A DNA stretch of 64,000 nucleotides from Macrostomum lignano (taxonomy: Eukaryota), in contig NIVC01000092.1 in NCBI GenBank assembly GCA_002269645.1, positions 186,001 through 250,000 of the forward strand. The letters are read 5' to 3'. The notes beneath the pieces were generated by a model, which was not told the DNA's origin, searched no databases, and was given only the letters and a program-made list of their open reading frames with translations. Each line of letters opens with the position of its first letter. Positions within the stretch are counted from its first letter, which is position 1. Both the position numbers and the translations under genes were made by a program. Below, piece after piece: positions 1 through 64,000 of the stretch.

Positions 1-2
1 AC

Positions 3-1069
3 GGAACGCCGGACAGTTTCTACGACGACTTAAAGAACCTCGACTACGCCGTTGTGCCTTCTAGCGGCATTGCGGCGCCAAACTACGACGAGCTTCCAAG
101 CCAAGCGGAGCTGCGCGCCCCCGGCGCCAAAGATGACAGCGACTACGCGCTGCCGCCCGCGCACCCGGTGGCCTCCACAGATGGGGACTACGACTACAGC
201 ATCGGGGGCAGCATCGCCGAGAGCGGCTGCTCAGACTACCAGAATATCAAGGCCGCCGCGGCGGCCGCGTCTTCAATCGCGTCCTCGGAGTCACCTCAGC
301 CGCGAAAGCCTCAGCAGCAGCAGCAGCCGCAGCAGCACCGAATCACTCGCGAATTCCTTGATGACCTTCTTGCTTCCCCGGCTGGAGGCGGCAGCGGCAG
401 CGGCCGTGAAAGCGGCAGCGTCAGCGACCTGCTGATGGAGTCGGACAAGCGCAGCCTGATGTCGAACACTGAGTCCATTGACTCCGAGGACATCGCCTTC
501 CGGCCGGAGTGTCAGCTCCGCCTGACGCTGGCCGACGCCGTTAATATGCTGCGCAAACTGGAGACGGACTTCAGCGAGCGCTGCTCTCGTCTCTACAAGT
601 TCATCCACAGTCGGTGGAAGGCGGAGGCTTCGTTGGCGTTGAACATGGCGAGCCTCCGACCGACCATCACAGAGTTGAATGAGCTGCTGGGCCAGCTAGT
701 CGAGTTCCACTACGGAGTGCTGAACAATGCCCGACTGGAGGCCTGTCCGGACAGGGCGCTCTGCAAAAAGGTGTGGAAACACCTGCGAGTGTTCGAAAGG
801 AACGCTATGGAGTTTGCCGATGCCGTTGCTGGAATTCGTCGACTTGACTGGAACCCGCGGCTGGTGGCGGAGGCGTGCTCGGAGCAGGCGACTGACTACT
901 TGGGCTTCTGCGTCAGCTCCGCTCGCGACCTGCAGATCCAGCAGAGGGCGCTTTCGACAGCCGTGCATGCCAACGCGCCTCTGCTATTTCCGGTGGCACT
1001 CGATCAACTCGATGAGAAAGTTATCCCGATTGAGACAGAAGACTGGGGGCAGCAGCAACAGATGCAACG
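3..1069 (+). CDS. p130Cas: p130Cas/BCAR1/NEDD9-family adaptor, penultimate coding exon (5'-partial): Tyr-rich substrate region plus serine-rich four-helix bundle
   Basis: Open frame from position 3 with many Tyr motifs (YDDL, YAVVP, YDELP, YALP, YDYS, YQNI). The helical segment LTLADAVNMLRKLE...DRALCKKVWKHL resembles the Cas serine-rich domain (human BCAR1 DRALHAKLSRQL). Donor CG|GTGCGA at 1069/1070 is in phase with the next exon. Confidence 0.75.
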
Positions 1070-1139
1070 GTGCGACTGGGTGTAGCTCTGGGCTCTAGCT
1101 CTGGTGACTGTCTGACATTGTTGAGTATCTCTGACTGTA

Positions 1140-1550
1140 GTGTCTCTCTGACTCTCTGACCGATGAGTGTCTCTCTGACTATCTGACCGATGAGTGTCTC
1201 TCTGACTCTCTGACCGATGAGTGTCTCTCTGACTCTCTGACCGATGAGTGTCTCTCTGACCGATGAGTGTCTCTCTGACCGATGAGTGTCTCTCTGACCG
1301 TTGAGTGTCTCTCTGACCGATGAGTTTCCTCTGACCGTTGAGTGTCTCTCTGACCGATGAGTGTCCTTTAACCGTTGAGTGTCTCTCTGACCGATGAGTG
1401 TCTCTCTGACCGATGAGTTTCCTCTGACCGTTGAGTGTCTCTCTGACCGATGAGTGTCCTTTAACCGTTGAGTGTCTCTCTGACCGATGAGTGTCTCTCT
1501 GACCGATGAGTGTCTCTCTGACCGATGAGTGTCTCTCTGACCGTTGAGTG
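1140..1550. repeat. Intronic minisatellite, ~19-21 bp unit CTCTCTGACCGATGAGTGT
   Basis: Tandem units read directly; lies inside the Cas intron 1070-1686. Confidence 0.95.
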
Positions 1551-1686
1551 GCTTTCCGATAGTTAAGTCTCTCTTCGCTTGCATTGTGGTGTCTCCGTCT
1601 GACCGTAGTGTCTCGACTTTTGGCGATGGATGACGGATCCACGAACATCTCGAAACCATCAGTTCACTGCCTTTCTATTTACACAG

Positions 1687-2212
1687 ATTATCATTAGTTT
1701 CGTCACAATCAAGCGGGTCGCAGAACCAGAATGTGACATCGGATTACATGCGCATGAACTTACTCACCGACTCAACCACCGGACTGCCGCCTGGCGACCG
1801 GGAACTCCTCGTCATGTACAGCGAACGACTCCGCATGGGCAGCGAAGCTTACGCAGTCATGTGCCAGGACCTGCAGGGGGTGCTGTCTTCGCGCCAGTCA
1901 TCTGGGGCAGTCATCGGCAGCCTCTGCCGCAGTCTGGTGTCCCGAGCCTACAAGCTGAGCCAGATGGCTGCCATGCTACACGAAGGCCTGCACTCGGTGC
2001 AGTTGAAGTCCGCCCTAGAACAGCTGATCAGCCGTCTGGGCCACCAGCTCAAAGCTATTCTGCGCACATCCAAGGCAGTCATGGAGACGGCGCCGGCCGA
2101 GTGGCAGCAGCAGCTGGCTGGCCAGTTGTCGAAGTACATCGCCGAATCTTTGGACATGGTGCGTGAGCTAAGCCAGCTAGTGATGCTCAGAGCGACTGCG
2201 GGAGTGCCTTGA
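1687..2212 (+). CDS. p130Cas: p130Cas-family terminal exon: C-terminal FAT-like CAS_C domain
   Basis: Acceptor TTTACACAG|A at 1686/1687, phase-compatible with the previous exon. DRELLVMYSE...SRAYKL...LKAILRTSKA matches BCAR1 DRQLLLFYLE...SAHKL...LRGIVATTKA. Stop TGA at 2212. Confidence 0.8.
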
Positions 2213-2371
2213 GGGTTTGAGGACTCGACAGACAGACTTTTCCAGTTGAATTTATCCCATAGTGATATTGTTGGTTGTGCTTTCGTCCTTGCCTCTCTTT
2301 GTTTTGCTCATGCCCTTTTTTCCCAGTGTCCTCTGAACTCTACGCATGTAGGACCTCAAGGGTGCTGTCCC

Positions 2372-3005
2372 CCATCGATGTGTCTCCTGGTTCACTTCCT
2401 CATCTATGTGTCTCCTGGTTCACTTCCCCATCAATGTGTCTCCTGGTTCACTTCTCCATCTATGTGTCTCCTGGTTCACTTCCCCATCAATGTGTCTCCT
2501 GGTTCACTTCTCCATCAATGTGTCTCCTGGTTCACTTCCCCATCAATGTGTCTCCTGGTTCACTTCCCCATCTATGTGTCTCCTGGTTCACTTCCCCATC
2601 AATGTGTCTCCTGGTTCACTTCCCCATCTATGTGTCTCCTGGTTCACTTCCCCATCAATGTGTCTCCTGGTTCACTTCCCCATCTATGTGTCTCCTGGTT
2701 CACTTCCCCATCGATGTGTCTGCAGGTGCACTTCCCCATCGATGTGTCTCCTGGTTCACTTCCCCATCGATGTGTCTCCTGGTTCACTTCCCCATCGATG
2801 TGTCTCCTGGTTCACTTCCCCATCGATGTGTCTGCAGGTTCACTTCCCCATCGATGTGTCTGCAGGTGCACTTCCCCATCGATGTGTCTGCAGGTTCACT
2901 TCCCCATCAATGTGTCTGCAGGTTCACTTCCCCATCGATGTGTCTGCAGGTTCACTTCCCCATCGATGTGTCTGCAGGTTCACTTCCCCATCGATGTGTC
3001 TCCTT
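2372..3005. repeat. 28-bp minisatellite TGTGTCTCCTGGTTCACTTCCCCATCRA
   Basis: About 22 tandem units; the variant TGTGTCTGCAGG dominates the right half. Confidence 0.95.
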
Positions 3006-3869
3006 ATGGCCCTCGTCCTCAGGAATGTGTCTCCTCCACCGCTTCACGTCACCATTGATATGTCTTCTGTTGCATGCTCTATGAAGAAGTCATCGAAGTA
3101 TTTCTGCTAAGGTAAATTCTCAGGCACTACAACAGGAATAGTTGTTCAATCGAAGATTTACAGGTAAAATTTTGAGTTCGACACAAAGATATTTGTCCGC
3201 AGTGACGCTAAAGCATCAGCTAAAAGCGCTGATCTCGCTAGTCTGCGAAACTTTCTCACTGACTAAACACGCTTTCCAACAACAATTAGATTGGCAGAAT
3301 GACTCGAACTACGCTCGTACAAGTAGATTACATGCTTCGCTTCGCACATCAATGCCGAATTTATGCTTCTCTGGTTGCTATGGAGACTCAATTTTTTTCT
3401 GCAGCTGCGTCAACTGCTTTATTTTTTGCATGTACGAATGCAAGCAGAAGTATTGATTAATTACGAATATTAACTTTGCATGCATATTGCTCGATCGTTT
3501 ATTTGTACAGTAAATTGTTGTTAACAATCGATGTATTACCGCTGATGCAAGTTGCTCAATTTTTACGTGCTCGGTCGATCACAACTCGATCGGTGAACAA
3601 CGTGCCTCTGTTTCTTTTAAGTCTGCTTTGATAGATTTTAACAAACTACAGGAAGAAAAGAAGAATCTGAAAAAGAAACAGGAAATTCATAACTTGCTGC
3701 CTACTTGCAATAGTGTAGCTAGAAAATTACTGGTCAAAAATAACAAAAAGGTTAAATTTAATTTAAAATGGTTCTAAACTTGGACCCCCGAATATAAGAG
3801 GCCATCAAGCTCGACGAATGACAGGAGCTCAACTTTTACCACTCCTGAACGTGACATCCACCGGCCAGA

Positions 3870-4132
3870 GAGACAGGGGCGCCCACCAAGAATCACTGGT
3901 GCCCACCAAGAGACAGGGGTGCCCACCAAGAATCACTGGTGCCCACCAAGAGACAGGGGCGCCCACCAAGAATCACTGGTGCCCACCAAGAGACAGGGGC
4001 GCCCACCAAGAATCACTGGTGCCCACCAAGAGACAGGGGTGCCCACCAAGAGACAGGGGCGTCCACCAAGAGACAGGGGTGCCCACCAAGAATCACTGGT
4101 GCCCACCAAGAGATAGGGGCGCCCACCAAGAC
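3870..4132. repeat. Composite 20-bp tandem repeat (GAGACAGGGGYGCCCACCAA / GAATCACTGGTGCCCACCAA)
   Basis: Two alternating related units sharing GCCCACCAAGA. Confidence 0.9.
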
Positions 4133-5148
4133 ACAAAACTATGGCATACCTTATGCTTGCGGCCCCTTCTAATTGAAATCGATTGTCTTCTAAACAGACT
4201 AGCTGGACCTCTTCAAAATACAATTAATTTGACCTCGTCATAGCACAACTGAACGCACGAATCGAACAAGTACCGAATACCTGAGTCGGCATTAGCAAAG
4301 CTGTAAAATGCGATAAGTTTATTGGGTATAGGAAATTTTTTAAAATAGTGCCTTTCTTAATTTGAAATCCATCAACACTTGAAACATAGGCATTTCTATT
4401 TAGCTGCAAAACGAATTTCGGCGTTTCCTAGAAAGCAGAAGCCGCTGCGAAGTTTGCAAGCTGAAAAAAGTAACCAATTTTTAAAACGTCTTTTTTACCG
4501 CCATAAACTGCCTCGACAGCTTTCACAACATTTCACGGCCGTGTTGACGAATTGTAAATTGGAGCGAGCGCCACCTGGTATAAACAAAACGCACCCAGCG
4601 GATTCAAAAACTTCATAAAAAAGAAGATTCTGCATTGAACAAAAAACCCACACACATATTGCATCTGCGATTCTTCAGCGTGCTGCAACAGCATGCGAGC
4701 GGAGCTGATAAGGAATGGGGTGTGCAATATACCGGTGTAACGGCAGTTTGTTAAGATGATATTGCTGGTTCGAATGGGCACTGTTGACCTGCCGGGCTTG
4801 TATAGGGGTTTTTACCCCCGCGTGCCTGCCCATGTGTGCGCTGTTCTTGAAGTTTTTCCTTTTGGCAAACTCTGCTTCTGTAGTACAGAAACTTGTTGCA
4901 GAGATCTTCTTTGGCCATGAGGAAAGGTCGGAATTTTTTGATTGGCCAAGTGAACATTTTTCGACAAAGTGTCTTTTATTTTGAATTGCGGCTTCTCTCT
5001 GCCGTCTCTCGCTCCAAGATTAATTACCGTAGCCAAGGGCTGTGAAGAAGGATTATATAATAAAGGAGCTCTACGTGTTTAACAACCGCAGGTAACAATC
5101 TTTGTAAATCTCGTCGCCCAATAACTGCTGAAGCTCCTGGAAGCTGAG

Positions 5149-5211
5149 ATGTCAGCAGCTGCTGTCAAACGGTTTCGCTGCAGGAGGTGTCCGTTTGAAG
5201 CCGACACCAAG
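5149..5211 (+). CDS. hb: hunchback-like C2H2 zinc-finger TF, exon 1 (first half of ZF1)
   Basis: ATG 5149 MSAAAVKRFRCRRCPFEADTK, donor AAG|GTATGA. An in-frame TAA lies upstream at 5122. Confidence 0.75.
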
Positions 5212-5287
5212 GTATGAATGCTCTGAGAATGTCTTGATTGACAGGGTGCAAATATAGGGTCTGTCTGCGATCTTCTACCTGCTCACA

Positions 5288-5460
5288 TCTCACATTCCTT
5301 CATCTCACAGTCCTTCATCTCACAGTCCTTCATCTCACAGTCCTTCATCTCTCGGTCCTTCATCTCACAGTCCTTCATCTCACAGTCCTTCATCTCACAG
5401 TCCTTCATTTCACGGTCCTTCATCTCATAGTTCTTTATCTCACAGTCCTTCATCTCCAAC
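5288..5460. repeat. 15-bp intronic minisatellite CTTCATCTCACAGTC
   Basis: Tandem units filling the hb intron. Confidence 0.95.
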
Positions 5461-5513
5461 CCCGCATCTCTCATTTAAATTAATCTCAACCAAATCCCGA
5501 ACCCTCTGCCAAG

Positions 5514-5981
5514 ACGGAGCTGTGGCGTCACTCGCGCGGCCACATGCGGCCGGAGCGAACTCTGCAGTGCCCCAGCTGTGAGTTCGTCACCGAGCACCGG
5601 CATCACCTGCTCTATCACGAGCGTAACCATAGCAACCAGAAGCCGTTCGCCTGCGACGAGTGCAACTACAGGTGCGTGAACCGCAGCATGCTGAATTCGC
5701 ACAAGAGGTCGCATTCAACTGAGAGGCAGTTCACCTGCCGAGACTGCGGCTACGCTACTAAATACCGGCACTCGCTGCTCAGTCATCTCAGGAAACGAGG
5801 TCACGGACCACCTCCGATGATGAAACCAGCGGAGCCGCTTCAGCAGCAGCAACAGTTGCCTACTGGTGAACTGGGCCAAGAGATTGTCGAGTTCTGGAGG
5901 CTGATAGGAGCTGCCGCTGCCGCCGCTGCAGCCGTGGCGGCCGCATCAGCGGCAGCTGGGAAGCCAAATACTGAGAGTTGA
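5514..5981 (+). CDS. hb: hunchback-like TF, exon 2 (ZF1 end to ZF4 plus Q/A-rich tail)
   Basis: Acceptor CCAAG|[70 protein letters not shown]...[23 protein letters not shown] closely matches the diagnostic central fingers of Drosophila Hunchback (CPFVTEFKHHLEYH, CVNKSMLNSH, YATKYCHS). Confidence 0.92.
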
Positions 5982-6074
5982 TGAAGCATCGCCGAGTGAG
6001 AAGCTGCATCGGTTCATTGACTCTGGAAAATTAATAGTTTCGGGGGTAACGGACTGCCTGCTCTAGGAATGTAT

Positions 6075-6310
6075 TGATTATCTAATGAACTGTCTGATGA
6101 AGAATCAAATGAACTGTCTGATGAAGAATCTAATGAACTGTTTGATGAAGAATCTAATGAACTGTTTGATGAAGAATCAAATGAATTGTTTGATGAAGAA
6201 TCAAATGAACTGCCTGATGAAGAATCTAATGAAAGTCTGTGTGTTGAAGAAGCTAATGAAATATCTGATTAAGAATCAAATAAACTTTCTGATGAAGAAC
6301 CAAATAAAGT
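6075..6310. repeat. 24-bp tandem repeat GATGAAGAATCWAATGAACTGTYT downstream of hb
   Basis: Degenerating tandem units about 100 bp after the hb stop. Confidence 0.85.
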
Positions 6311-8102
6311 CTGATAAACACTCAAACAAATTGATTCTGTTAAAAGAAGTCTGATAAATATTCAGCATCTTATCAGTTATGAAGACAGTGCCATATGCAT
6401 TGATACACGCAATACCCAACATTTAAGAAGGATCCTATTGCTATACCACAATTTAGGAAATCTCATTAGCTAACGCTCGTTGATTCTTAGTATTGCTACA
6501 CGATGAAAGCGGTCTTTCGCGTCCCTGGGATTTCCCATAGCATAGCATAGCATAGCACAGAGGGCCATAGCATTAAAGACCTCGGAAACCATGCTCTATT
6601 AACATTAATGACACTACCAATATTTTATCAATTGTCTTGGTTACGAGCTACATGTACAAGGCAGGCAATGCTTTTCTTAGAAAAAAATTTTTGCCTCTTA
6701 ACATCAGCTCAGTGAAATTGTTTTCAGTGATTTGCATGTTGTTGTCACAATTTTCTGGCTCAAATATAAAAGCAGTTTTAATGCCCATAAATTCTATTAA
6801 AATTTGCTTGTGGGATGTGCGAACCTTTGTGCAACACCTTCGTCGGCGACATCGTCCGGTATGTACACATCAGCGGCCCCTGATTTCTAATCGCCCTCTC
6901 TGTGCCTTGGGGATTGGCACTCATAACTCTGAATCAGAAATTGGGAAATTCGCACTATGTAGTTGTCCATTTTGGGCAGACAATTTACATTAGATCCACC
7001 CCCTCAATCAAAAGATATTAAAGTGATAGGATTTACGTAACATGGTTAAAAAATTACCAGACGGAAATTAATGACAAAAACATTAGATATTAGTTTTTGC
7101 TAAAATTTAGCAAAAGCTTTTATTAACTTGTTTAATTTACTTACAGAAAGTAGAGTCCTTTCAAGTTCAGATTTATTAAACTGAAAAAGATTACAGAAGC
7201 TTGGGTTTAGTTTGCCTGATTTTAGTTTGTGACTTTTTGTTTAAATTTGACAAAATATTTAAAAGTTTGAAAAATCTGTTACGCGCTGTCTGAAGAGCTA
7301 AGTATCTGAACGAACTGTCATTTATAAAATAATATATACGGAACCAGAGAAGTCAAGGTCAGATAAGAAGCCAATAAAAATCATGATACAACAAAATTAA
7401 AGTTCAAATATTAATAAAAAGCAACAGCAAAACAAAATCTGGTTATAACAAAGGCAGTAGCTTCAAGGTAAGCATGTTGAACTTCATTTTTTGTTTGTAG
7501 TTTAGAAAATATTTTGTACACTTTTAAGAAAAAATCTGCTTAAAACTTTTGCAAATAGCTTTTTACTACTATCAGTAGGCAGGCGGTGAATATATTCGTT
7601 CGCAATATATAAATTAGTTTAATTAAAAATAAGCGATACGCAATCCAGGAGAATTCTAAAGCAGCTGATAAGCGAACCAAACAGTAAATTTTAAATAAAG
7701 AAAGTGTAAAGATAATAATAGCATAAAATAGTAGCGAGTAATAAATAATATTAGTATTTGTCAATAATAATAGTAATAATAATAATATTATAATAATTAT
7801 AATAATAATATTAATAGCTAATATAATAACAATAATGATAGAATTAACAATATTAATGAAAGCAATACTCGCTCCATCCAAGCCTAGCAAGAACTTTCAA
7901 AATTTTAAACCCTGTCATTTCATTACAACAATTATATAACGCCGTCATAATGACTTGTTACGGAGCTGCATGACTCTAAAAGCGAAAATTTTTTTTTAAA
8001 TAATACGAGTCAAGCTAAGTTTTAAATATCTTTAAAATGTGTTTTCATTCTGTGTTCCAGTCAAAATCTGCTGATCCCGAGCCTGGCTCCACCCGGTTTT
8101 GA

Positions 8103-8345
8103 TTAGAAATTCGCCACGATAACTCCGTAGGCCTTGAGCGCGGACATGACAATGTAGAATAGCCACAGGGAGCAGAGAATTCCGCCGGACACGAACTTCA
8201 GTGTCCGGTTGCCACCCAACTCGCTGCAGCCGAACGGCTTCATGAAGCGGCGCAGTATGAGCAGCACAATGGCCAGCATGGAGCACACGGTGTACAGGAT
8301 GACGGAGAACACCAAGTCACCTGCGGGCACGTTGAAGCTGCCATC
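8103..8345 (-). CDS. SLC8A: NCX exon 7 (terminal); spliced total 2430 nt = 809 aa
   Basis: Acceptor CACCAG|; DGSFNVPAGDLVFSV...RRFMKPFGCSELGG...LWLFYIVMSALKAYG. Stop TAA at 8103. Confidence 0.93.
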   Translation of the reverse strand, partial: DGSFNVPAGDLVFSVILYTVCSMLAIVLLILRRFMKPFGCSELGGNRTLKFVSGGILCSLWLFYIVMSALKAYGVIVANF

Positions 8346-9525
8346 CTGGTGTTGGGGAAGGAATTAGTTGGACGAGTATGCAATTAATGGATAAATGGAC
8401 GCAGTCGGCCATGAAAGACAACTCCCCCAACAAGGCTCAGAGAGTGTACATGTCTGACGATTAGAAAGTCAGGGCCGCTGTACACACTGTGTGAGCGCAT
8501 GCCTGAGTACGAATCGTTGCAATGACAATTAGCTAACTACAAAATTAGTTTCTAATTTTCAGTTTTTATTAATATCGGGAGATCCAACCCTGACGCACAA
8601 AATTTAAGAACACAGACTTAACATTTTAACCTTCTCAAACAATAATCAAGTCTCCAGCCCTCTAGACCGGTGGCATCAGGTGACTATAGGCAAGCCTCAA
8701 CTCTCAAGTATTCCGGCCCTGTCATCACACCGACTCCGTCGACACCTTCAATGGGTGGCACTGCAGCAGTTGAGGTTTGCCAACTTTTGAGGCTTTGATA
8801 AGCGAAACTATGGAGAAATGTATGCTTCATCTCTGACTCACGAGTCTTACCGTCTCCAAGGGTCTCCCCAGTGAGTCAGATGTTAGCAGCCCTCAATTTG
8901 CATTAATAATTCACTCAGCTCAGCAGCCTAACATACAGACAGGCTGTCCTAGCCAGGAACAGACGCTATGGTTGCCATTGACAACGGGACAGGAGGCATC
9001 TGTAGCCAGGTGCGACACAGCTTCAATTCATCTCATACGAGTAGACGAAGATCTGAGACCCGGGTCTTATTAAACACAGGCTTCGTAACCACAGGCTAAA
9101 ATCCCGTGAAATTCATCTCCCATAGCGACCGTATCCAAGGTCAACGATGCAGAATTTTAGTGACAGACTGTACGTACTGCTACGACTTTTAGCGTTGTAA
9201 TCTTTGACTGTACACTGCGTTTATATCCTAGCCACGTGTCATAAACTGTGATACATGCCCTGTAGCCCAAATACCTTTTGGGAACTCCAGCGCGTATTCA
9301 GAAACTCGTTCATTTTTAACTTGATGTGGCTGCCGATCGATGTCAATTTAATTTAATTTGGCACATAAAATTATCGCTGAATTCAGCTGAACTAACTAGC
9401 GAGGGGTTTTCCTTCGATCCAGTCACGAAACGAAGCATGATTTTTATTGCATCAATTTCTCAGCTTTTTAGCTAATTGGAATTAACTGGATTCACAAAGC
9501 TTATGAATGTCTATGAAATGAAAAT

Positions 9526-10491
9526 CAGGGGCGTGGCCATGGATTTTATGGTGGGAGGACAAAACCAGGAATTCTAAATGTACATTATGTTTAGAATCTG
9601 TGTTCGGTGTTTCATTTTGGCGCCGCAGGCACTCATTTTGGCGCCGCAGGCACTCATTTTGGCGCCACAGGCACTCATTTTGGCGCCGCAGACAGGCTCT
9701 CATTTTCACGCCGCAGGCACTCATTTTGGCGCCGCAGACAGGCTCTCATTTTCACGCCGCAGGCACTCATTTTAGCGCCGCAGGCACTCATTTTGGCGCC
9801 ACAGGCACTCATTTTGGCGCCGCAGGCACTCATTTTGGCGCCGCAGACAGGCTCTCATTTTCACGCCGCAGGCACTCATTTTGGCGCCGCAGGCACTCAT
9901 TTTGGCGCCGCAGACAGGCTCTCATTTTCACGCCGCAGGCACTCATTTTGGCGCCGCAGGCACTCATTTTGGCGCCGCAGACAGGCTCTCATTTTCACGC
10001 CGCAGGCACTCATTTTGGCGCCGCAGACAGGCACTCATTTTGGCGCCGCAGGCACTCATTTTGGCGCCGCAGACAGGCTCTCATTTTCACGCCGCAGGCA
10101 CTCATTTTAGCGCCGCAGGCACTCATTTTGGCGCCGCAGGCACTCATTTTGGCGCCACAGGCACTCATTTTGGCGCCACAGGCACTCATTTTGGCGCCAC
10201 AGGCACTCATTTTGGCGCCACAGGCACTCATTTTGGCGCCGCAGGCACTCATTTTAGCGCCGCAGGCACTCATTTTAGCGCCACAGGCACTCATTTTGGC
10301 GCCACAGGCACTCATTTTGGCGCCACAGGCACTCATTTTGGCGCCACAGGCACTCATTTTGGCGCCACAGGCACTATTTTTTGTCACCCTGAAGCAAAAT
10401 TTTTCATTTACGGGTCACAAGGTAGGGTGGGGGACAAAGCATTGACATGTCCCCCCCTGTCCTCCCTGTCCCCCCGGTGGCGACGCCCCTG
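9526..10491. mobile_element. Non-autonomous hAT-type element carrying an internal 21-bp minisatellite
   Basis: TIRs CAGGGGCGTGGCCA / TGGCGACGCCCCTG. Exact 8-bp TSD ATGAAAAT at 9518-9525 and 10492-10499. Internal array GCAGGCACTCATTTTGGCGCC at ~9610-10375. Confidence 0.9.
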
Positions 10492-10621
10492 ATGAAAATG
10501 TTTATGGATGTACTTTTCCTGACTATGAGAAAGTCGGACCTGCTGTACACCCTGTGTGAGCGCGTGCTCGGGTGCCATAAACCTGCTGCTACCATCAAGC
10601 ATCCAGCATGTGGCTGTTTAC

Positions 10622-10951
10622 CTTGGCAGTGTGGTAGATTGCAGCAATCATCCAGGGCAGCCCGAGGCCCAGGAAAACGTTCACCGAGTTGCTGCCAGTC
10701 ACGTTACCAACTGCGTTGTCAGCGGAGTCGTCCGCCGTGGCGGCCTGCTTGCTGGCGAACAGGTCCGGCAGAGAGGTGCCCAACGCAACGAAGGTGATGG
10801 CGGTCACCGAGTCTTTCAGGCCGACCAGGCAACCGAAGATCGACGCCAAATCGCCGATGATGGCGGTGAGCATGCCGATCATGGCCAGCGAGACAAAGAA
10901 GCAGAGCCAGCCGCCCCAGATGCTGGGCGGCGGAATCACCGCGAATATTAT
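10622..10951 (-). CDS. SLC8A: NCX exon 6: alpha-2 repeat
   Basis: IIFAVIPPPSIWGGWLCF...VALGTSLPDLFAS...GNVTGSNSVNVFLGLG. Acceptor CCACAG|, donor AAG|GTAAAC. Confidence 0.95.
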
Positions 10952-10994
10952 CTGTGGAATGACGATGGCTCAGGTGGATGCTCTAATCACGGAA

Positions 10995-13135
10995 TCCTAG
11001 TGTCTGTCCTAGTTTCTGTCCTAGTGTCTGTCCTAGAGTCTGTCCTAGTGTCTGTCCTAGTGTCTGTCCTAGAGTCTGTCCTAGTGTCTGTCCTAGTGTC
11101 TGTCCTAGAGTCTGTCCTAGTGTCTGTCCTAGTGTCTGTCCTAGAGTCTGTCCTAGTGTCTGTCCTAGTGTCTGTCCTAGAGCTTGTCCTAGTGTCTGTC
11201 CTAGAGTCTGTCCTAGTGTCTGTCCTAGTGTGTGTCCTAGTGTCTGTCCTAGTGTCTGTCCTAGTGTCTGTCCTAGAGTCTGTCCTAGTGTCTGTCCTAG
11301 TGTCTGTCCTAGTGTCTGTCCTAGAGTCTGTCCTAGAGTCTGTCCTAAAGTCTGTCCTAGTCCTAGTGTCTGTCCTAGTGTCTGTCCTAGTGTCTGTCCT
11401 AGAGTCTGTCCTAGAGTCTGTCCTAGTGTCTGTCCTAGTGTCTGTCCTAGTGTCTGTCCTAGAGTCTGTCCTAGAAACTGTCCTAGAGTCTGTCCTAGAG
11501 TCTGTCCTAGTCCTAGTGTCTGTCCTAGAGTCTGTCCTAGAGTCTGTCCTAGAGTCTGTCCTAGTCCTAGTGTCTGTCCTAGAGCTTGTCCTAGTGTCTG
11601 TCCTAGAGTCTGTCCTAGAGCTTGTCCTAGTGTCTGTCCTAGAGCTTGTCCTAGTGTCTGTCCTAGAGTCTGTCCTAGTGTCTGTCCTAGTGTCTGTCCT
11701 AGAGTCTGTCCTAGAGTCTGTCCTAGTGTCTGTCCTAGTGTCTGTCCTAGAGTCTGTCCTAGAGTCTATCCTAAAGTCTGTCCTAGTCCTAGTGTCTGTC
11801 CTAGAGTCTGTCCTAGAGTCTGTCCTAGAGTCTGTCCTAGAGTCTGTCCTAGAGTCTGTCCTAGAGTCTGTCCTAGTGTCTGTCCTAGAGTCTGTCCTAG
11901 TCCTAGAGTCTGTCCTAGTGTCTGTCCTAGAGTCTGTCCTGGTGTCTGTCCTGGTGTCTGTCCTAGAGTCTGTCCTAGTGTCTGTCCTAGTGTCTGTCCT
12001 AGAGTCTGTCCTAGAGTCTGTCCTAGAGTCTGTCCTAGAGTCTGTCCTAGAGTCTGTCCTAGAGTCTGTCCTAGTCCTAGTGTCTGTCCTAGTGTCTGTC
12101 CTAGAGTCTGTCCTAGAGTCTGTCCTAGAGTCTGTCCTAGAGTCTGTCCTAGAGTCTGTCCTAGTGTCTGTCCTAGTGTCTGTCCTAGAGTCTGTCCTAG
12201 AGTCTGTCCTAGTGTCTGTCCTAGTCCTAGAGTCTGTCCTAGTGTCTGTCCTAGTGTCTGCCCTAGTGTGTGTCCTAGAGTCTGTCCTAGAGTCTGTCCT
12301 AGAGTCTGTCCTAGTGTCTGTCCTAGTGTCTGTCCTAGTGTGTGTCCTAGAGTCTGTCCTAGAGTCTGTCCTAGTCCTAGTGTCTGTCCTAGTGTCTGTC
12401 CTAGTGTCTGTCCTAGAGTCTGTCCTAGAGTCTGTCCTAGTGTCTGTCCTAGTGTCTGTCCTAGTGTGTGTCCTAGATTCTGTCCTAGAGTCTGTCCTAG
12501 TCCTAGTGTCTGTCCTAGTGTCTGTCCTAGTGTCTGTCCTAGAGTCTGTCCTAGAGTCTGTCCTAGTGTCTGTCCTAGAGTCTGTCCTAGTCCTAGTGTC
12601 TGTCCTAGAGTCTCTCCTAGAGTCTGTCCTAGAGTCTGTCCTAGTCCTAGTGTCTGTCCTAGTGTCTGTCCTAGAGTCTGTCCTAGAGTCTGTCCTAGTG
12701 TCTGTCCTAGTGTCTGTCCTAGAGCTTGTCCTAGTGTCTGTCCTAGAGTCTGTCCTAGAGTCTGTCCTAGAGTCTGTCCTAGAGTCTGTCCTAGTCCTAG
12801 AGTCTGTCCTAGTGTCTGTCCTAGTGTCTGTCCTAGAGTCTGTCCTAGTGTCTGTCCTGGAGTCTGTCCTAGAGTCTGTCCTAGAGTCTGTCCTAGAGTT
12901 TGTCCTAGTGTCTGTCCTAGAGTCTGTCCTAGAGTCTGTCCTAGAGTCTGTCCTAGAGTCTGTCCTAGAGTCTGTCCTAGTGTCTGTCCTAGAGTCTGTC
13001 CTAGAGTCTGTCCTAGAGTCTGTCCTAGAGTCTGTCCTAGTGTCTGTCCTAGAGTCTGTCCTAGTGTCTGTCCTAGAGTCTGTCCTAGTGTCTGTCCTAG
13101 TGTCTGTCCTAGTGTCTGTCCTAGAGTCTGTCTGT
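10995..13135. repeat. 12-bp minisatellite GTCCTAG(T/A)GTCT, ~2.1 kb, NCX intron 5
   Basis: Two major variants interspersed, with rarer GAGCTT and 6-bp GTCCTA variants. Confidence 0.97.
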
Positions 13136-13514
13136 CCTATTATCTAGTGTCTGCCGCCTATTTCCGCTTTTCAGTCTAGTGGAGAAACGAAATGCAATCC
13201 CCTAACATGGGGCACATTTTGGCATTTCAGCCTTACTAACGGTACAGAACCAGGTGTGTAAATAAACAGGCAATGCCAATTTTGCAGGCAACTGAGTGCA
13301 TGACTTTGAATGATTTTTTGCGCGAATGCAAACGTAAGTCTGTACCTGTTGCTTAGGGGGAGAGAGAGACGAGAAGATGAATTACCATGGATCAGAGAAT
13401 GTACTTTCAGAGACAATCAGAGAGAAAGAGAGAAGGCGGAGTGAGAGAGTGAGAAATAGGAGAGAAGTGCGATGAAAGAGTCAGACAGTGAGGGAGAGGG
13501 AGTGAGTGAATGTG

Positions 13515-14030
13515 AGAGGCAGAGACGGAGAGTGAGAGGGAGAGAGATGGAGAGTTACAGGGAGAGAGAGCGAGGGTGAGTGAGAGAGTGGGGGTCAGAT
13601 GGAGAGACGGAGAGTGAGAGGGAGAGAGATGGAGAGTTACAGGGAGAGAGAGCGAGGGTGAGTGAGAGAGTGGGGGTCAGATGGAGAGACGGAGAGTGAG
13701 AGGGAGAGAGATGGAGAGTTACAGGGAGAGAGAGCGAGGGTGAGTGAGAGAGTGGGGGTCAGATGGAGAGACGGAGAGTGAGAGGGAGAGAGATGGAGAG
13801 TTACAGGGAGAGAGAGCGAGGGTGAGTGAGAGAGTGGGGGTCAGATGGAGAGACGGAGAGTGAGAGGGAGAGAGATGGAGAGTTACAGGGAGAGAGAGCG
13901 AGGGTGAGTGAGAGAGTGGGGTCAGAGGGAGAGACGGAGAGTGAGAGGGAGAGAGATGGAGAGTTACAGGGAGAGAGAGCGAGGGTGAGTGAGAGAGTGG
14001 GGGTCAGAGGGAGAGACGGAGAGTGAGAGG
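13515..14030. repeat. 82-bp GA-rich tandem repeat, about 6 copies
   Basis: GAGACGG recurs at 13522, 13604, 13686 and onward. Confidence 0.92.
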
Positions 14031-14314
14031 AGGAGCGAGAGCATCGTGAGGGAATGATGGAATCCATTTTTAAGTAAAATCCATTTCAAGCCACCAGTGT
14101 TCACCCATTTGTATCAAAGTTCGCATTAAAATTGCAGTAAATTTAATTTTTGCCTTGTCCAATTGAAGCTCATAGATTAGCCAAACCCAAAGTAAAATTT
14201 AAGCGATCTCAGCTTCTCAGGTTCTCGGCTAATTTATCGATTAAACAAGGTTGCTAGAAAAACTGCAGTCAGCAAAGTCCTGCCCGCTCCCCTCATCCCC
14301 ATTTTATACCGCAC

Positions 14315-14493
14315 CTTCCAGCCGAAGGTGAAGAAGTGCATCACATAGTCTATGGCCGTGGCGTTCTCAATGTCGCCGCCATTGACGTTCATAGCCTGCC
14401 GGAACTGGTCCGCGTAGGTGTTCCTGTCCACCCGGATGGCGTCCAGGTCCACGTTGGCGGTGTGAGCCAGGCGGCTGATGAACCCGTTGAACT
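14315..14493 (-). CDS. SLC8A: NCX exon 5
   Basis: Acceptor CCCGCAG|AG; EFNGFISRL...TYADQFRQAM...DYVMHFFTFGWK. Donor AAG|GTGCGG. Confidence 0.92.
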
Positions 14494-14524
14494 CTGCGGG
14501 ATTCGGATTTTGGATGGGTTGTCT

Positions 14525-15790
14525 GACATCAGACATTGATCCTCTGACGTCCCAATTGATCCCCTGACATCCCGATTGATCTCCTGACACCCCGATTGAT
14601 CTCCTGACATCCCAATTGATCTCCTGACATCCCGATTGATCTCCTGACATCCCGATTGATCTCCTGACATCCCAATTGATCTCCTGACATCCCGATTGAT
14701 CTCCTGACATCCCGATTGATCTCCTGACATCCCGATTGATCTCCTGACATCCCGATTGATCTCCTGACATCCCGATTGATCTCCTGACATCCCGATTGAT
14801 CTCCTGACATCCCGATTGATCTCCTGACATCCAGATTGATCTCCTGACATCCCGATTGATCTCCTGACATCCCGATTGATCTCCTGACATCCCGATTAAT
14901 CTCCTGACATCCCGATTGATCTCCTGACATCCCGATTAATCTCCTGACATCCCGATTGATCTCCTGACATCCCGATTGATCTCCTGACATCCCGATTGAT
15001 CTCCTGACATCCCAATTGATCTCCTGACATCCCGATTGATCTCCTGACATCCCGATTGATCTCCTGACACCCCGATTGATCTCCTGACATCCCAATTGAT
15101 CTCCTGACATCCCGATTGATCTCCTGACATCCCAATTGATCTCCTGACATCCCGATTGATCTCCTGACACCCCGATTGATCTCCTGACATCCCGATTGAT
15201 CTCCTGACATCCCGATTGATCTCCTGACATCCCGATTGATCTCCTGACATCCCGATTGATCTCCTGACATCCCGATTGATCTCCTGACATCCCGATTGAT
15301 CTCCTGACACCCCGATTGATCTCCTGACATCCCAATTGATCTCCTGACATCCCAATTGATCTCCTGACATCCCGATTGATCTCCTGACATCCCAATTGAT
15401 CTCCTGACATCCCAATTGATCTCCTGACATCCCGATTGATCTCCTGACATCCCGATTAATCTCCTGACATCCCGATTGATCTCCTGACATCCCGATTGAT
15501 CTCCTGACATCCCGATTGATCTCCTGACATCCCGATTGATCTCCTGACATCCCGATTGATCTCCTGACATCCCGATTGATCTCCTGACATCCCGATTGAT
15601 CTCCTGACATCCCGATTGATCTCCTGACATCCCGATTGATCTCCTGACATCCCGATTAATCTCCTGACATCCCGATTGATCTCCTGACATCCCGATTAAT
15701 CTCCTGACATCCCGATTGATCTCCTGACATCCCGATTGATCTCCTGACATCCCGATTGATCTCCTGACATCCCGATTGATCTCCTGACGT
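14525..15790. repeat. 20-bp minisatellite CTCCTGACATCCCGATTGAT, NCX intron 4
   Basis: About 63 near-perfect units. Confidence 0.97.
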
Positions 15791-15920
15791 CCTACCCGAT
15801 TACCTAACATTCACTTTTGTTCCTGATCTTGAAACAAACAATTCTTAATTCATTGAACCCATTTTCCGATATCCAACTATTTTCCCCTGACACTCATTTC
15901 GCAATCCCCCGACGCCCTAC

Positions 15921-16026
15921 CGTCGTCATCCACAATGGTGATGATGGTGGCGCTGGTCTGGCCCAGCTTGGCACCCTCGCTGCACTCGGTCAGCAGCAGC
16001 TTGAAGTGCTCGTCCTTTTCCTTTTT
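15921..16026 (-). CDS. SLC8A: NCX exon 4: CBD2 C-terminal part (not in the ORF track)
   Basis: Acceptor TTTCAAAACAG|; KKEKDEHFKLLLTECSEGAKLGQTSATIITIVDDD. Donor G|GTAGGG; 106 nt keeps the frame. Confidence 0.88.
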
Positions 16027-16182
16027 CTGTTTTGAAATTAATAAAGTACATGTTGACCGATGTCAGGAACTGAGGGTAGCTACGTGTGCGTTTTCTACAA
16101 TAGATTGTTAGCTAATTGATTTTAATATTGGCTACAGTCGTAGAAGCACTGAATGAAAAATCTCTCTTATAGTGAGTGCGCT

Positions 16183-16184
<2 letters not shown>

Positions 16185-16250
<66 letters not shown>
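16185..16250. repeat. (CCTG)n microsatellite
   Basis: Direct reading. Confidence 0.95.
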
Positions 16251-16251
<1 letters not shown>

Positions 16252-16544
16252 ACTGCTTCACCAGCGTCTCTTATCGCTTCTTGTTATAAAAATAGGAATA
16301 ACAATAATATTGCTTCTATTGTTGTGAGACAGTTCTTTGCCTTTGCCAACTGATATATCGGTACTGAAGTAAGCCATCTATCGAAGTTAGTTGACGTTTG
16401 GATTACGAGTATACCGGTAAGCCTACTGACAAGGAGCTGACTTTACATTGCTATAAATATAAGTTCAAGGACAGTACGCTCGTACTGAAATATCATGATG
16501 TTAACGTTAAAAAATTACGTAGACAGTGTTTCTGGAAGGAGAGT

Positions 16545-16712
16545 AAGTGAGAGGGTGAGACGGAGGATGAGAGGGTGAGATGGAGGGTGAGAGGGTGAGA
16601 CGATGAATGAGAGGGTGAGACGGAGGATAAGAGGGCGAGGCGGAGGATGATAGGGTGAGATGGAGGGTGAGAGGGTGAGAGAGAGGATGAGAGGGTGAGG
16701 CGGAGGGAGAGA
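16545..16712. repeat. GAGGGTGAGA-type purine-rich tandem repeat
   Basis: Degenerate tandem units in NCX intron 3. Confidence 0.85.
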
Positions 16713-16773
16713 GAATAATGAAAAAGACCCATCACCTAAAGCAGTGATTGCATCATCGCCAGCCGGAACTCAC

Positions 16774-17006
16774 CTGATCGTCATAGATGGCCACCTCGAT
16801 GGTCTTTTCAATTTCGCCGTGATTGAAAATCAGCTCGCCGCTGGAGGCCTCATAGTCGAAGCCGGCGCGGGCGGTCTGGTCCTCGGTCTTCCACGACACC
16901 TTCGCCACTCCGTCCGCTCCGTTCACCCGGCGAACTGGCACGGTGGCGCGGCCGCAGCTCTCCTTGAACAGGTAGCTGGCGTTCACGAACTCGAAAGTGC
17001 CCGGCT
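16774..17006 (-). CDS. SLC8A: NCX exon 3: CBD2 N-terminal part
   Basis: Acceptor GCCAG|AG giving NDDEPGTFEF; VRRVNGADG...DYEASSGELIFNHGE...IYDDQ. Donor CAG|GTGAGT. Confidence 0.93.
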
Positions 17007-17061
17007 CTGGCAGGTTGGTTTGGGACATGTTTAGCTCTGGCTGACCCTCTCCTCTGCATGT

Positions 17062-17516
17062 TGTCTACTCTACTCTCTACTCTCTACTGTCTACCATCTA
17101 CTCTTTTCTCTCTACTGTCTACTCTCTACTCTCTACTGTCTACCATCTACTCTTTTCTCTCTACTCTCTACTCTCTACTCTCTACTCTCTACTCTCTACT
17201 CTCTACTCTCTACTCTCTACTGTCTACCATCTACTCTTTCCTCTCTACTGTCTACTCTCTACTCTCTACTGTCTACTGTCTAAAATCTACTCTTTTCTCT
17301 CTACTGTCTACTCTCTACTCTCTACTGTCTACCATCTACTCTTTTCTCTCTACTCTCTACTGTCTACCATCTACTCTTTTCTCTCTACTCTCTACTCTCT
17401 ACTCTCTACTCTCTACTCTCTACTCTCTACTCTCTACTGTCTACCATCTACTCTTTCCTCTCTACTGTCTACTCTCTACTCTCTACTGTCTACTGTCTAA
17501 AATCTACTCTTTTCTC

Positions 17517-17550
<34 letters not shown>

Positions 17551-17990
17551 CTCTATTCTCTACTCTCTACTCTCTACTGTCTACCATCTACTCTTTTCTC
17601 TCTACTGTCTACTGTCTACTCTCTACTCTCTACTCTCTACTCTCTACTCTCTACTGTCTACCATCTACTCTCTACTGTCTACTCTCTACTCTCTACTCTC
17701 TACTCTCTACTGTCTACCATCTACTCTCTACTGTCTACCATCTACTCTCTACTGTCTACTCTCTACTCTCTACTCTCTACTCTCTACTGTCTACCATCTA
17801 CTCTCTACTGTCTACTGTCTACTCTCTACTCTCTACTCGCTACTCTCTACTCTCTACTCTCAAATCTCTACTCTCCACTGTCTACTGTCTACTCTCTAAT
17901 CTCGGCTTTTAACTCTACTCTTTTCTCCACTTTTTACTCTAATGTCTACTCTTCACTCTCAATTGTCTACTGTCTATTCTCTACTCTATT
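17062..17990. repeat. 7-bp CTCTACT/GTCTACT minisatellite
   Basis: Direct reading; NCX intron 2. Confidence 0.95.
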
Positions 17991-18516
17991 TTCCACTTTC
18001 TACTCTAGTATCTACTCAGATCAGATTTAATCAGAAACCATATTTTATCTGACAATACCTCATACGAACTCAATCTAAATTCAGTGTGGCGGTCAGAATC
18101 CGTCACATTTTATCTTTTATCAGATGGCTGCAGCACATTCTGTTCTTATTCAGCCTGCTAAATAATTCATTATCGAGACGGCCCTTCTCTCCACTCTAAA
18201 GTCCCTTCCATCCGTTATATTCTCTCCATCAATAGGGCTCCAGCATCCAGACTCTAGCTAGAACCCGTATAGCCTGCGCGAACACAATAGCAACTGTCTG
18301 TAAAAGCAGTCAATTCCCCAGCAACAACTCAACAAACCGTTCCACTTTCTCTGCATACCGTCAGCTGCTTTAAGCGCAAGCTGATTTGCTCGCTCAAAGC
18401 AAGAATTCCATAATAATCTGTAGTTAGGGACAATATTGATTTGTTCCTTCTGCTGCGTTGAATCAGGGTGCAGTTTGTGTCTGTTAGGAGAGTGTCTCTA
18501 AAATTATTAGTATAGC

Positions 18517-19005
18517 CTCTGCCTCTGCCTCTGCCTCTGCCTCTGCCTCTGCCTCTGCCTCTGCTTCTCCCTCTGCCTCTGCCTCTGCCTCTGCCTCTGC
18601 CTCTGCTTCTGCCTCTGCCTCTGCCTCTGCCTCTGCCTCTGCCTCTGCCTCTGCCTCTGCCTCTGCTTCTCCCTCTGCATCTGCCTCTGCCTCTGCCTCT
18701 GCCTCTGCCTCTGCCTCTGCCTCTGCCTCTGCCTCTGCCTCTGCCTCTGCTTCTGCCTCTGCCTCTGCCTCTGCCTCTGCCTCTGCCTCTGCCTCTGCCT
18801 CTGCCTCTGCTTCTCCCTCTGCATCTGCCTCTGCCTCTGCCTCTGCCTCTGCCTCTGCCTCTGCCTCTGCCTCTGCCTCTGCCTCTGCCTCTGCCTCTGC
18901 CTCTGCCTCTGCCTCTGCCTCTACCTCAGCTTCTCCCTCTGCCTCTGCCTCTGCCTCTGCCTCTGCCTCTGCCTCTGCCTCTGCCTCTGCCTCTGCTTCT
19001 GCCTC
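18517..19005. repeat. (GCCTCT)n hexamer array
   Basis: Direct reading. Confidence 0.97.
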
Positions 19006-19654
19006 TCCCCCATACTCCTCATATCTCCCTTTAAGATCTCTATACCATAATGTATAGTATCCTCCTATCCTATACTAAAGTACATTTTCCGGCCGTTTTT
19101 CATCCCCTAGTCATGCTAGCGCTTCGACTTCTACAATCAGACCCTGTGCCCTAGTTGCAAACCTTTTTAATCTATAATAGTAACTTAACTTTCATATAAA
19201 AGTGCTAACTTGAGTTAATAAAAGCATCTAGGCACTTCTTGGCTCTTATTGCATGGTCATACCGTGTTGTGAGCTTGTCTCGAAATTTACTGCTTCCCGA
19301 GATAACCTCCCTCGCTACACCGGCGTGAATGTTTGAGTAATACTATACACACGTATGCAAATTTCGAACCCTTCTTTACCTTCTGCAACTGAAAACTTGT
19401 CTAACAATATTAAATTACTTAAGATATTGCAGCCGTACATGCATTGTCGCCCCCAGTCATGCATGCCCTTACCTTAGGCAGTCCTACTCCCTCATGCGAT
19501 ATTAGAACAACAAAAACACAGCAGGGGGTCGGTAACATCTACATGTACCAGGGAATGGTGGGCCGGCAGCCACCAGCCTTCCTATCCAACTCAAAAAAGC
19601 TTTTACAAGGCACAGAAGTTAAGCAACGTCATTGGTAATTCAATAGTGTGTGAA

Positions 19655-20398
19655 AGCACCAGGGGCGCCAGCACCAAGGGCGCCAGCACCAGGGGCGCCA
19701 GCACCAGGGGCGCCAGCACCAGGGGCGCCAGCACCAGGGGCGCCAGCACCAGGGGCGCCAGCACCAGGGGCGCCAGCACCAGGGGCGCCAGCACCAGGGG
19801 CGCCAGCACCAGGGGCGCCAGCACCAGGGGCGCCAGCACCAGGGGCGCCAGCACCAGGGGCGCCAGCACCAGGGGCGCCAGCACCAGGGGCGCCAGCACC
19901 AGGGGCGCCAGCACCAGGGGCGCCAGCACCAAGGGCGCCAGCACCAGGGGCGCCAGCACCAGGGGCGCCAGCACCAGGGGCGCCAGCACCAGGGGCGCCA
20001 GCACCAGGGGCGCCAGCACCAGGGGCGCCAGCACCAGGGGCGCCAGCACCAGGGGCGCCAGCACCAGGGGCGCCAGCACCAGGGGCGCCAGCACCAGGGG
20101 CGCCAGCACCAGGGGCGCCAGCACCAGGGGCGCCAGCACCAGGGGCGCCAGCACCAGGGGCGCCAGCACCAGGGGCGCCAGCACCAGGGGCGCCAGCACC
20201 AGGGGCGCCAGCACCAGGGGCGCCAGCACCAGGGGCGCCAGCACCGGGGGCGCCAGCACCAGGGGCGCCAGCACCGGGGGCGCCAGCACCAGGGGCGCCA
20301 GCACCAGGGGCGCCAGCACCGGGGGCGCCAGCACCAGGGGCGCCAGCACCAGGGGCGCCAGCACCAGGGGCACCAGCACCAGGGGCGCCAGCACCAAG
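19655..20398. repeat. 15-bp GC-rich minisatellite GGGGCGCCAGCACCA
   Basis: About 49 units, nearly perfect; NCX intron 2. Confidence 0.97.
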
Positions 20399-20674
20399 GC
20401 TTTGCGATAAAGTGGGTGCCATATTATTTTGCCGGCCGAGGCCCCCCTGCCAATCCCTATGGCAACATGTAGTTGAAGAACTCTTAGGACAGCGGCATTG
20501 GTGAATCACAAATAACGTTGCTTGACTTCTGTGCCGCGTGACATTGTGAGTTTGAGGGGAAGGGGTGTAGCTGTTGCTGGGTGGATATTGTCAGCAGCGA
20601 ATTTCAGCAGGAAATGTTGGCAAGCTTCTACTCTGTAAGTCTCTGTCCAAATGATCAAAGAGGCCCTGTCTCAC

Positions 20675-21322
20675 CGTCATCGTTAATGATGGTGACCTGG
20701 TTGATCTTCTTCGGTCCCAGTCTGGCCAGCTTCTGGTCTTTCTCCAGCGTCAGCTTCACAAAGAACGTCTCGTCGGGCTCCCACTGGTTGTCGTCGATGA
20801 TCTCCACGTCCACAGTCTGCTGGGTCTCGTCCGGTTCAAATACGACCGTCTTTTTCAATGGCACGTAATCTTCATTCTTCGTAGCCGTTCCGTCCACCGT
20901 TTCGGCTTTGACTACTACGCGTTGCTTGACGTTGCCATAGCGACGGATGGTCAGTCGGGCTCGCTGGTCCCGTTCCAGCACGGCAACGCTGGTTGAGGTG
21001 AACTCAACCACGGACAGCCGGCCGTTCTCCGTCAGGGCGTCCTGCTTGGCCTTCAGGTGCGGATCAGACGAGGCTCCGTCGCCGGCGCCCTCAATCTCGG
21101 CCAGTTTGCCCTGCAGCTTCTCCGGCAGCTGCACCTGCAGTTTATGGCCGCCCATCATCTGCCTAGTGGCGTTGATGCGGTACCAGGCCCTGGAGTGCGG
21201 CATGCCTTCGCTGAACTTCTTCAAGGCCAGCCGACGGACCTCCTCCTCGGTCAGGTTGGGATCTTTGCCGATCTGCTTGATGAACTCTCGTAGCTTCTCT
21301 TCGTTGATGTGGTGCGCGTCGT
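20675..21322 (-). CDS. SLC8A: NCX exon 2: linker and Calx-beta domain 1 (CBD1)
   Basis: Acceptor CCCTCAG|AC; SRAWYRINATR; ETVDGTATKNEDY...EIIDDNQWEPDETFFVKL. Donor G|GTGAGA; phases match. Confidence 0.93.
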
Positions 21323-23489
21323 CTGAGGGATGAAAGTTTGGGTTGCACTTTCTAATAACATTATTGTCCGTTACTAAATTTGAAATACCATCAGTATCCT
21401 GCACTTGCAGTTGATCGCAAGTTTGGGAAGGGCTTATTGTGCTCTGGGGAGGGATTTCACATGTTCACGAAGCCGCTAGGAACGAACCTTTCGTTCCGAG
21501 CCAAGCCACACCCATTGCGTCGGCGCCATGTGTAGTCAAAATCATGTGCATATTGCGCTAAAAGCAATTTAGCTCCTTTGTCCCTTATTTCTTGTTGGAT
21601 GCCTATTACCTATAAGAAGCCAGAGTCTTCATTCCAGCACGCACGAGTAACCCGAAACCCCTTCTTCTCAATCAGATCCGGGCGGTTATGTTCCCATCTG
21701 ACAGTCGCAAAATGCACTGTCAGAGGCTGTTCACTTTTGAGCGACGTATTAGAAATATCCCCTATCTAACTGATCCCTGCTTTCGGGGCCTTTGTGCAAA
21801 ATGCCTTTTTGTGACATCACAGAGAGGCTTCCGCATGCCTGAGTATTTCTTCAACTGTCCGCGATCGTGTTTGATGTAGGAAAAGGTTTCCAGTAAAAAT
21901 ATGCAGAGGAACCGGCATAACCATAACTACCGTAGTTGCTTCCTCGACTGTCGCCCTGCTATGCAACTGTGCCCAAACTTCTCTGAAAACTAACAAACGA
22001 CGCCGAAATTCTCTGTAGTAGTCGTTATTCGAAACCAAGCCTTAAGGCACTCGCGTGTGAGTGAGTGCATAACCCAGTCCGAGCTTTCATTTTGGTGCAA
22101 ACAAGGTGACCAATTATGGTAAGAATGCAAATTGCAGTTCGCAGTTTGCGCTAAAAATTAATAATTTAGCTGTAGCTATAGGTAAGAAGTTATATTCCAT
22201 AATTGAGCTTGGGGTCATATCAATCTGGGCATCTGCGCAGTCCTATTGCCAAAGTGAAGTTAACGAAAACTAATTATTTCTGCAGCCATAAGAGGAATCC
22301 CGGCCGATCCTGCAGTTTGGGAACTTTTTCTCCTTGCGGTCCCTACACCAACCTCATCGTCAGTGCCCACTTTTTACGTCTGGATAACCTTTAAAGACAG
22401 GGGTCTGTGCGGCTGGCAACAGGGACTGGTCGGGGGGGACTTCACCCCCTAGCCTGTTTTCGACTAATCGATAGCCGAAAACTCGACCGCCCTATTTGGG
22501 AAGGGAGGGGATGTGGCAGCAGAATCCCGCAACTCGGTTGGGGGGGGGGGGGGGGGTTGGGGTATTAGCCGCAGCCTGTTTGGTACTGTAAATGCGTGGC
22601 ATTTAATTTGTGTCTGCACTGATACGGAATCATCTGACTCTTTGCTGACCTCCAATCGTATCCGGTCGGATTAATTGCTTTTAAATCGGTCCTGTAAACA
22701 TTGAATGGTAATTTTTTTTAAATATCTGGTTGAAAAACCTGGTGATGAAGTTATTCAACGAAGAGTAGCCTGGATCCTCGATGCTAAAAAATAAATTATT
22801 TAGTTTGTTTTAATTGCGTATCGATTTATTCCGCTTTATTGTCGGAGCCGGTGACTTGGATCGTAGCATGGAAGCTTCTTTAAACATTTCAGCAGCCAGC
22901 CGCATCCTTCCTTGTTCCAGGGCTTCGGGCATCAACTTTTGCTGCTACCTACATATCCACAGTTCCTTTCTCCTCTTTCCAAACACACCGACAGCGGGGT
23001 GTCTGGCGAGATTTGCGCCGGGTAGGCATTCAAAAGTGCAACCGGGAGGAGAATACAACAACTGCTGCTGCGGAAGCAGATTGGGCCAGCCATGTTGATA
23101 AATCTAGCGGAGGTTTGGGCTAGAAATGCAAAAGAAGGTAAGAACATTTCCTGGTGAGGGTAATTTCCAGGTAATCTTTTCGAAGCAATATTGTTCCATC
23201 ACCACTGCTTCTAGAGGGCGGCAAAGTAGTAGAAATTTAGTGCGTTAGTCTGAAACAATTGCTCCTAGAAGGATATGCTGTTTTTTACCATTGTAGCTGC
23301 ATATCAGCTTTGGAACCTTTTAATTGCTTGTGCTGAAAACATTTGAATTGGAATTCAAACTGCTTTGGGTCATCTTGGGTGGCATGGGTCTCGTGTACAA
23401 GCAAGTAGGAGATATTTTAACTAAACACTCGTACTGTAGAAGTCCGAGTGTACGCAATATTGACCGTTGCTTTTCTTCTATCCAGCTAA

Positions 23490-23650
23490 CCCTCCGGTCA
23501 CTGAATGGGGAGTCGCTACCCCTTGATCGGTCATTGAATGGGGAGCCGCTACCCCTTGATCGGTCATTGAATGGGGAGCCGCTACCCCTTGATCGGTCAT
23601 TGAATGGGGAGCCGCTACCCCTTGATCCGTCATGAATGAGGAGCCGCTAC
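23490..23650. repeat. 33-bp tandem repeat GGGGAGCCGCTACCCCTTGATCGGTCATTGAAT, about 5 copies
   Basis: 33-bp period, just inside NCX intron 1. Confidence 0.92.
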
Positions 23651-23721
23651 TCCCTTGGATTCTATAAGATTCTTCAAAAAGTGCGCATAAGCTTTTGAAA
23701 CGTGTGGATAAAGGAACTCAC

Positions 23722-24412
23722 GGACAATCAGGCCTTTATTGGCCTCCTTATCAGCCTCAGTTTCCGCTTTCTTGAAGCAGAAGCCCTTGTCCATGATGTA
23801 GGCTGCCACCACCAGGATGAAGAATAGCAGAAAAGTGACCACGCCCTCCCAGAGGTCGATGAAGTCCGGTGAGCTGCACACAAGAATAATGACCAGCCAG
23901 ATGTAGGCAAACTCGGAGAAGGTGGCCGTCACACAGAACACCATGAACTGCTTGATCCGCTTGCCTTCATCGTTGACGGAGCAGATGCACACGGCGGTGA
24001 TGATCAACAGGTTGAAAGCGGCGCTACCGACGATGGTTCCTGGCCCAAGTTCGCCCGCCTCGAACCCGTTGCCGATGATCTCAATGATGGAGAGCAGGAT
24101 CTCCGGTGCACTTGAGCCCAGCGCCATCAGGGATAGGTTGGCCACGGTGTCATTCCAGATCTTAACGTCCACCTGCTCGTCCACGCCGGTGTCCGAGTTA
24201 AAAAATGTCATTTTCCTTGTAGCACTTGTGATTCGTTCGATCGAGGTCATGAAGACATCAGCAACGATAGAGACGCCCATGAATGACCAGAGTAGGCCAA
24301 CTAGGTAGAGTACAGCGCGCACCTCATTTCGCCAGGTGGACTCGTCCAGCAGGGGCAGGATGAGGGAGCTGGCATTCTGGCAGAGAAAAGTTCCGCCGCT
24401 GCAGTTGGACAT
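23722..24412 (-). CDS. SLC8A: Na+/Ca2+ exchanger (SLC8/NCX), exon 1: TM1-5 with alpha-1 repeat
   Basis: RAVLYLVGLLWSFMGVSIVADVFMTSIERIT, WNDTVANLSLMALGSSAPEILLS, GPGTIVGSAAFN. Donor C|GTGAGT at 23722/23721. Confidence 0.95.
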
Positions 24413-25409
24413 GGTCCTGCTGGATTACGCGCTGTTTTTTGGCGATCGTTGGTCTCTTTTCTAGGAAAATTGTTGTTAAAATTTCTTTAAACTATTATTT
24501 ACCGATTACTTAAGTTTGAAGAATCATGGCTAGGCGATAATGCTTTAAAAATTTTGTAGTAAACTAGCAGCTTCAGATGATTTTTACCAGTTTAATTTAC
24601 AGTATTATAACACGTATTTTTTTAATCACTGTATACATGTAAAAGAATCAGCTTTTTTATATTTATATTATATTTATATTATATAAGGAGAGATTATTAT
24701 ATATATTATATTATATTTGCTGCAATACATGGTACTTACCGAAATGTTTTCTTTCAAATTAATAAAATATATTTTGCAGTCGTGGATAAAATGAGAGCTT
24801 AGCGACTCGTATCGTATTTTTTATAAGTATTCATGCTTAAATATTGAACTACATATATTTTCGCGTATCGAACAAAAACAAAAGTGCAACTAAACGAAAG
24901 AAACATTACAAAAATTGTTTGAAAAGTAATTTCTAATGCGTTTTGGCCTAAATAATAATAGAATAAAGTCGTTATGCAGCTCACTTTGTTTTTCTGGGTG
25001 CGTCAAAAAATCAAATAAACATTTTTATTTTCGTGATATGCGGTGATCTTAGCATGAAATGACGTGATGGCTTACTCCAATAGCATATTAAGATGATTAG
25101 CAACAATTTTTTTCTATGGAAGACAAATTATGTTGAAATGTTAAAGAAGCAGAGAAATTACTCGCTTTCTTTATAGAAAATTCAATAAAGTAGACTTATC
25201 TATAATAAAAACTGATATACATATCTTACGGGAAATTAGAAGCAAATTTTAATTGCAAAAATATTATCTTTAATTCTTTTATAAGTATCTATTTTTATTA
25301 AAAAATTGCTGCTTTGATAATGTTTTGTGCTATAGCTTATTCAATAAAAAGTTCTTTAGTTTTAGTTGGTTTTAATATTTATTTCGAAATAAATACAATT
25401 TAAAATATA

Positions 25410-25673
25410 CTCAGCAACATCGAAAAGTCGCCATCACAGAAAATTCCGTCTGTAGTCGCGACTTTTGAGAGTGCAGGTAAAGTCTCTCAATCTTTGCGAG
25501 TGTCGCAACTCAGCTACGCCGCGGCAGACTCGAGTTGAGGAATGAAGTGAGGGGGGAGCGGTGTGCGAGGGTTGGACGGATTAAAGCCACCCCGATCAGT
25601 TTTCTCGTATCTTTTATTTCAGAATAAATCCAAGAGAAATTACTTAGAGTGGCGACTTTTCAATGTTGCTGAG
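25410..25673. mobile_element. ~264-bp MITE with TA-flanked TIRs (Tc1/mariner-type)
   Basis: TATA|CTCAGCAACATCGAAAAGTCGCCA ... TGGCGACTTTTCAATGTTGCTGAG|TATA; a second copy lies at ~35 kb. Confidence 0.85.
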
Positions 25674-25987
25674 TATACTTGAAAAGAGGATGCATAGTTT
25701 ATTGCAATTCACACGCATTAGTCCTTTAGTCTGACTTATATTGGATAAAGTTCATTTTTGTATAAAAATATAAACGGTTGTTCTTAGTCGTGTACACATG
25801 GCCACGTGGCTCCAGAATTTTTCCCGGGAAGGTCACATGGATTATAACACTCAGCAACAGTCAAAAGTTCCATCCTTCAAGCGAGATGAAAATTTTCTCA
25901 CCTATTGCGATTGAATCAATAATAAACGTCAGTCGCACAAAATCATAACATTTTTTATGCAATATGCAATTATTATCGCGATGCTTA

Positions 25988-26230
25988 TAATAACACGTAT
26001 GGGATCCCCTCGCAGGCAGAAGTGCGGCAACTCTGTGGGGCATCCCCAAGATGAGGCGGCGCAGAAGTCCTGGGGAAGCTGCTGCCAAGCGTTTTCAACG
26101 GTATGACGCAGCTCCGCAACATTCTGTGGTGGATTCACTTTTCGAATGCTGCGTCTTTTAGTAAGTCCCAGGCATGCTCCATGGGATTCATGCCTGGGGA
26201 CCGGGAAGGCCAGCGCAGAATGCGCTGCAG
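25988..26230 (-). pseudogene. Tc1-family transposase C-terminal relic
   Basis: WPSRSPGMNPMEHAWDLL (Tc1 WPxxSPDLNPIE motif, D to G), then across frameshifts and a stop NPPQNVAELRHTVENAWQQLPQDF / LRRLILGMPHRVAALLPARGSHTCY. Confidence 0.85.
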
Positions 26231-27164
26231 CAGCTGAAGCTGTTTTTTACCGTTGCTTTTGTGGAAGGGTGGAAATTTTGACTGTTGCGAGTAGATGTTA
26301 TAGATTGGACCATTTCGTTGTGATTTTGAATTTGCTTCAATTCCAAGGAAAATATATGGTTTAATTTTGATGTTAACCTAAGGTGAGTATACGCGGGTAT
26401 ACCAGCTAATAAATGGTGTGTAGTATAGAAACAAAATTAAAAAACAAGTAAAAATGGCTCACATGTACGAATAATACGAGCTAAAAGATATAGTCGGACG
26501 GATTTATAAGGGCCGGGAGTTGTAACCTGCTTGTTACGCTCGTAGCTACGCGCAGTTGGTGTTTTTTAGCTCGCAATCTTTATAAATCAAGAAAGATGCA
26601 GGCTCATGAGAATGTACTCTTGAACATGACGCCCGTATTGCATTGCTCACTGAGTTTTTAGTTGCAGATTAATCCAATCTGAGAGTTGGAGAGGGCATGG
26701 GGGAGCTGCAGACAGAATATCTAAACACGCCATCCAATCACAAGAAAGGGAAGGGCAGACAGAGAACTCATTTTGGGTATAGGACTTGTTCACACCGTCA
26801 AGTACAGTCATAAAAATGGGTGTACATGTATCAATGGCTCCTATATACATTACGATCAAAGGCAAAAATTGGTGTGCAATGTCAAGCATAGATAACACGA
26901 GCTGACGAAAGGGTGACGACGTGGCTCACCTTAGGCCCTGACTGAATGGGACCAACTATACACATGCAATTTCATGTATTACACACGTACATCTCACAGC
27001 GGCTCCTTGGAGCAATAAAAGCGCAAAGAGCGCGTGTGTGACCGCAGAACTACTGTACATGTAGTTCATTCTCGGTGTTCAACCTAACGAACACAAAAAA
27101 TGATAACTACACCCTGATCTAATGTGCCATTTCTGAGCAATGAGAATTGCGATCGAAGAGAAAA

Positions 27165-27390
27165 TTTTCCCCCCGGCCCCACCCAACCTTGTGAACCGTT
27201 ATTATATCTATAATTTTGCTTCAGGGGTGACAAAATATAGTACCTGCGGCGTCAAAATGATTGCCTGCGGCGCCAAAATGAAAGACTGCGGGGCCAAAAT
27301 GAGTGCTTGCGGCGCTAAAATGAAAGACTGCGGCGCTAAAATGAGTGCCGGCGGGGCCAAAATGAGCGCTTCTGAAAATAGTTTGTACAT
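27165..27390 (-). mobile_element. Diverged partial copy of the 9526-10491 hAT element with a short version of the 21-bp array
   Basis: AATTTTGCTTCAGGGGTGACAAAATATAGTACCTGCGGCG is the reverse complement of 10365-10400; about 6 degenerate units follow. Confidence 0.75.
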
Positions 27391-30300
27391 GTACAGTACA
27401 TGTGATGAGGACGCACTTTTTTCCAAATCCCGCGCTAGCACATGGGCTCTAAACTTACTAGCCTACTAACAGTGGGCAATGGGCATTTTTATCCTTTTTC
27501 TGCGAATTGTCATAGAATCTATACTATATATAATGTTTGGTCATACTAGTAGTCATAATAACATAGGCGGAGCTTTTTGGGTCATAAATCATCGCTTTCG
27601 AAGCTGGTCTGACAGCCACCTGCGCCTCACTCAGTGTTGAGGCGGGCGCCAGATGGTCTGAGAGGATGCGGGCGGTAGCTTTTTTCTCATCATTTTGACA
27701 GGCCATCAAGATTTATGAGGTCAGAGCCTATTGTTTGTGTTCACTCAAGCGTGTGACAGCTTTGACAGCTATGCGTTTTACCCCTAAAAGTACTTTGGGA
27801 TTAGCGATTAATGATTTCTCTTCATTATCTTCACTTTCTATTTAACAAGAGCTTTCTAATGTATATTTTTTCATTAATTTCTGTCAATCCTACGCGAAAA
27901 GTCATAAATCATTTTGTTGCGATTTTGAGTGATTTATGGCCGCACCTGTCATCTTTTTACGACCCTGTGGGAACTGATAGGATCTCCCGGTCACGTGATT
28001 CTGGGTAGCAACAAGCTTAGCCAATCAGAAAATTCGGCGCTCATTTTAACAAATCGGCTCAGCCAATCAGAATCGACGTGTTCCATTATAACAAACTGCG
28101 GTCCAGTTGGCGGCTATTTAAACCGGTGTTTTTGGCCCTCTTGGACCAAACTCTCAGCTACTGCTCCTGGGACCTTAGCCTAGATTGAGACGTCCCGGAG
28201 CGCGACCGTCGTTTCTTGATCCCCGGATTGCGACCTCCCCCATCATCATCAAGGCCGAGTCCCCCCGGTCATCAGCAGCGAACATCAAAGTTAAGAGCAT
28301 CACCTGCTAGCTATCTGCGAAGACCGTGACATCAGCACCATCCCGGGCCTTCAGCTGCAGAGCATCAAGCCGATTCGGTCACTGTGGATTACCTGGTCTC
28401 CGGCTGTTGAGTTTCTGATTGGTTGGGTGAGAGGCTACCTAGACTTGCTTGATTGGGTGATCCCTTTTCTGTCCCCTGTTTCAGTAGCTGAATTAGGCGC
28501 ACACTTTTGCTCATTTTGTTCAGTAGTGCTGTTACTGAGGCAGAAATCATTCAATAATACTGCTAGTAGTCTAAGACTCCAATTCAATCTGAAGTGTGAA
28601 GTGATCTAAGGAGAAGGGTTAAATCTAACAGTTATTTTTATCGGTTTTATTTCTTTGTTCGCCGATGGCTCAGATGAGTAGCTAAGCTAGTAGGCGCCGG
28701 TCACAGTGGACCAATGGCAAGGCAGTTCTCAGTCGATCAATCTATCAAATCAGTTAGCGAAATTGCCAATAGTGCAGAATCGGCTCCAGAGATGTACTCT
28801 GTGCACTCTAGGTTAGCCAAGCGGCTCGGGTGATGAATCATGCGGTCTCTGATGTTCGAGTTAGTCTATCATCAGCGCTATGAGAGGCTAGTTGGCGCGT
28901 TGAAGGCCAAAAGTACAATTCTTCGTATTTAGCAATGTAATAGTACATGTAGCTACCCCATAGTCTCGCCACTGCAAGAATCCCCTGCACAAGTCCCCTC
29001 TGTACCTGAATGCACATGGTGACGCGAATTGCGCAAAATTGCACAAAATTACGTGAGAAAATTGAAAAAAATTGGGCAAGAATTGCGCAATAATTGCACT
29101 CAAATTGTTCATTAAGTGCAATAAAATTACACGAAATCACGCTTAAAATTACAATTTAATTGAGCATAAAATTGCAATTCAAGAGCTTAGAAATTGCCGT
29201 TGGAGTGGCACTTCAGAATATTGATACGCTCGTATTATAGTGCAGGTAAATTTTAAGACTTCCCAAATTTAGCACTCGATCTGCAATTTTCATTATATCT
29301 GCTCAGAATTGAACCCAGAAAAGTAATTAAGACACAGTAAAAACCACCGGTGTTATTTCGGAATACATTAAATTTTGCAATTTTTCAATAAGATGTTATA
29401 ATCATTTTTCAATCCAATACATTTCATTGTAATTTTTTATTTCACTTTACTACATATTAAAAAATAAAACTACAAACAGATACTAAATATAAACCTTTAT
29501 GGGCAAAAAACGATGCATAAGATACAAGAAAATACTTGCATAGATTAGTAAAAATTATTATTATTAAAATATTACTATTTAACTATTTAGAAAAATTATT
29601 ATTAAACCATTAATAAGCACACTGAACATTGAAACTAATTGAAAAATTCTTTTACATTTGAAGTGCAAAAGCGTTCTAAATAAACATAATTTATTAGTTA
29701 AACAATATTTTAACTTTCAGGGGTGCTGGCTGCATCAGCATGTTTATCTAAGCAGTTTAAAACTTTAAAGATGAAGCCTTTTACACATCTATGATGAAGC
29801 TTTTGGATACTTTTAAGTTCAAAACCTTTCTAGATTCCGAAATGAGACTTTCTAAGAACCCACAGGTAATTATTTTGTAGAATTGAATATTTAAAAAAAG
29901 ATCCCAGATAAAGTTAGGATTCACTTTTTGCTTATTTATAATTTTTTATCGCCTTTCCATGATCTTACTTAGACATTACTTTTTAAGGCTACCCAACATT
30001 GCCAGCCTGAAGCTCGTTAGAGCTTCCAGAAGTCAATTACAGTGATTACCTTGCAGTGATTTAGTGATTGCTTATTTAATGTTATTCCTATAGGCTATAA
30101 CTGATACTTAATGGTTTCCAGTATTGTCTTTCTTACGCTTGCCAGAAATGTCACGAAACATTTGATTTAACGATGCTCGCACAGATCTCCAGTTGTAGGC
30201 TGCAAACCATTCGGACAAAACAGCTCGAAGCTCCTCGACAGATTGCTCGTCCATCGCAATGCGCTCCGTTAAGCCATTCAGCTCAATAATTGCAGAAATG

Positions 30301-31532
30301 CAATACTCCTCACCGAAGCGTCAAAAAATGTACTTTATGTACATTGGAGTTTATGTACATTGGCCCGCTATGAGAATTCGATTTAGGAAACTATAGAAGC
30401 ACAAACTCGAAAGGCAACGGTTGGTCAAATTTGTCTGCAGCATGCCTTCGCTTTTGTGTGTTCATTTCTTGGCTGAAAGAGAAACACAATTGAGTATTGA
30501 GTCGAAGTTGCACTGCTTTATAATTATAAAAGAGTATTATATTATAAATAATAATTATAAAATAATTATATAATTAATAATTATAAAATAATTATAATAG
30601 ATTATAAAAACAAAGTAGCTTTTCGAGCCACTTATTTTATTTATTTATATAGATTTCATTTTAGAATTTTGGCATACCATTAATTTGTATATGGAATCAT
30701 AAAATATCATTTTGAAAACTTGCAACCAAGATTTTCATAAAACAATCTAGATATAGTGATATGATATATAGTCTAACAGACAATATATCAATAGAAGCCA
30801 AAATATCAAATACCTTAAAATAGTAGCTAATTAGTAAACAGAAGCTATACAAATGATTATACGCTCATAGCTAGGCCTAGTCATTAAGTCATTGATTAAG
30901 TTAGTAATCTAGTATATACCTATTTACTCAACTATCTTTTGCATATATTATGCTGTACCATTTAATAACCTGATAAGCTTCAGTTTGACTTTTAGACAAT
31001 ACATCAATTAATTTAATTAGAAAAAAGTAAATGTTTTTAAAAATAGCTATAGCTACATTAATTAAAAACCTATTTGTAGGCCTAGCTAATTGCCTATTAA
31101 ACAATGATGTTCAATTTCATGCTTCACTAATTTAATTTAATGTATAGCTCCTATAAATAGTAGAGCTACTAAAATAATTTTGAATTGAAATACATAATGT
31201 AATGACCAATAACAATGTAATTACAATTAAAGTATAACTTATTAATACAAAATTTTAGTCTACAAAGTGCCACTGCAGTATTAAAATTAATTGTATGCAC
31301 TTGCCTGATACTGAGAGAGCTCTAGTCCTAGATATAAGAAAATGATAGAAAAGTATAATTACATGTATGAAACTAAAAGATAAAGTTCAAATACAGAGTT
31401 GACAAAACATTAACAATGACATAGTACATAGACAATTGGTAGCTTTTAGTATTTTATAAAAGGAGCTATGAAAAATGAATTGGACAAACTCCAATAATGC
31501 TAGCTAGACTAGTCAATACTTATTAGTAATAG

Positions 31533-33169
31533 CAGTGCTGGGCAAGTTAATCAATTTTTTTAACTCGTTAAAAGTTAAAAAGTTAATTTAATTGCTCCAA
31601 AAAAATTAACTGTAACTAGTTAATTATTTAACTTTTGCCCAAAATTTAACTTCTGAAAAGTTAAAAGTTAAAGTTAATAATTCCCTAACAGAAAAAGTGA
31701 CATTTTCCTGGACATGTGTTCAGTGTGTTTTTTAAATTTCAGGTCGGCGCGGCGCGGCTGTGGCCAGGTCGCGGCGCCCTGGGGAGCTTGTCAGGGAATA
31801 CTCCCCTGGGAATTAGACCGGGGACCCTGGGGAGAAAAAAAGCATTTTTAACTAAATTTTTGCCATTTAAATAAGAAAATCATTCACAGAAAGCTGATTG
31901 AAACTCTGTCTATGCTTTTTTTACCACAAAACTGCTTATTTCAATGTATTATTTCAAACACAACACACGTTTGAATGGGGGGGGGTTCAGAAGACTGAAA
32001 TTTCACAACGCCGAAACACCATACTTCACAAGACCGAAACTTCATAAGACCAAAATTTCACATTGTAGAAAACTTTACAATAAGGATTGTATTGCATGTA
32101 GAATTTTCGGCGTTGTGAAATTTCGGTCTTATGAAATTAGCGACCCGTTTGAATGTTTTTTTTCACTATGAGTCTTTCAATCAAGCAAATTGAATGTACG
32201 AGCGTAGAAACCTGTCAGGAAAAAGAAGCCTTACTGACTATTGTGTTGGTCTACGTTGACGGCTTGACAGATTTGACACAGGCACAGCGCCATATCCTGT
32301 GTCAGTCACTGACGCATAGGGGGGTGTCATACAATAACAAAATACTCCGTATTAGACAGGACAAAATGGTGATTTACATGTATCTGCAAGAAATTAAAAT
32401 TCCGATTATAAAAACAGTCTCATTCATTAATTATCCTCCCACGAGTGCAGCTGCTGAGTATGCATTTTCCGCCTCCGGAGTCTGGACCCTTTCTGATAAA
32501 GGTGCGCGCACGATTTGGTGATGCCATGTTGTCAAATACAGTTTTAAACAAACATTGCTTAAATTTTTTACCCTTGCGCCTTGAACATGTAGTCCATCCA
32601 AAGCTTTAATCAAAGTTTAAAAAATGCCACTTAGTGACTTATAAAGATCTAAGTTATCCGCCGTTTTTTACTTATTTTTTCCCCGGGGTCCCCGTGGAAT
32701 GACAGTAAGTTCCCCAGGTCCCCAATAAGAAAATTCCCTGGGGAATCGACATCCCTATGTACAACGATAACTTCTAGTAGTCATTGGGTAGAATATCAAT
32801 AGATAATAGTTGAAGATTCCAGAATCTTCCGGAATATTCTATACATTATAACTTGTAACTGAAATATATACATGTAATAGTTTGTGACGCATTAAATAAT
32901 GCTTAGAAAGGCGAAGTTATTTTATGTATGTATTAATTTTACTTTTTAATGGCATATAAGCTGTTGAAACCCGCGGATTTTGAACCCGGGGAACTCCATT
33001 TCCCGGAATTATTAACTTTTGTCATTTAACTTTAACTTACAGGAAAAAATTAACGATTTTTGTTAACTAGTTAATACATAAAAAATTTAACGAAAATTTA
33101 ACGATTTTTTAAAAAATTTAACTAGTTAATTAACTAGTTAAACAATTAACTAGTTAACGCCCAGCACTG
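31533..33169. mobile_element. Non-autonomous hAT element with a nested second element
   Basis: TIRs CAGTGCTGGGC / GCCCAGCACTG. Exact 8-bp TSD AGTAATAG at 31525-31532 and 33170-33177. Subterminal TTAACTAGTTA repeats on both arms. Confidence 0.9.
31780..32757. mobile_element. Nested, probably truncated hAT-like element with a hATC dimerisation-domain relic
   Basis: Inverted GGGGACCCTGGGGAGAAAAAAA / TTTTTTTCCCCGGGGTCCCC. The right end reads TAGGGATGTCGATTCCCC on minus. Peptide PPTSAAAEYAFSASG (~32435-32480) resembles the hATC motif PATSxxxERxFS. Confidence 0.55.
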
Positions 33170-34981
33170 AGTAATAGCTAGCAATAATAGGACTAGAATT
33201 AGATAAACTAAAAAACTTTTTTTGAGTTTTACAATCTTAAGTCAAGACTACAAGAGTAAATAGCAAGGCTAAGTTCTTGTCATTTACGATAAGTGAAAAG
33301 CAAGTGGCATTACTAGCCTTCAATTTCAATTACAATGATAAAAAAAGCTAGTAAAAACAACAAAGGAGAAGGCAACAACAACAAGCAAGAGCAAGAAAGC
33401 AGCAATACGTCGTCGACGACCAATATGTGAGCAATAAGGCGCGCTGCTTTTTAAATTTAGCAAAGTTGTTACACTTTTAAACAAAAAATTCCTAAAATGG
33501 TAGATACACTTTCTATTGAATATACAAAGCAGATAGATTTCTAAGAAAAATCAATTTTATTTGTTTGTAAGAATTTAGAACACTTTAAATTTGTTCAGGG
33601 AGTCGTGAAAATGCAGTCATGTAAGTACAACTTATATTGTGCATATTTGCAGCTTATATAAATCATTTTATACCTCGATTTCGAAGACTTTGTCTATACT
33701 ATGCTTCAATATATTGCAATTCATTTTCTGTACTCGTCAGAATCTGCATGTAATCGTTAAAAAATAATTTCTTTTGGCAATCTACATGTAATAGATGCGA
33801 TGTAAATGTACCAGTAGCAAGGATATTTTTTATCTACTACTATACAAGTAATATTTAAAGCATATTTGAAATTGAAAAAATTGCAATATTCTTTGCAATG
33901 CGATTGCAAGAATTTCACTTTCTTGATATGTCTTTAACACTACTTACATAAGCATCTAAAGCGCACATGAAAGTTGAGAAAATTGCAAGTTCTATGAGAA
34001 AGAAATTGCAATTAAGTCAATTATTGTGAATAAAATTGCAAGTTTCAAATTTTTTCCTCAATTTCGGGTATCATGTGTGGCCAATGCGATCAAGTCCCAG
34101 CAGTGTCCCTTATCATCGGCTATGACTTCGAGATAGACAGCAAAAAGACACTAGTTGGCAGGTAAGTGCAAAGCCCCTTCTAGTCGGAAGCCCGATTTCG
34201 AGAGTCCCGGTGTGGTGAGCCAGGGCGCACGGGCTGGTGGCAGCAAGTTAGTTGATCTGCGGATTAGCTAATTTCTACTTTCAAAATTCTCCCTGCTCGT
34301 CTCTCGCTGTCCCTCTCTTAGCTATAGGACCCAGACTGCTCGCCACACGATCAAACTACCATGGGGCTGACCATCTGACAGGAGTGGGGGGCCAGGTCTC
34401 TAATTGATTTATTTCTGAGCCTGCGGCCCGAAGGCTTCCCTAACAAGGAGCCCGAAGGTCGAAACCCATCACATGTATATTTTTTGGCTTTGTCCCCCTC
34501 CACTATAAAATCCATGGCGACGCCCATGCATGTATACATGTACAGCAATTCGTCTGCATATTTTACATGCATCTCCGACTTCAGTGGACACCATTCATGG
34601 CCTCCACTGGGGTGCGGAGCTTCTTTGAATGATATCAAGACCTTCGTTCAAATCGACGTTTGGCATGTACATGTAACGGGCGACGTGGATGAAGAATATT
34701 GTAAATTCTCCGATCAAGCCTCAATAGTGAGCAAGCAACAACTATTCTTGGGTCAGTCTCAACCCATGCATCTCAAGCATTCAGTCATTATCCGGACGAC
34801 GTCAGAACATTCAAAATATAGCACCAGATAACTACATGTATATATATATGCCGTATGGGAGACCTTTTTGTGACTTTTAAACTGTTAGGTCTGTCAATAT
34901 AATACGTAGTAATATGTAACAAGCATGGTCCATTATATCAAGTCTCTAAATTAATTAATTTGAACTACAGTTACAAGTATA

Positions 34982-35292
34982 CTAAGTAACATTGAAAAGT
35001 TGCCACTCTGCGCCAGAAGCCCCAATACCAGTCTAAAAGTGTTAGCAAAGACTTTAAACATTTTTGTCCTATTTCTCTCGGACTATTCTGAAATAAAAGA
35101 TACGAGAAAACTGATCGGGGTAGCTTTAATCCGTCCAACCCTCGCACACCGCTCCCCCCACTTCATTCCTCAACTCGAGTCTGTCGCGGCGTAGCTGAGT
35201 TTTGCGTCACTCGCAAAGATTGAGAGACTTTACCTGCACTCTCGAAAGTGGCGACCATAGACAGAATCTTCTGTGATGGCGACTTTTCAAGT
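34982..35292 (-). mobile_element. Second, inverted and diverged copy of the 25410-25673 MITE
   Basis: Reverse-complement match over about 200 bp (TAATCCGTCCAACCCTCGCACACCGCTCCCC, CTCAACTCGAGTCTG, TTGAGAGACTTTACCTGCACTCTC); degenerate TIR TATACTAAGTAACATTGAAAAGTTGCCA. Confidence 0.85.
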
Positions 35293-38200
35293 CAGTGTGC
35301 ATGCGAGTAGATGTTGATCGCCACACACGCTCACAGAATTGACTGCACAGCTACCAGGAATGCTGCTGTTCTAATAATTAGCGTGGCAAATTAATACACG
35401 TACTCCATTTAGACACTTAGAGGTTAGAGAATAGCTGGCATGTCTCCCCCATATCTTTTGATGGGGTTGTACATGTACATGTGGCTACCTAAATGCTTCC
35501 ATGGAAAAGCCTGGTCTGGAGAGGGTTTTTACAATTTTGTATGTACGTGAAGACATGCATGCATGTATGCAAATTGATTCTATATGGAACGAATTATAGG
35601 TGCGATCTAGGAAATCAAATTTCATGAATTTCATGTTCCTGTGCTACACTTTTACTTTATTAGAATAAGTACTACACAGATATCAAATACTACATGTATA
35701 CTTAATCAAGTACACTTACACAGTACTACACAGATAATACTACTAATACTACTAATCAAGTAAAAGTGTAGCACAGAAAAAGGAGTATACAGGGGAAAAA
35801 TATCGAGAGAAAAAAATGTTCTGCATTCCTTTAACTGTGAAGACATATGTAGTGTTACAAGTACAGTCTTGCACGAATTTTAGATAGACATGAGATCTCG
35901 TATTGTTGTATTTAACAACGCATAGTAGAGAGGTCCTCACATAAAAATCGTATAGATGCATTTCATAGGTCTGCTACTTTGGCTACTATGGCCTATGGTC
36001 TACTGTTTTGATTTACCGTGTATTTCCAGGAAAAATACCAATATTCAAACGTTTGCACTAATTACTAATTAACTAATTAACGAAAATTATTAATATTTTT
36101 ACTTGTAAATTCATCATTTCACCCTGGAAAAGTTTGCATTGTGATAAATTGTTATTGTCAAGAATTACAAATAACAATTTTAGACAGAATGTCATATGGC
36201 GATAACATTCAAATTCTATATTATTAGCTATAATATTAGACCAAAGTCAGACTGCTGTTAAAGTCATTTTGTACAAATAACGTTATTTTTTATTGATATA
36301 ATCGGTTCTTAGCGCTTTTCAAGTTGTATATAAGCTGAAGACTGTAGTTTAAACTAAACAAAACTTTTTTCATGGTGATTCATTTTGGTAGACCTAAAAC
36401 TAAAAGTTATTTTGTCAGGTCCTTGACTTTGGCCCCTGCTATAGACATGGCATGGGGCCTATGCATAATGCCATTAAATGCTAGGCCTATTACATACATA
36501 GGCTCTAACTACACTACTTAACCCTTTTAAGGCTAAAGAAACCTAGGTCTAGGAAATATTATTGTAAATAAGTTAAAATAGTGGAACAAGCAGGTTTAAA
36601 TTAATATGCATTACTGCAATACATTAATACAATTTTAAACAATAAAATATTTTTATAGGTGAACACCTAAAGCCTTTATAAACAAAGCCATTTAAGGCTA
36701 GGCCTAGGCCTAGTCTTGATATTCAGATTAGTCATTGTAACATTAAATCATTTTTAGGCCTAATTTTATTTGGCTTTTGTGGCCAACTGGCCAACTGGCC
36801 ATAAGTTGCAAAAATGCCCACTTAAAAGAATACAGATTTAGTGTAGAAACAATAAGATAACAAGGCATTTAGCATTTCTTTCTCAAGTAAGTTGCATTTT
36901 TGATAAAAAAAAGTAAGTCAAATGGCCAGTATAAATTAGCAAGGTTGCACATGTATGGCTTTTACTATTAGAGAGTCATGGCACTAGTATTTGAAATCCA
37001 TTGTAAATTTCCCAGTTCCATTTTTTAAGCAACTGTCTTTGTGCCATTCTTGTAAAAGCAGTTTTCTTTAAGGTTGTTAAAAGAAACCACTTGTTTCAAG
37101 ACTTACAACTATATATTTATGTTTGGGTTATTTTTATAGTAGGCCTAAGGCAAGTGGCTAAAAAAGCATGAAACACTAAAGATGGTTTAGTTTATTTGGG
37201 CCAAAAAATTACTTCTTTATATAGTAATTATAGTTCATATTATAGCACATGGCTTAGGTGTGCCAGACACCCAGCTTAACTATGCTACAATAGTACCTAA
37301 GTATACATGCGGAACAGTCAGCTGAGTCAGCCAATCTGGCCAATCGATTTGGTGGCCAACCAAGGTAAGTCACAAAAATGCCTACTAGAAGGAATACAGA
37401 TGTAATACTAATTAGATGATAAGGCATTTAGCCTTAATAGGATAGTAAGAGTTACTCCTGCCATTTACCTAAAATTGCATTAATTTTGCTTTAGTTTCTT
37501 CTACAGGTAAGTCACATTTTTGGCCAAAAACTATATCACATTTTTTGTTAAAACTAAGTCACATGGCTGACCAAATTTTGGAGGTTGTGCATGTATGCAC
37601 CCAAGGAAAGATGATAGATAGACTGGGAAGAGGGGAAGTGCTTTGCCATGCTGTACTGCACCTCCTGCTACTTTGCCACACTGCACTATGCCATTTGCCA
37701 CCTCCTGCCACTTTGCTATACCATGTCATACCATGACTTCTGCTGCTTCCCATTGCTTCACCATGCTATGCCATACCTTAGGTCACCTTCTACCACTTTG
37801 CCACACTATGCCAGGCTGATCAGCACTGGAGGCCATCCTCCAAAATGCCTATGTATATAATTGTGATTATAGTTGTTTCCATAATGTGCAGATTTTCATC
37901 AGAAGCCTTTTCATCTAAAAGTTATTTGGTGTCATTTTGTCAAATAGTAGAAAATAGATGCCTGCAAACCTTTTAACTTGAATTGAGATAAATATTCTAG
38001 GTTAGTAATTTTATGTCTCTTTATAGTGAAATATATAAAAATATATTAGAAAGAAACTTTACTTGTTCAAGCAAAGTGTTCCTAAGAAAAAAGATATTGT
38101 ATATTCATATATGATTTATTTTATATAGGCATAAATAATTAAAGAGAAAAAACAAATATAAAAATGAAGAGCTAAGCTAAAAATTAGTTGTTTGTAAGAT

Positions 38201-39736
38201 GTAGGTAGGTAGGTAGGCATGCAATAAATTTCAGAAATGAGCTGAAAGCAGAATTTAGATAACATTAATATTCAATATATATCATTTATCATAGCAATAA
38301 AACACAATTTCATTTTACTAGGCCTATATATATATTTCTTAGAAACACCTTACTTAAAACTACAAATTTTACTTAAACAATAAGTTCTTAGCACTTTTAA
38401 GTAAAACAACCAATGCAAATGCCAACAGCCTCAATAGATAATAGAATGGACCCTATTGCAGTCAATGGCCATTATTGTACAGCATCTGGCATAGATTGGC
38501 CTTTTATAATGTAGGTGCAATCTGGTATGCTAGTGCAGTCTGGTGCAGGAGCAATAGTGCAACCAGAAATTTGTTGAAAGGTGGATTCTATAGGGTAAAG
38601 ATCCAAGGGGGACAAAGGGGGTGGCTCTGTTTTTGGAAAAAATCTCTTGATCTGCCTTTGATTTTTAGGCATTTGCCTAGAAAGGGGAGGTTGGTTGTGG
38701 CACTATGCAGGAGAGGGGGGCATCTGGCATAGTTTAGACAATAACTACAATAAAGAGAATAAATCTAAATATACTAAATCTCTAAGGTTTGTATGCTTGC
38801 TTGCTTGAATGTCCATAATGCTCTAGAGAAAGCATAATAAAACTAAAGATACAAGTGGTATATTTTTTGCAATTGAGTTCTGGTTGGTGACACGTGGTAA
38901 AAGTACAAATGGGATAAAAATGGAAGTTTATTTAAAATAATTTTTTACTACTCAGCTATTGGACAAAAATTTCTCAACTTTGAGTATAAGAAAAATATTG
39001 AAGACTTCAAGAACTTTCAAGAATCAAGTCAAGTCACTTGTTGGGACTCTAATGGTAAGCATAGGCCTCTAACTATATTTATTATTATGCTTCTATATAG
39101 GTAGAGCCTTTGTCTTATTATACTATAATTGTTTTTAGTTATAATCTCAAGATATGAATAAACTTATGCTAAATACAATCATATTAATTAATTGTTTATA
39201 ATAGCCTAAGTAGGCCTTACAGTTTTAATAATATTGAGTCATATAGGAAATTCTAAAACTGCTACAAAAATTATTGATAAAGTTTTGTCTTGAAATCTAT
39301 TTGAATTATTCCTATAATCCTAGAAAACTCCTTTAAAAATTCAGCATATTCTTGCTTAGAATTAAAATCTTATAGAATCATGTATATATAACCTCTAAAA
39401 TTATACTAGCTACATGACTTAGATTTGAATAAAAAACAGTTTTGAGAGAAAATTTGAAATCCCTTGTATAACATAGTTTGTTCCTTTTGCAACTTGCCTT
39501 GTCTTATTCTCCTTTTGCTTCTTGTTTTTTCCATTTTTTCTCTATATCACTTTTCATTTTTTATCATCTTGCCTTTTTCTTTTTTTGTTTCTTTGTTTTC
39601 TTGTCTTTTTTGCTTCTTTGTCCTCAATTTTGTGATTTACCCTTGGTCTTCTACAAATTATGCTAGCCAGATTGGCTTGGCCAGCTAACAACAACAACAA
39701 CAACAAAATACGCTGTCATGATGGTAAAAGTCAGCG

Positions 39737-42700
39737 TCACAGGGCGCGCTTCATGGCTTGGGCGCGAACAAAGGCCGCGCCACCGGCAGTGTCCGGGGCG
39801 CCGGCGTCAGCCAGCAGACAGTCGACATAACGCCGAGTTCGCGCTTGACCTCGCCGGTAGGGTGCCTGCAGCGTGAGCAGCAGCACCTCCTGCACCGGCT
39901 GTGGGCAGTACGACTCGGCGCGGATGAGATGGCCTGCGAGCTGGAGTCGCCGACGGCGCAGTAGATCACTTGGACGTGGCAGGCCAGCGCGGCGATAGAG
40001 TGCCGCGTTGGTGACTCGCTCGACGCCGATGTTGAAGGCGGCGCGCAGCAGACCAGCGTGCGCCGCATCGACTTGCTGTTCGAGTGAGTCCGTCAGCGTC
40101 CAGGTCTCGGCGTTGTACAGCAGGACGGTCTCGATTACCGCCTGGAACAGCGCCGCCCTCTGGCGGTCCGGTAGGGCCTCGGACTGCAGGACTGCCCTCA
40201 CAGAACGAAAGGCAGCCCAGGCAAGCCCGCGGCGGCGTCGCAGGTCCTCGCGAGCGTCTGGAACCAGACCGCCGAGGTAGACGAACTGCTGACATCGCGG
40301 GAGTTCGGTCGCCTGCCCGTCAGCGCCTCGGCAAAATATTGCAGCCTCGATGTCGTCCGGCACGCAGAGCACAACGGTCTTCTGTGTGTTGACCACCAGG
40401 CCGACACTCGCCGCAACGGCAACCAGCCTGTCCAGCTGCCGTTGGGCGCCCTCGACGGTCGAGGACAGCAGGGCGAGGTCGTCGGCGTAGCCAAGCACGC
40501 TGAGCCGCTTCTCCGGTTGACGTCGACCCACGCGTCGCTGCAGCAGAAAACCGTCGTCGTCGGTAGGAAGAGCAGTCCGCAGCACCCAGTCAAGCACCAG
40601 GACGAACAGAAACGGCGCCAGCGTATCTCCCTGAAGCACTCCGGAGGATGTCTCAAAGGAGTCCGATAGGCCGTCCGGTGTTGTCACAGCAGCTGTCGTA
40701 TCACGGTACATCGCCATGACGGCGGAGATCAGCTGCTCAGGCACGTTGTACGCGCGGAGCACCATTGGAAGCACGGCTCTGACAACCGAGTCGAATGCCT
40801 TCTTGAAATCAATAAAGATTAAAATCAGTATCGACTGACGAATCCGCGCCTCCTCGATGACTCGGCGAAGAGCCAGGATCTGCGCCACTGTGCCGCGATG
40901 GGGCCGGAACCCGTTCTGCTCTGGGCGCAGGTACGGATCCAGCACGGGCTGCAACCGCGAAAGCAGCATCCGGTTGAACAGCTTCGCTGCACAGGACTGA
41001 AGGCAGATGCCTCGATGGTCTTCAAGCCTAGTGGTGCCCGGCTTCTTTGGAACAGCGACGATGTGCGCCGTGGTCCATTCGTTGGGCGCCGCCTCACCGA
41101 AGAGCACGCGGTTCATCACTCTGGCGACCTCAGCGGCCACACAGGGGATGCGCAGCGCCTCGATGGGCACCTCGTCCGGACCCAGCGCTTTCCCGCCCGG
41201 TGACTGCTGGGCGAGCTTGACAACGTCGGCTGCGTTGACTGGGGCTACGCTGAAACTCTCCTCTGCCGGCAGCGGCGTCTCCGGCGGCAGCGTCAGACTG
41301 TCTGGCAGCGGGGGTGGCGGCGCGTTGACGATGGCGGCGAAGAACTCGCGCAGCTCGTTCCTACGCTCGTCCGGCGTGTCACCAGCCAGGTTCAGCGGAT
41401 TGCGCCGCTTTCGTCCCGTCAGAGCGTTGATGGCGGACCAGGCCACGCGCCCTCTGGCATCGGGCCCAGCGGCAGAGACAGCCTGAATGGCGTCATCGAC
41501 AGCCGCTTGTTGGCGCTGCAGGTAGACAGCTGCCAGAGCTGCCTCTGCCTCGCGGGTTGGTCGCCTGCTCAAGCGGAGCTTCTCCAGATCTTCCCTCGCT
41601 GCCTGAATCGCGGGGTCGTCCTGCCAGACCGGCTGCCCACGTTGAGCCGGCTGCATCATCGGGACTGCTTGCTCCGCGGCGGTTCTGATTGCAGCGCACA
41701 CTTCCGCATACTCGGCACTTCCACGCTTGTCGCCCAGCGCGGTGTTAAAGGCGCTAGCAAAGCGACGCTGCGTATCGGTGGCTCTGAGCGCGCGGTAGTA
41801 GCGCCGCGGTGGCCGCTTCGGCGGACGGTAGAGCGGATCGCGAAGGTTGAGGTCGCAGATGAGGAGCCGGTGATCGGACCGCAGAGCCAGCGGCGTGATG
41901 GTGCGGCAGTTGACGGCGCGACGACGCTCACGGAAACGCACGAGCACGTGGTCGAGCTGTGCTTGTCTCCGGGTTGCGTTCCTGCCACGCGCGTTCCGTC
42001 GCCTCCGCTTGCAGCCCACGAAGGTTGCGAGACCGCTCAGTGGCTTGCGGAAGCGGGTGTTGGCCGACACCATGTCCTGCCTCTCCAGGAAGTCCTCTAG
42101 TGCCTCGGTGTTGTTGTTCCCGCGTGGCGTCACGAACAGCGACCTCTCGGACCTACGCAGGACTGCGTTCAGGTCTCCGAGGGCGACCGCTGTGTCACGC
42201 TGCGCCGTCGCCTCTACCTGCACTGAGAGCTGCTCGAAAAACTCTTGAGCCTCGTCAGGGCGTGTGGCAGGGGGCGCGTACGCGCAGAACAGGCGAGCAT
42301 TCCGACCGCGTAGCCGGACGTCGATCCGAAGCAACCGGGGGGACAGGGAGATGCAGCGACAGCTCTGCTGCAGCCTCGGCCCGATCAGCGCTCCAACTCC
42401 TCCACGGCCTCGCTGGTCCGCAGAAGTATAGTAGAGGGTCCACCCGGCGCCCAAGTCCTCACAATGAAGTCCCGGGTCGGCCTTGATAGACACCTCCTGC
42501 AGCGAGATGATGTCGCAGCTCAGGTCGTACGCCAGCTTCGCCAGCACCCCTCTACGCCAAGCAGCCTTGAGAGTGCGGCAGTTCAGCGTCCCGACCCGAA
42601 GCATGCCCTGTGGTACGGCTGGGGCTCGATGCAGTTGAGCCTCACGGTCCCCGGCGCCACCCGGAGGATCCGAGTGGACCCGCGCGGCAGCTCGACGGGC

Positions 42701-42850
42701 GGCGCCACGCAGCCGGCCTCGTCGGTTCCGCTCACGCCGGCGCTCAACACGCCGACGGGCGCTCCGCTGCCCTCGCTTGGTCCTGCCGCATTTGGCCGCC
42801 GCAGCAGTTAAGCGCGGCTCTCCGCTCTGACCACGAGGAGGTAGCGGCAT
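39737..42850 (-). CDS. RTE-clade non-LTR retrotransposon ORF (APE endonuclease + reverse transcriptase), intact 1037 aa
   Basis: APE motifs GTLNCRTL, LQEV, GDLNA, LDHVLV, SDHRLL. RT motifs PEQNGFRPHR, FIDFKKAFDSV, GVLQGDTLAPFLF, YADD. RTE-like C-terminus LLYNAETW...LQLAGHLIR; single ORF. Confidence 0.95.
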   Translation of the reverse strand: MPLPPRGQSGEPRLTAAAAKCGRTKRGQRSARRRVERRRERNRRGRLRGAARRAAARVHSDPPGGAGDREAQLHRAPAVPQGMLRVGTLNCRTLKAAWRRGVLAKLAYDLSCDIISLQEVSIKADPGLHCEDLGAGWTLYYTSADQRGRGGVGALIGPRLQQSCRCISLSPRLLRIDVRLRGRNARLFCAYAPPATRPDEAQEFFEQLSVQVEATAQRDTAVALGDLNAVLRRSERSLFVTPRGNNNTEALEDFLERQDMVSANTRFRKPLSGLATFVGCKRRRRNARGRNATRRQAQLDHVLVRFRERRRAVNCRTITPLALRSDHRLLICDLNLRDPLYRPPKRPPRRYYRALRATDTQRRFASAFNTALGDKRGSAEYAEVCAAIRTAAEQAVPMMQPAQRGQPVWQDDPAIQAAREDLEKLRLSRRPTREAEAALAAVYLQRQQAAVDDAIQAVSAAGPDARGRVAWSAINALTGRKRRNPLNLAGDTPDERRNELREFFAAIVNAPPPPLPDSLTLPPETPLPAEESFSVAPVNAADVVKLAQQSPGGKALGPDEVPIEALRIPCVAAEVARVMNRVLFGEAAPNEWTTAHIVAVPKKPGTTRLEDHRGICLQSCAAKLFNRMLLSRLQPVLDPYLRPEQNGFRPHRGTVAQILALRRVIEEARIRQSILILIFIDFKKAFDSVVRAVLPMVLRAYNVPEQLISAVMAMYRDTTAAVTTPDGLSDSFETSSGVLQGDTLAPFLFVLVLDWVLRTALPTDDDGFLLQRRVGRRQPEKRLSVLGYADDLALLSSTVEGAQRQLDRLVAVAASVGLVVNTQKTVVLCVPDDIEAAIFCRGADGQATELPRCQQFVYLGGLVPDAREDLRRRRGLAWAAFRSVRAVLQSEALPDRQRAALFQAVIETVLLYNAETWTLTDSLEQQVDAAHAGLLRAAFNIGVERVTNAALYRRAGLPRPSDLLRRRRLQLAGHLIRAESYCPQPVQEVLLLTLQAPYRRGQARTRRYVDCLLADAGAPDTAGGAAFVRAQAMKRAL

Positions 42851-42875
42851 TTATCTGCACCGTGGTGCAAATAAA
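42784..42875 (-). ncRNA. HDV-like self-cleaving ribozyme core at the LINE 5' end (P1 5' strand not found)
   Basis: Minus strand: P2 UGCCGC, P3/L3 ACC-UCCUCGU-GGU (HDV antigenome ACC-UCCUCGC-GGU), CAGAGC-GG, P4 GCCGC...GCGGC, J4/2 GCCAA, P2' GCGGCA. A hairpin UUUAUUUGCACC/GGUGCAGAUAAA lies upstream. Confidence 0.55.
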
Positions 42876-44166
42876 TTAAGACTGCAAATAAATTAAGACT
42901 GCAAATAAATTAAGACTGCAAATAAATTAAGACTGCAAATAAATTAAGACTGCAAATAAATTAAGACTGCAAATAAATTAAGACTGCAAATAAATTAAGA
43001 CTGCAAATAAATTAAGACTGCAAATAAATTAAGACTGCAAATAAATTAAGACTGCAAATAAATTAAGACTGCAAATAAATTAAGACTGCAAATAAATTAA
43101 GACTGCAAATAAATTAAGACTGCAAATAAATTAAGACTGCAAATAAATTAAGACTGCAAATAAATTAAGACTGCAAATAAATTAAGACTGCAAATAAATT
43201 AAGACTGCAAATAAATTAAGACTGCAAATAAATTAAGACTGCAAATAAATTAAGACTGCAAATAAATTAAGACTGCAAATAAATTAAGACTGCAAATAAA
43301 TTAAGACTGCAAATAAATTAAGACTGCAAATAAATTAAGACTGCAAATAAATTAAGACTGCAAATAAATTAAGACTGCAAATAAATTAAGACTGCAAATA
43401 AATTAAGACTGCAAATAAATTAAGACTGCAAATAAATTAAGACTGCAAATAAATTAAGACTGCAAATAAATTAAGACTGCAAATAAATTAAGACTGCAAA
43501 TAAATTAAGACTGCAAATAAATTAAGACTGCAAATAAATTAAGACTGCAAATAAATTAAGACTGCAAATAAATTAAGACTGCAAATAAATTAAGACTGCA
43601 AATAAATTAAGACTGCAAATAAATTAAGACTGCAAATAAATTAAGACTGCAAATAAATTAAGACTGCAAATAAATTAAGACTGCAAATAAATTAAGACTG
43701 CAAATAAATTAAGACTGCAAATAAATTAAGACTGCAAATAAATTAAGACTGCAAATAAATTAAGACTGCAAATAAATTAAGACTGCAAATAAATTAAGAC
43801 TGCAAATAAATTAAGACTGCAAATAAATTAAGACTGCAAATAAATTAAGACTGCAAATAAATTAAGACTGCAAATAAATTAAGACTGCAAATAAATTAAG
43901 ACTGCAAATAAATTAAGACTGCAAATAAATTAAGACTGCAAATAAATTAAGACTGCAAATAAATTAAGACTGCAAATAAATTAAGACTGCAAATAAATTA
44001 AGACTGCAAATAAATTAAGACTGCAAATAAATTAAGACGCAAATAAATTAAGACGCAAATAAATTAAGACGCAAATAAATTAAGACGCAAATAAATTAAG
44101 ACGCAAATAAATTAAGACGCAAATAAATTAAGACGCAAATAAATTAAGACGCAAATAAATTAAGAC
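42869..44166. repeat. Perfect array: 68 x 17-bp AAATAAATTAAGACTGC, then 8 x 16-bp AAATAAATTAAGACGC, then a partial unit
   Basis: 42869 + 68x17 = 44025, the start of the first 16-mer; no internal indels seen. Confidence 0.97.
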
Positions 44167-44269
44167 CAGCTAGCAGTTGCATATGTAAGACTATACACAG
44201 AATGCAGAAAAATCCTAAAGTATGTAGACAAAAAATCTTACAGAAGGCAGACAAGACATCTCTGAATGC

Positions 44270-45790
44270 AGCCGAGAAATCCCAGATAATGAAGTCAAGA
44301 AATCCTAGAAAATGCACTTAAAAATTCCAATAAATACAGCCAAGAAATCACAGTGAATGCAGCCAAGAAATCACAGTGAATGCAGCCAAGAAATCCCAGT
44401 GAATGCAGCCAAGAAATCACAGTGAATGCAGCTAAGAAATCCCAGTGAATGCGGCCAAGAAATCCCAGTGAATGCAGCCAAGAAATCACAGTGAATGCAG
44501 CCAAGAAATCACAGTGAATGCAGCCAAGAAATCCCAGTGAATGCAGCCAAGAAATCACAGTGAATGCAGCCAAGAAATCCCAGTGAATGCAGCCAAGAAA
44601 TCCCAGTGAATGCGGCCAAGAAATCCCAGTGAATGCAGCCAAGAAATCCCAGTGAATGCAGCCAAGAAATCACAGTGAATGCAGCCAAGAAATCCCAGTG
44701 AATGCAGCCAAGAAATCCCAGTGAATGCAGCCAAGAAATCACAGTGAATGCAGCCGAGAAATCCCAGATAATGAAGTCAAGAAATCCTAGAAAATGCACT
44801 TGAAAATTCCAATAAATACAGCCAAGAAATCCCAGTGAATGCAGCCAAGAAATCCCAGTGAATGCAGCCAAGAAATCCCAGTGAATGCGGCCAAGAAATC
44901 ACAGTGAATGCAGCCAAGAAATCACAGTGAATGCAGCCAAGAAATCACAGAAAATGCAGTTAAGAAATCACCGTGAATGCAGCCAAGAAATCACAGTGAA
45001 TGCAGCCAAGAAATCACAGTGAATGCAGCCAAGAAATCACAGTGAATGCAGCCAAGAAATCACAGTGAATGCAGCCAAGAAATCACAGTGAATGCAGCCA
45101 AGAAATCACAGTGAATGCAGCCAAGAAATCACAGTGAATGCAGCCAAGAAATCACAGTGAATGCAGCCGAGAAATCCCAGATAATGAAGTCAAGAAATCC
45201 TAGAAAATGCACTTGAAAATTCCAATAAATACAGCCAAGAAATCCCAGTGAATGCAGCCAAGAAATCACAGTGAATGCAGCCAAGAAATCCCAGTGAATG
45301 CAGCCAAGAAATCACAGTGAATGCAGCTAAGAAATCCCAGTGAATGCAGCCAAGAAATCCCAGTGAATGCAGCCAAGAAATCACAGTGAATGCAGCCAAG
45401 AAATCACAGTGAATGCAGCCAAGAAATCCCAGTGAATGCAGCCAAGAAATCACAGTGAATGCAGCCAAGAAATCCCAGTGAATGCAGCCAAGAAATCCCA
45501 GTGAATGCGGCCAAGAAATCCCAGTGAATGCAGCCAAGAAATCCCAGTGAATGCAGCCAAGAAATCCCAGTGAATGCAGCCAAGAAATCCCAGTGAATGC
45601 AGCCAAGAAATCCCAGTGAATGCAGCCAAGAAATCACAGTGAATGCAGCCGAGAAATCCCAGATAATGAAGTCAAGAAATCCTAGAAAATGCACTTGAAA
45701 ATTCCAATAAATACAGCCAAGAAATCCCAGTGAATGCAGCCAAGAAATCACAGTGAATGCAGCCAAGAAATCCCAGAAAATGCAGTTAAG
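44270..45790. repeat. 23-bp satellite GCAGCCAAGAAATC(C/A)CAGTGAAT with higher-order structure
   Basis: A diverged spacer block recurs at 44271, 44753, 45166 and 45648. Confidence 0.95.
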
Positions 45791-46679
45791 AAATCGCTTA
45801 GATTGCAGCTAAATTTTATTCAATCAAAAGGATACAATTTAAAAATGTCCAAGTAATTTTCAATTTACACGTTTTGGCCCAGCGCCAGAAAGCCCTGTCA
45901 GATAAGTAAGATCGTGTTTCGCCTGTAGTTTCTCAATTTTCACTTCAGTTTATTAAATAGAAAGTCTCTTCTTTCCTTTGCACCAGCGAATAATTTGTAA
46001 TGGCTACAATTGGGTACTATTAGGAAAATGGCAGCACTGTGGGATTTTGTCCCAGGTCTGGGATGCGAACCTGTTCTGCTTGGACTATGCTTTCTCTGAC
46101 CCACATTTTGGACTCACCACTTGTGAGAACCGGCCCTGTCATTAGAGACATCTTGGTTGCTTTTTCTTTTGCCAAATCTCAATACCTGGATGGCTCTGCA
46201 TCTTCTTGGGCTTCTCTGCTTGGTCAGGGAAGCCTACTGTAGGTGGACGAGGTAATCGGTTATGGCGAAAGCAATGCACAGAAATGCAGAAATTTTATTC
46301 CTGAATTATGGAGAGAAATCTAAGCTAAGCTCTTTGTATATTGGCCTCCTTTTGAGTTGAATAGATCGATACAGTCATCTGCTTGAGGAAGGAAAGGTAA
46401 GGGAGAATGCAGTCAGCTCCTTTGATGCCTAACGACCAAGTAAAAGAAAGCGAAATGACCAGATAAATCCAGGCTGACGCTGAAGCTTAAGACTTTGGCT
46501 AACAGGCTCTCAATATCTTTAAAAAAAACTGTCATGAAAATATTCTAATAGAATGCTCAAATTTCAGGTAGCTAAAGGTAAGCTGAAATATGCATTGACC
46601 ATTGCATTGAAATTTGTAGCATATTTTGTGTATGTAATATTCCATGTTGCACAAGACATGCTATTACAGGCACAACAGA

Positions 46680-47606
46680 ATAGCCAAGAAATCCCATCGA
46701 CTGCAGACAAATCCCATAGACTGCGGAAAAATCCCATAGACTGCGGACAAATCCCATAGAATACAGACAATAAATCCCATAGAATACAGACAATAAATCC
46801 CATAGAATACAGACAATAAATCCCATAGAATACAAACAAGAAATCCCATAGAATACAGACAATAAATCCCATAGAATACAAACAATAAATCCTATAGAAT
46901 ACAGACAATAAATCCTATAGAATACAAACAATAAATCCTATAGAATACAGACAATAATAAATCCCATAGAATACAGACAATAAATCCTATAGAATACAGA
47001 CAATAAATCCTATAGAATGCAGCCAAGAAATCCCATCGACTGCAGACAAATTCCATAGAATACAGACAAGAAATCTCATCGACTGCAGACAAATCCCATA
47101 GAATACAGACAAGAAATCCCATCGACTGCAGACAAATTCCATAGAATACAGACAAGAAATCCCATCGACTGCAGACAAATTCCATAGACTGCGGACAAGA
47201 AATCTCATCGACTGCAGACAAATCCCATAGAATACAGACAAGAAATCCCATCGACTGCAGACAAATTCCATAGACTGCGGACAAGAAATCTCATCGACTG
47301 CAGACAAATCCCATAGAATACAGACAAGAAATCCCATCGACTGCAGACAAATTCCATAGAATACAGACAAGAAATCCCATCGACTGCAGACAAATTCCAT
47401 AGACTGCGGACAAAAAATCCCATCGACTGCAGACAAATCCCATAGAATACAGCCAATAAATCCCATCGACTGCAGACAAATTCCATAGAATACAGACAAG
47501 AAATTCCATCGACTGCAGACAAATCCCATAGAATACAGACAAGAAATTCCATCGACTGCAGACAAATCCCATAGAATACAGACAAGAAATCCTATAGAAT
47601 GCAGCC
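46680..47606. repeat. Related satellite (CCATAGAATACAGACAAWAAATC / CCATCGACTGCAGACAAAT)
   Basis: Tandem 19-23 bp units; resumes briefly at 48997-49045 on the far side of the LTR element. Confidence 0.92.
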
Positions 47607-48633
47607 CAAATTCTTGCAGCACCCAAATTCTCAGATTTCTAACACTCTCCGGCTTCCGCTGCTCAAAGATCCACCTCCGGTAGCTGGCAACCATCTGCTC
47701 AGGCAACTTTTTCTGCAACCTCACATACAACATCCCATCTTGAAGCTCTGCCTCTTTACCCGCATCCTCAAGGTTAACGACAGCCACATCCAGTAGATTA
47801 GCAAAGCTTTTCAGATCCTTGGCGTTTCCATTTCGCACGATCGGGAAGCTGTCCAGCTCTTCCAAGTGCAGAGCAAGTTGCCTACGCTGTCCACCAAATT
47901 CTCTCTCTAGTCTCTCTTTTGCAGCCTCATATGCAGCAGCGGAGTGTCCTAGATGTTCTATAACCTTCAAAGCTTCACCGCTGAGGTACTGCCTAAGCTG
48001 CAGCAACTTGAATTCTGGTGTTGCAGGGGCGCTGTCGATGCACGCAACAAAGGCTGCCTTCCAGTTTTCATACTTCTGCTTTTCTCCACTAAACGTTGGG
48101 ATTTCAACACGCTTCAGCATCTTCCACAAATCCTTTGAAAGCTCCTTCGGGTTGGATCCTTTGCTGGACGCAGCACTGCCAGAAAGTTTGTCTAACTCAC
48201 CAGCTGCTTCTTCTTGGTCACCCGCAGCGTTCTCACCGCTTGAACTCGCGGCAGGAGGGGCTTCTTGGGCGCGCTGCAATCCCCGGTTTCTGGAACTTTC
48301 GACGCGCTGAATGGCAGCTTGGTAGTCGCGCTCAGTCTCCTCCATCTCTTCTAGTAGGCGTTGTCGCCTCTCGTTGTCCTTGGCGTCGGCGTAGCCTTGA
48401 TGCAGTTCTTCCTGGATGGCGCTGACCAGGTCCTGCAGGTCGGATAGAGCATCGCAGGTAGCTTGCACTTCGTCATCAGAGGCGCGCGTCTTTAGCAGCC
48501 AAGACAGCTTGTTTTTGCAACGAGTGAACGCTGCTTTTTTTCGGGATTTCTCGAAGCGCAGCTTCTCTAAACGCAGCGCGCCGGCATCGTCTTGGGCTTC
48601 CTGTTGTTGTTCATTGGCGTCGTCACTGTCCAT
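47607..48633 (-). pseudogene. BEL/Pao LTR-retrotransposon gag (DUF1759-like), 3'-truncated by satellite
   Basis: VEIPTFSGEKQKYENWKAAF...KLLQLRQYLSGEALKVIEHL...YEAAKERLEREFG is typical of BEL/Pao Gag. After RIWVLQEF the frame runs into satellite; no protease, RT or integrase follows. Confidence 0.9.
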
Positions 48634-48698
48634 CTTGGTCCTTCGTTTCACAGTAGGATTCTATTGCTTGCCACGTCAGTGGTAAGTTAGGCTTGTCC

Positions 48699-48716
48699 AA
48701 CCACGCTCTGCTACCA
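48699..48716 (-). promoter_or_regulatory. Primer-binding site complementary to the initiator tRNA-Met 3' end
   Basis: TGGTAGCAGAGCGTGGTT, 4 nt after the LTR-terminal CA; eukaryotic tRNA-iMet ends in CTCTGCTACCA. Confidence 0.8.
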
Positions 48717-48720
48717 AAAA

Positions 48721-48996
48721 TGTACTGTAGAAATGAAAAGACCGATGGTCCGCCAAACTATTTTGGAGCTGAGGCTCAAGCGAGACGCTAACAAACCGAA
48801 AAGCGTAAACTAATAAGCCCTCTCGATGATATATATATTGCAGTCAGTCAGAATCAGCCAGCGTGGAGGGGGGTGGGTGAGATGGGCCTGGGCTAAATCA
48901 GCGTACATAGAAAATTGAATAATAAACACGTACGTACATTAAATCACGCAGTGGAATTGGAAAGAAAATCAATGCTACTAATCTACCTCCCAAACA
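48721..48996 (-). mobile_element. 5' LTR (~276 bp) of the BEL/Pao element
   Basis: Minus strand begins TGTTTGGG and ends GTACA, with an internal TATATATAT. It is followed by the PBS, and satellite sequence resumes immediately at 48997. Confidence 0.75.
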
Positions 48997-49611
48997 CTGC
49001 GGACAAGAAATCCCATTGTGTGCAGACAGGAAGTCTCATCGAGTTCAAATCATCACCTCGTGCTAAAGATAAATTTACATTTGCTCTCTGGGTTTAAATG
49101 TAGATTTTAAAAACGTATTAGTCTTCTTCTGAATTCTTTCGTGGAGTATGTTTATAGCTGTAGCATAAGTCTTGACGTTATGACAGGCGCACTATAGCAG
49201 GTAATTGGTGGTACAGAGGCTGGGGGGAGCAGACAGACAGAAAGAGAGAAATTGGGGTCCTTTTTATTGGAAAGCGGAAACGGTCCTGACCCGAAATATA
49301 GTCGCGGGTTTATATAAAAAGCTCTTTCGCTTACCCTCCCCATCCGAAGCCAGACAGTCAGACAGACAGTTTTGAAATAAAAGTGCAGCGCAATATCTTT
49401 TAGTTTCGTTTGAAATTGGTCGAATTTGGCCCTGGGATTGTTGACGACCCAGGAATATTATTTAGAATGTCATTTAAAGCTAACTAGTAAATTTTTCATC
49501 ACAACTTGTATGAATTTTTTTTGATGATTGCTTTGCGAAAGCTGTGACAGCCTTACGTGTAGTTTCTGCACATTTAAATTGTTGCATTAATTAATTGATG
49601 ACGTATGTTAA

Positions 49612-50805
49612 TTTGTGCTAGCGGCTCAAAATTCTTATCTTAGTGAGAGTGTGTGCTAGCAGCTCAACATCCTTATCTCAGTGTGTGTGTGTGCTAGCAG
49701 CTCAACTTCCTTATCTCAGTGGGTGTGTGTGCTAGCAGCTCAACATCCTTATCTCAGTGGGTGTGTGTGCTAGCAGCTCAACATCCTTATCTCAGTGGGT
49801 GTGTGTGTGTGTGTGCTAGCAGCTCAACTTCCTTATCTCAGTGGGTGTGTGTGTGTGTGTGTGCTAGCAGCTCAACTTCCTTATCTCAGTGGGTGTGTGT
49901 GCTAGCAGCTCAACATCCTTATCTCAGTGGGTGTGTGTGCTAGCAGCTCAACATCCTTATCTCAGTGGGTGTGTGTGCTAGCAGCTCAACATCCTTATCT
50001 CAGTGGGTGTGTGTGCTAGCAGCTCAACATCCTTATCTCAGTGGGTGTGTGTGCTAGCAGCTCAACATCCTTATCTCAGTGGGTGTGTGCTAGCAGCTCA
50101 ACATCCTTATCTCAGTGGGTGTGTGTGTGTGTGTGCTAGCAGCTCAACTTCCTTATCTCAGTGGGTGTGTGTGCTAGCAGCTCAACTTCCTTATCTCAGT
50201 GGGTGTGTGTGCTAGCAGCTCAACATCCTTATCTCAGTGGGTGTGTGTGCTAGCAGCTCAACATCCTTATCTCAGTGGGTGTGTGTGCTAGCAGCTCAAC
50301 ATCCTTATCTCAGTGGGTGTGTGTGCTAGCAGCTCAACATCCTTATCTCAGTGGGTGTGTGTGCTAGCAGCTCAACATCCTTATCTCAGTGGGTGTGTGC
50401 TAGCAGCTCAACATCCTTATCTCAGTGGGTGTGTGTGTGTGTGTGTGCTAGCAGCTCAACTTCCTTATCTCAGTGGGTGTGTGTGTGTGTGTGCTAGCAG
50501 CTCAACTTCCTTATCTCAGTGAGTGTGTGTGCTAGCAGCTCAACATCCTTATCTCAGTGGGTGTGTGCTAGCAGCTCAAAATCCTTATCTCAGTGGGTGT
50601 GTGCTAGCAGCTCAACATCCTTATCTCAGTGGGTGTGTGTGTGTGTGTGTGCTAGCAGCTCAACTTCCTTATCTCAGTGGGTGTGTGTGTGTGTGTGCTA
50701 GCAGCTCAACTTCCTTATCTCAGTGAGTGTGTGTGCTAGCAGCTCAACATCCTTATCTCAGTGGGTGTGTGCTAGCAGCTCAAAATCCTTATCTCAGTGG
50801 GTGTG
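49612..50805. repeat. Compound minisatellite GCTAGCAGCTCAACWTCCTTATCTCAGTGG + variable (GT)n, upstream of Sos
   Basis: Constant ~30-bp unit separated by (GT)3-9 tracts. Confidence 0.95.
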
Positions 50806-51006
50806 TTTAACATCAAACTTTTTAAACAAACTTCATTTATTATAAACTATAATGCGTTAAAAGCGAAGGACACGGACAAGAAGGCTTTCAAAACACGCAT
50901 TGCAGCGGTCAACGATCGAAGCAACGACAATAGCAGTGGCAATAGCAGCAACTTTACGCTCGTCCTCAAGAAGTAGCAGCCGGCAGCAGCAGCAGCAGCA
51001 GCCAGT

Positions 51007-51153
51007 ATGAGCATCGGCGGAGGCGGCGGCGGTGGCGGCCGGTACCAGTCGCAGCTGTCGCTGGCTGTCGCCTCCGCCGCCGCGACCGATGCGATTCGCA
51101 AACAGCTCCGGGGACGTCTGAAGGCCGCGTTGTGTCGCCTGTTTAAGGAGAAG
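51007..51153 (+). CDS. Sos: Son of sevenless (Ras/Rac GEF), exon 1, histone-fold domain start
   Basis: ATG 51007 ...KQLRGRLKAALCRLFKEK (compare SOS1 KWRGLLVPALKKV). Donor AAG|GTGCGG; the true start codon is not certain. Confidence 0.65.
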
Positions 51154-51159
51154 GTGCGG

Positions 51160-52375
51160 CTGGCATCTCAGTGTCTCAACTGACATCCCAGTGTCTCAGC
51201 TGGCATCTCAGTGTCTCAACTGACATCTCAGTGTCTCAGCTGACATCCAAGTTTCTCAGCTGACATCTCAGTGTCTCAGCTGACATCCAAGTTTCTCAGC
51301 TGGCATCTCAGTGTCTCAGCTGACATCCAAGTGTCCCAGCTGACATCCAAGTGTCTCAGCTGACATCCAAGTGTCTCAGCTGACATCTCAGTGTCTCAGC
51401 TCACATCTCAGTGTCTCAGCTGACATCTCAGTGTCTCAGCTGACATCTCAGTGTCTCAGCTGACATCCAAGTTTCTCAGCTGGCATCTCAGTGTCTTAGC
51501 TGACGTCCAAGTTTCTCAGCTGGCATCTCAGTGTCTTAGCTGACATCTCAGTGTCTCAGCTCACATCTCAGTGTCTCAGCTGACATCTCAGTGTCTCAGC
51601 TGACATCTTAGTGTCTCAGCTGACATCTCAGTGTCTCAGCTGGCATCTCAGTGTCTCAGCTGACATCTCAGTGTCTCAGCTGACATCTCAGTGTCTCAGC
51701 TGACATCTCAGTGTCTCAGCTGACATCTCAGTGTCTCAGCTGACATCCAAGTTTCTCAGCTGGCATCTCAGTGTCTTAGCTGACGTCCAAGTGTCTCAGC
51801 TGACATCTCAGTGTCTCAGCTCACATTTCAGTGTCTCAGCTGACATCCCAGTGTCTCAGCTGACATCCAAGTGTCTCAGCTGGCATCTCAGTGTCTTAGC
51901 TGACGTCCAAGTGTCCCAGCTGACATCTCAGTGTCCCAACTGACATCTCAGTGTCTCAGCTGTTATCTCAGTGTCTCAGCTGACATCCAAGTGTCTCAGC
52001 TGACATCTCAGTATCTTAGCTGACATCTCAGTGTCTCAGCTGACATCTCAGTGTCTCAGCTGACATCTCAGTGTCTCAGCTGGCATCTGAGTGTCTCAGC
52101 TGACATCTCAGTGACTCAGCTGATATCCAAGTTTCTCAGCTGGCATCTCAGTGTCTCAGCTGGCATCTGAGTGTCTCAGCTGACATCTCAGTGACTCAGC
52201 TGATATCCAAGTTTCTCAGCTGGCATCTCAGTGTCTTAGCTGACGTCCAAGTGTCCCAGCTGACATCCAAGTGTCCCAGCTGACATCCAAGTGTCCCAGC
52301 TGACATCTAAGTGTCTCAGCTGACATCTCAGTGTCTCAAATGACATCTCAGTGTCTTAAATGACATCCAAGTGTC
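51160..52375. repeat. 20-bp minisatellite GTGTCTCAGCTGACATCTCA, Sos intron 1
   Basis: Direct reading. Confidence 0.97.
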
Positions 52376-52483
52376 TCGTTTTCTGACATCCCATGCTCTT
52401 GTCTGACATTCTGTTCAGTAAACTAGCTCGTAAACTGGCATATTAATAATGCTTGATTTCGCAACCGCACCCGTCTCTGACAG

Positions 52484-52636
52484 GTCCCAGGCAACGATTC
52501 GGGTTCCTGCTCAGTTTACTCCATAGCTAAGGATGCCCTGGACTACCTGGAAAATTACCTTATTGAGCGGTTTTCCGTGCTTTGCGAATCGCCTTTGCCA
52601 GCCACTGCGATGGAAGCTGAAGATCGTTTAGTTCAG
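52484..52636 (+). CDS. Sos: Sos exon 2 (histone-fold)
   Basis: CAG|GTC...DALDYLENYL (SOS1 DALQYVEELI)...CAG|GTAGGG; 51 codons. Confidence 0.8.
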
Positions 52637-52689
52637 GTAGGGTGTGATTCGCAATCTGTTTTGTATATTTTCTATACATATCGGCAATA

Positions 52690-52905
52690 TGACATCTCAA
52701 GGCTGACATCCAAATGTCTCATGTGACATTCCAATCCTCATCTGACATCCCGGAATGTCTCATCTGACATAATCTGACATCCCGGAATGTCTCATCTGAC
52801 ATAATATGACATCCCGGAATGTCCCATCTGACATCCCGGAATGTCTCATCTGACATCCCAATGTCTCATCTGACATCCGGAATGTCTCATCTGACATCCC
52901 AATGT
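52690..52905. repeat. ATCTGACATCCCGGAATGTCTC repeat, Sos intron 2
   Basis: Degenerate tandem units. Confidence 0.85.
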
Positions 52906-53035
52906 CTCAGCCTAAACTATACAATCGTAAATTTTTATTAACCGCAGTACCCTTTTGCAAACAAACTTTCGATACATATCGGCTGAAAATTCGACTTGTA
53001 CATAAACGGCTCTGCTATTGCGCAATTATTTGCAG

Positions 53036-53284
53036 CTGTTCGCCAGCTGCAACCTGCACTCGGACTCAGTCAGGGACATGCGCGAGCTGGCTGTCCGAAA
53101 GAAACGCAAAGCGGCCATCGCCCTATTCGAATGTGTACACCGGGTGCTGCCCCGGACTGCCGACGAGTCTGTCTGCCTGTTCACCGCTTTGGTCATGGAG
53201 CACGTGGTCTGCGAGATAATGCGCCTGTCAATCACCTACATGAAGAAGATTAAGATTTATGAGTTGAAGAAAGTCGATATTAAG
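53036..53284 (+). CDS. Sos: Sos exon 3 (histone-fold)
   Basis: RKKRK...ALVMEHVVCEIMRL...ELKKVDIK (SOS1 AVLEYISADILKL...EITKQDIK); AG/GT boundaries, phase 0. Confidence 0.85.
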
Positions 53285-53349
53285 GTATGCGGTGATTCTT
53301 ATTGCTATTCGGGTCATTATGTACTTTTTTGAACTGCAATGTTAAACCA

Positions 53350-54412
53350 TATAAGGTCATAAAAGCTTCTATAGTCAGTAGTATGTCATATAAGCTTCTA
53401 TAGTCAGTAGTATGTCATATAAGCATGTATCTAGTCAGTGGTCTTATTAAGTCATATGAGCTTCTATAGAATCAGTAGTATGTCATATAAGCTTCTATAG
53501 AATCAGTAGTGTGTCATATAAGCTTCTACAGAGTCAGTAGTATGTCATATAAGCTTCTACAGAGTCAGTAGTATGTCATATAAGCTTCTACAGAGTCAGT
53601 AGTATGTCATATAAGCTTCTACAGAGTCAGTAGTATGTCATATAAGCTTCTACAGAGTCAGTAGTATGTCATATAAGCATGTATCTAGTCAGTGGTCTTA
53701 TTAGGTCATATAAGCTTCTACAGAGTCAGTAGTATGTCATATAAGCTTCTATAGAATCAGTAGTGTGTCATATAAGCTTCTACAGAGTCAGTAGTATGTC
53801 ATATAAGCTTCTACAGAGTCAGTAGTATGTCATATAAGCTTCTACAGAGTCAGTAGTATGTCATATAAGCTTCTACAGAGTCAGTAGTATGTCATATAAG
53901 CTTCTACAGAGTCAGTAGTATGTCATATAAGCATGTATCTAGTCAGTGGTCTTATTAGGTCATATAAGCTTCTACAGAGTCAGTAGTATGTCATATAAGC
54001 TTACAGAGTCAGTAGTATGTCATATAAGCTTCTACAGAGTCAGTAGTATGTCATATAAGCTTCTACAGAGTCAGTAGTATGTCATATAAGCTTCTACAGA
54101 GTCAGTAGTATGTCATATAAGCTTCTACAGAGTCAGTAGTATGTCATATAAGCTTCTACAGAGTCAGTAGTATGTCATATAAGCTTCTACAGAGTCAGTA
54201 GTATGTCATATAAGCATGTATCTAGTCAGTGGTCTTATTAGGTCATATAAGCTTCTACAGAGTCAGTAGTATGTCATATAAGCTTCTACAGAGTCAGTAG
54301 TATGTCATATAAGCTTCTACAGAGTCAGTAGTAAGTCATATAAGCATGTATCTAGTCAGTGGTCTTATTAAGTCATATAAGCTTATACAGAGTCAGTAGT
54401 ATGTCATATGAG
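53350..54412. repeat. 31-bp minisatellite GTCATATAAGCTTCTACAGAGTCAGTAGTAT, Sos intron 3
   Basis: Direct reading, with a periodic variant block GCATGTATCTAGTCAGTGGTCTTATTA. Confidence 0.97.
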
Positions 54413-54458
54413 CAGCTAGAAACGAAATAAACACAGACTCCGACTTACTCTGTCACAG

Positions 54459-54851
54459 ATTGTTGTGGACACGTTCTTCTCTGCTTCATTGTCAACTGCT
54501 CAGCAACAGCACCAGCAGCAACATCAACAATTAATCGATGCGGAGTACGAATGGTCACTGCCGAAAGAATGTCGCCAGGGTGTCAACGAATTGCTGTACC
54601 TTGAAGAGACATTTTCTAAGCAATTACAGATTGTCTGTCAGCTGTTTAAACAGCCGCTAGTTGAGTTGAATTCGAGTTCGCCAGATATTGATACGGTGTT
54701 CAGCGCTATTAGCCAGGTATCTGAGTGCTCAGGCTTGCTGTTCGTGGCTCTGGATGACAGTCGAAATGTCACCGACAAGCCGCCCATTGGGCACTGCTTC
54801 TATGAGCTGGCTGAGGAGGGCAACTTTGATAGCTTTGCCAAGTATGCTCAG
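54459..54851 (+). CDS. Sos: Sos exon 4 (DH domain)
   Basis: ELLYLEETFSKQLQIVCQLFKQPL...PIGHCFYELAEEGNFDSFAKYAQ; donor CAG|GTGGGT. Confidence 0.88.
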
Positions 54852-54944
54852 GTGGGTAATGCTTGTTGCACAACTGTCTGTGTCTATTTCCTTTATAATA
54901 TTATGAAAAGTCTACTGTTATTGTTTGGGAATCACCAAAGAATC

Positions 54945-55322
54945 TTTGGGAATCGGCAATCGCCCCTCAGCCTGCCATTCAGAATCGCCCCTTAGCCTGC
55001 CACTGCCATTCGGAATCGCCCCTCAGCCTGCCATTCGGAATCGCCCCTTAGCCTGCCATTCGGAATCGCCCCTTAGCCTGCCACTGCCATTCGGAATCGC
55101 CCCTCAGCCTGCCATTCGGAATCGCCCCTTAGCCTGCCACTGCCATTAGGAATCGCCCCCTGACAGTCTTGAAAATCGCCCCCTGACAGTCTGAGGAATC
55201 GCCCCCTGACAGTCTTAAGAATCGCCCCCTGACAGTCTTAAGAATCGCCCCCTGACAGTCTGAAGAATCGCCTCCCTGACAGTCTTGAAAATCGCCCCCG
55301 ACAGTCTTATCAATCGCCCCTG
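54945..55322. repeat. GAATCGCCCC-core minisatellite, Sos intron 4
   Basis: Two successive unit types sharing AATCGCCCC. Confidence 0.9.
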
Positions 55323-55347
55323 ACCATGACCGGTCCCATCCCTCCAG

Positions 55348-56446
55348 GACATCTTGAACCCACGCTGTACGGAGCGCCTGCTGAGCCTACTCAGCAATCG
55401 AGCAGTGCAGAAGAAATACGAATCCCTCGGCCGCACGGTGGAGCAGCGCTGCCTGAGTCGTCTAGCGGCCACTGCCTTGCAATCGCAGAATCACCGTCGT
55501 AGGCAACAGCATCAGCAGCTGCCTCAGCACTATCTGTTCTCGTCTTTAGATCTAGTCAGTGTGTCCGCCGCATCTGGCGGTACAGCTTCCTCGCCTCGCG
55601 ATGCGACTTCCGGCGCCGCCATCGACCAGCCCGACGTCGGTGACGAACCGACACAGCCGCCGCCGCCGTTGTCTGCATCATCTGGCGAGACCAGAAACTG
55701 CCTGCTGCTTGCCTGCCGCTACCTGCTGCCAAGCCTGCTATTGGTGCCCATCGGGCATTTCCTCTACTACGATCGGATACTTGCTCACTTTGAGCAGCTG
55801 CGCGATCAACAAATCTCCGACTCGTCCGATCCTGTCGATGCGACTTCGTCTTCGACAATGATTGGCAGCCTTGGCAGCAGCGAGGACGCTTCGTCAGCCG
55901 AGGATCGCGACGCTATCAAACAGTGCCGATCAATACTGGTGTCCACTAGGCACAAGATTGACACGGTGCTGCTTGAACTCGAGCGATCTCTGACGGCTGT
56001 TGGCGGCACTGAATCTGCGGCCACAGACGGCTGGTGCCGACCGCTGAGTCCGCTGGCCTCCAGGCTGTTCTTTCACAACTCGGTTCGCTCACCGGATGCC
56101 GACCATCCTGACCGGCACTGCGCCAAGAAGCTGGACCAGCTGCGCCAGGCAACGAAATCCGCAGCCGAGATTGACGCCAGACCGAAGTGCTGCGTGTTCT
56201 ATCGCGACGCCAGCCTGTGGCATCTCGAACAGCGGGGCGGCCGGTTTCGCGAGAGGCGCGTCTGCTTATTTAATAATCGGCTGTTCGTGCTGAAGGCGTG
56301 CAGCAAGACGCTGGCTCTGCGCGGCAGCGGCGAGGAATTCAAATTGAAGCGGGTTGTACACCTAACCCAGTACCGCTTCTGTGTGCTGGATCTGGCCGCT
56401 GATGCTGCCGCGGCTGCTGATGGAGCCGCCGCTGGGACCGATGATG
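55348..56446 (+). CDS. Sos: Sos exon 5 (DH end with low-complexity insertions, PH start)
   Basis: CAG|GAC DILNP; YLLPSLLLVPIGHFLYY; ERRVCLFNNRLFVLK...EEFKLK. Donor G|GTGCGT is in phase with exon 6. Confidence 0.85.
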
Positions 56447-56544
56447 GTGCGTGGGCGGTCTGAGACTTGCTGATCTTGGGTCTGTAATAGATATTGTCAG
56501 TCAATAGACTGCCTATAGATTTTGAATTTATAGATCTTGGGAGT

Positions 56545-56930
56545 CTATAGATCTCATGGGTCTGTAGATCTCATGGGTCTGTAGATCTCATGGGTCTGTA
56601 GATCTCATGGGTCTGTAGATCTCATGGGTCTGTAGATCTCATGGGTCTGTAGATCTCATGGGTCTGTAGATCTCATGGGTCTGTAGATCTCATGGGTCTG
56701 TAGATCTAATGGGTCTGTAGATCTAATGGGTCTGTAGATCTAATGGGTCTGTAGATCTCATGGGTCTGTAGATCTAATGGGTCTGTAGATCTCATATGTC
56801 TGTAGATCTCATGGGTCTGTAGATCTAATGGGTCTGTAGATCTCATGGGTCTGTAGATCTCATGGGTCTGTAGATCTCATGGGTTTGTAGATCTCATGGG
56901 TCTGTAGATCTCATGGGTCTGTAGATCTGT
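56545..56930. repeat. 17-bp minisatellite CTCATGGGTCTGTAGAT, Sos intron 5
   Basis: Direct reading. Confidence 0.95.
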
Positions 56931-57525
56931 AGGTCTATAGGTCTATAGATTGGGACTATGGGACTCTATATTGGGACTTTGGGACTATGGGACTCTAGAT
57001 TGAGTTTTTTGCTGCTTCTCGAAGCAAAGCAAATTTCTACGCTCTGTAAAGTGCAGTGCAGAGGACAGCCAAGCCAACAGACACAGTCGCTGGCCGGCCC
57101 TCAAGTGTTATCTGATGCCCTTTATCTTTAAATAATTTTGTTTGTGCGCGTCTGACTGGGCACCGAGGCTGCATGGCTTCGCTGCCCATTCTTATTTGCA
57201 TAAACCCAGCCAACTGTTTCTAAACTGGCTGAAAATAAGTTTTTTATCACATGCTTCTGTGTGTACGGATTGGTTTGTTTATATTCTCGTAATAATAAAT
57301 TTAATAACATCCCAGACTGTCTGCCTGTCTGATAACAGAATCTCTCTGGCGGATTTCTAGCGAGATTTCTAAGAAACGCTGGCCATTCGGAAAAAGAATT
57401 CATGATATTTTCTACAAAGATTCGAACTCCGGACCTCACTTCTGGAAAATTTTCCCAAATTTCTTCTATATTTAAATTACTTATGCGCATTGCATACTAC
57501 TACATACTACTTGCATTGCGCACAG

Positions 57526-57682
57526 AACTGCACACTTTCGCTATCGAGTACCTGGCGCCTGCGGAGTCCGGCGATTCGGCTGGCCTGGCTGCGCCCACTA
57601 GGCAGCGGGCCGTGTTCGGGACTAAGAGTGCGGCGGAGAAGGACGACTGGATGCTCATCCTGGTCTACCTGCAGTGCTACCA
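57526..57682 (+). CDS. Sos: Sos exon 6 (PH end)
   Basis: ELHTFAIEYL...AVFGTKSAAEKDDWMLILVYLQCY (SOS1 [21 protein letters not shown]); donor CA|GTGAGC. Confidence 0.88.
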
Positions 57683-57704
57683 GTGAGCGCGTCTTGGTGT
57701 TGAG

Positions 57705-57756
<52 letters not shown>

Positions 57757-57798
57757 GCCTGTCCGTCTGTCTGTCTGTCTGTCTGTCTGTGCCTGTCC

Positions 57799-57854
<56 letters not shown>

Positions 57855-57893
57855 GTCTTAGTGTCTGTCTGTCTGTCTGTCTATCTGTCTTAG

Positions 57894-57928
<35 letters not shown>

Positions 57929-57982
57929 GCCTGTCCGTCTGTCTGTCTGTCTGTCTGTCTGTCTGTGCCTGTCCGTCTGTCC

Positions 57983-58022
<40 letters not shown>

Positions 58023-58047
58023 GCCTGCCTGTCTGTCTGTCTGTCTA

Positions 58048-58122
<75 letters not shown>

Positions 58123-58153
58123 GTCTTAGTGTCTGTCTTAGTGTCTGTCTTAG

Positions 58154-58200
<47 letters not shown>

Positions 58201-58212
58201 GTCTGTCTGTCT
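57705..58212. repeat. (CTGT)n microsatellite, Sos intron 6
   Basis: Direct reading. Confidence 0.97.
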
Positions 58213-58289
58213 AAATGTGTCTGTCCTACTTTCTCAGCCCATGATGCCAATATATGCCATAGCCACCCCACTGTCTTAACCGCCCGCAG

Positions 58290-58370
58290 CATGTTTGAAG
58301 ACTACCTATTCCACGGTGTTAACAGCAAGCCAGAGGAAGTCTGCTTTCCGATCGATGCTCACGGCTACGA
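58290..58370 (+). CDS. Sos: Sos exon 7 (PH-REM linker)
   Basis: Acceptor CCCGCAG|C, donor GA|GTGAGT; 81 nt keeps the frame. Confidence 0.75.
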
Positions 58371-58469
58371 GTGAGTTTTAATAAGCTTTTTGCCGTAAAA
58401 TTTGTTTTATAAATTGTCGCTGGTTTTATCCTTTACTTCTGACAAAAATCCCATATACGAGCTACATCG

Positions 58470-58770
58470 CAGCGACGGATTCCTAACATCATAGCAACGA
58501 ATCCCTACGCCAGAGCAACGAATCCCTTCGCCATAGCAACGAATCCCTACGCCATAGCAACAAATCCCTACATCATAGCAACGGATCCCTACGCCATAGC
58601 AACAAATCCCTACATCATAGCAACGGATCCCTACGTCATAGCAACGAATCTCCACACCATAGCAACTGATCCCTACACCAAAGCAACGAATCTCTACGCC
58701 ATGCAACGAATCCCTACACCATAGCAACGGATCCCTACACCATATCATCGGATCCCTACACCCTACAGCA
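58470..58770. repeat. 21-bp minisatellite CATAGCAACGAATCCCTACRC, Sos intron 7
   Basis: Direct reading. Confidence 0.9.
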
Positions 58771-58793
58771 AGATACAACCCATCCACCCGCAG

Positions 58794-59300
58794 ATTCCTG
58801 CAGCCGGACTCAGACGCAGTGCTGGAACTGGAGGAGAACAGCGAGTACAGCTCCAGCAGCGATTCTCACGTCATCCGCCGGGCCACCCTCAACAAGCTGG
58901 TAGAGAAGATGACCCAGGGGCCCGGCGGCATTGACAACCGCCTCATGCCGGTATTTCTCATGACCTACCGATCGTTTTGCACTCCTCAGCACCTGATGGA
59001 GAAGCTGATTGCCCGCTTCAGCATCCCGGATTACTCGTACGCAGATTTTCAAACAAGTCCGGACATGCCAATGTCGCAGGCGCAGTCGAGGAAACGCGAA
59101 TTCGAAAACGCCTATTGTCGTCGGGTCCGATTGCGCGTACTGAAGGTGATGAACACCTGGGTTAGCGAGTACTTTCACGACTTCGTACTCTGCCCCGAGT
59201 TGGTGGGCAGAATGCGCGAATTCCTGTGCGGCCCGCTGGTTGAGCGGCACTACGATATTAAGAAATTTCAAGCCCCCAGTCTGCTGAAGAACTTGGAAAG
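58794..59300 (+). CDS. Sos: Sos exon 8 (REM domain)
   Basis: IRRATLNKLVEKMT...FLMTYRSFCTPQHLMEKLIARFSIP...VRLRVLKVMNTWVSEYFHDF; donor AG|GTAGCT. Confidence 0.92.
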
Positions 59301-59359
59301 GTAGCTATCTGTCTCTGTATGTCTGTCTGTGTGTCCCATTTAACCTTTCGAGAGTTCCC

Positions 59360-59690
59360 CTTTATACCCATAGAATCGCGACTGGGATTCCCTTTATTGA
59401 ATTGCCACTGGGATTCCCCACTATTAAATCGCCGTTGGGATTCCCTATCTTAGAATCGCCACTTGGATTCACCTTATTGAATTGCCACTGGGATTCCCGT
59501 CTTTAGAATCGCGTTTGAGATTCCCCACTATAGAATCGCCGTTGGGATTCCCCACTATAGAATCGCCGTTGGGATTCCCCATTATAGAATCGCCATTGGG
59601 ATTCCCTATCTTAGAATCGCCACTTGGATTCACCTTATTGAATTGCCACTGGGATTCCCGTCTATAGAATCGCCGTTGGGATTCCCCTCT
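59360..59690. repeat. 22-bp minisatellite TAGAATCGCCGTTGGGATTCCC-type, Sos intron 8
   Basis: Degenerate tandem units. Confidence 0.88.
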
Positions 59691-59742
59691 AGAGCCTCAT
59701 CTCACAACCACTATACAACTGCCTTCCTTTCTAATCGCAAAG

Positions 59743-60088
59743 GCGATTCAAAGGCGAGTCGCCATCGCAAGAGACGCCGTCGCCCGCCGACTGCCCGGAG
59801 GTTCTCTGGCATACGACCAGCGATCCCCAAGACTTCAACTTAATGTCGCTGCACCCATTGGAACTGGCTCGCCAAATCACTCTGTACATGTTCAGTCTGT
59901 ACCAGCGCATCCAGCCCTGGGAGCTGGTCACCGGCGACTGGATGAAGACTAACGAGAAACAGCGCAAAGCGCCCAATGTGCACGCCCTGATTCGCTACAC
60001 TAATCGGCTCACCTGGTGGTGCTGCAGTAACATTCTCAGCACGCCAAATCTGGAGGAGAGGCGCTACGTTCTGCTGCGGGTCTACGAG
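59743..60088 (+). CDS. Sos: Sos exon 9 (CDC25/RasGEF domain start)
   Basis: VLWHTTSDPQDFNLMSLHPLELARQITL...YQRIQPWELVTGDWMK...APNVHALIRYTNRLTWW; donor GAG|GTTAGA. Confidence 0.92.
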
Positions 60089-60099
60089 GTTAGACCAGG

Positions 60100-60745
60100 A
60101 TTCGCTGGGGATTGCGGGCGATTCCTCATGATTGGCTGGGGATTGTGGGCGATTCCTCATGATTGGCTGAGGATTGTGGGCGATTCCTCATGATTGACTG
60201 GGGATTGTGGGCGATTCCTCATGATTCGCTGGGGATTGCGGGCGATTCCTCATGATTGGCTGAGGATTGTGGGCGATTCCTCATGATTGACTGGGGATTG
60301 TGGGCGATTCCTCATGATTCGCTGGGGATTGCGGGCGATTCCTCATGATTGGCTGGGGATTGTGGGCGATTCCTCATGATTGGCTGGGGATTGTGGGCGA
60401 TTCCTCATGATTGGCTGGGGATTGTGGGCGATTCCTCATGATTCGCTGGGGATTGCGGGCGATTCCTCATGATTGGCTGGGGATTGTGGGCGATTCCTCA
60501 TGATTGGCTGGGGATTGTGGGCGATTCCTCATGATTGGCTGGGGATTGTGGGCGATTCCTCATGATTGGCTGGGGATTGTGGGCGATTCCTCATGATTGG
60601 CTGGGGGTTGTGGGCGATTCTTCATGATTGGCTGGGGATTGTGGGCGATTCCTCCTGATTGGCTGGAGACTGTGGGCGATTCTTCATGATTGGCTGGGGA
60701 TTGTGGGGGATTCTTCATGATTGGCTGGGGATTGTGGGGGATTCT
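60100..60745. repeat. 31-bp minisatellite GATTCCTCATGATTGGCTGGGGATTGTGGGC, Sos intron 9
   Basis: Direct reading. Confidence 0.97.
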
Positions 60746-60846
60746 TCAAGAGATTATAAAAGGTCGAACAGCGATTCTCAAAGGAATTAAGGGGCAATCT
60801 TTCGTGGTTCTCTACCACCGATTAGCAATGCTTTACCCTCTCGCAG

Positions 60847-60999
60847 ATTATGAGGCACTTTCGCGATCTCAACAATTTCCTTGGCCTGGCAGCCTTGGAC
60901 AGCGTCTTTGTGAACTCGTCCGTGCAGTACATTAGGCTGCAGCACACCTGGAAACTGATTAAAAACGGCCGGGAGAACTCATTCTTGCAGCAGATGCAG
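60847..60999 (+). CDS. Sos: Sos exon 10 (CDC25)
   Basis: IMRHFRDLNNFLGLAALDSVFVNSSVQYIRLQHTW; donor CAG|GTGAGC. Confidence 0.9.
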
Positions 61000-61094
61000 G
61001 TGAGCGAGCTTTTTGTTGGCGGAAAATATATCTCACTTTTATGTCAGAGAATCTGTTTGATTGCTCATCCCTATCTCATCTCAAATAAATCTCC

Positions 61095-61875
61095 CCCCTA
61101 TCTCAGCGAATCTCACCCAATCTCAGCAAATCTCACCTCAATCGCAGCAAATCTCACCCCAATCTCAGCAAATCTCACACCAATATCAGCGAATCTCACT
61201 ATAATCTCAGCGAATCTCACCATAATCTCAGCGAATCTCACTATAATCTCAGCAAATCTCACCCGAGTCTCAGCGAATCTCATCCTATTCTCAAGCGAAT
61301 CTCACTCTAATCTCAGAAAATCTCATCTAAGTCTCAGCGAATTTCACCCCAATCTCAGCGAATCTCACCCAAAGTCTCGGTAAATCTCACCATAATCTCA
61401 GCGAATCTCACCCCAAGTCTCGGTGAATCTCACCATAATCTCAGCGAATCTCTCTCCAGTCTCTGTGAATCTCACATCTCGTTGACTTTCAACCGCATCA
61501 CAATCAAATCTTTCCCCTGTCTCAATCGAATCTAACCCCTGTCTCAATCGAATCTCACACTGTCTCAATCGAACCCCCCTGTCTCAATCGAATCTCACCC
61601 TGTCTCAATCGAACCCCCTTGTCTCATCGAATCTCACCCCTGTCTCAATCGAATCCCACCCCTGTCTCAATCGAATCTCACCCTGTCTCAATCGAATCCC
61701 ACCCCTGTCTCAATCGAATCTCACCCCTGTCATAATCGAATCTCACCCCTTTCTCAATTAAATCTCACCCTGTCTCAATCGAATCTCACCCCTTTCTCAA
61801 TCGAATCTCACCTCTGTCTCAATCGAATCTTACCCCTATCTCAATTTAATCTAACCCTGTCTCATCCAATTCACC
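61095..61875. repeat. 21-22 bp AATCTCACC-core minisatellites, Sos intron 10
   Basis: Two successive related unit types. Confidence 0.9.
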
Positions 61876-61884
61876 TCACCCCAG

Positions 61885-62190
61885 GAGCTGGTCAGCAACA
61901 GCAACAATCTGGCCAAGTACGATGAGCTGCTCCGCTCTCTGTCCAGCGCCTGCGTGCCCAACCTGCGCTACCACCTGAGCTGCATATTCCGCATCCTGGA
62001 AATCAATCGAGCCAGGCAGAAAGAGTCGCCAGAATCGCTGCAGCTGCTCTGCGATGCCGAGGCCGATTCCACCGTTCTGGTGCCGTTCTTTCGCTATCGT
62101 CAAGTTGCCGACCGAATCGACGAACTGTTCAGGGCCAAGGACACGGCCTACCAGCTGCGGGAGGTGCCCGAGATTCAGCAGTTTGTGCAG
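61885..62190 (+). CDS. Sos: Sos exon 11 (CDC25 helical hairpin); the gene continues beyond the window
   Basis: LAKYDELLRSLSSACVPNLRYHL...LVPFFRYRQVADRIDELFRAKDTAYQL; donor CAG|GTAAAG. Confidence 0.88.
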
Positions 62191-64000
62191 GTAAAGCTTC
62201 AGGAGTCATTTAACTAATGCTTCAGGGTCATTCAGATAAAGCTTCAGGGATCATTCAGATAAAGCTTCAGGGTCATTCAGATAAAGCTTCAGGGATCATT
62301 CAGATAAAGCTTCAGGGTCATTCAGATAAAGCTTCAGGGATCATTCAGATAAAGCTTCAGGGTCATTCAGATAAAGCTTCAGGGGTCATTCAGATAAAGC
62401 TTCAGGGTCATTCAGATAAAGCTTCAGGGATCATTCAGATAGAGCTTCAGAGGTCATTCAGATCAAACTTCAGGAGTCATTTAGCTAAAGCTTCAGGGTC
62501 ATTCATATAAAGCTTCAGGGGTCATTCAAATAAAGCTTCAGTAGTCATTTAGCTAATGCTTCAGAGTCATTCAGATAAGCTTCAGGGTCATTCAGATTAA
62601 GCTTCAGGATCATTCAGATAAAGCTTCAGGGGTCATTCCGATTAAGCTTCAGGGTCATTCAGATAAAGCTACAGGGATCATTCAGATAAAGCTTCAGGGT
62701 CATTCAGATAAAGCTTCAGGGTCATTCAGATAAAGCTACAGGGATCATTCAGATAAAGCTTCAGGGTCATTCAGATAAAGCTTCAGGGTCATTCAGATAA
62801 AGCTACAGGGATCATTCAGATAAAGCTTCAGGGTCATTCAGATAAAGCTTCAGGGTCATTCAGATAAAGCTTCAGGGTCATTCAGATAAAGCTTCAGGGT
62901 CATTCAGATAAAGCTTCAGGGGTCATTCAGATAAAGCTTCAGGGTCATTCAGATAAAGCTTCAGGGATCATTCAGATAGAGCTTCAGAGGTCATTCAGAT
63001 CAAACTTCAGGAGTCATTTAGCTAAAGCTTCAGGGTCATTCATATAAAGCTTCAGGGGTCATTCAAATAAAGCTTCAGTAGTCATTTAGCTAATGCTTCA
63101 GAGTCATTCAGATAAGCTTCAGGGTCATTCAGATTAAGCTTCAGGATCATTCAGATAAAGCTTCAGGGGTCATTCAGATAAAGCTTCAGAGGTCATTCAG
63201 ATAAAGCTACAGGGTCATTCCGATTAAGCTTCAGGGTCATTCAGATAAAGCTTCAGGGTCATTCAGATAAAGCTTCAGGGTCATTCAGATAAGCTTCAGG
63301 GTCATTCAGATTAAGCTTCAGGATCATTCAGATAAAGCTTCAGGGGTCATTCAGATAAAGCTTCAGAGGTCATTCAGATAAAGCTACAGGGTCATTCAGA
63401 TAGAGCTTCAGGGTCATTCAGATAAAGCTTCAGGGTCATTCAGATAAAGCTTCAGGGTCATTCAGATAAAGCTTCAGGGTCATTCAGATAAAGCTTCAGG
63501 GTCATTCAGATAAAGCTACAGGGATCATTCAGATAAAGCTTCAGGGTCATTCAGATAAAGCTTCAGGGTCATTCAGATAAAGCTTCAGGGGTCATTCAGA
63601 TAAAGCTTCAGGGGTCATTCAGATAAAGCTTCAGGGTCATTCAGATTAAGCTTCAGGGTCATTCAGATAAAGCTTCAGGGTCATTCAGATAAAGCTTCAG
63701 GGTCATTCAGATAGAGCTTCAGAGGTCATTCAGATCAAACTTCAGGAGTCATTTAGCTAAAGCTTCAGGGTCATTCAGATAGAGCTTCAGGGTCATTCAG
63801 ATAAAGCTTCAGGGTCATTCAGATAAAGCTTCAGGGTCATTCAGATAAAGCTTCAGGGTCATTCAGATAAAGCTTCAGGGTCATTCAGATAGAGCTTCAG
63901 AGGTCATTCAGATCAAACTTCAGGAGTCATTTAGCTAAAGCTTCAGGGTCATTCAGATAAAGCTTCAGGGTCATTCAGATAGAGCTTCAGGGTCATTCAG
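62191..64000. repeat. 22-bp satellite GGGTCATTCAGATAAAGCTTCA, Sos intron 11, running off the window
   Basis: Direct reading; larger duplicated blocks are present. Confidence 0.97.

Follow-up and report, generated by a model that had tools for sequence, protein, structure and literature searches.

Upkeep or rebuilding of the 5′ end of LINEs is an unresolved problem, of which the monomers of mouse L1 are the classic case. The locus described here raises the question of whether a 1.3-kb tandem array abutting a LINE is an independent satellite or belongs to the element, and of how it came to be there. Our analysis indicates that the array is probably no independent satellite but the 5′-terminal repeat region of an RTE-like LINE that is young and intact.

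The 16-nt core of the repeat (GCAAATAAATTAAGAC on the + strand) was searched for in the 64-kb window, i.e., the whole stretch of DNA analyzed. It occurs 77 times between 42867 and 44166, with 68 spacings of 17 nt followed by 8 distal spacings of 16 nt and with no substitutions, and neither strand of the window carries it elsewhere. TRF called the array at 42866-44166, with a period of 17 and 77 copies. Counting the native proximal unit, it comprises 69 17-mers and 8 16-mers, or 1301 bp (Table 1). It is continuous with the unique 5′ end of the LINE, and, counted in phase from G1, it consists of whole units only; G1 also forms its outer end. The 16-mers are devoid of one base, a T on the + strand (A17 of GCA|GTC on the element strand), and loss of this junction base, limited to the 8 distal units, is the sole variant of the array. 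The initial annotation, which had described a gapless passage from the 5′ end into 17-mers and 8 distal 16-mers and had proposed to look for the 17-mer away from the LINE, was thus exact on the anatomy.

Table 1. Coordinates of the LINE, its predicted ribozyme, and the 5′ array in the window
Feature	Position	Strand	Remarks
TSD, 3′-side copy, CCAGCTA on + (TAGCTGG on element strand)	39681..39687	.	Adjoins tail; identical to 44166-44172
Microsatellite forming 3′ tail: TTTT(GTT)n / (TTG)n, element strand	39688..39708	-	Direct reading; ends ...TATTTTGTTGTTGTTGTTGTTGT
Single intact ORF, 1037 aa, apurinic-type endonuclease + reverse transcriptase	39737..42850	-	Domain search
Putative HDV-like ribozyme core, within first 22 codons	42785..42848	-	Sub-threshold Rfam match and covariation in 7 members
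P2	42844-42848 / 42785-42789	-	Ribozyme core
P3	42840-42842 / 42830-42832	-	Ribozyme core
L3 UCCUCGU	42833-42839	-	Ribozyme core
P1 3′ strand CAGAGC	42824-42829	-	Ribozyme core
P1.1 GG	42822-42823	-	Ribozyme core
P4	42795-42821	-	Ribozyme core
J4/2 CAAAU	42790-42794	-	Ribozyme core
J1/2 hairpin UUUAUUUGCACC-AC-GGUGCAGAUAAA	42850..42875	-	Arms at nt 8-19 (5′) and nt 22-33 (3′), with AC as loop
Proximal (native) unit GUCUUAAUUUAUUUGCA	42866..42882	-	nt +1 to +17 of element
nt 1-6 of proximal unit	42877-42882	-	Occupy P1 5′ strand position
68 further perfect 17-mers	42883..44038	-	Core spacing count
8 perfect 16-mers, distal (5′-most), without A17	44039..44166	-	Outermost begins at G1 against TSD
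TSD, 5′-side copy, CCAGCTA	44166..44172	.	Adjoins last unit; first C doubles as G1 of outermost unit

PF03372 (Exo_endo_phos) was detected at residues 88-305 and PF00078 (RVT_1) at residues 601-860 of the protein, and the 3.2-kb unit contains no second ORF (ORF1). Homologs of the protein with 57-75% identity are found in Macrostomum lignano and in marine metagenomes, the closest named ones being unannotated M. lignano proteins. The element also has the short 3′ UTR, simple-repeat tail, and flanking target-site duplication (TSD) of a LINE. Judging by its single ORF, the order of its APE and RT domains, its simple-repeat tail, and its TSD, it is an RTE-like non-LTR LINE. A tail ending in ...TATTTTGTTGTTG also closes the relatives L001, L087, L002, L090, and L091. 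As initially described, CCAGCTA flanks both the tail and the far end of the array; both copies directly abut these structures, so that the 7-bp TSD encloses tail, ORF, and array. The first C of the 5′-side copy is common to the TSD and to the GAC of the unit (+ strand), and the probability of a chance 7-mer match at this place is between ~4e-4 (random pairs of window positions) and ~7e-4 (composition model). No further copy of the LINE was found in the window.

The initial annotation had made the significance of the array conditional on its being general, and homologous period-17 repeats were indeed found at the same position in two relatives, both from other samples. L084 (57% amino acid identity) starts with at least 8.5 perfect 17-mers (GUCUUAGCAUAUUUUCA), after which it has the same hairpin-AUG layout as the window element. 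L001 (65% protein identity, TTG tail) has exactly 30 nt of period-17 sequence at its contig end (at least 1.8 units); 30 nt is k-1 for a k = 31 assembly (Logan), which we take to indicate that a perfect array was collapsed. L088 has a second unit, degenerate and spaced at 17 nt (~2 units), and neither L002 nor L087 has an array, each starting with one unit, compared with 77 units in the window. By hand comparison, the units of the window and L084 are identical at 13 of 17 positions and those of L084 and L001 at 12 of 17. With one copy from the genome of the window and with L084 and L001 seen without their 5′ flanks, the comparison identifies 17-nt reiteration as an apparently heritable, copy-number-variable feature of the LINE lineage, because two diverged relatives (57-65% identical) share a homologous repeat in place. 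The tandem 5′ units lie within the TSD in the window, and their number differs between members of different samples. The unit runs on from the conserved 5′ end of the family and shows homology with it, which argues against a pre-existing or unlinked satellite and agrees with the original view of an element-derived array within a TSD.

The element's 5′ end also resembles an HDV-like ribozyme. A match to drz-agam-1, an Rfam family of this type, was obtained at 42786-42859 (-) with 28.8 bits (E = 0.014), under the gathering score of 37. None of 10 relatives gave an HDV-like match, owing to a stem-loop inserted in their L3; that of the window copy is canonical. To our knowledge, a stem-loop inside L3 is without precedent among HDV-like ribozymes. 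In modules extracted by hand from seven members, P2, P3, P1.1, and P4 in nested double-pseudoknot order, together with the C in J4/2, were present in 7/7, with compensatory changes at three positions of P2 and two of P3. J4/2 reads C(A/U)AA in these members. For the whole fold, 97% of the cells are paired and 9 pairs are changed on both sides, none of 500 shuffles was as good, and slid controls dropped to 23-46%, the test being biased towards the model because the modules were hand-picked to agree with it. The comparison of the seven members supports a putative HDV-like self-cleaving ribozyme at the 5′ end of the lineage.

The hairpin next to it had been placed just upstream of the ribozyme core. 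It is real (-15 kcal/mol, z = -4.6, with 0/200 shuffles as good), and its stem covaries in L001, L002, L084, L087, L088, and L090, but it appears instead to be an insert in J1/2 of the ribozyme, the P1 5′ strand being located upstream of it, within the repeat unit. Its 3′ arm ends with the A of the start codon. Perfect, covarying P1 helices are found in L001 (GUGCCA/UGGCAC), L002 (GAGCCA/UGGCUC), and L087 (GUUCCU/AGGGAC), always with the 5′ strand 7-8 nt upstream of the hairpin, and that of L001 falls within its repeated unit. The position of the strand in the window copy was assigned by homology to these three. There, GUCUUA forms only 4 of 6 pairs with CAGAGC, two of them G-U, and a proper P1 does not start at G1; in L084, P1 has 4/6 pairs in register or 6 bp with one bulge (hand alignment). 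Given this poor pairing and the sub-threshold Rfam match, we infer cleavage at G1 from the relatives and not from the window copy. The predicted cleavage site of this putative ribozyme is the unit junction, CA^G. The repeat unit is the predicted P1 strand plus most of the 5′ arm of the hairpin. As the P1 5′ strand corresponds to its first 6 nt, the unit would represent nt +1 to +17 of the processed RNA, so that every unit would start at a potential cleavage site. The lineage would thereby add to the HDV-like ribozymes a group that escapes current Rfam models and is characterized by a hairpin in J1/2, an insertion in L3, and a start codon embedded in the ribozyme.

HDV-like ribozymes of non-LTR elements were reportedly described by Eickbush & Eickbush in 2010, Ruminski et al. 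in 2011, and Sanchez-Luque et al. in 2011. Published reports place them at the 5′ ends of R2, RTE, Baggins, and L1Tc (PMC3774820, PMC3185411, PMC8501958). The window LINE shares with them a nested double pseudoknot at the extreme 5′ end, whose predicted cut 5′ of G1 defines the element RNA, and an ORF start inside or beside the ribozyme. It differs in the reiteration, up to 77 times, of the P1 strand and part of J1/2, in the L3 stem-loop of its relatives, and in the weak P1 of the window copy, which scores below the Rfam threshold. At R2 5′ junctions, sequences of 13-28 nt are duplicated in tandem, a length that matches the offset of ribozyme cleavage (PMC3774820), and R2 protein in cells yields 'extra template' 5′ junctions (PMC11331408). 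In both systems, a short tandem repeat at the LINE 5′ end would have its phase and length set by the ribozyme cut site, with the sequence downstream of the cut propagated in later cycles. However, the segment duplicated by R2 is target 28S, usually in one extra copy, whereas the window LINE has tens of copies of its own first 17 nt at a non-rDNA site.

Mouse and rat L1 have 5′ monomer arrays, with promoter activity shown for L1 (PMC6454616, PMC9022269). The window array is like a miniature version of these, with copy-number-variable tandem units forming the LINE 5′ end inside a TSD, and both face the problem of regenerating an array against 5′ loss; for L1, proposals include both priming of the second strand and unequal crossing-over (PMC6454616, PMC9022269). 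In contrast to the L1 monomer of about 200 bp, the unit is 17 nt long and holds a predicted ribozyme strand, and the arrays are perfectly homogeneous. Repeats internal to transposable elements seed satellites in the case of Tetris in Drosophila virilis (PMC4079207) and of the DTC84 MITE in the clam Donax (PMC3879986). There too, a TE-borne short tandem repeat grows to satellite-like length, but these are DNA transposons or MITEs with internal repeats, whereas the window repeat is a terminal RNA-end segment still joined to an intact element. Telomerase and R2 template jumping are cases of reiterative reverse transcription. Repetitive cDNA synthesis by DRT2 is another (PMC12039810). By analogy, the tandem DNA could come from a short RNA segment copied again and again, with realignment where the template ends; unlike in those systems, reiteration by the RT is conjectured here from the phase of the units and from one variant's polarity. 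The array is best described as a built-in, variable part of the LINE lineage, a new variation on known kinds of system.

As to its origin, we propose that a many-unit RNA, with its 5′ end at G1 of a unit, was left uncut at the proximal unit owing to the poor P1 pairing of the window copy. The array would then have formed part of the retrotransposed nucleic acid, and we lean slightly towards its having arrived together with the insertion. Units may be gained when the nascent cDNA, at its 3′ end, realigns or makes a jump on the repeated 5′ end of the RNA, and with such growth the distal end would be where new units appear, the A17-less variant among them; slippage at the DNA level may bring further change. 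This RT-level growth step is tentative and somewhat less likely than not, as inheritance of a multi-unit donor RNA and post-insertion slippage account equally well for the window copy. The initial annotation had taken the switch in the distal units to suggest polarized synthesis. The switch falls exactly on the unit-junction base and fits a process at the RNA or cDNA end, but it is also compatible with inheritance or slippage, as are the unit phase and the G1 outer end. It is more doubtful that ribozyme and RT together constitute a polar, telomerase-like repeat-adding machine. In such a machine, junction cleavage would yield a 5′-OH G1 and an A17 with a cyclic phosphate, and the RT would repeatedly realign on or jump to unit-ending RNA at the element 5′ end, adding 17-nt units to the cDNA, or 16-nt units where the terminal A is skipped. 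Each retrotransposition could then lengthen the array and seed a minisatellite at a new locus.

Alternatively, the LINE may have landed with one or two units, expanded in situ to 77 by host slippage or unequal exchange, which we consider rather unlikely. The host is extremely minisatellite-prone, with 78 TRF rows in 64 kb and ~40 distinct arrays in the window (units of 12-45 bp), another of which (44263-45795) begins 90 bp past the TSD, and L002, L087, and L088 show that 5′ ends with 1-2 units exist. Since arrays with at least two units keep both boundaries and integer phase on expanding, the anatomy is compatible with this scenario. Nevertheless, growth from at most 2 to 77 units with zero substitutions while the TSD and the 3.1-kb ORF stayed perfect, although possible, needs very fast turnover. 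It also leaves unexplained why L084, and probably L001, should carry homologous long perfect arrays in the same position, and why the only variant affects the junction base in a strictly terminal block.

The 17-mers might also serve as reiterated mini-promoter or initiator units, with transcription starting in any of them, a role that is compatible with an array carried by the LINE but that we find improbable. In the window, L084, and L001 alike, the sequence T(G/T)CAGT, which matches the initiator consensus sequences BBCABW and TCAGTY, is found at each unit junction, and the outer end of the array is 1 nt from the would-be +1. Mouse L1 monomer arrays with additive promoter activity provide a precedent (PMC6454616). 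However, so short and degenerate a motif has, we estimate, a ~20% chance of occurring in any 17-mer, CA^G is also explained by the ribozyme cleavage site, and the copy begins at G1 rather than A17.

Birth of the array at the window insertion itself, by telomerase-like copying or template jumps on a single-unit RNA 5′ end, had been suggested initially and now seems distinctly unlikely. It would agree with a unit made of the first 17 nt of the processed RNA, with the G1 outer end, and with the location of the junction-base variant in the last-synthesized units, and R2 protein provides documented cases both of template jumping and of 'extra template' junctions (PMC11331408, PMC3774820). A one-unit RNA, however, offers no microhomology between nt 1-3 (GUC) and nt 18-20 (CCA), 76 consecutive precise jumps would be required, and the homologous arrays of 57-65% identical lineages point to an inherited or recurrent trait, more simply carried along and modified than rebuilt each time. 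Finally, an array unrelated to the LINE (a pre-existing satellite or a 5′ transduction of flanking satellite) or an assembly artifact is most improbable, for although perfect arrays of short units are difficult to assemble, 14 of the 17 nt of the unit belong to the conserved 5′ end of the LINE itself, which has homologous counterparts in L087, L084, and L001, the TSD is outside the array, the feature is present in independent assemblies of two other samples, and the 17-to-16 switch is outside any homopolymer.

With an array carried by the lineage as the preferred reading, this LINE offers a very compact system for the 5′-end problem, with a 17-nt unit, a phase predicted to be fixed by a ribozyme, perfect arrays, and a natural junction variant that marks their polarity. 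It makes directly testable whether growth occurs at the RNA/cDNA or the DNA level, whether upstream units survive thanks to a weakly paired P1, and whether LINE 5′ ends seed kilobase minisatellites at new loci. The broader suggestion that such an element was the route to the many minisatellites of the window was not supported, as the window has one LINE copy and none of the other ~40 arrays adjoins one.

The 23-mer array whose start lies 90 bp past the TSD has no relation to the LINE repeat, indicating that the host produces minisatellites without the LINE.

The repeated unit reads GUCUUAAUUUAUUUGCA on the element strand. Its core, GCAAATAAATTAAGAC, was found 77 times between 42867 and 44166, with 68 spacings of 17 nt followed by 8 distal spacings of 16 nt and no substitutions among the copies. 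The array continues without a gap into the unique 5′ sequence of the LINE (...UUUGCA/CCACGGUGCAGAUAAAUG, the slash marking the boundary). Phased from G1, the first base of the unit, it holds an integer number of units (69 x 17 + 8 x 16 = 1301), and the outermost unit starts with G1 directly against the target-site duplication (TSD). The sole variant, confined to the 8 outermost units, is the loss of the final A, A17, which lies just 5′ of the junction. CCAGCTA is found at 39681-39687 against the tail and at 44166-44172 against the last unit; the chance expectation for a 7-mer match so placed is about 4e-4 to 7e-4. Therefore, the array lies within the TSD of a young insertion, and the pre-insertion allele is predicted to read ...TTGGCCAGCTAGCAGTTGC... 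The counts, the continuity with the LINE and the enclosing duplication confirmed the observations of the initial annotation, whose interpretation is supported in part. The window contains no further copy of the core. The LINE itself is present once in the window, and an exact look-up of its protein in public assemblies returned no record.

Homologs with 52-75% identity came from the flatworm Macrostomum lignano and from marine metagenome or run assemblies, as contigs of about element size. We compared 12 relative contigs and counted a 5′ end of the window type in seven, whereas five others (L003, L004, L085, L086 and L089) have a long 5′ UTR of another type. Contig L084 (57% identity) begins with at least 8.5 perfect 17-mers, GUCUUAGCAUAUUUUCA, followed by the same hairpin as in the window, UAUUUUCAC-UGC-GGUGGAAAUAUG, with AUG at its 3′ foot. 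In L001 (65% identity, with a TTG tail like that of the window LINE), exactly the first 30 nt have a period of 17, ...CAUGAUAUUUUCA GUGCCAUGAUAUUUUCA/CAAC. Logan contigs are built by de Bruijn assembly with k = 31, for which 30 is k-1, so a contig end is expected where a perfect tandem array begins. The second unit of L088 (75% identity over the N-terminal half) is degenerate with 17-nt spacing, L002 and L087 have one unit each, and L090 begins within the hairpin. By hand comparison, the units of the window and L084 agree at 13/17 positions and those of L084 and L001 at 12/17. The presence of homologous units in relatives indicates that the repeat is a lineage trait and not an accident of the window locus. 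None of the remaining loci among the 331 compared contained the window, L084 or L001 units, a weak control. A protein-profile scan of metagenomes yielded 80 loci with few close relatives and no further 5′ end, and no TSD was recognized around L002 or L087, an uninformative result. At positions 11-45 of L085, of the long-UTR type, a 17/18-nt direct repeat, CCGTGGACAT(T/G)TTTTCTT x2, directly follows TATTTTGTTG at the start of the contig and may be another 5′-terminal duplication of similar length.

Comparison of the seven 5′ ends yielded a predicted HDV-like nested double pseudoknot, in the order P1(5′) - hairpin - P2(5′) GCCGC - P3(5′) RYC - UCC - stem-loop (except in the window) - P3(3′) - 6-nt P1(3′) - GG (P1.1) - P4 - C(A/U)AA - P2(3′). 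L001 (GUGCCA/UGGCAC), L002 (GAGCCA/UGGCUC) and L087 (GUUCCU/AGGGAC) each have a perfect P1, with covariation among them, and its 5′ strand always lies 7-8 nt upstream of the hairpin. P3 occurs as ACC/GGU, GUC/GAC, GCC/GGC or GCC/GGU, and P2 is UUGGC/GCCAA in L084 and GCCGC/GCGGC in the other members. Across the modules, which were extracted by hand, pairing holds for 97% of cells, and both sides have changed in 9 pairs; 0/500 shuffled controls were as good, and sliding the partners reduced pairing to 23-46%. As extraction was guided by the model, these statistics are supportive, not independent. The initial annotation correctly noted the window hairpin, UUUAUUUGCACC-AC-GGUGCAGAUAAA (-15 kcal/mol, z = -4.6), but placed it just upstream of the ribozyme core, while the seven-member comparison makes it an insert in J1/2. 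The A of the start codon is the last base of this hairpin in the window, L084, L087, L088 and L090, and the ribozyme core is itself coding sequence (MPLPPRGQSGEPRLTAAAAKCG), overlapping the first 22 codons (window 42785-42850, minus strand). Two conserved stretches of the N-terminal peptide, GEPR and AAAAK, fall on P4, and their conservation may reflect RNA structure.

The window copy resembles other LINEs with 5′ HDV-like ribozymes in its predicted working but differs in its scores: Rfam gave drz-agam-1 below threshold (28.8 versus 37 bits, E = 0.014), and P1 forms 4/6 pairs in register (GUCUUA with CAGAGC, at 42824-42829 / 42877-42882), as it does in L084. An alternative P1, GC(AG)UCU/AGAGC with the cut before GCAGUC, was ruled out, as the insertion begins with GUCUUAA. 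Ten related loci were scanned with Rfam and yielded no HDV-like match. In L001, L002, L084, L087, L088 and L090, L3 contains an inserted stem-loop of 25-44 nt immediately after UCC, which explains why Rfam misses them. We know of no precedent for a stem-loop within L3 of an HDV-like ribozyme. L3 of the window copy is the canonical 7-nt UCCUCGU, a 10-codon difference from its relatives. A search of genome and viral contigs with the pattern CCTCCN{13,43}GGMGAGCCGCGC returned chance matches only (GC-rich bacteria and phages), the pattern being too unspecific.

The first six bases of the unit are the P1 5′ strand, and L001 carries a perfect P1 strand inside its repeated 17-mer. The unit thus corresponds to positions +1 to +17 of the RNA that the predicted ribozyme cleavage would release, with a predicted cleavage site at every unit junction, CA^G. 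The array is part of the element, sits within its TSD, occurs family-wide and takes its phase from the 5′ end that the ribozyme defines. The window and L084, with the long sequenced arrays, share the P1 strand GUCUUA, weakly paired to their own P1 3′ strands, whereas pairing is perfect in the single-unit L002 and L087 and also in L001. A weak P1 would spare upstream units, which fits long arrays but, with n = 3, is no more than suggestive.

Nt 17 is joined to nt 1 without an extra base. From this we infer that the join arose at the end of an RNA or cDNA, because a duplication at the DNA level would not be expected to have its breakpoint precisely at the first base of the element. We lean, with limited confidence, toward arrival of the array with the insertion. 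With two or more units present, any unit could supply the P1 strand, and cleavage at an upstream unit would transmit the downstream ones. Units could be gained at the template 5′ end if the cDNA 3′ end realigned on the next unit or jumped to another RNA; new units and junction errors would then be distal, matching the observed pattern. In R2, Eickbush and colleagues described propagation of sequence 3′ of the ribozyme cut and tandem 13-28-nt duplications with the length of the cleavage offset (PMC3774820), and 'extra template' junctions are documented for the R2 protein (PMC11331408). Growth at the locus itself, starting from no more than two units, seems less likely to us. Slippage or unequal exchange could also alter array length in a genome so prone to minisatellites. 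Construction in a single event from a one-unit RNA is improbable. On such an RNA, nt 1-3 and nt 18-20 offer no microhomology on which the telomerase-like synthesis proposed initially as one possibility could realign. We rejected a pre-existing satellite or 5′ transduction, as the unit consists of conserved 5′ sequence of the element itself and lies inside the TSD. For the window copy we also rejected, by analogy with R2, a LINE that inserts specifically into a 17-mer satellite: only the 5′ side carries the array, and the TSD has unrelated sequence. L040, a distant 5′-truncated RTE (33% identity) with an ATG-repeat tail, at first resembled a satellite derived from the 3′ end of a LINE, but the 30-mer satellite was already there when the RTE inserted into it.

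The LINE-borne 5′ array is a real feature. It is like a miniature of the mouse L1 monomer arrays, whose own growth mechanism is unresolved (PMC6454616), and it resembles satellites seeded by transposable elements (PMC4079207, PMC3879986). A flatworm RTE is known with another 5′ ribozyme, a twister variant, adjoining its TSD (PMC8501958). Our literature search found no account of a LINE with a reiterated ribozyme P1/J1/2 segment, a weak absence as many subscription papers were outside its coverage. The value for specialists in transposons and ribozymes is moderate to high, because growth of 5′ arrays becomes an experimentally compact question here.

Features annotated in the window and in L040
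Feature	Positions	Strand
LINE ORF, single, intact, 1037 aa, apurinic-type endonuclease and reverse transcriptase	39737-42850	-
LINE 3′ tail, ...TATTTTGTTGTTGTTGTTGTTGT, after short 3′ UTR	39688-39708	-
Host gene fragments: CAS-type Serine_rich domain, C2H2 zinc fingers, Na/Ca-exchanger exons (Calx-beta, Na_Ca_ex)	54-1085, 5544-5981, 20655-21404, 23630-24412	
554-aa ORF with DUF1759, between minisatellite arrays	46987-48651	-
L040, 30-mer satellite on both sides of RTE	1-1367 and 3349-3653	

GC content is 0.59-0.68 in the LINE (39688-42882) versus 0.23-0.35 in the AT-rich DNA around it. The LINE's own repeat unit has 24% GC, unlike its GC-rich body; the relatives on metagenome contigs are GC-rich too, with AT-rich flanks. 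The gene fragments mark the window as animal DNA. The best protein match of the Na/Ca exchanger was 51%, to the brachiopod Lingula, with rotifers next, so the protein collection searched contains no near relative of this animal. The ORF with DUF1759, which we take to be a gag-like domain associated with BEL/Pao LTR retrotransposons, is probably another mobile element.

Minisatellites are dense in the window (78 TRF rows). The initial annotation proposed that the LINE, if its case is general, is a route to these many arrays; its element-derived array inside the TSD stood, but no other array in the window adjoins a LINE, which leaves the wider role unsupported. An unrelated 23-mer array (TGAATGCAGCCAAGAAATCCCAG, about 67 copies) at 44263-45795 begins 90 bp past the TSD. 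A non-repeat motif of roughly 90 bp (cagccgagaaatcccagataatgaag...) occurs at about 44270 and again at about 44750, suggesting a higher-order duplication. The 21-mer family TCATTTTGGCGCCGCAGGCAC (TRF consensus) is present at 9612-10380 and 27231-27371, 17 kb apart and in opposite orientation, and cores are common to several other arrays, for example CTGACATC at 14535-15792, 51159-52377 and 52703-52909. Thus, some minisatellite families in the window are dispersed, with shared cores at separate sites.
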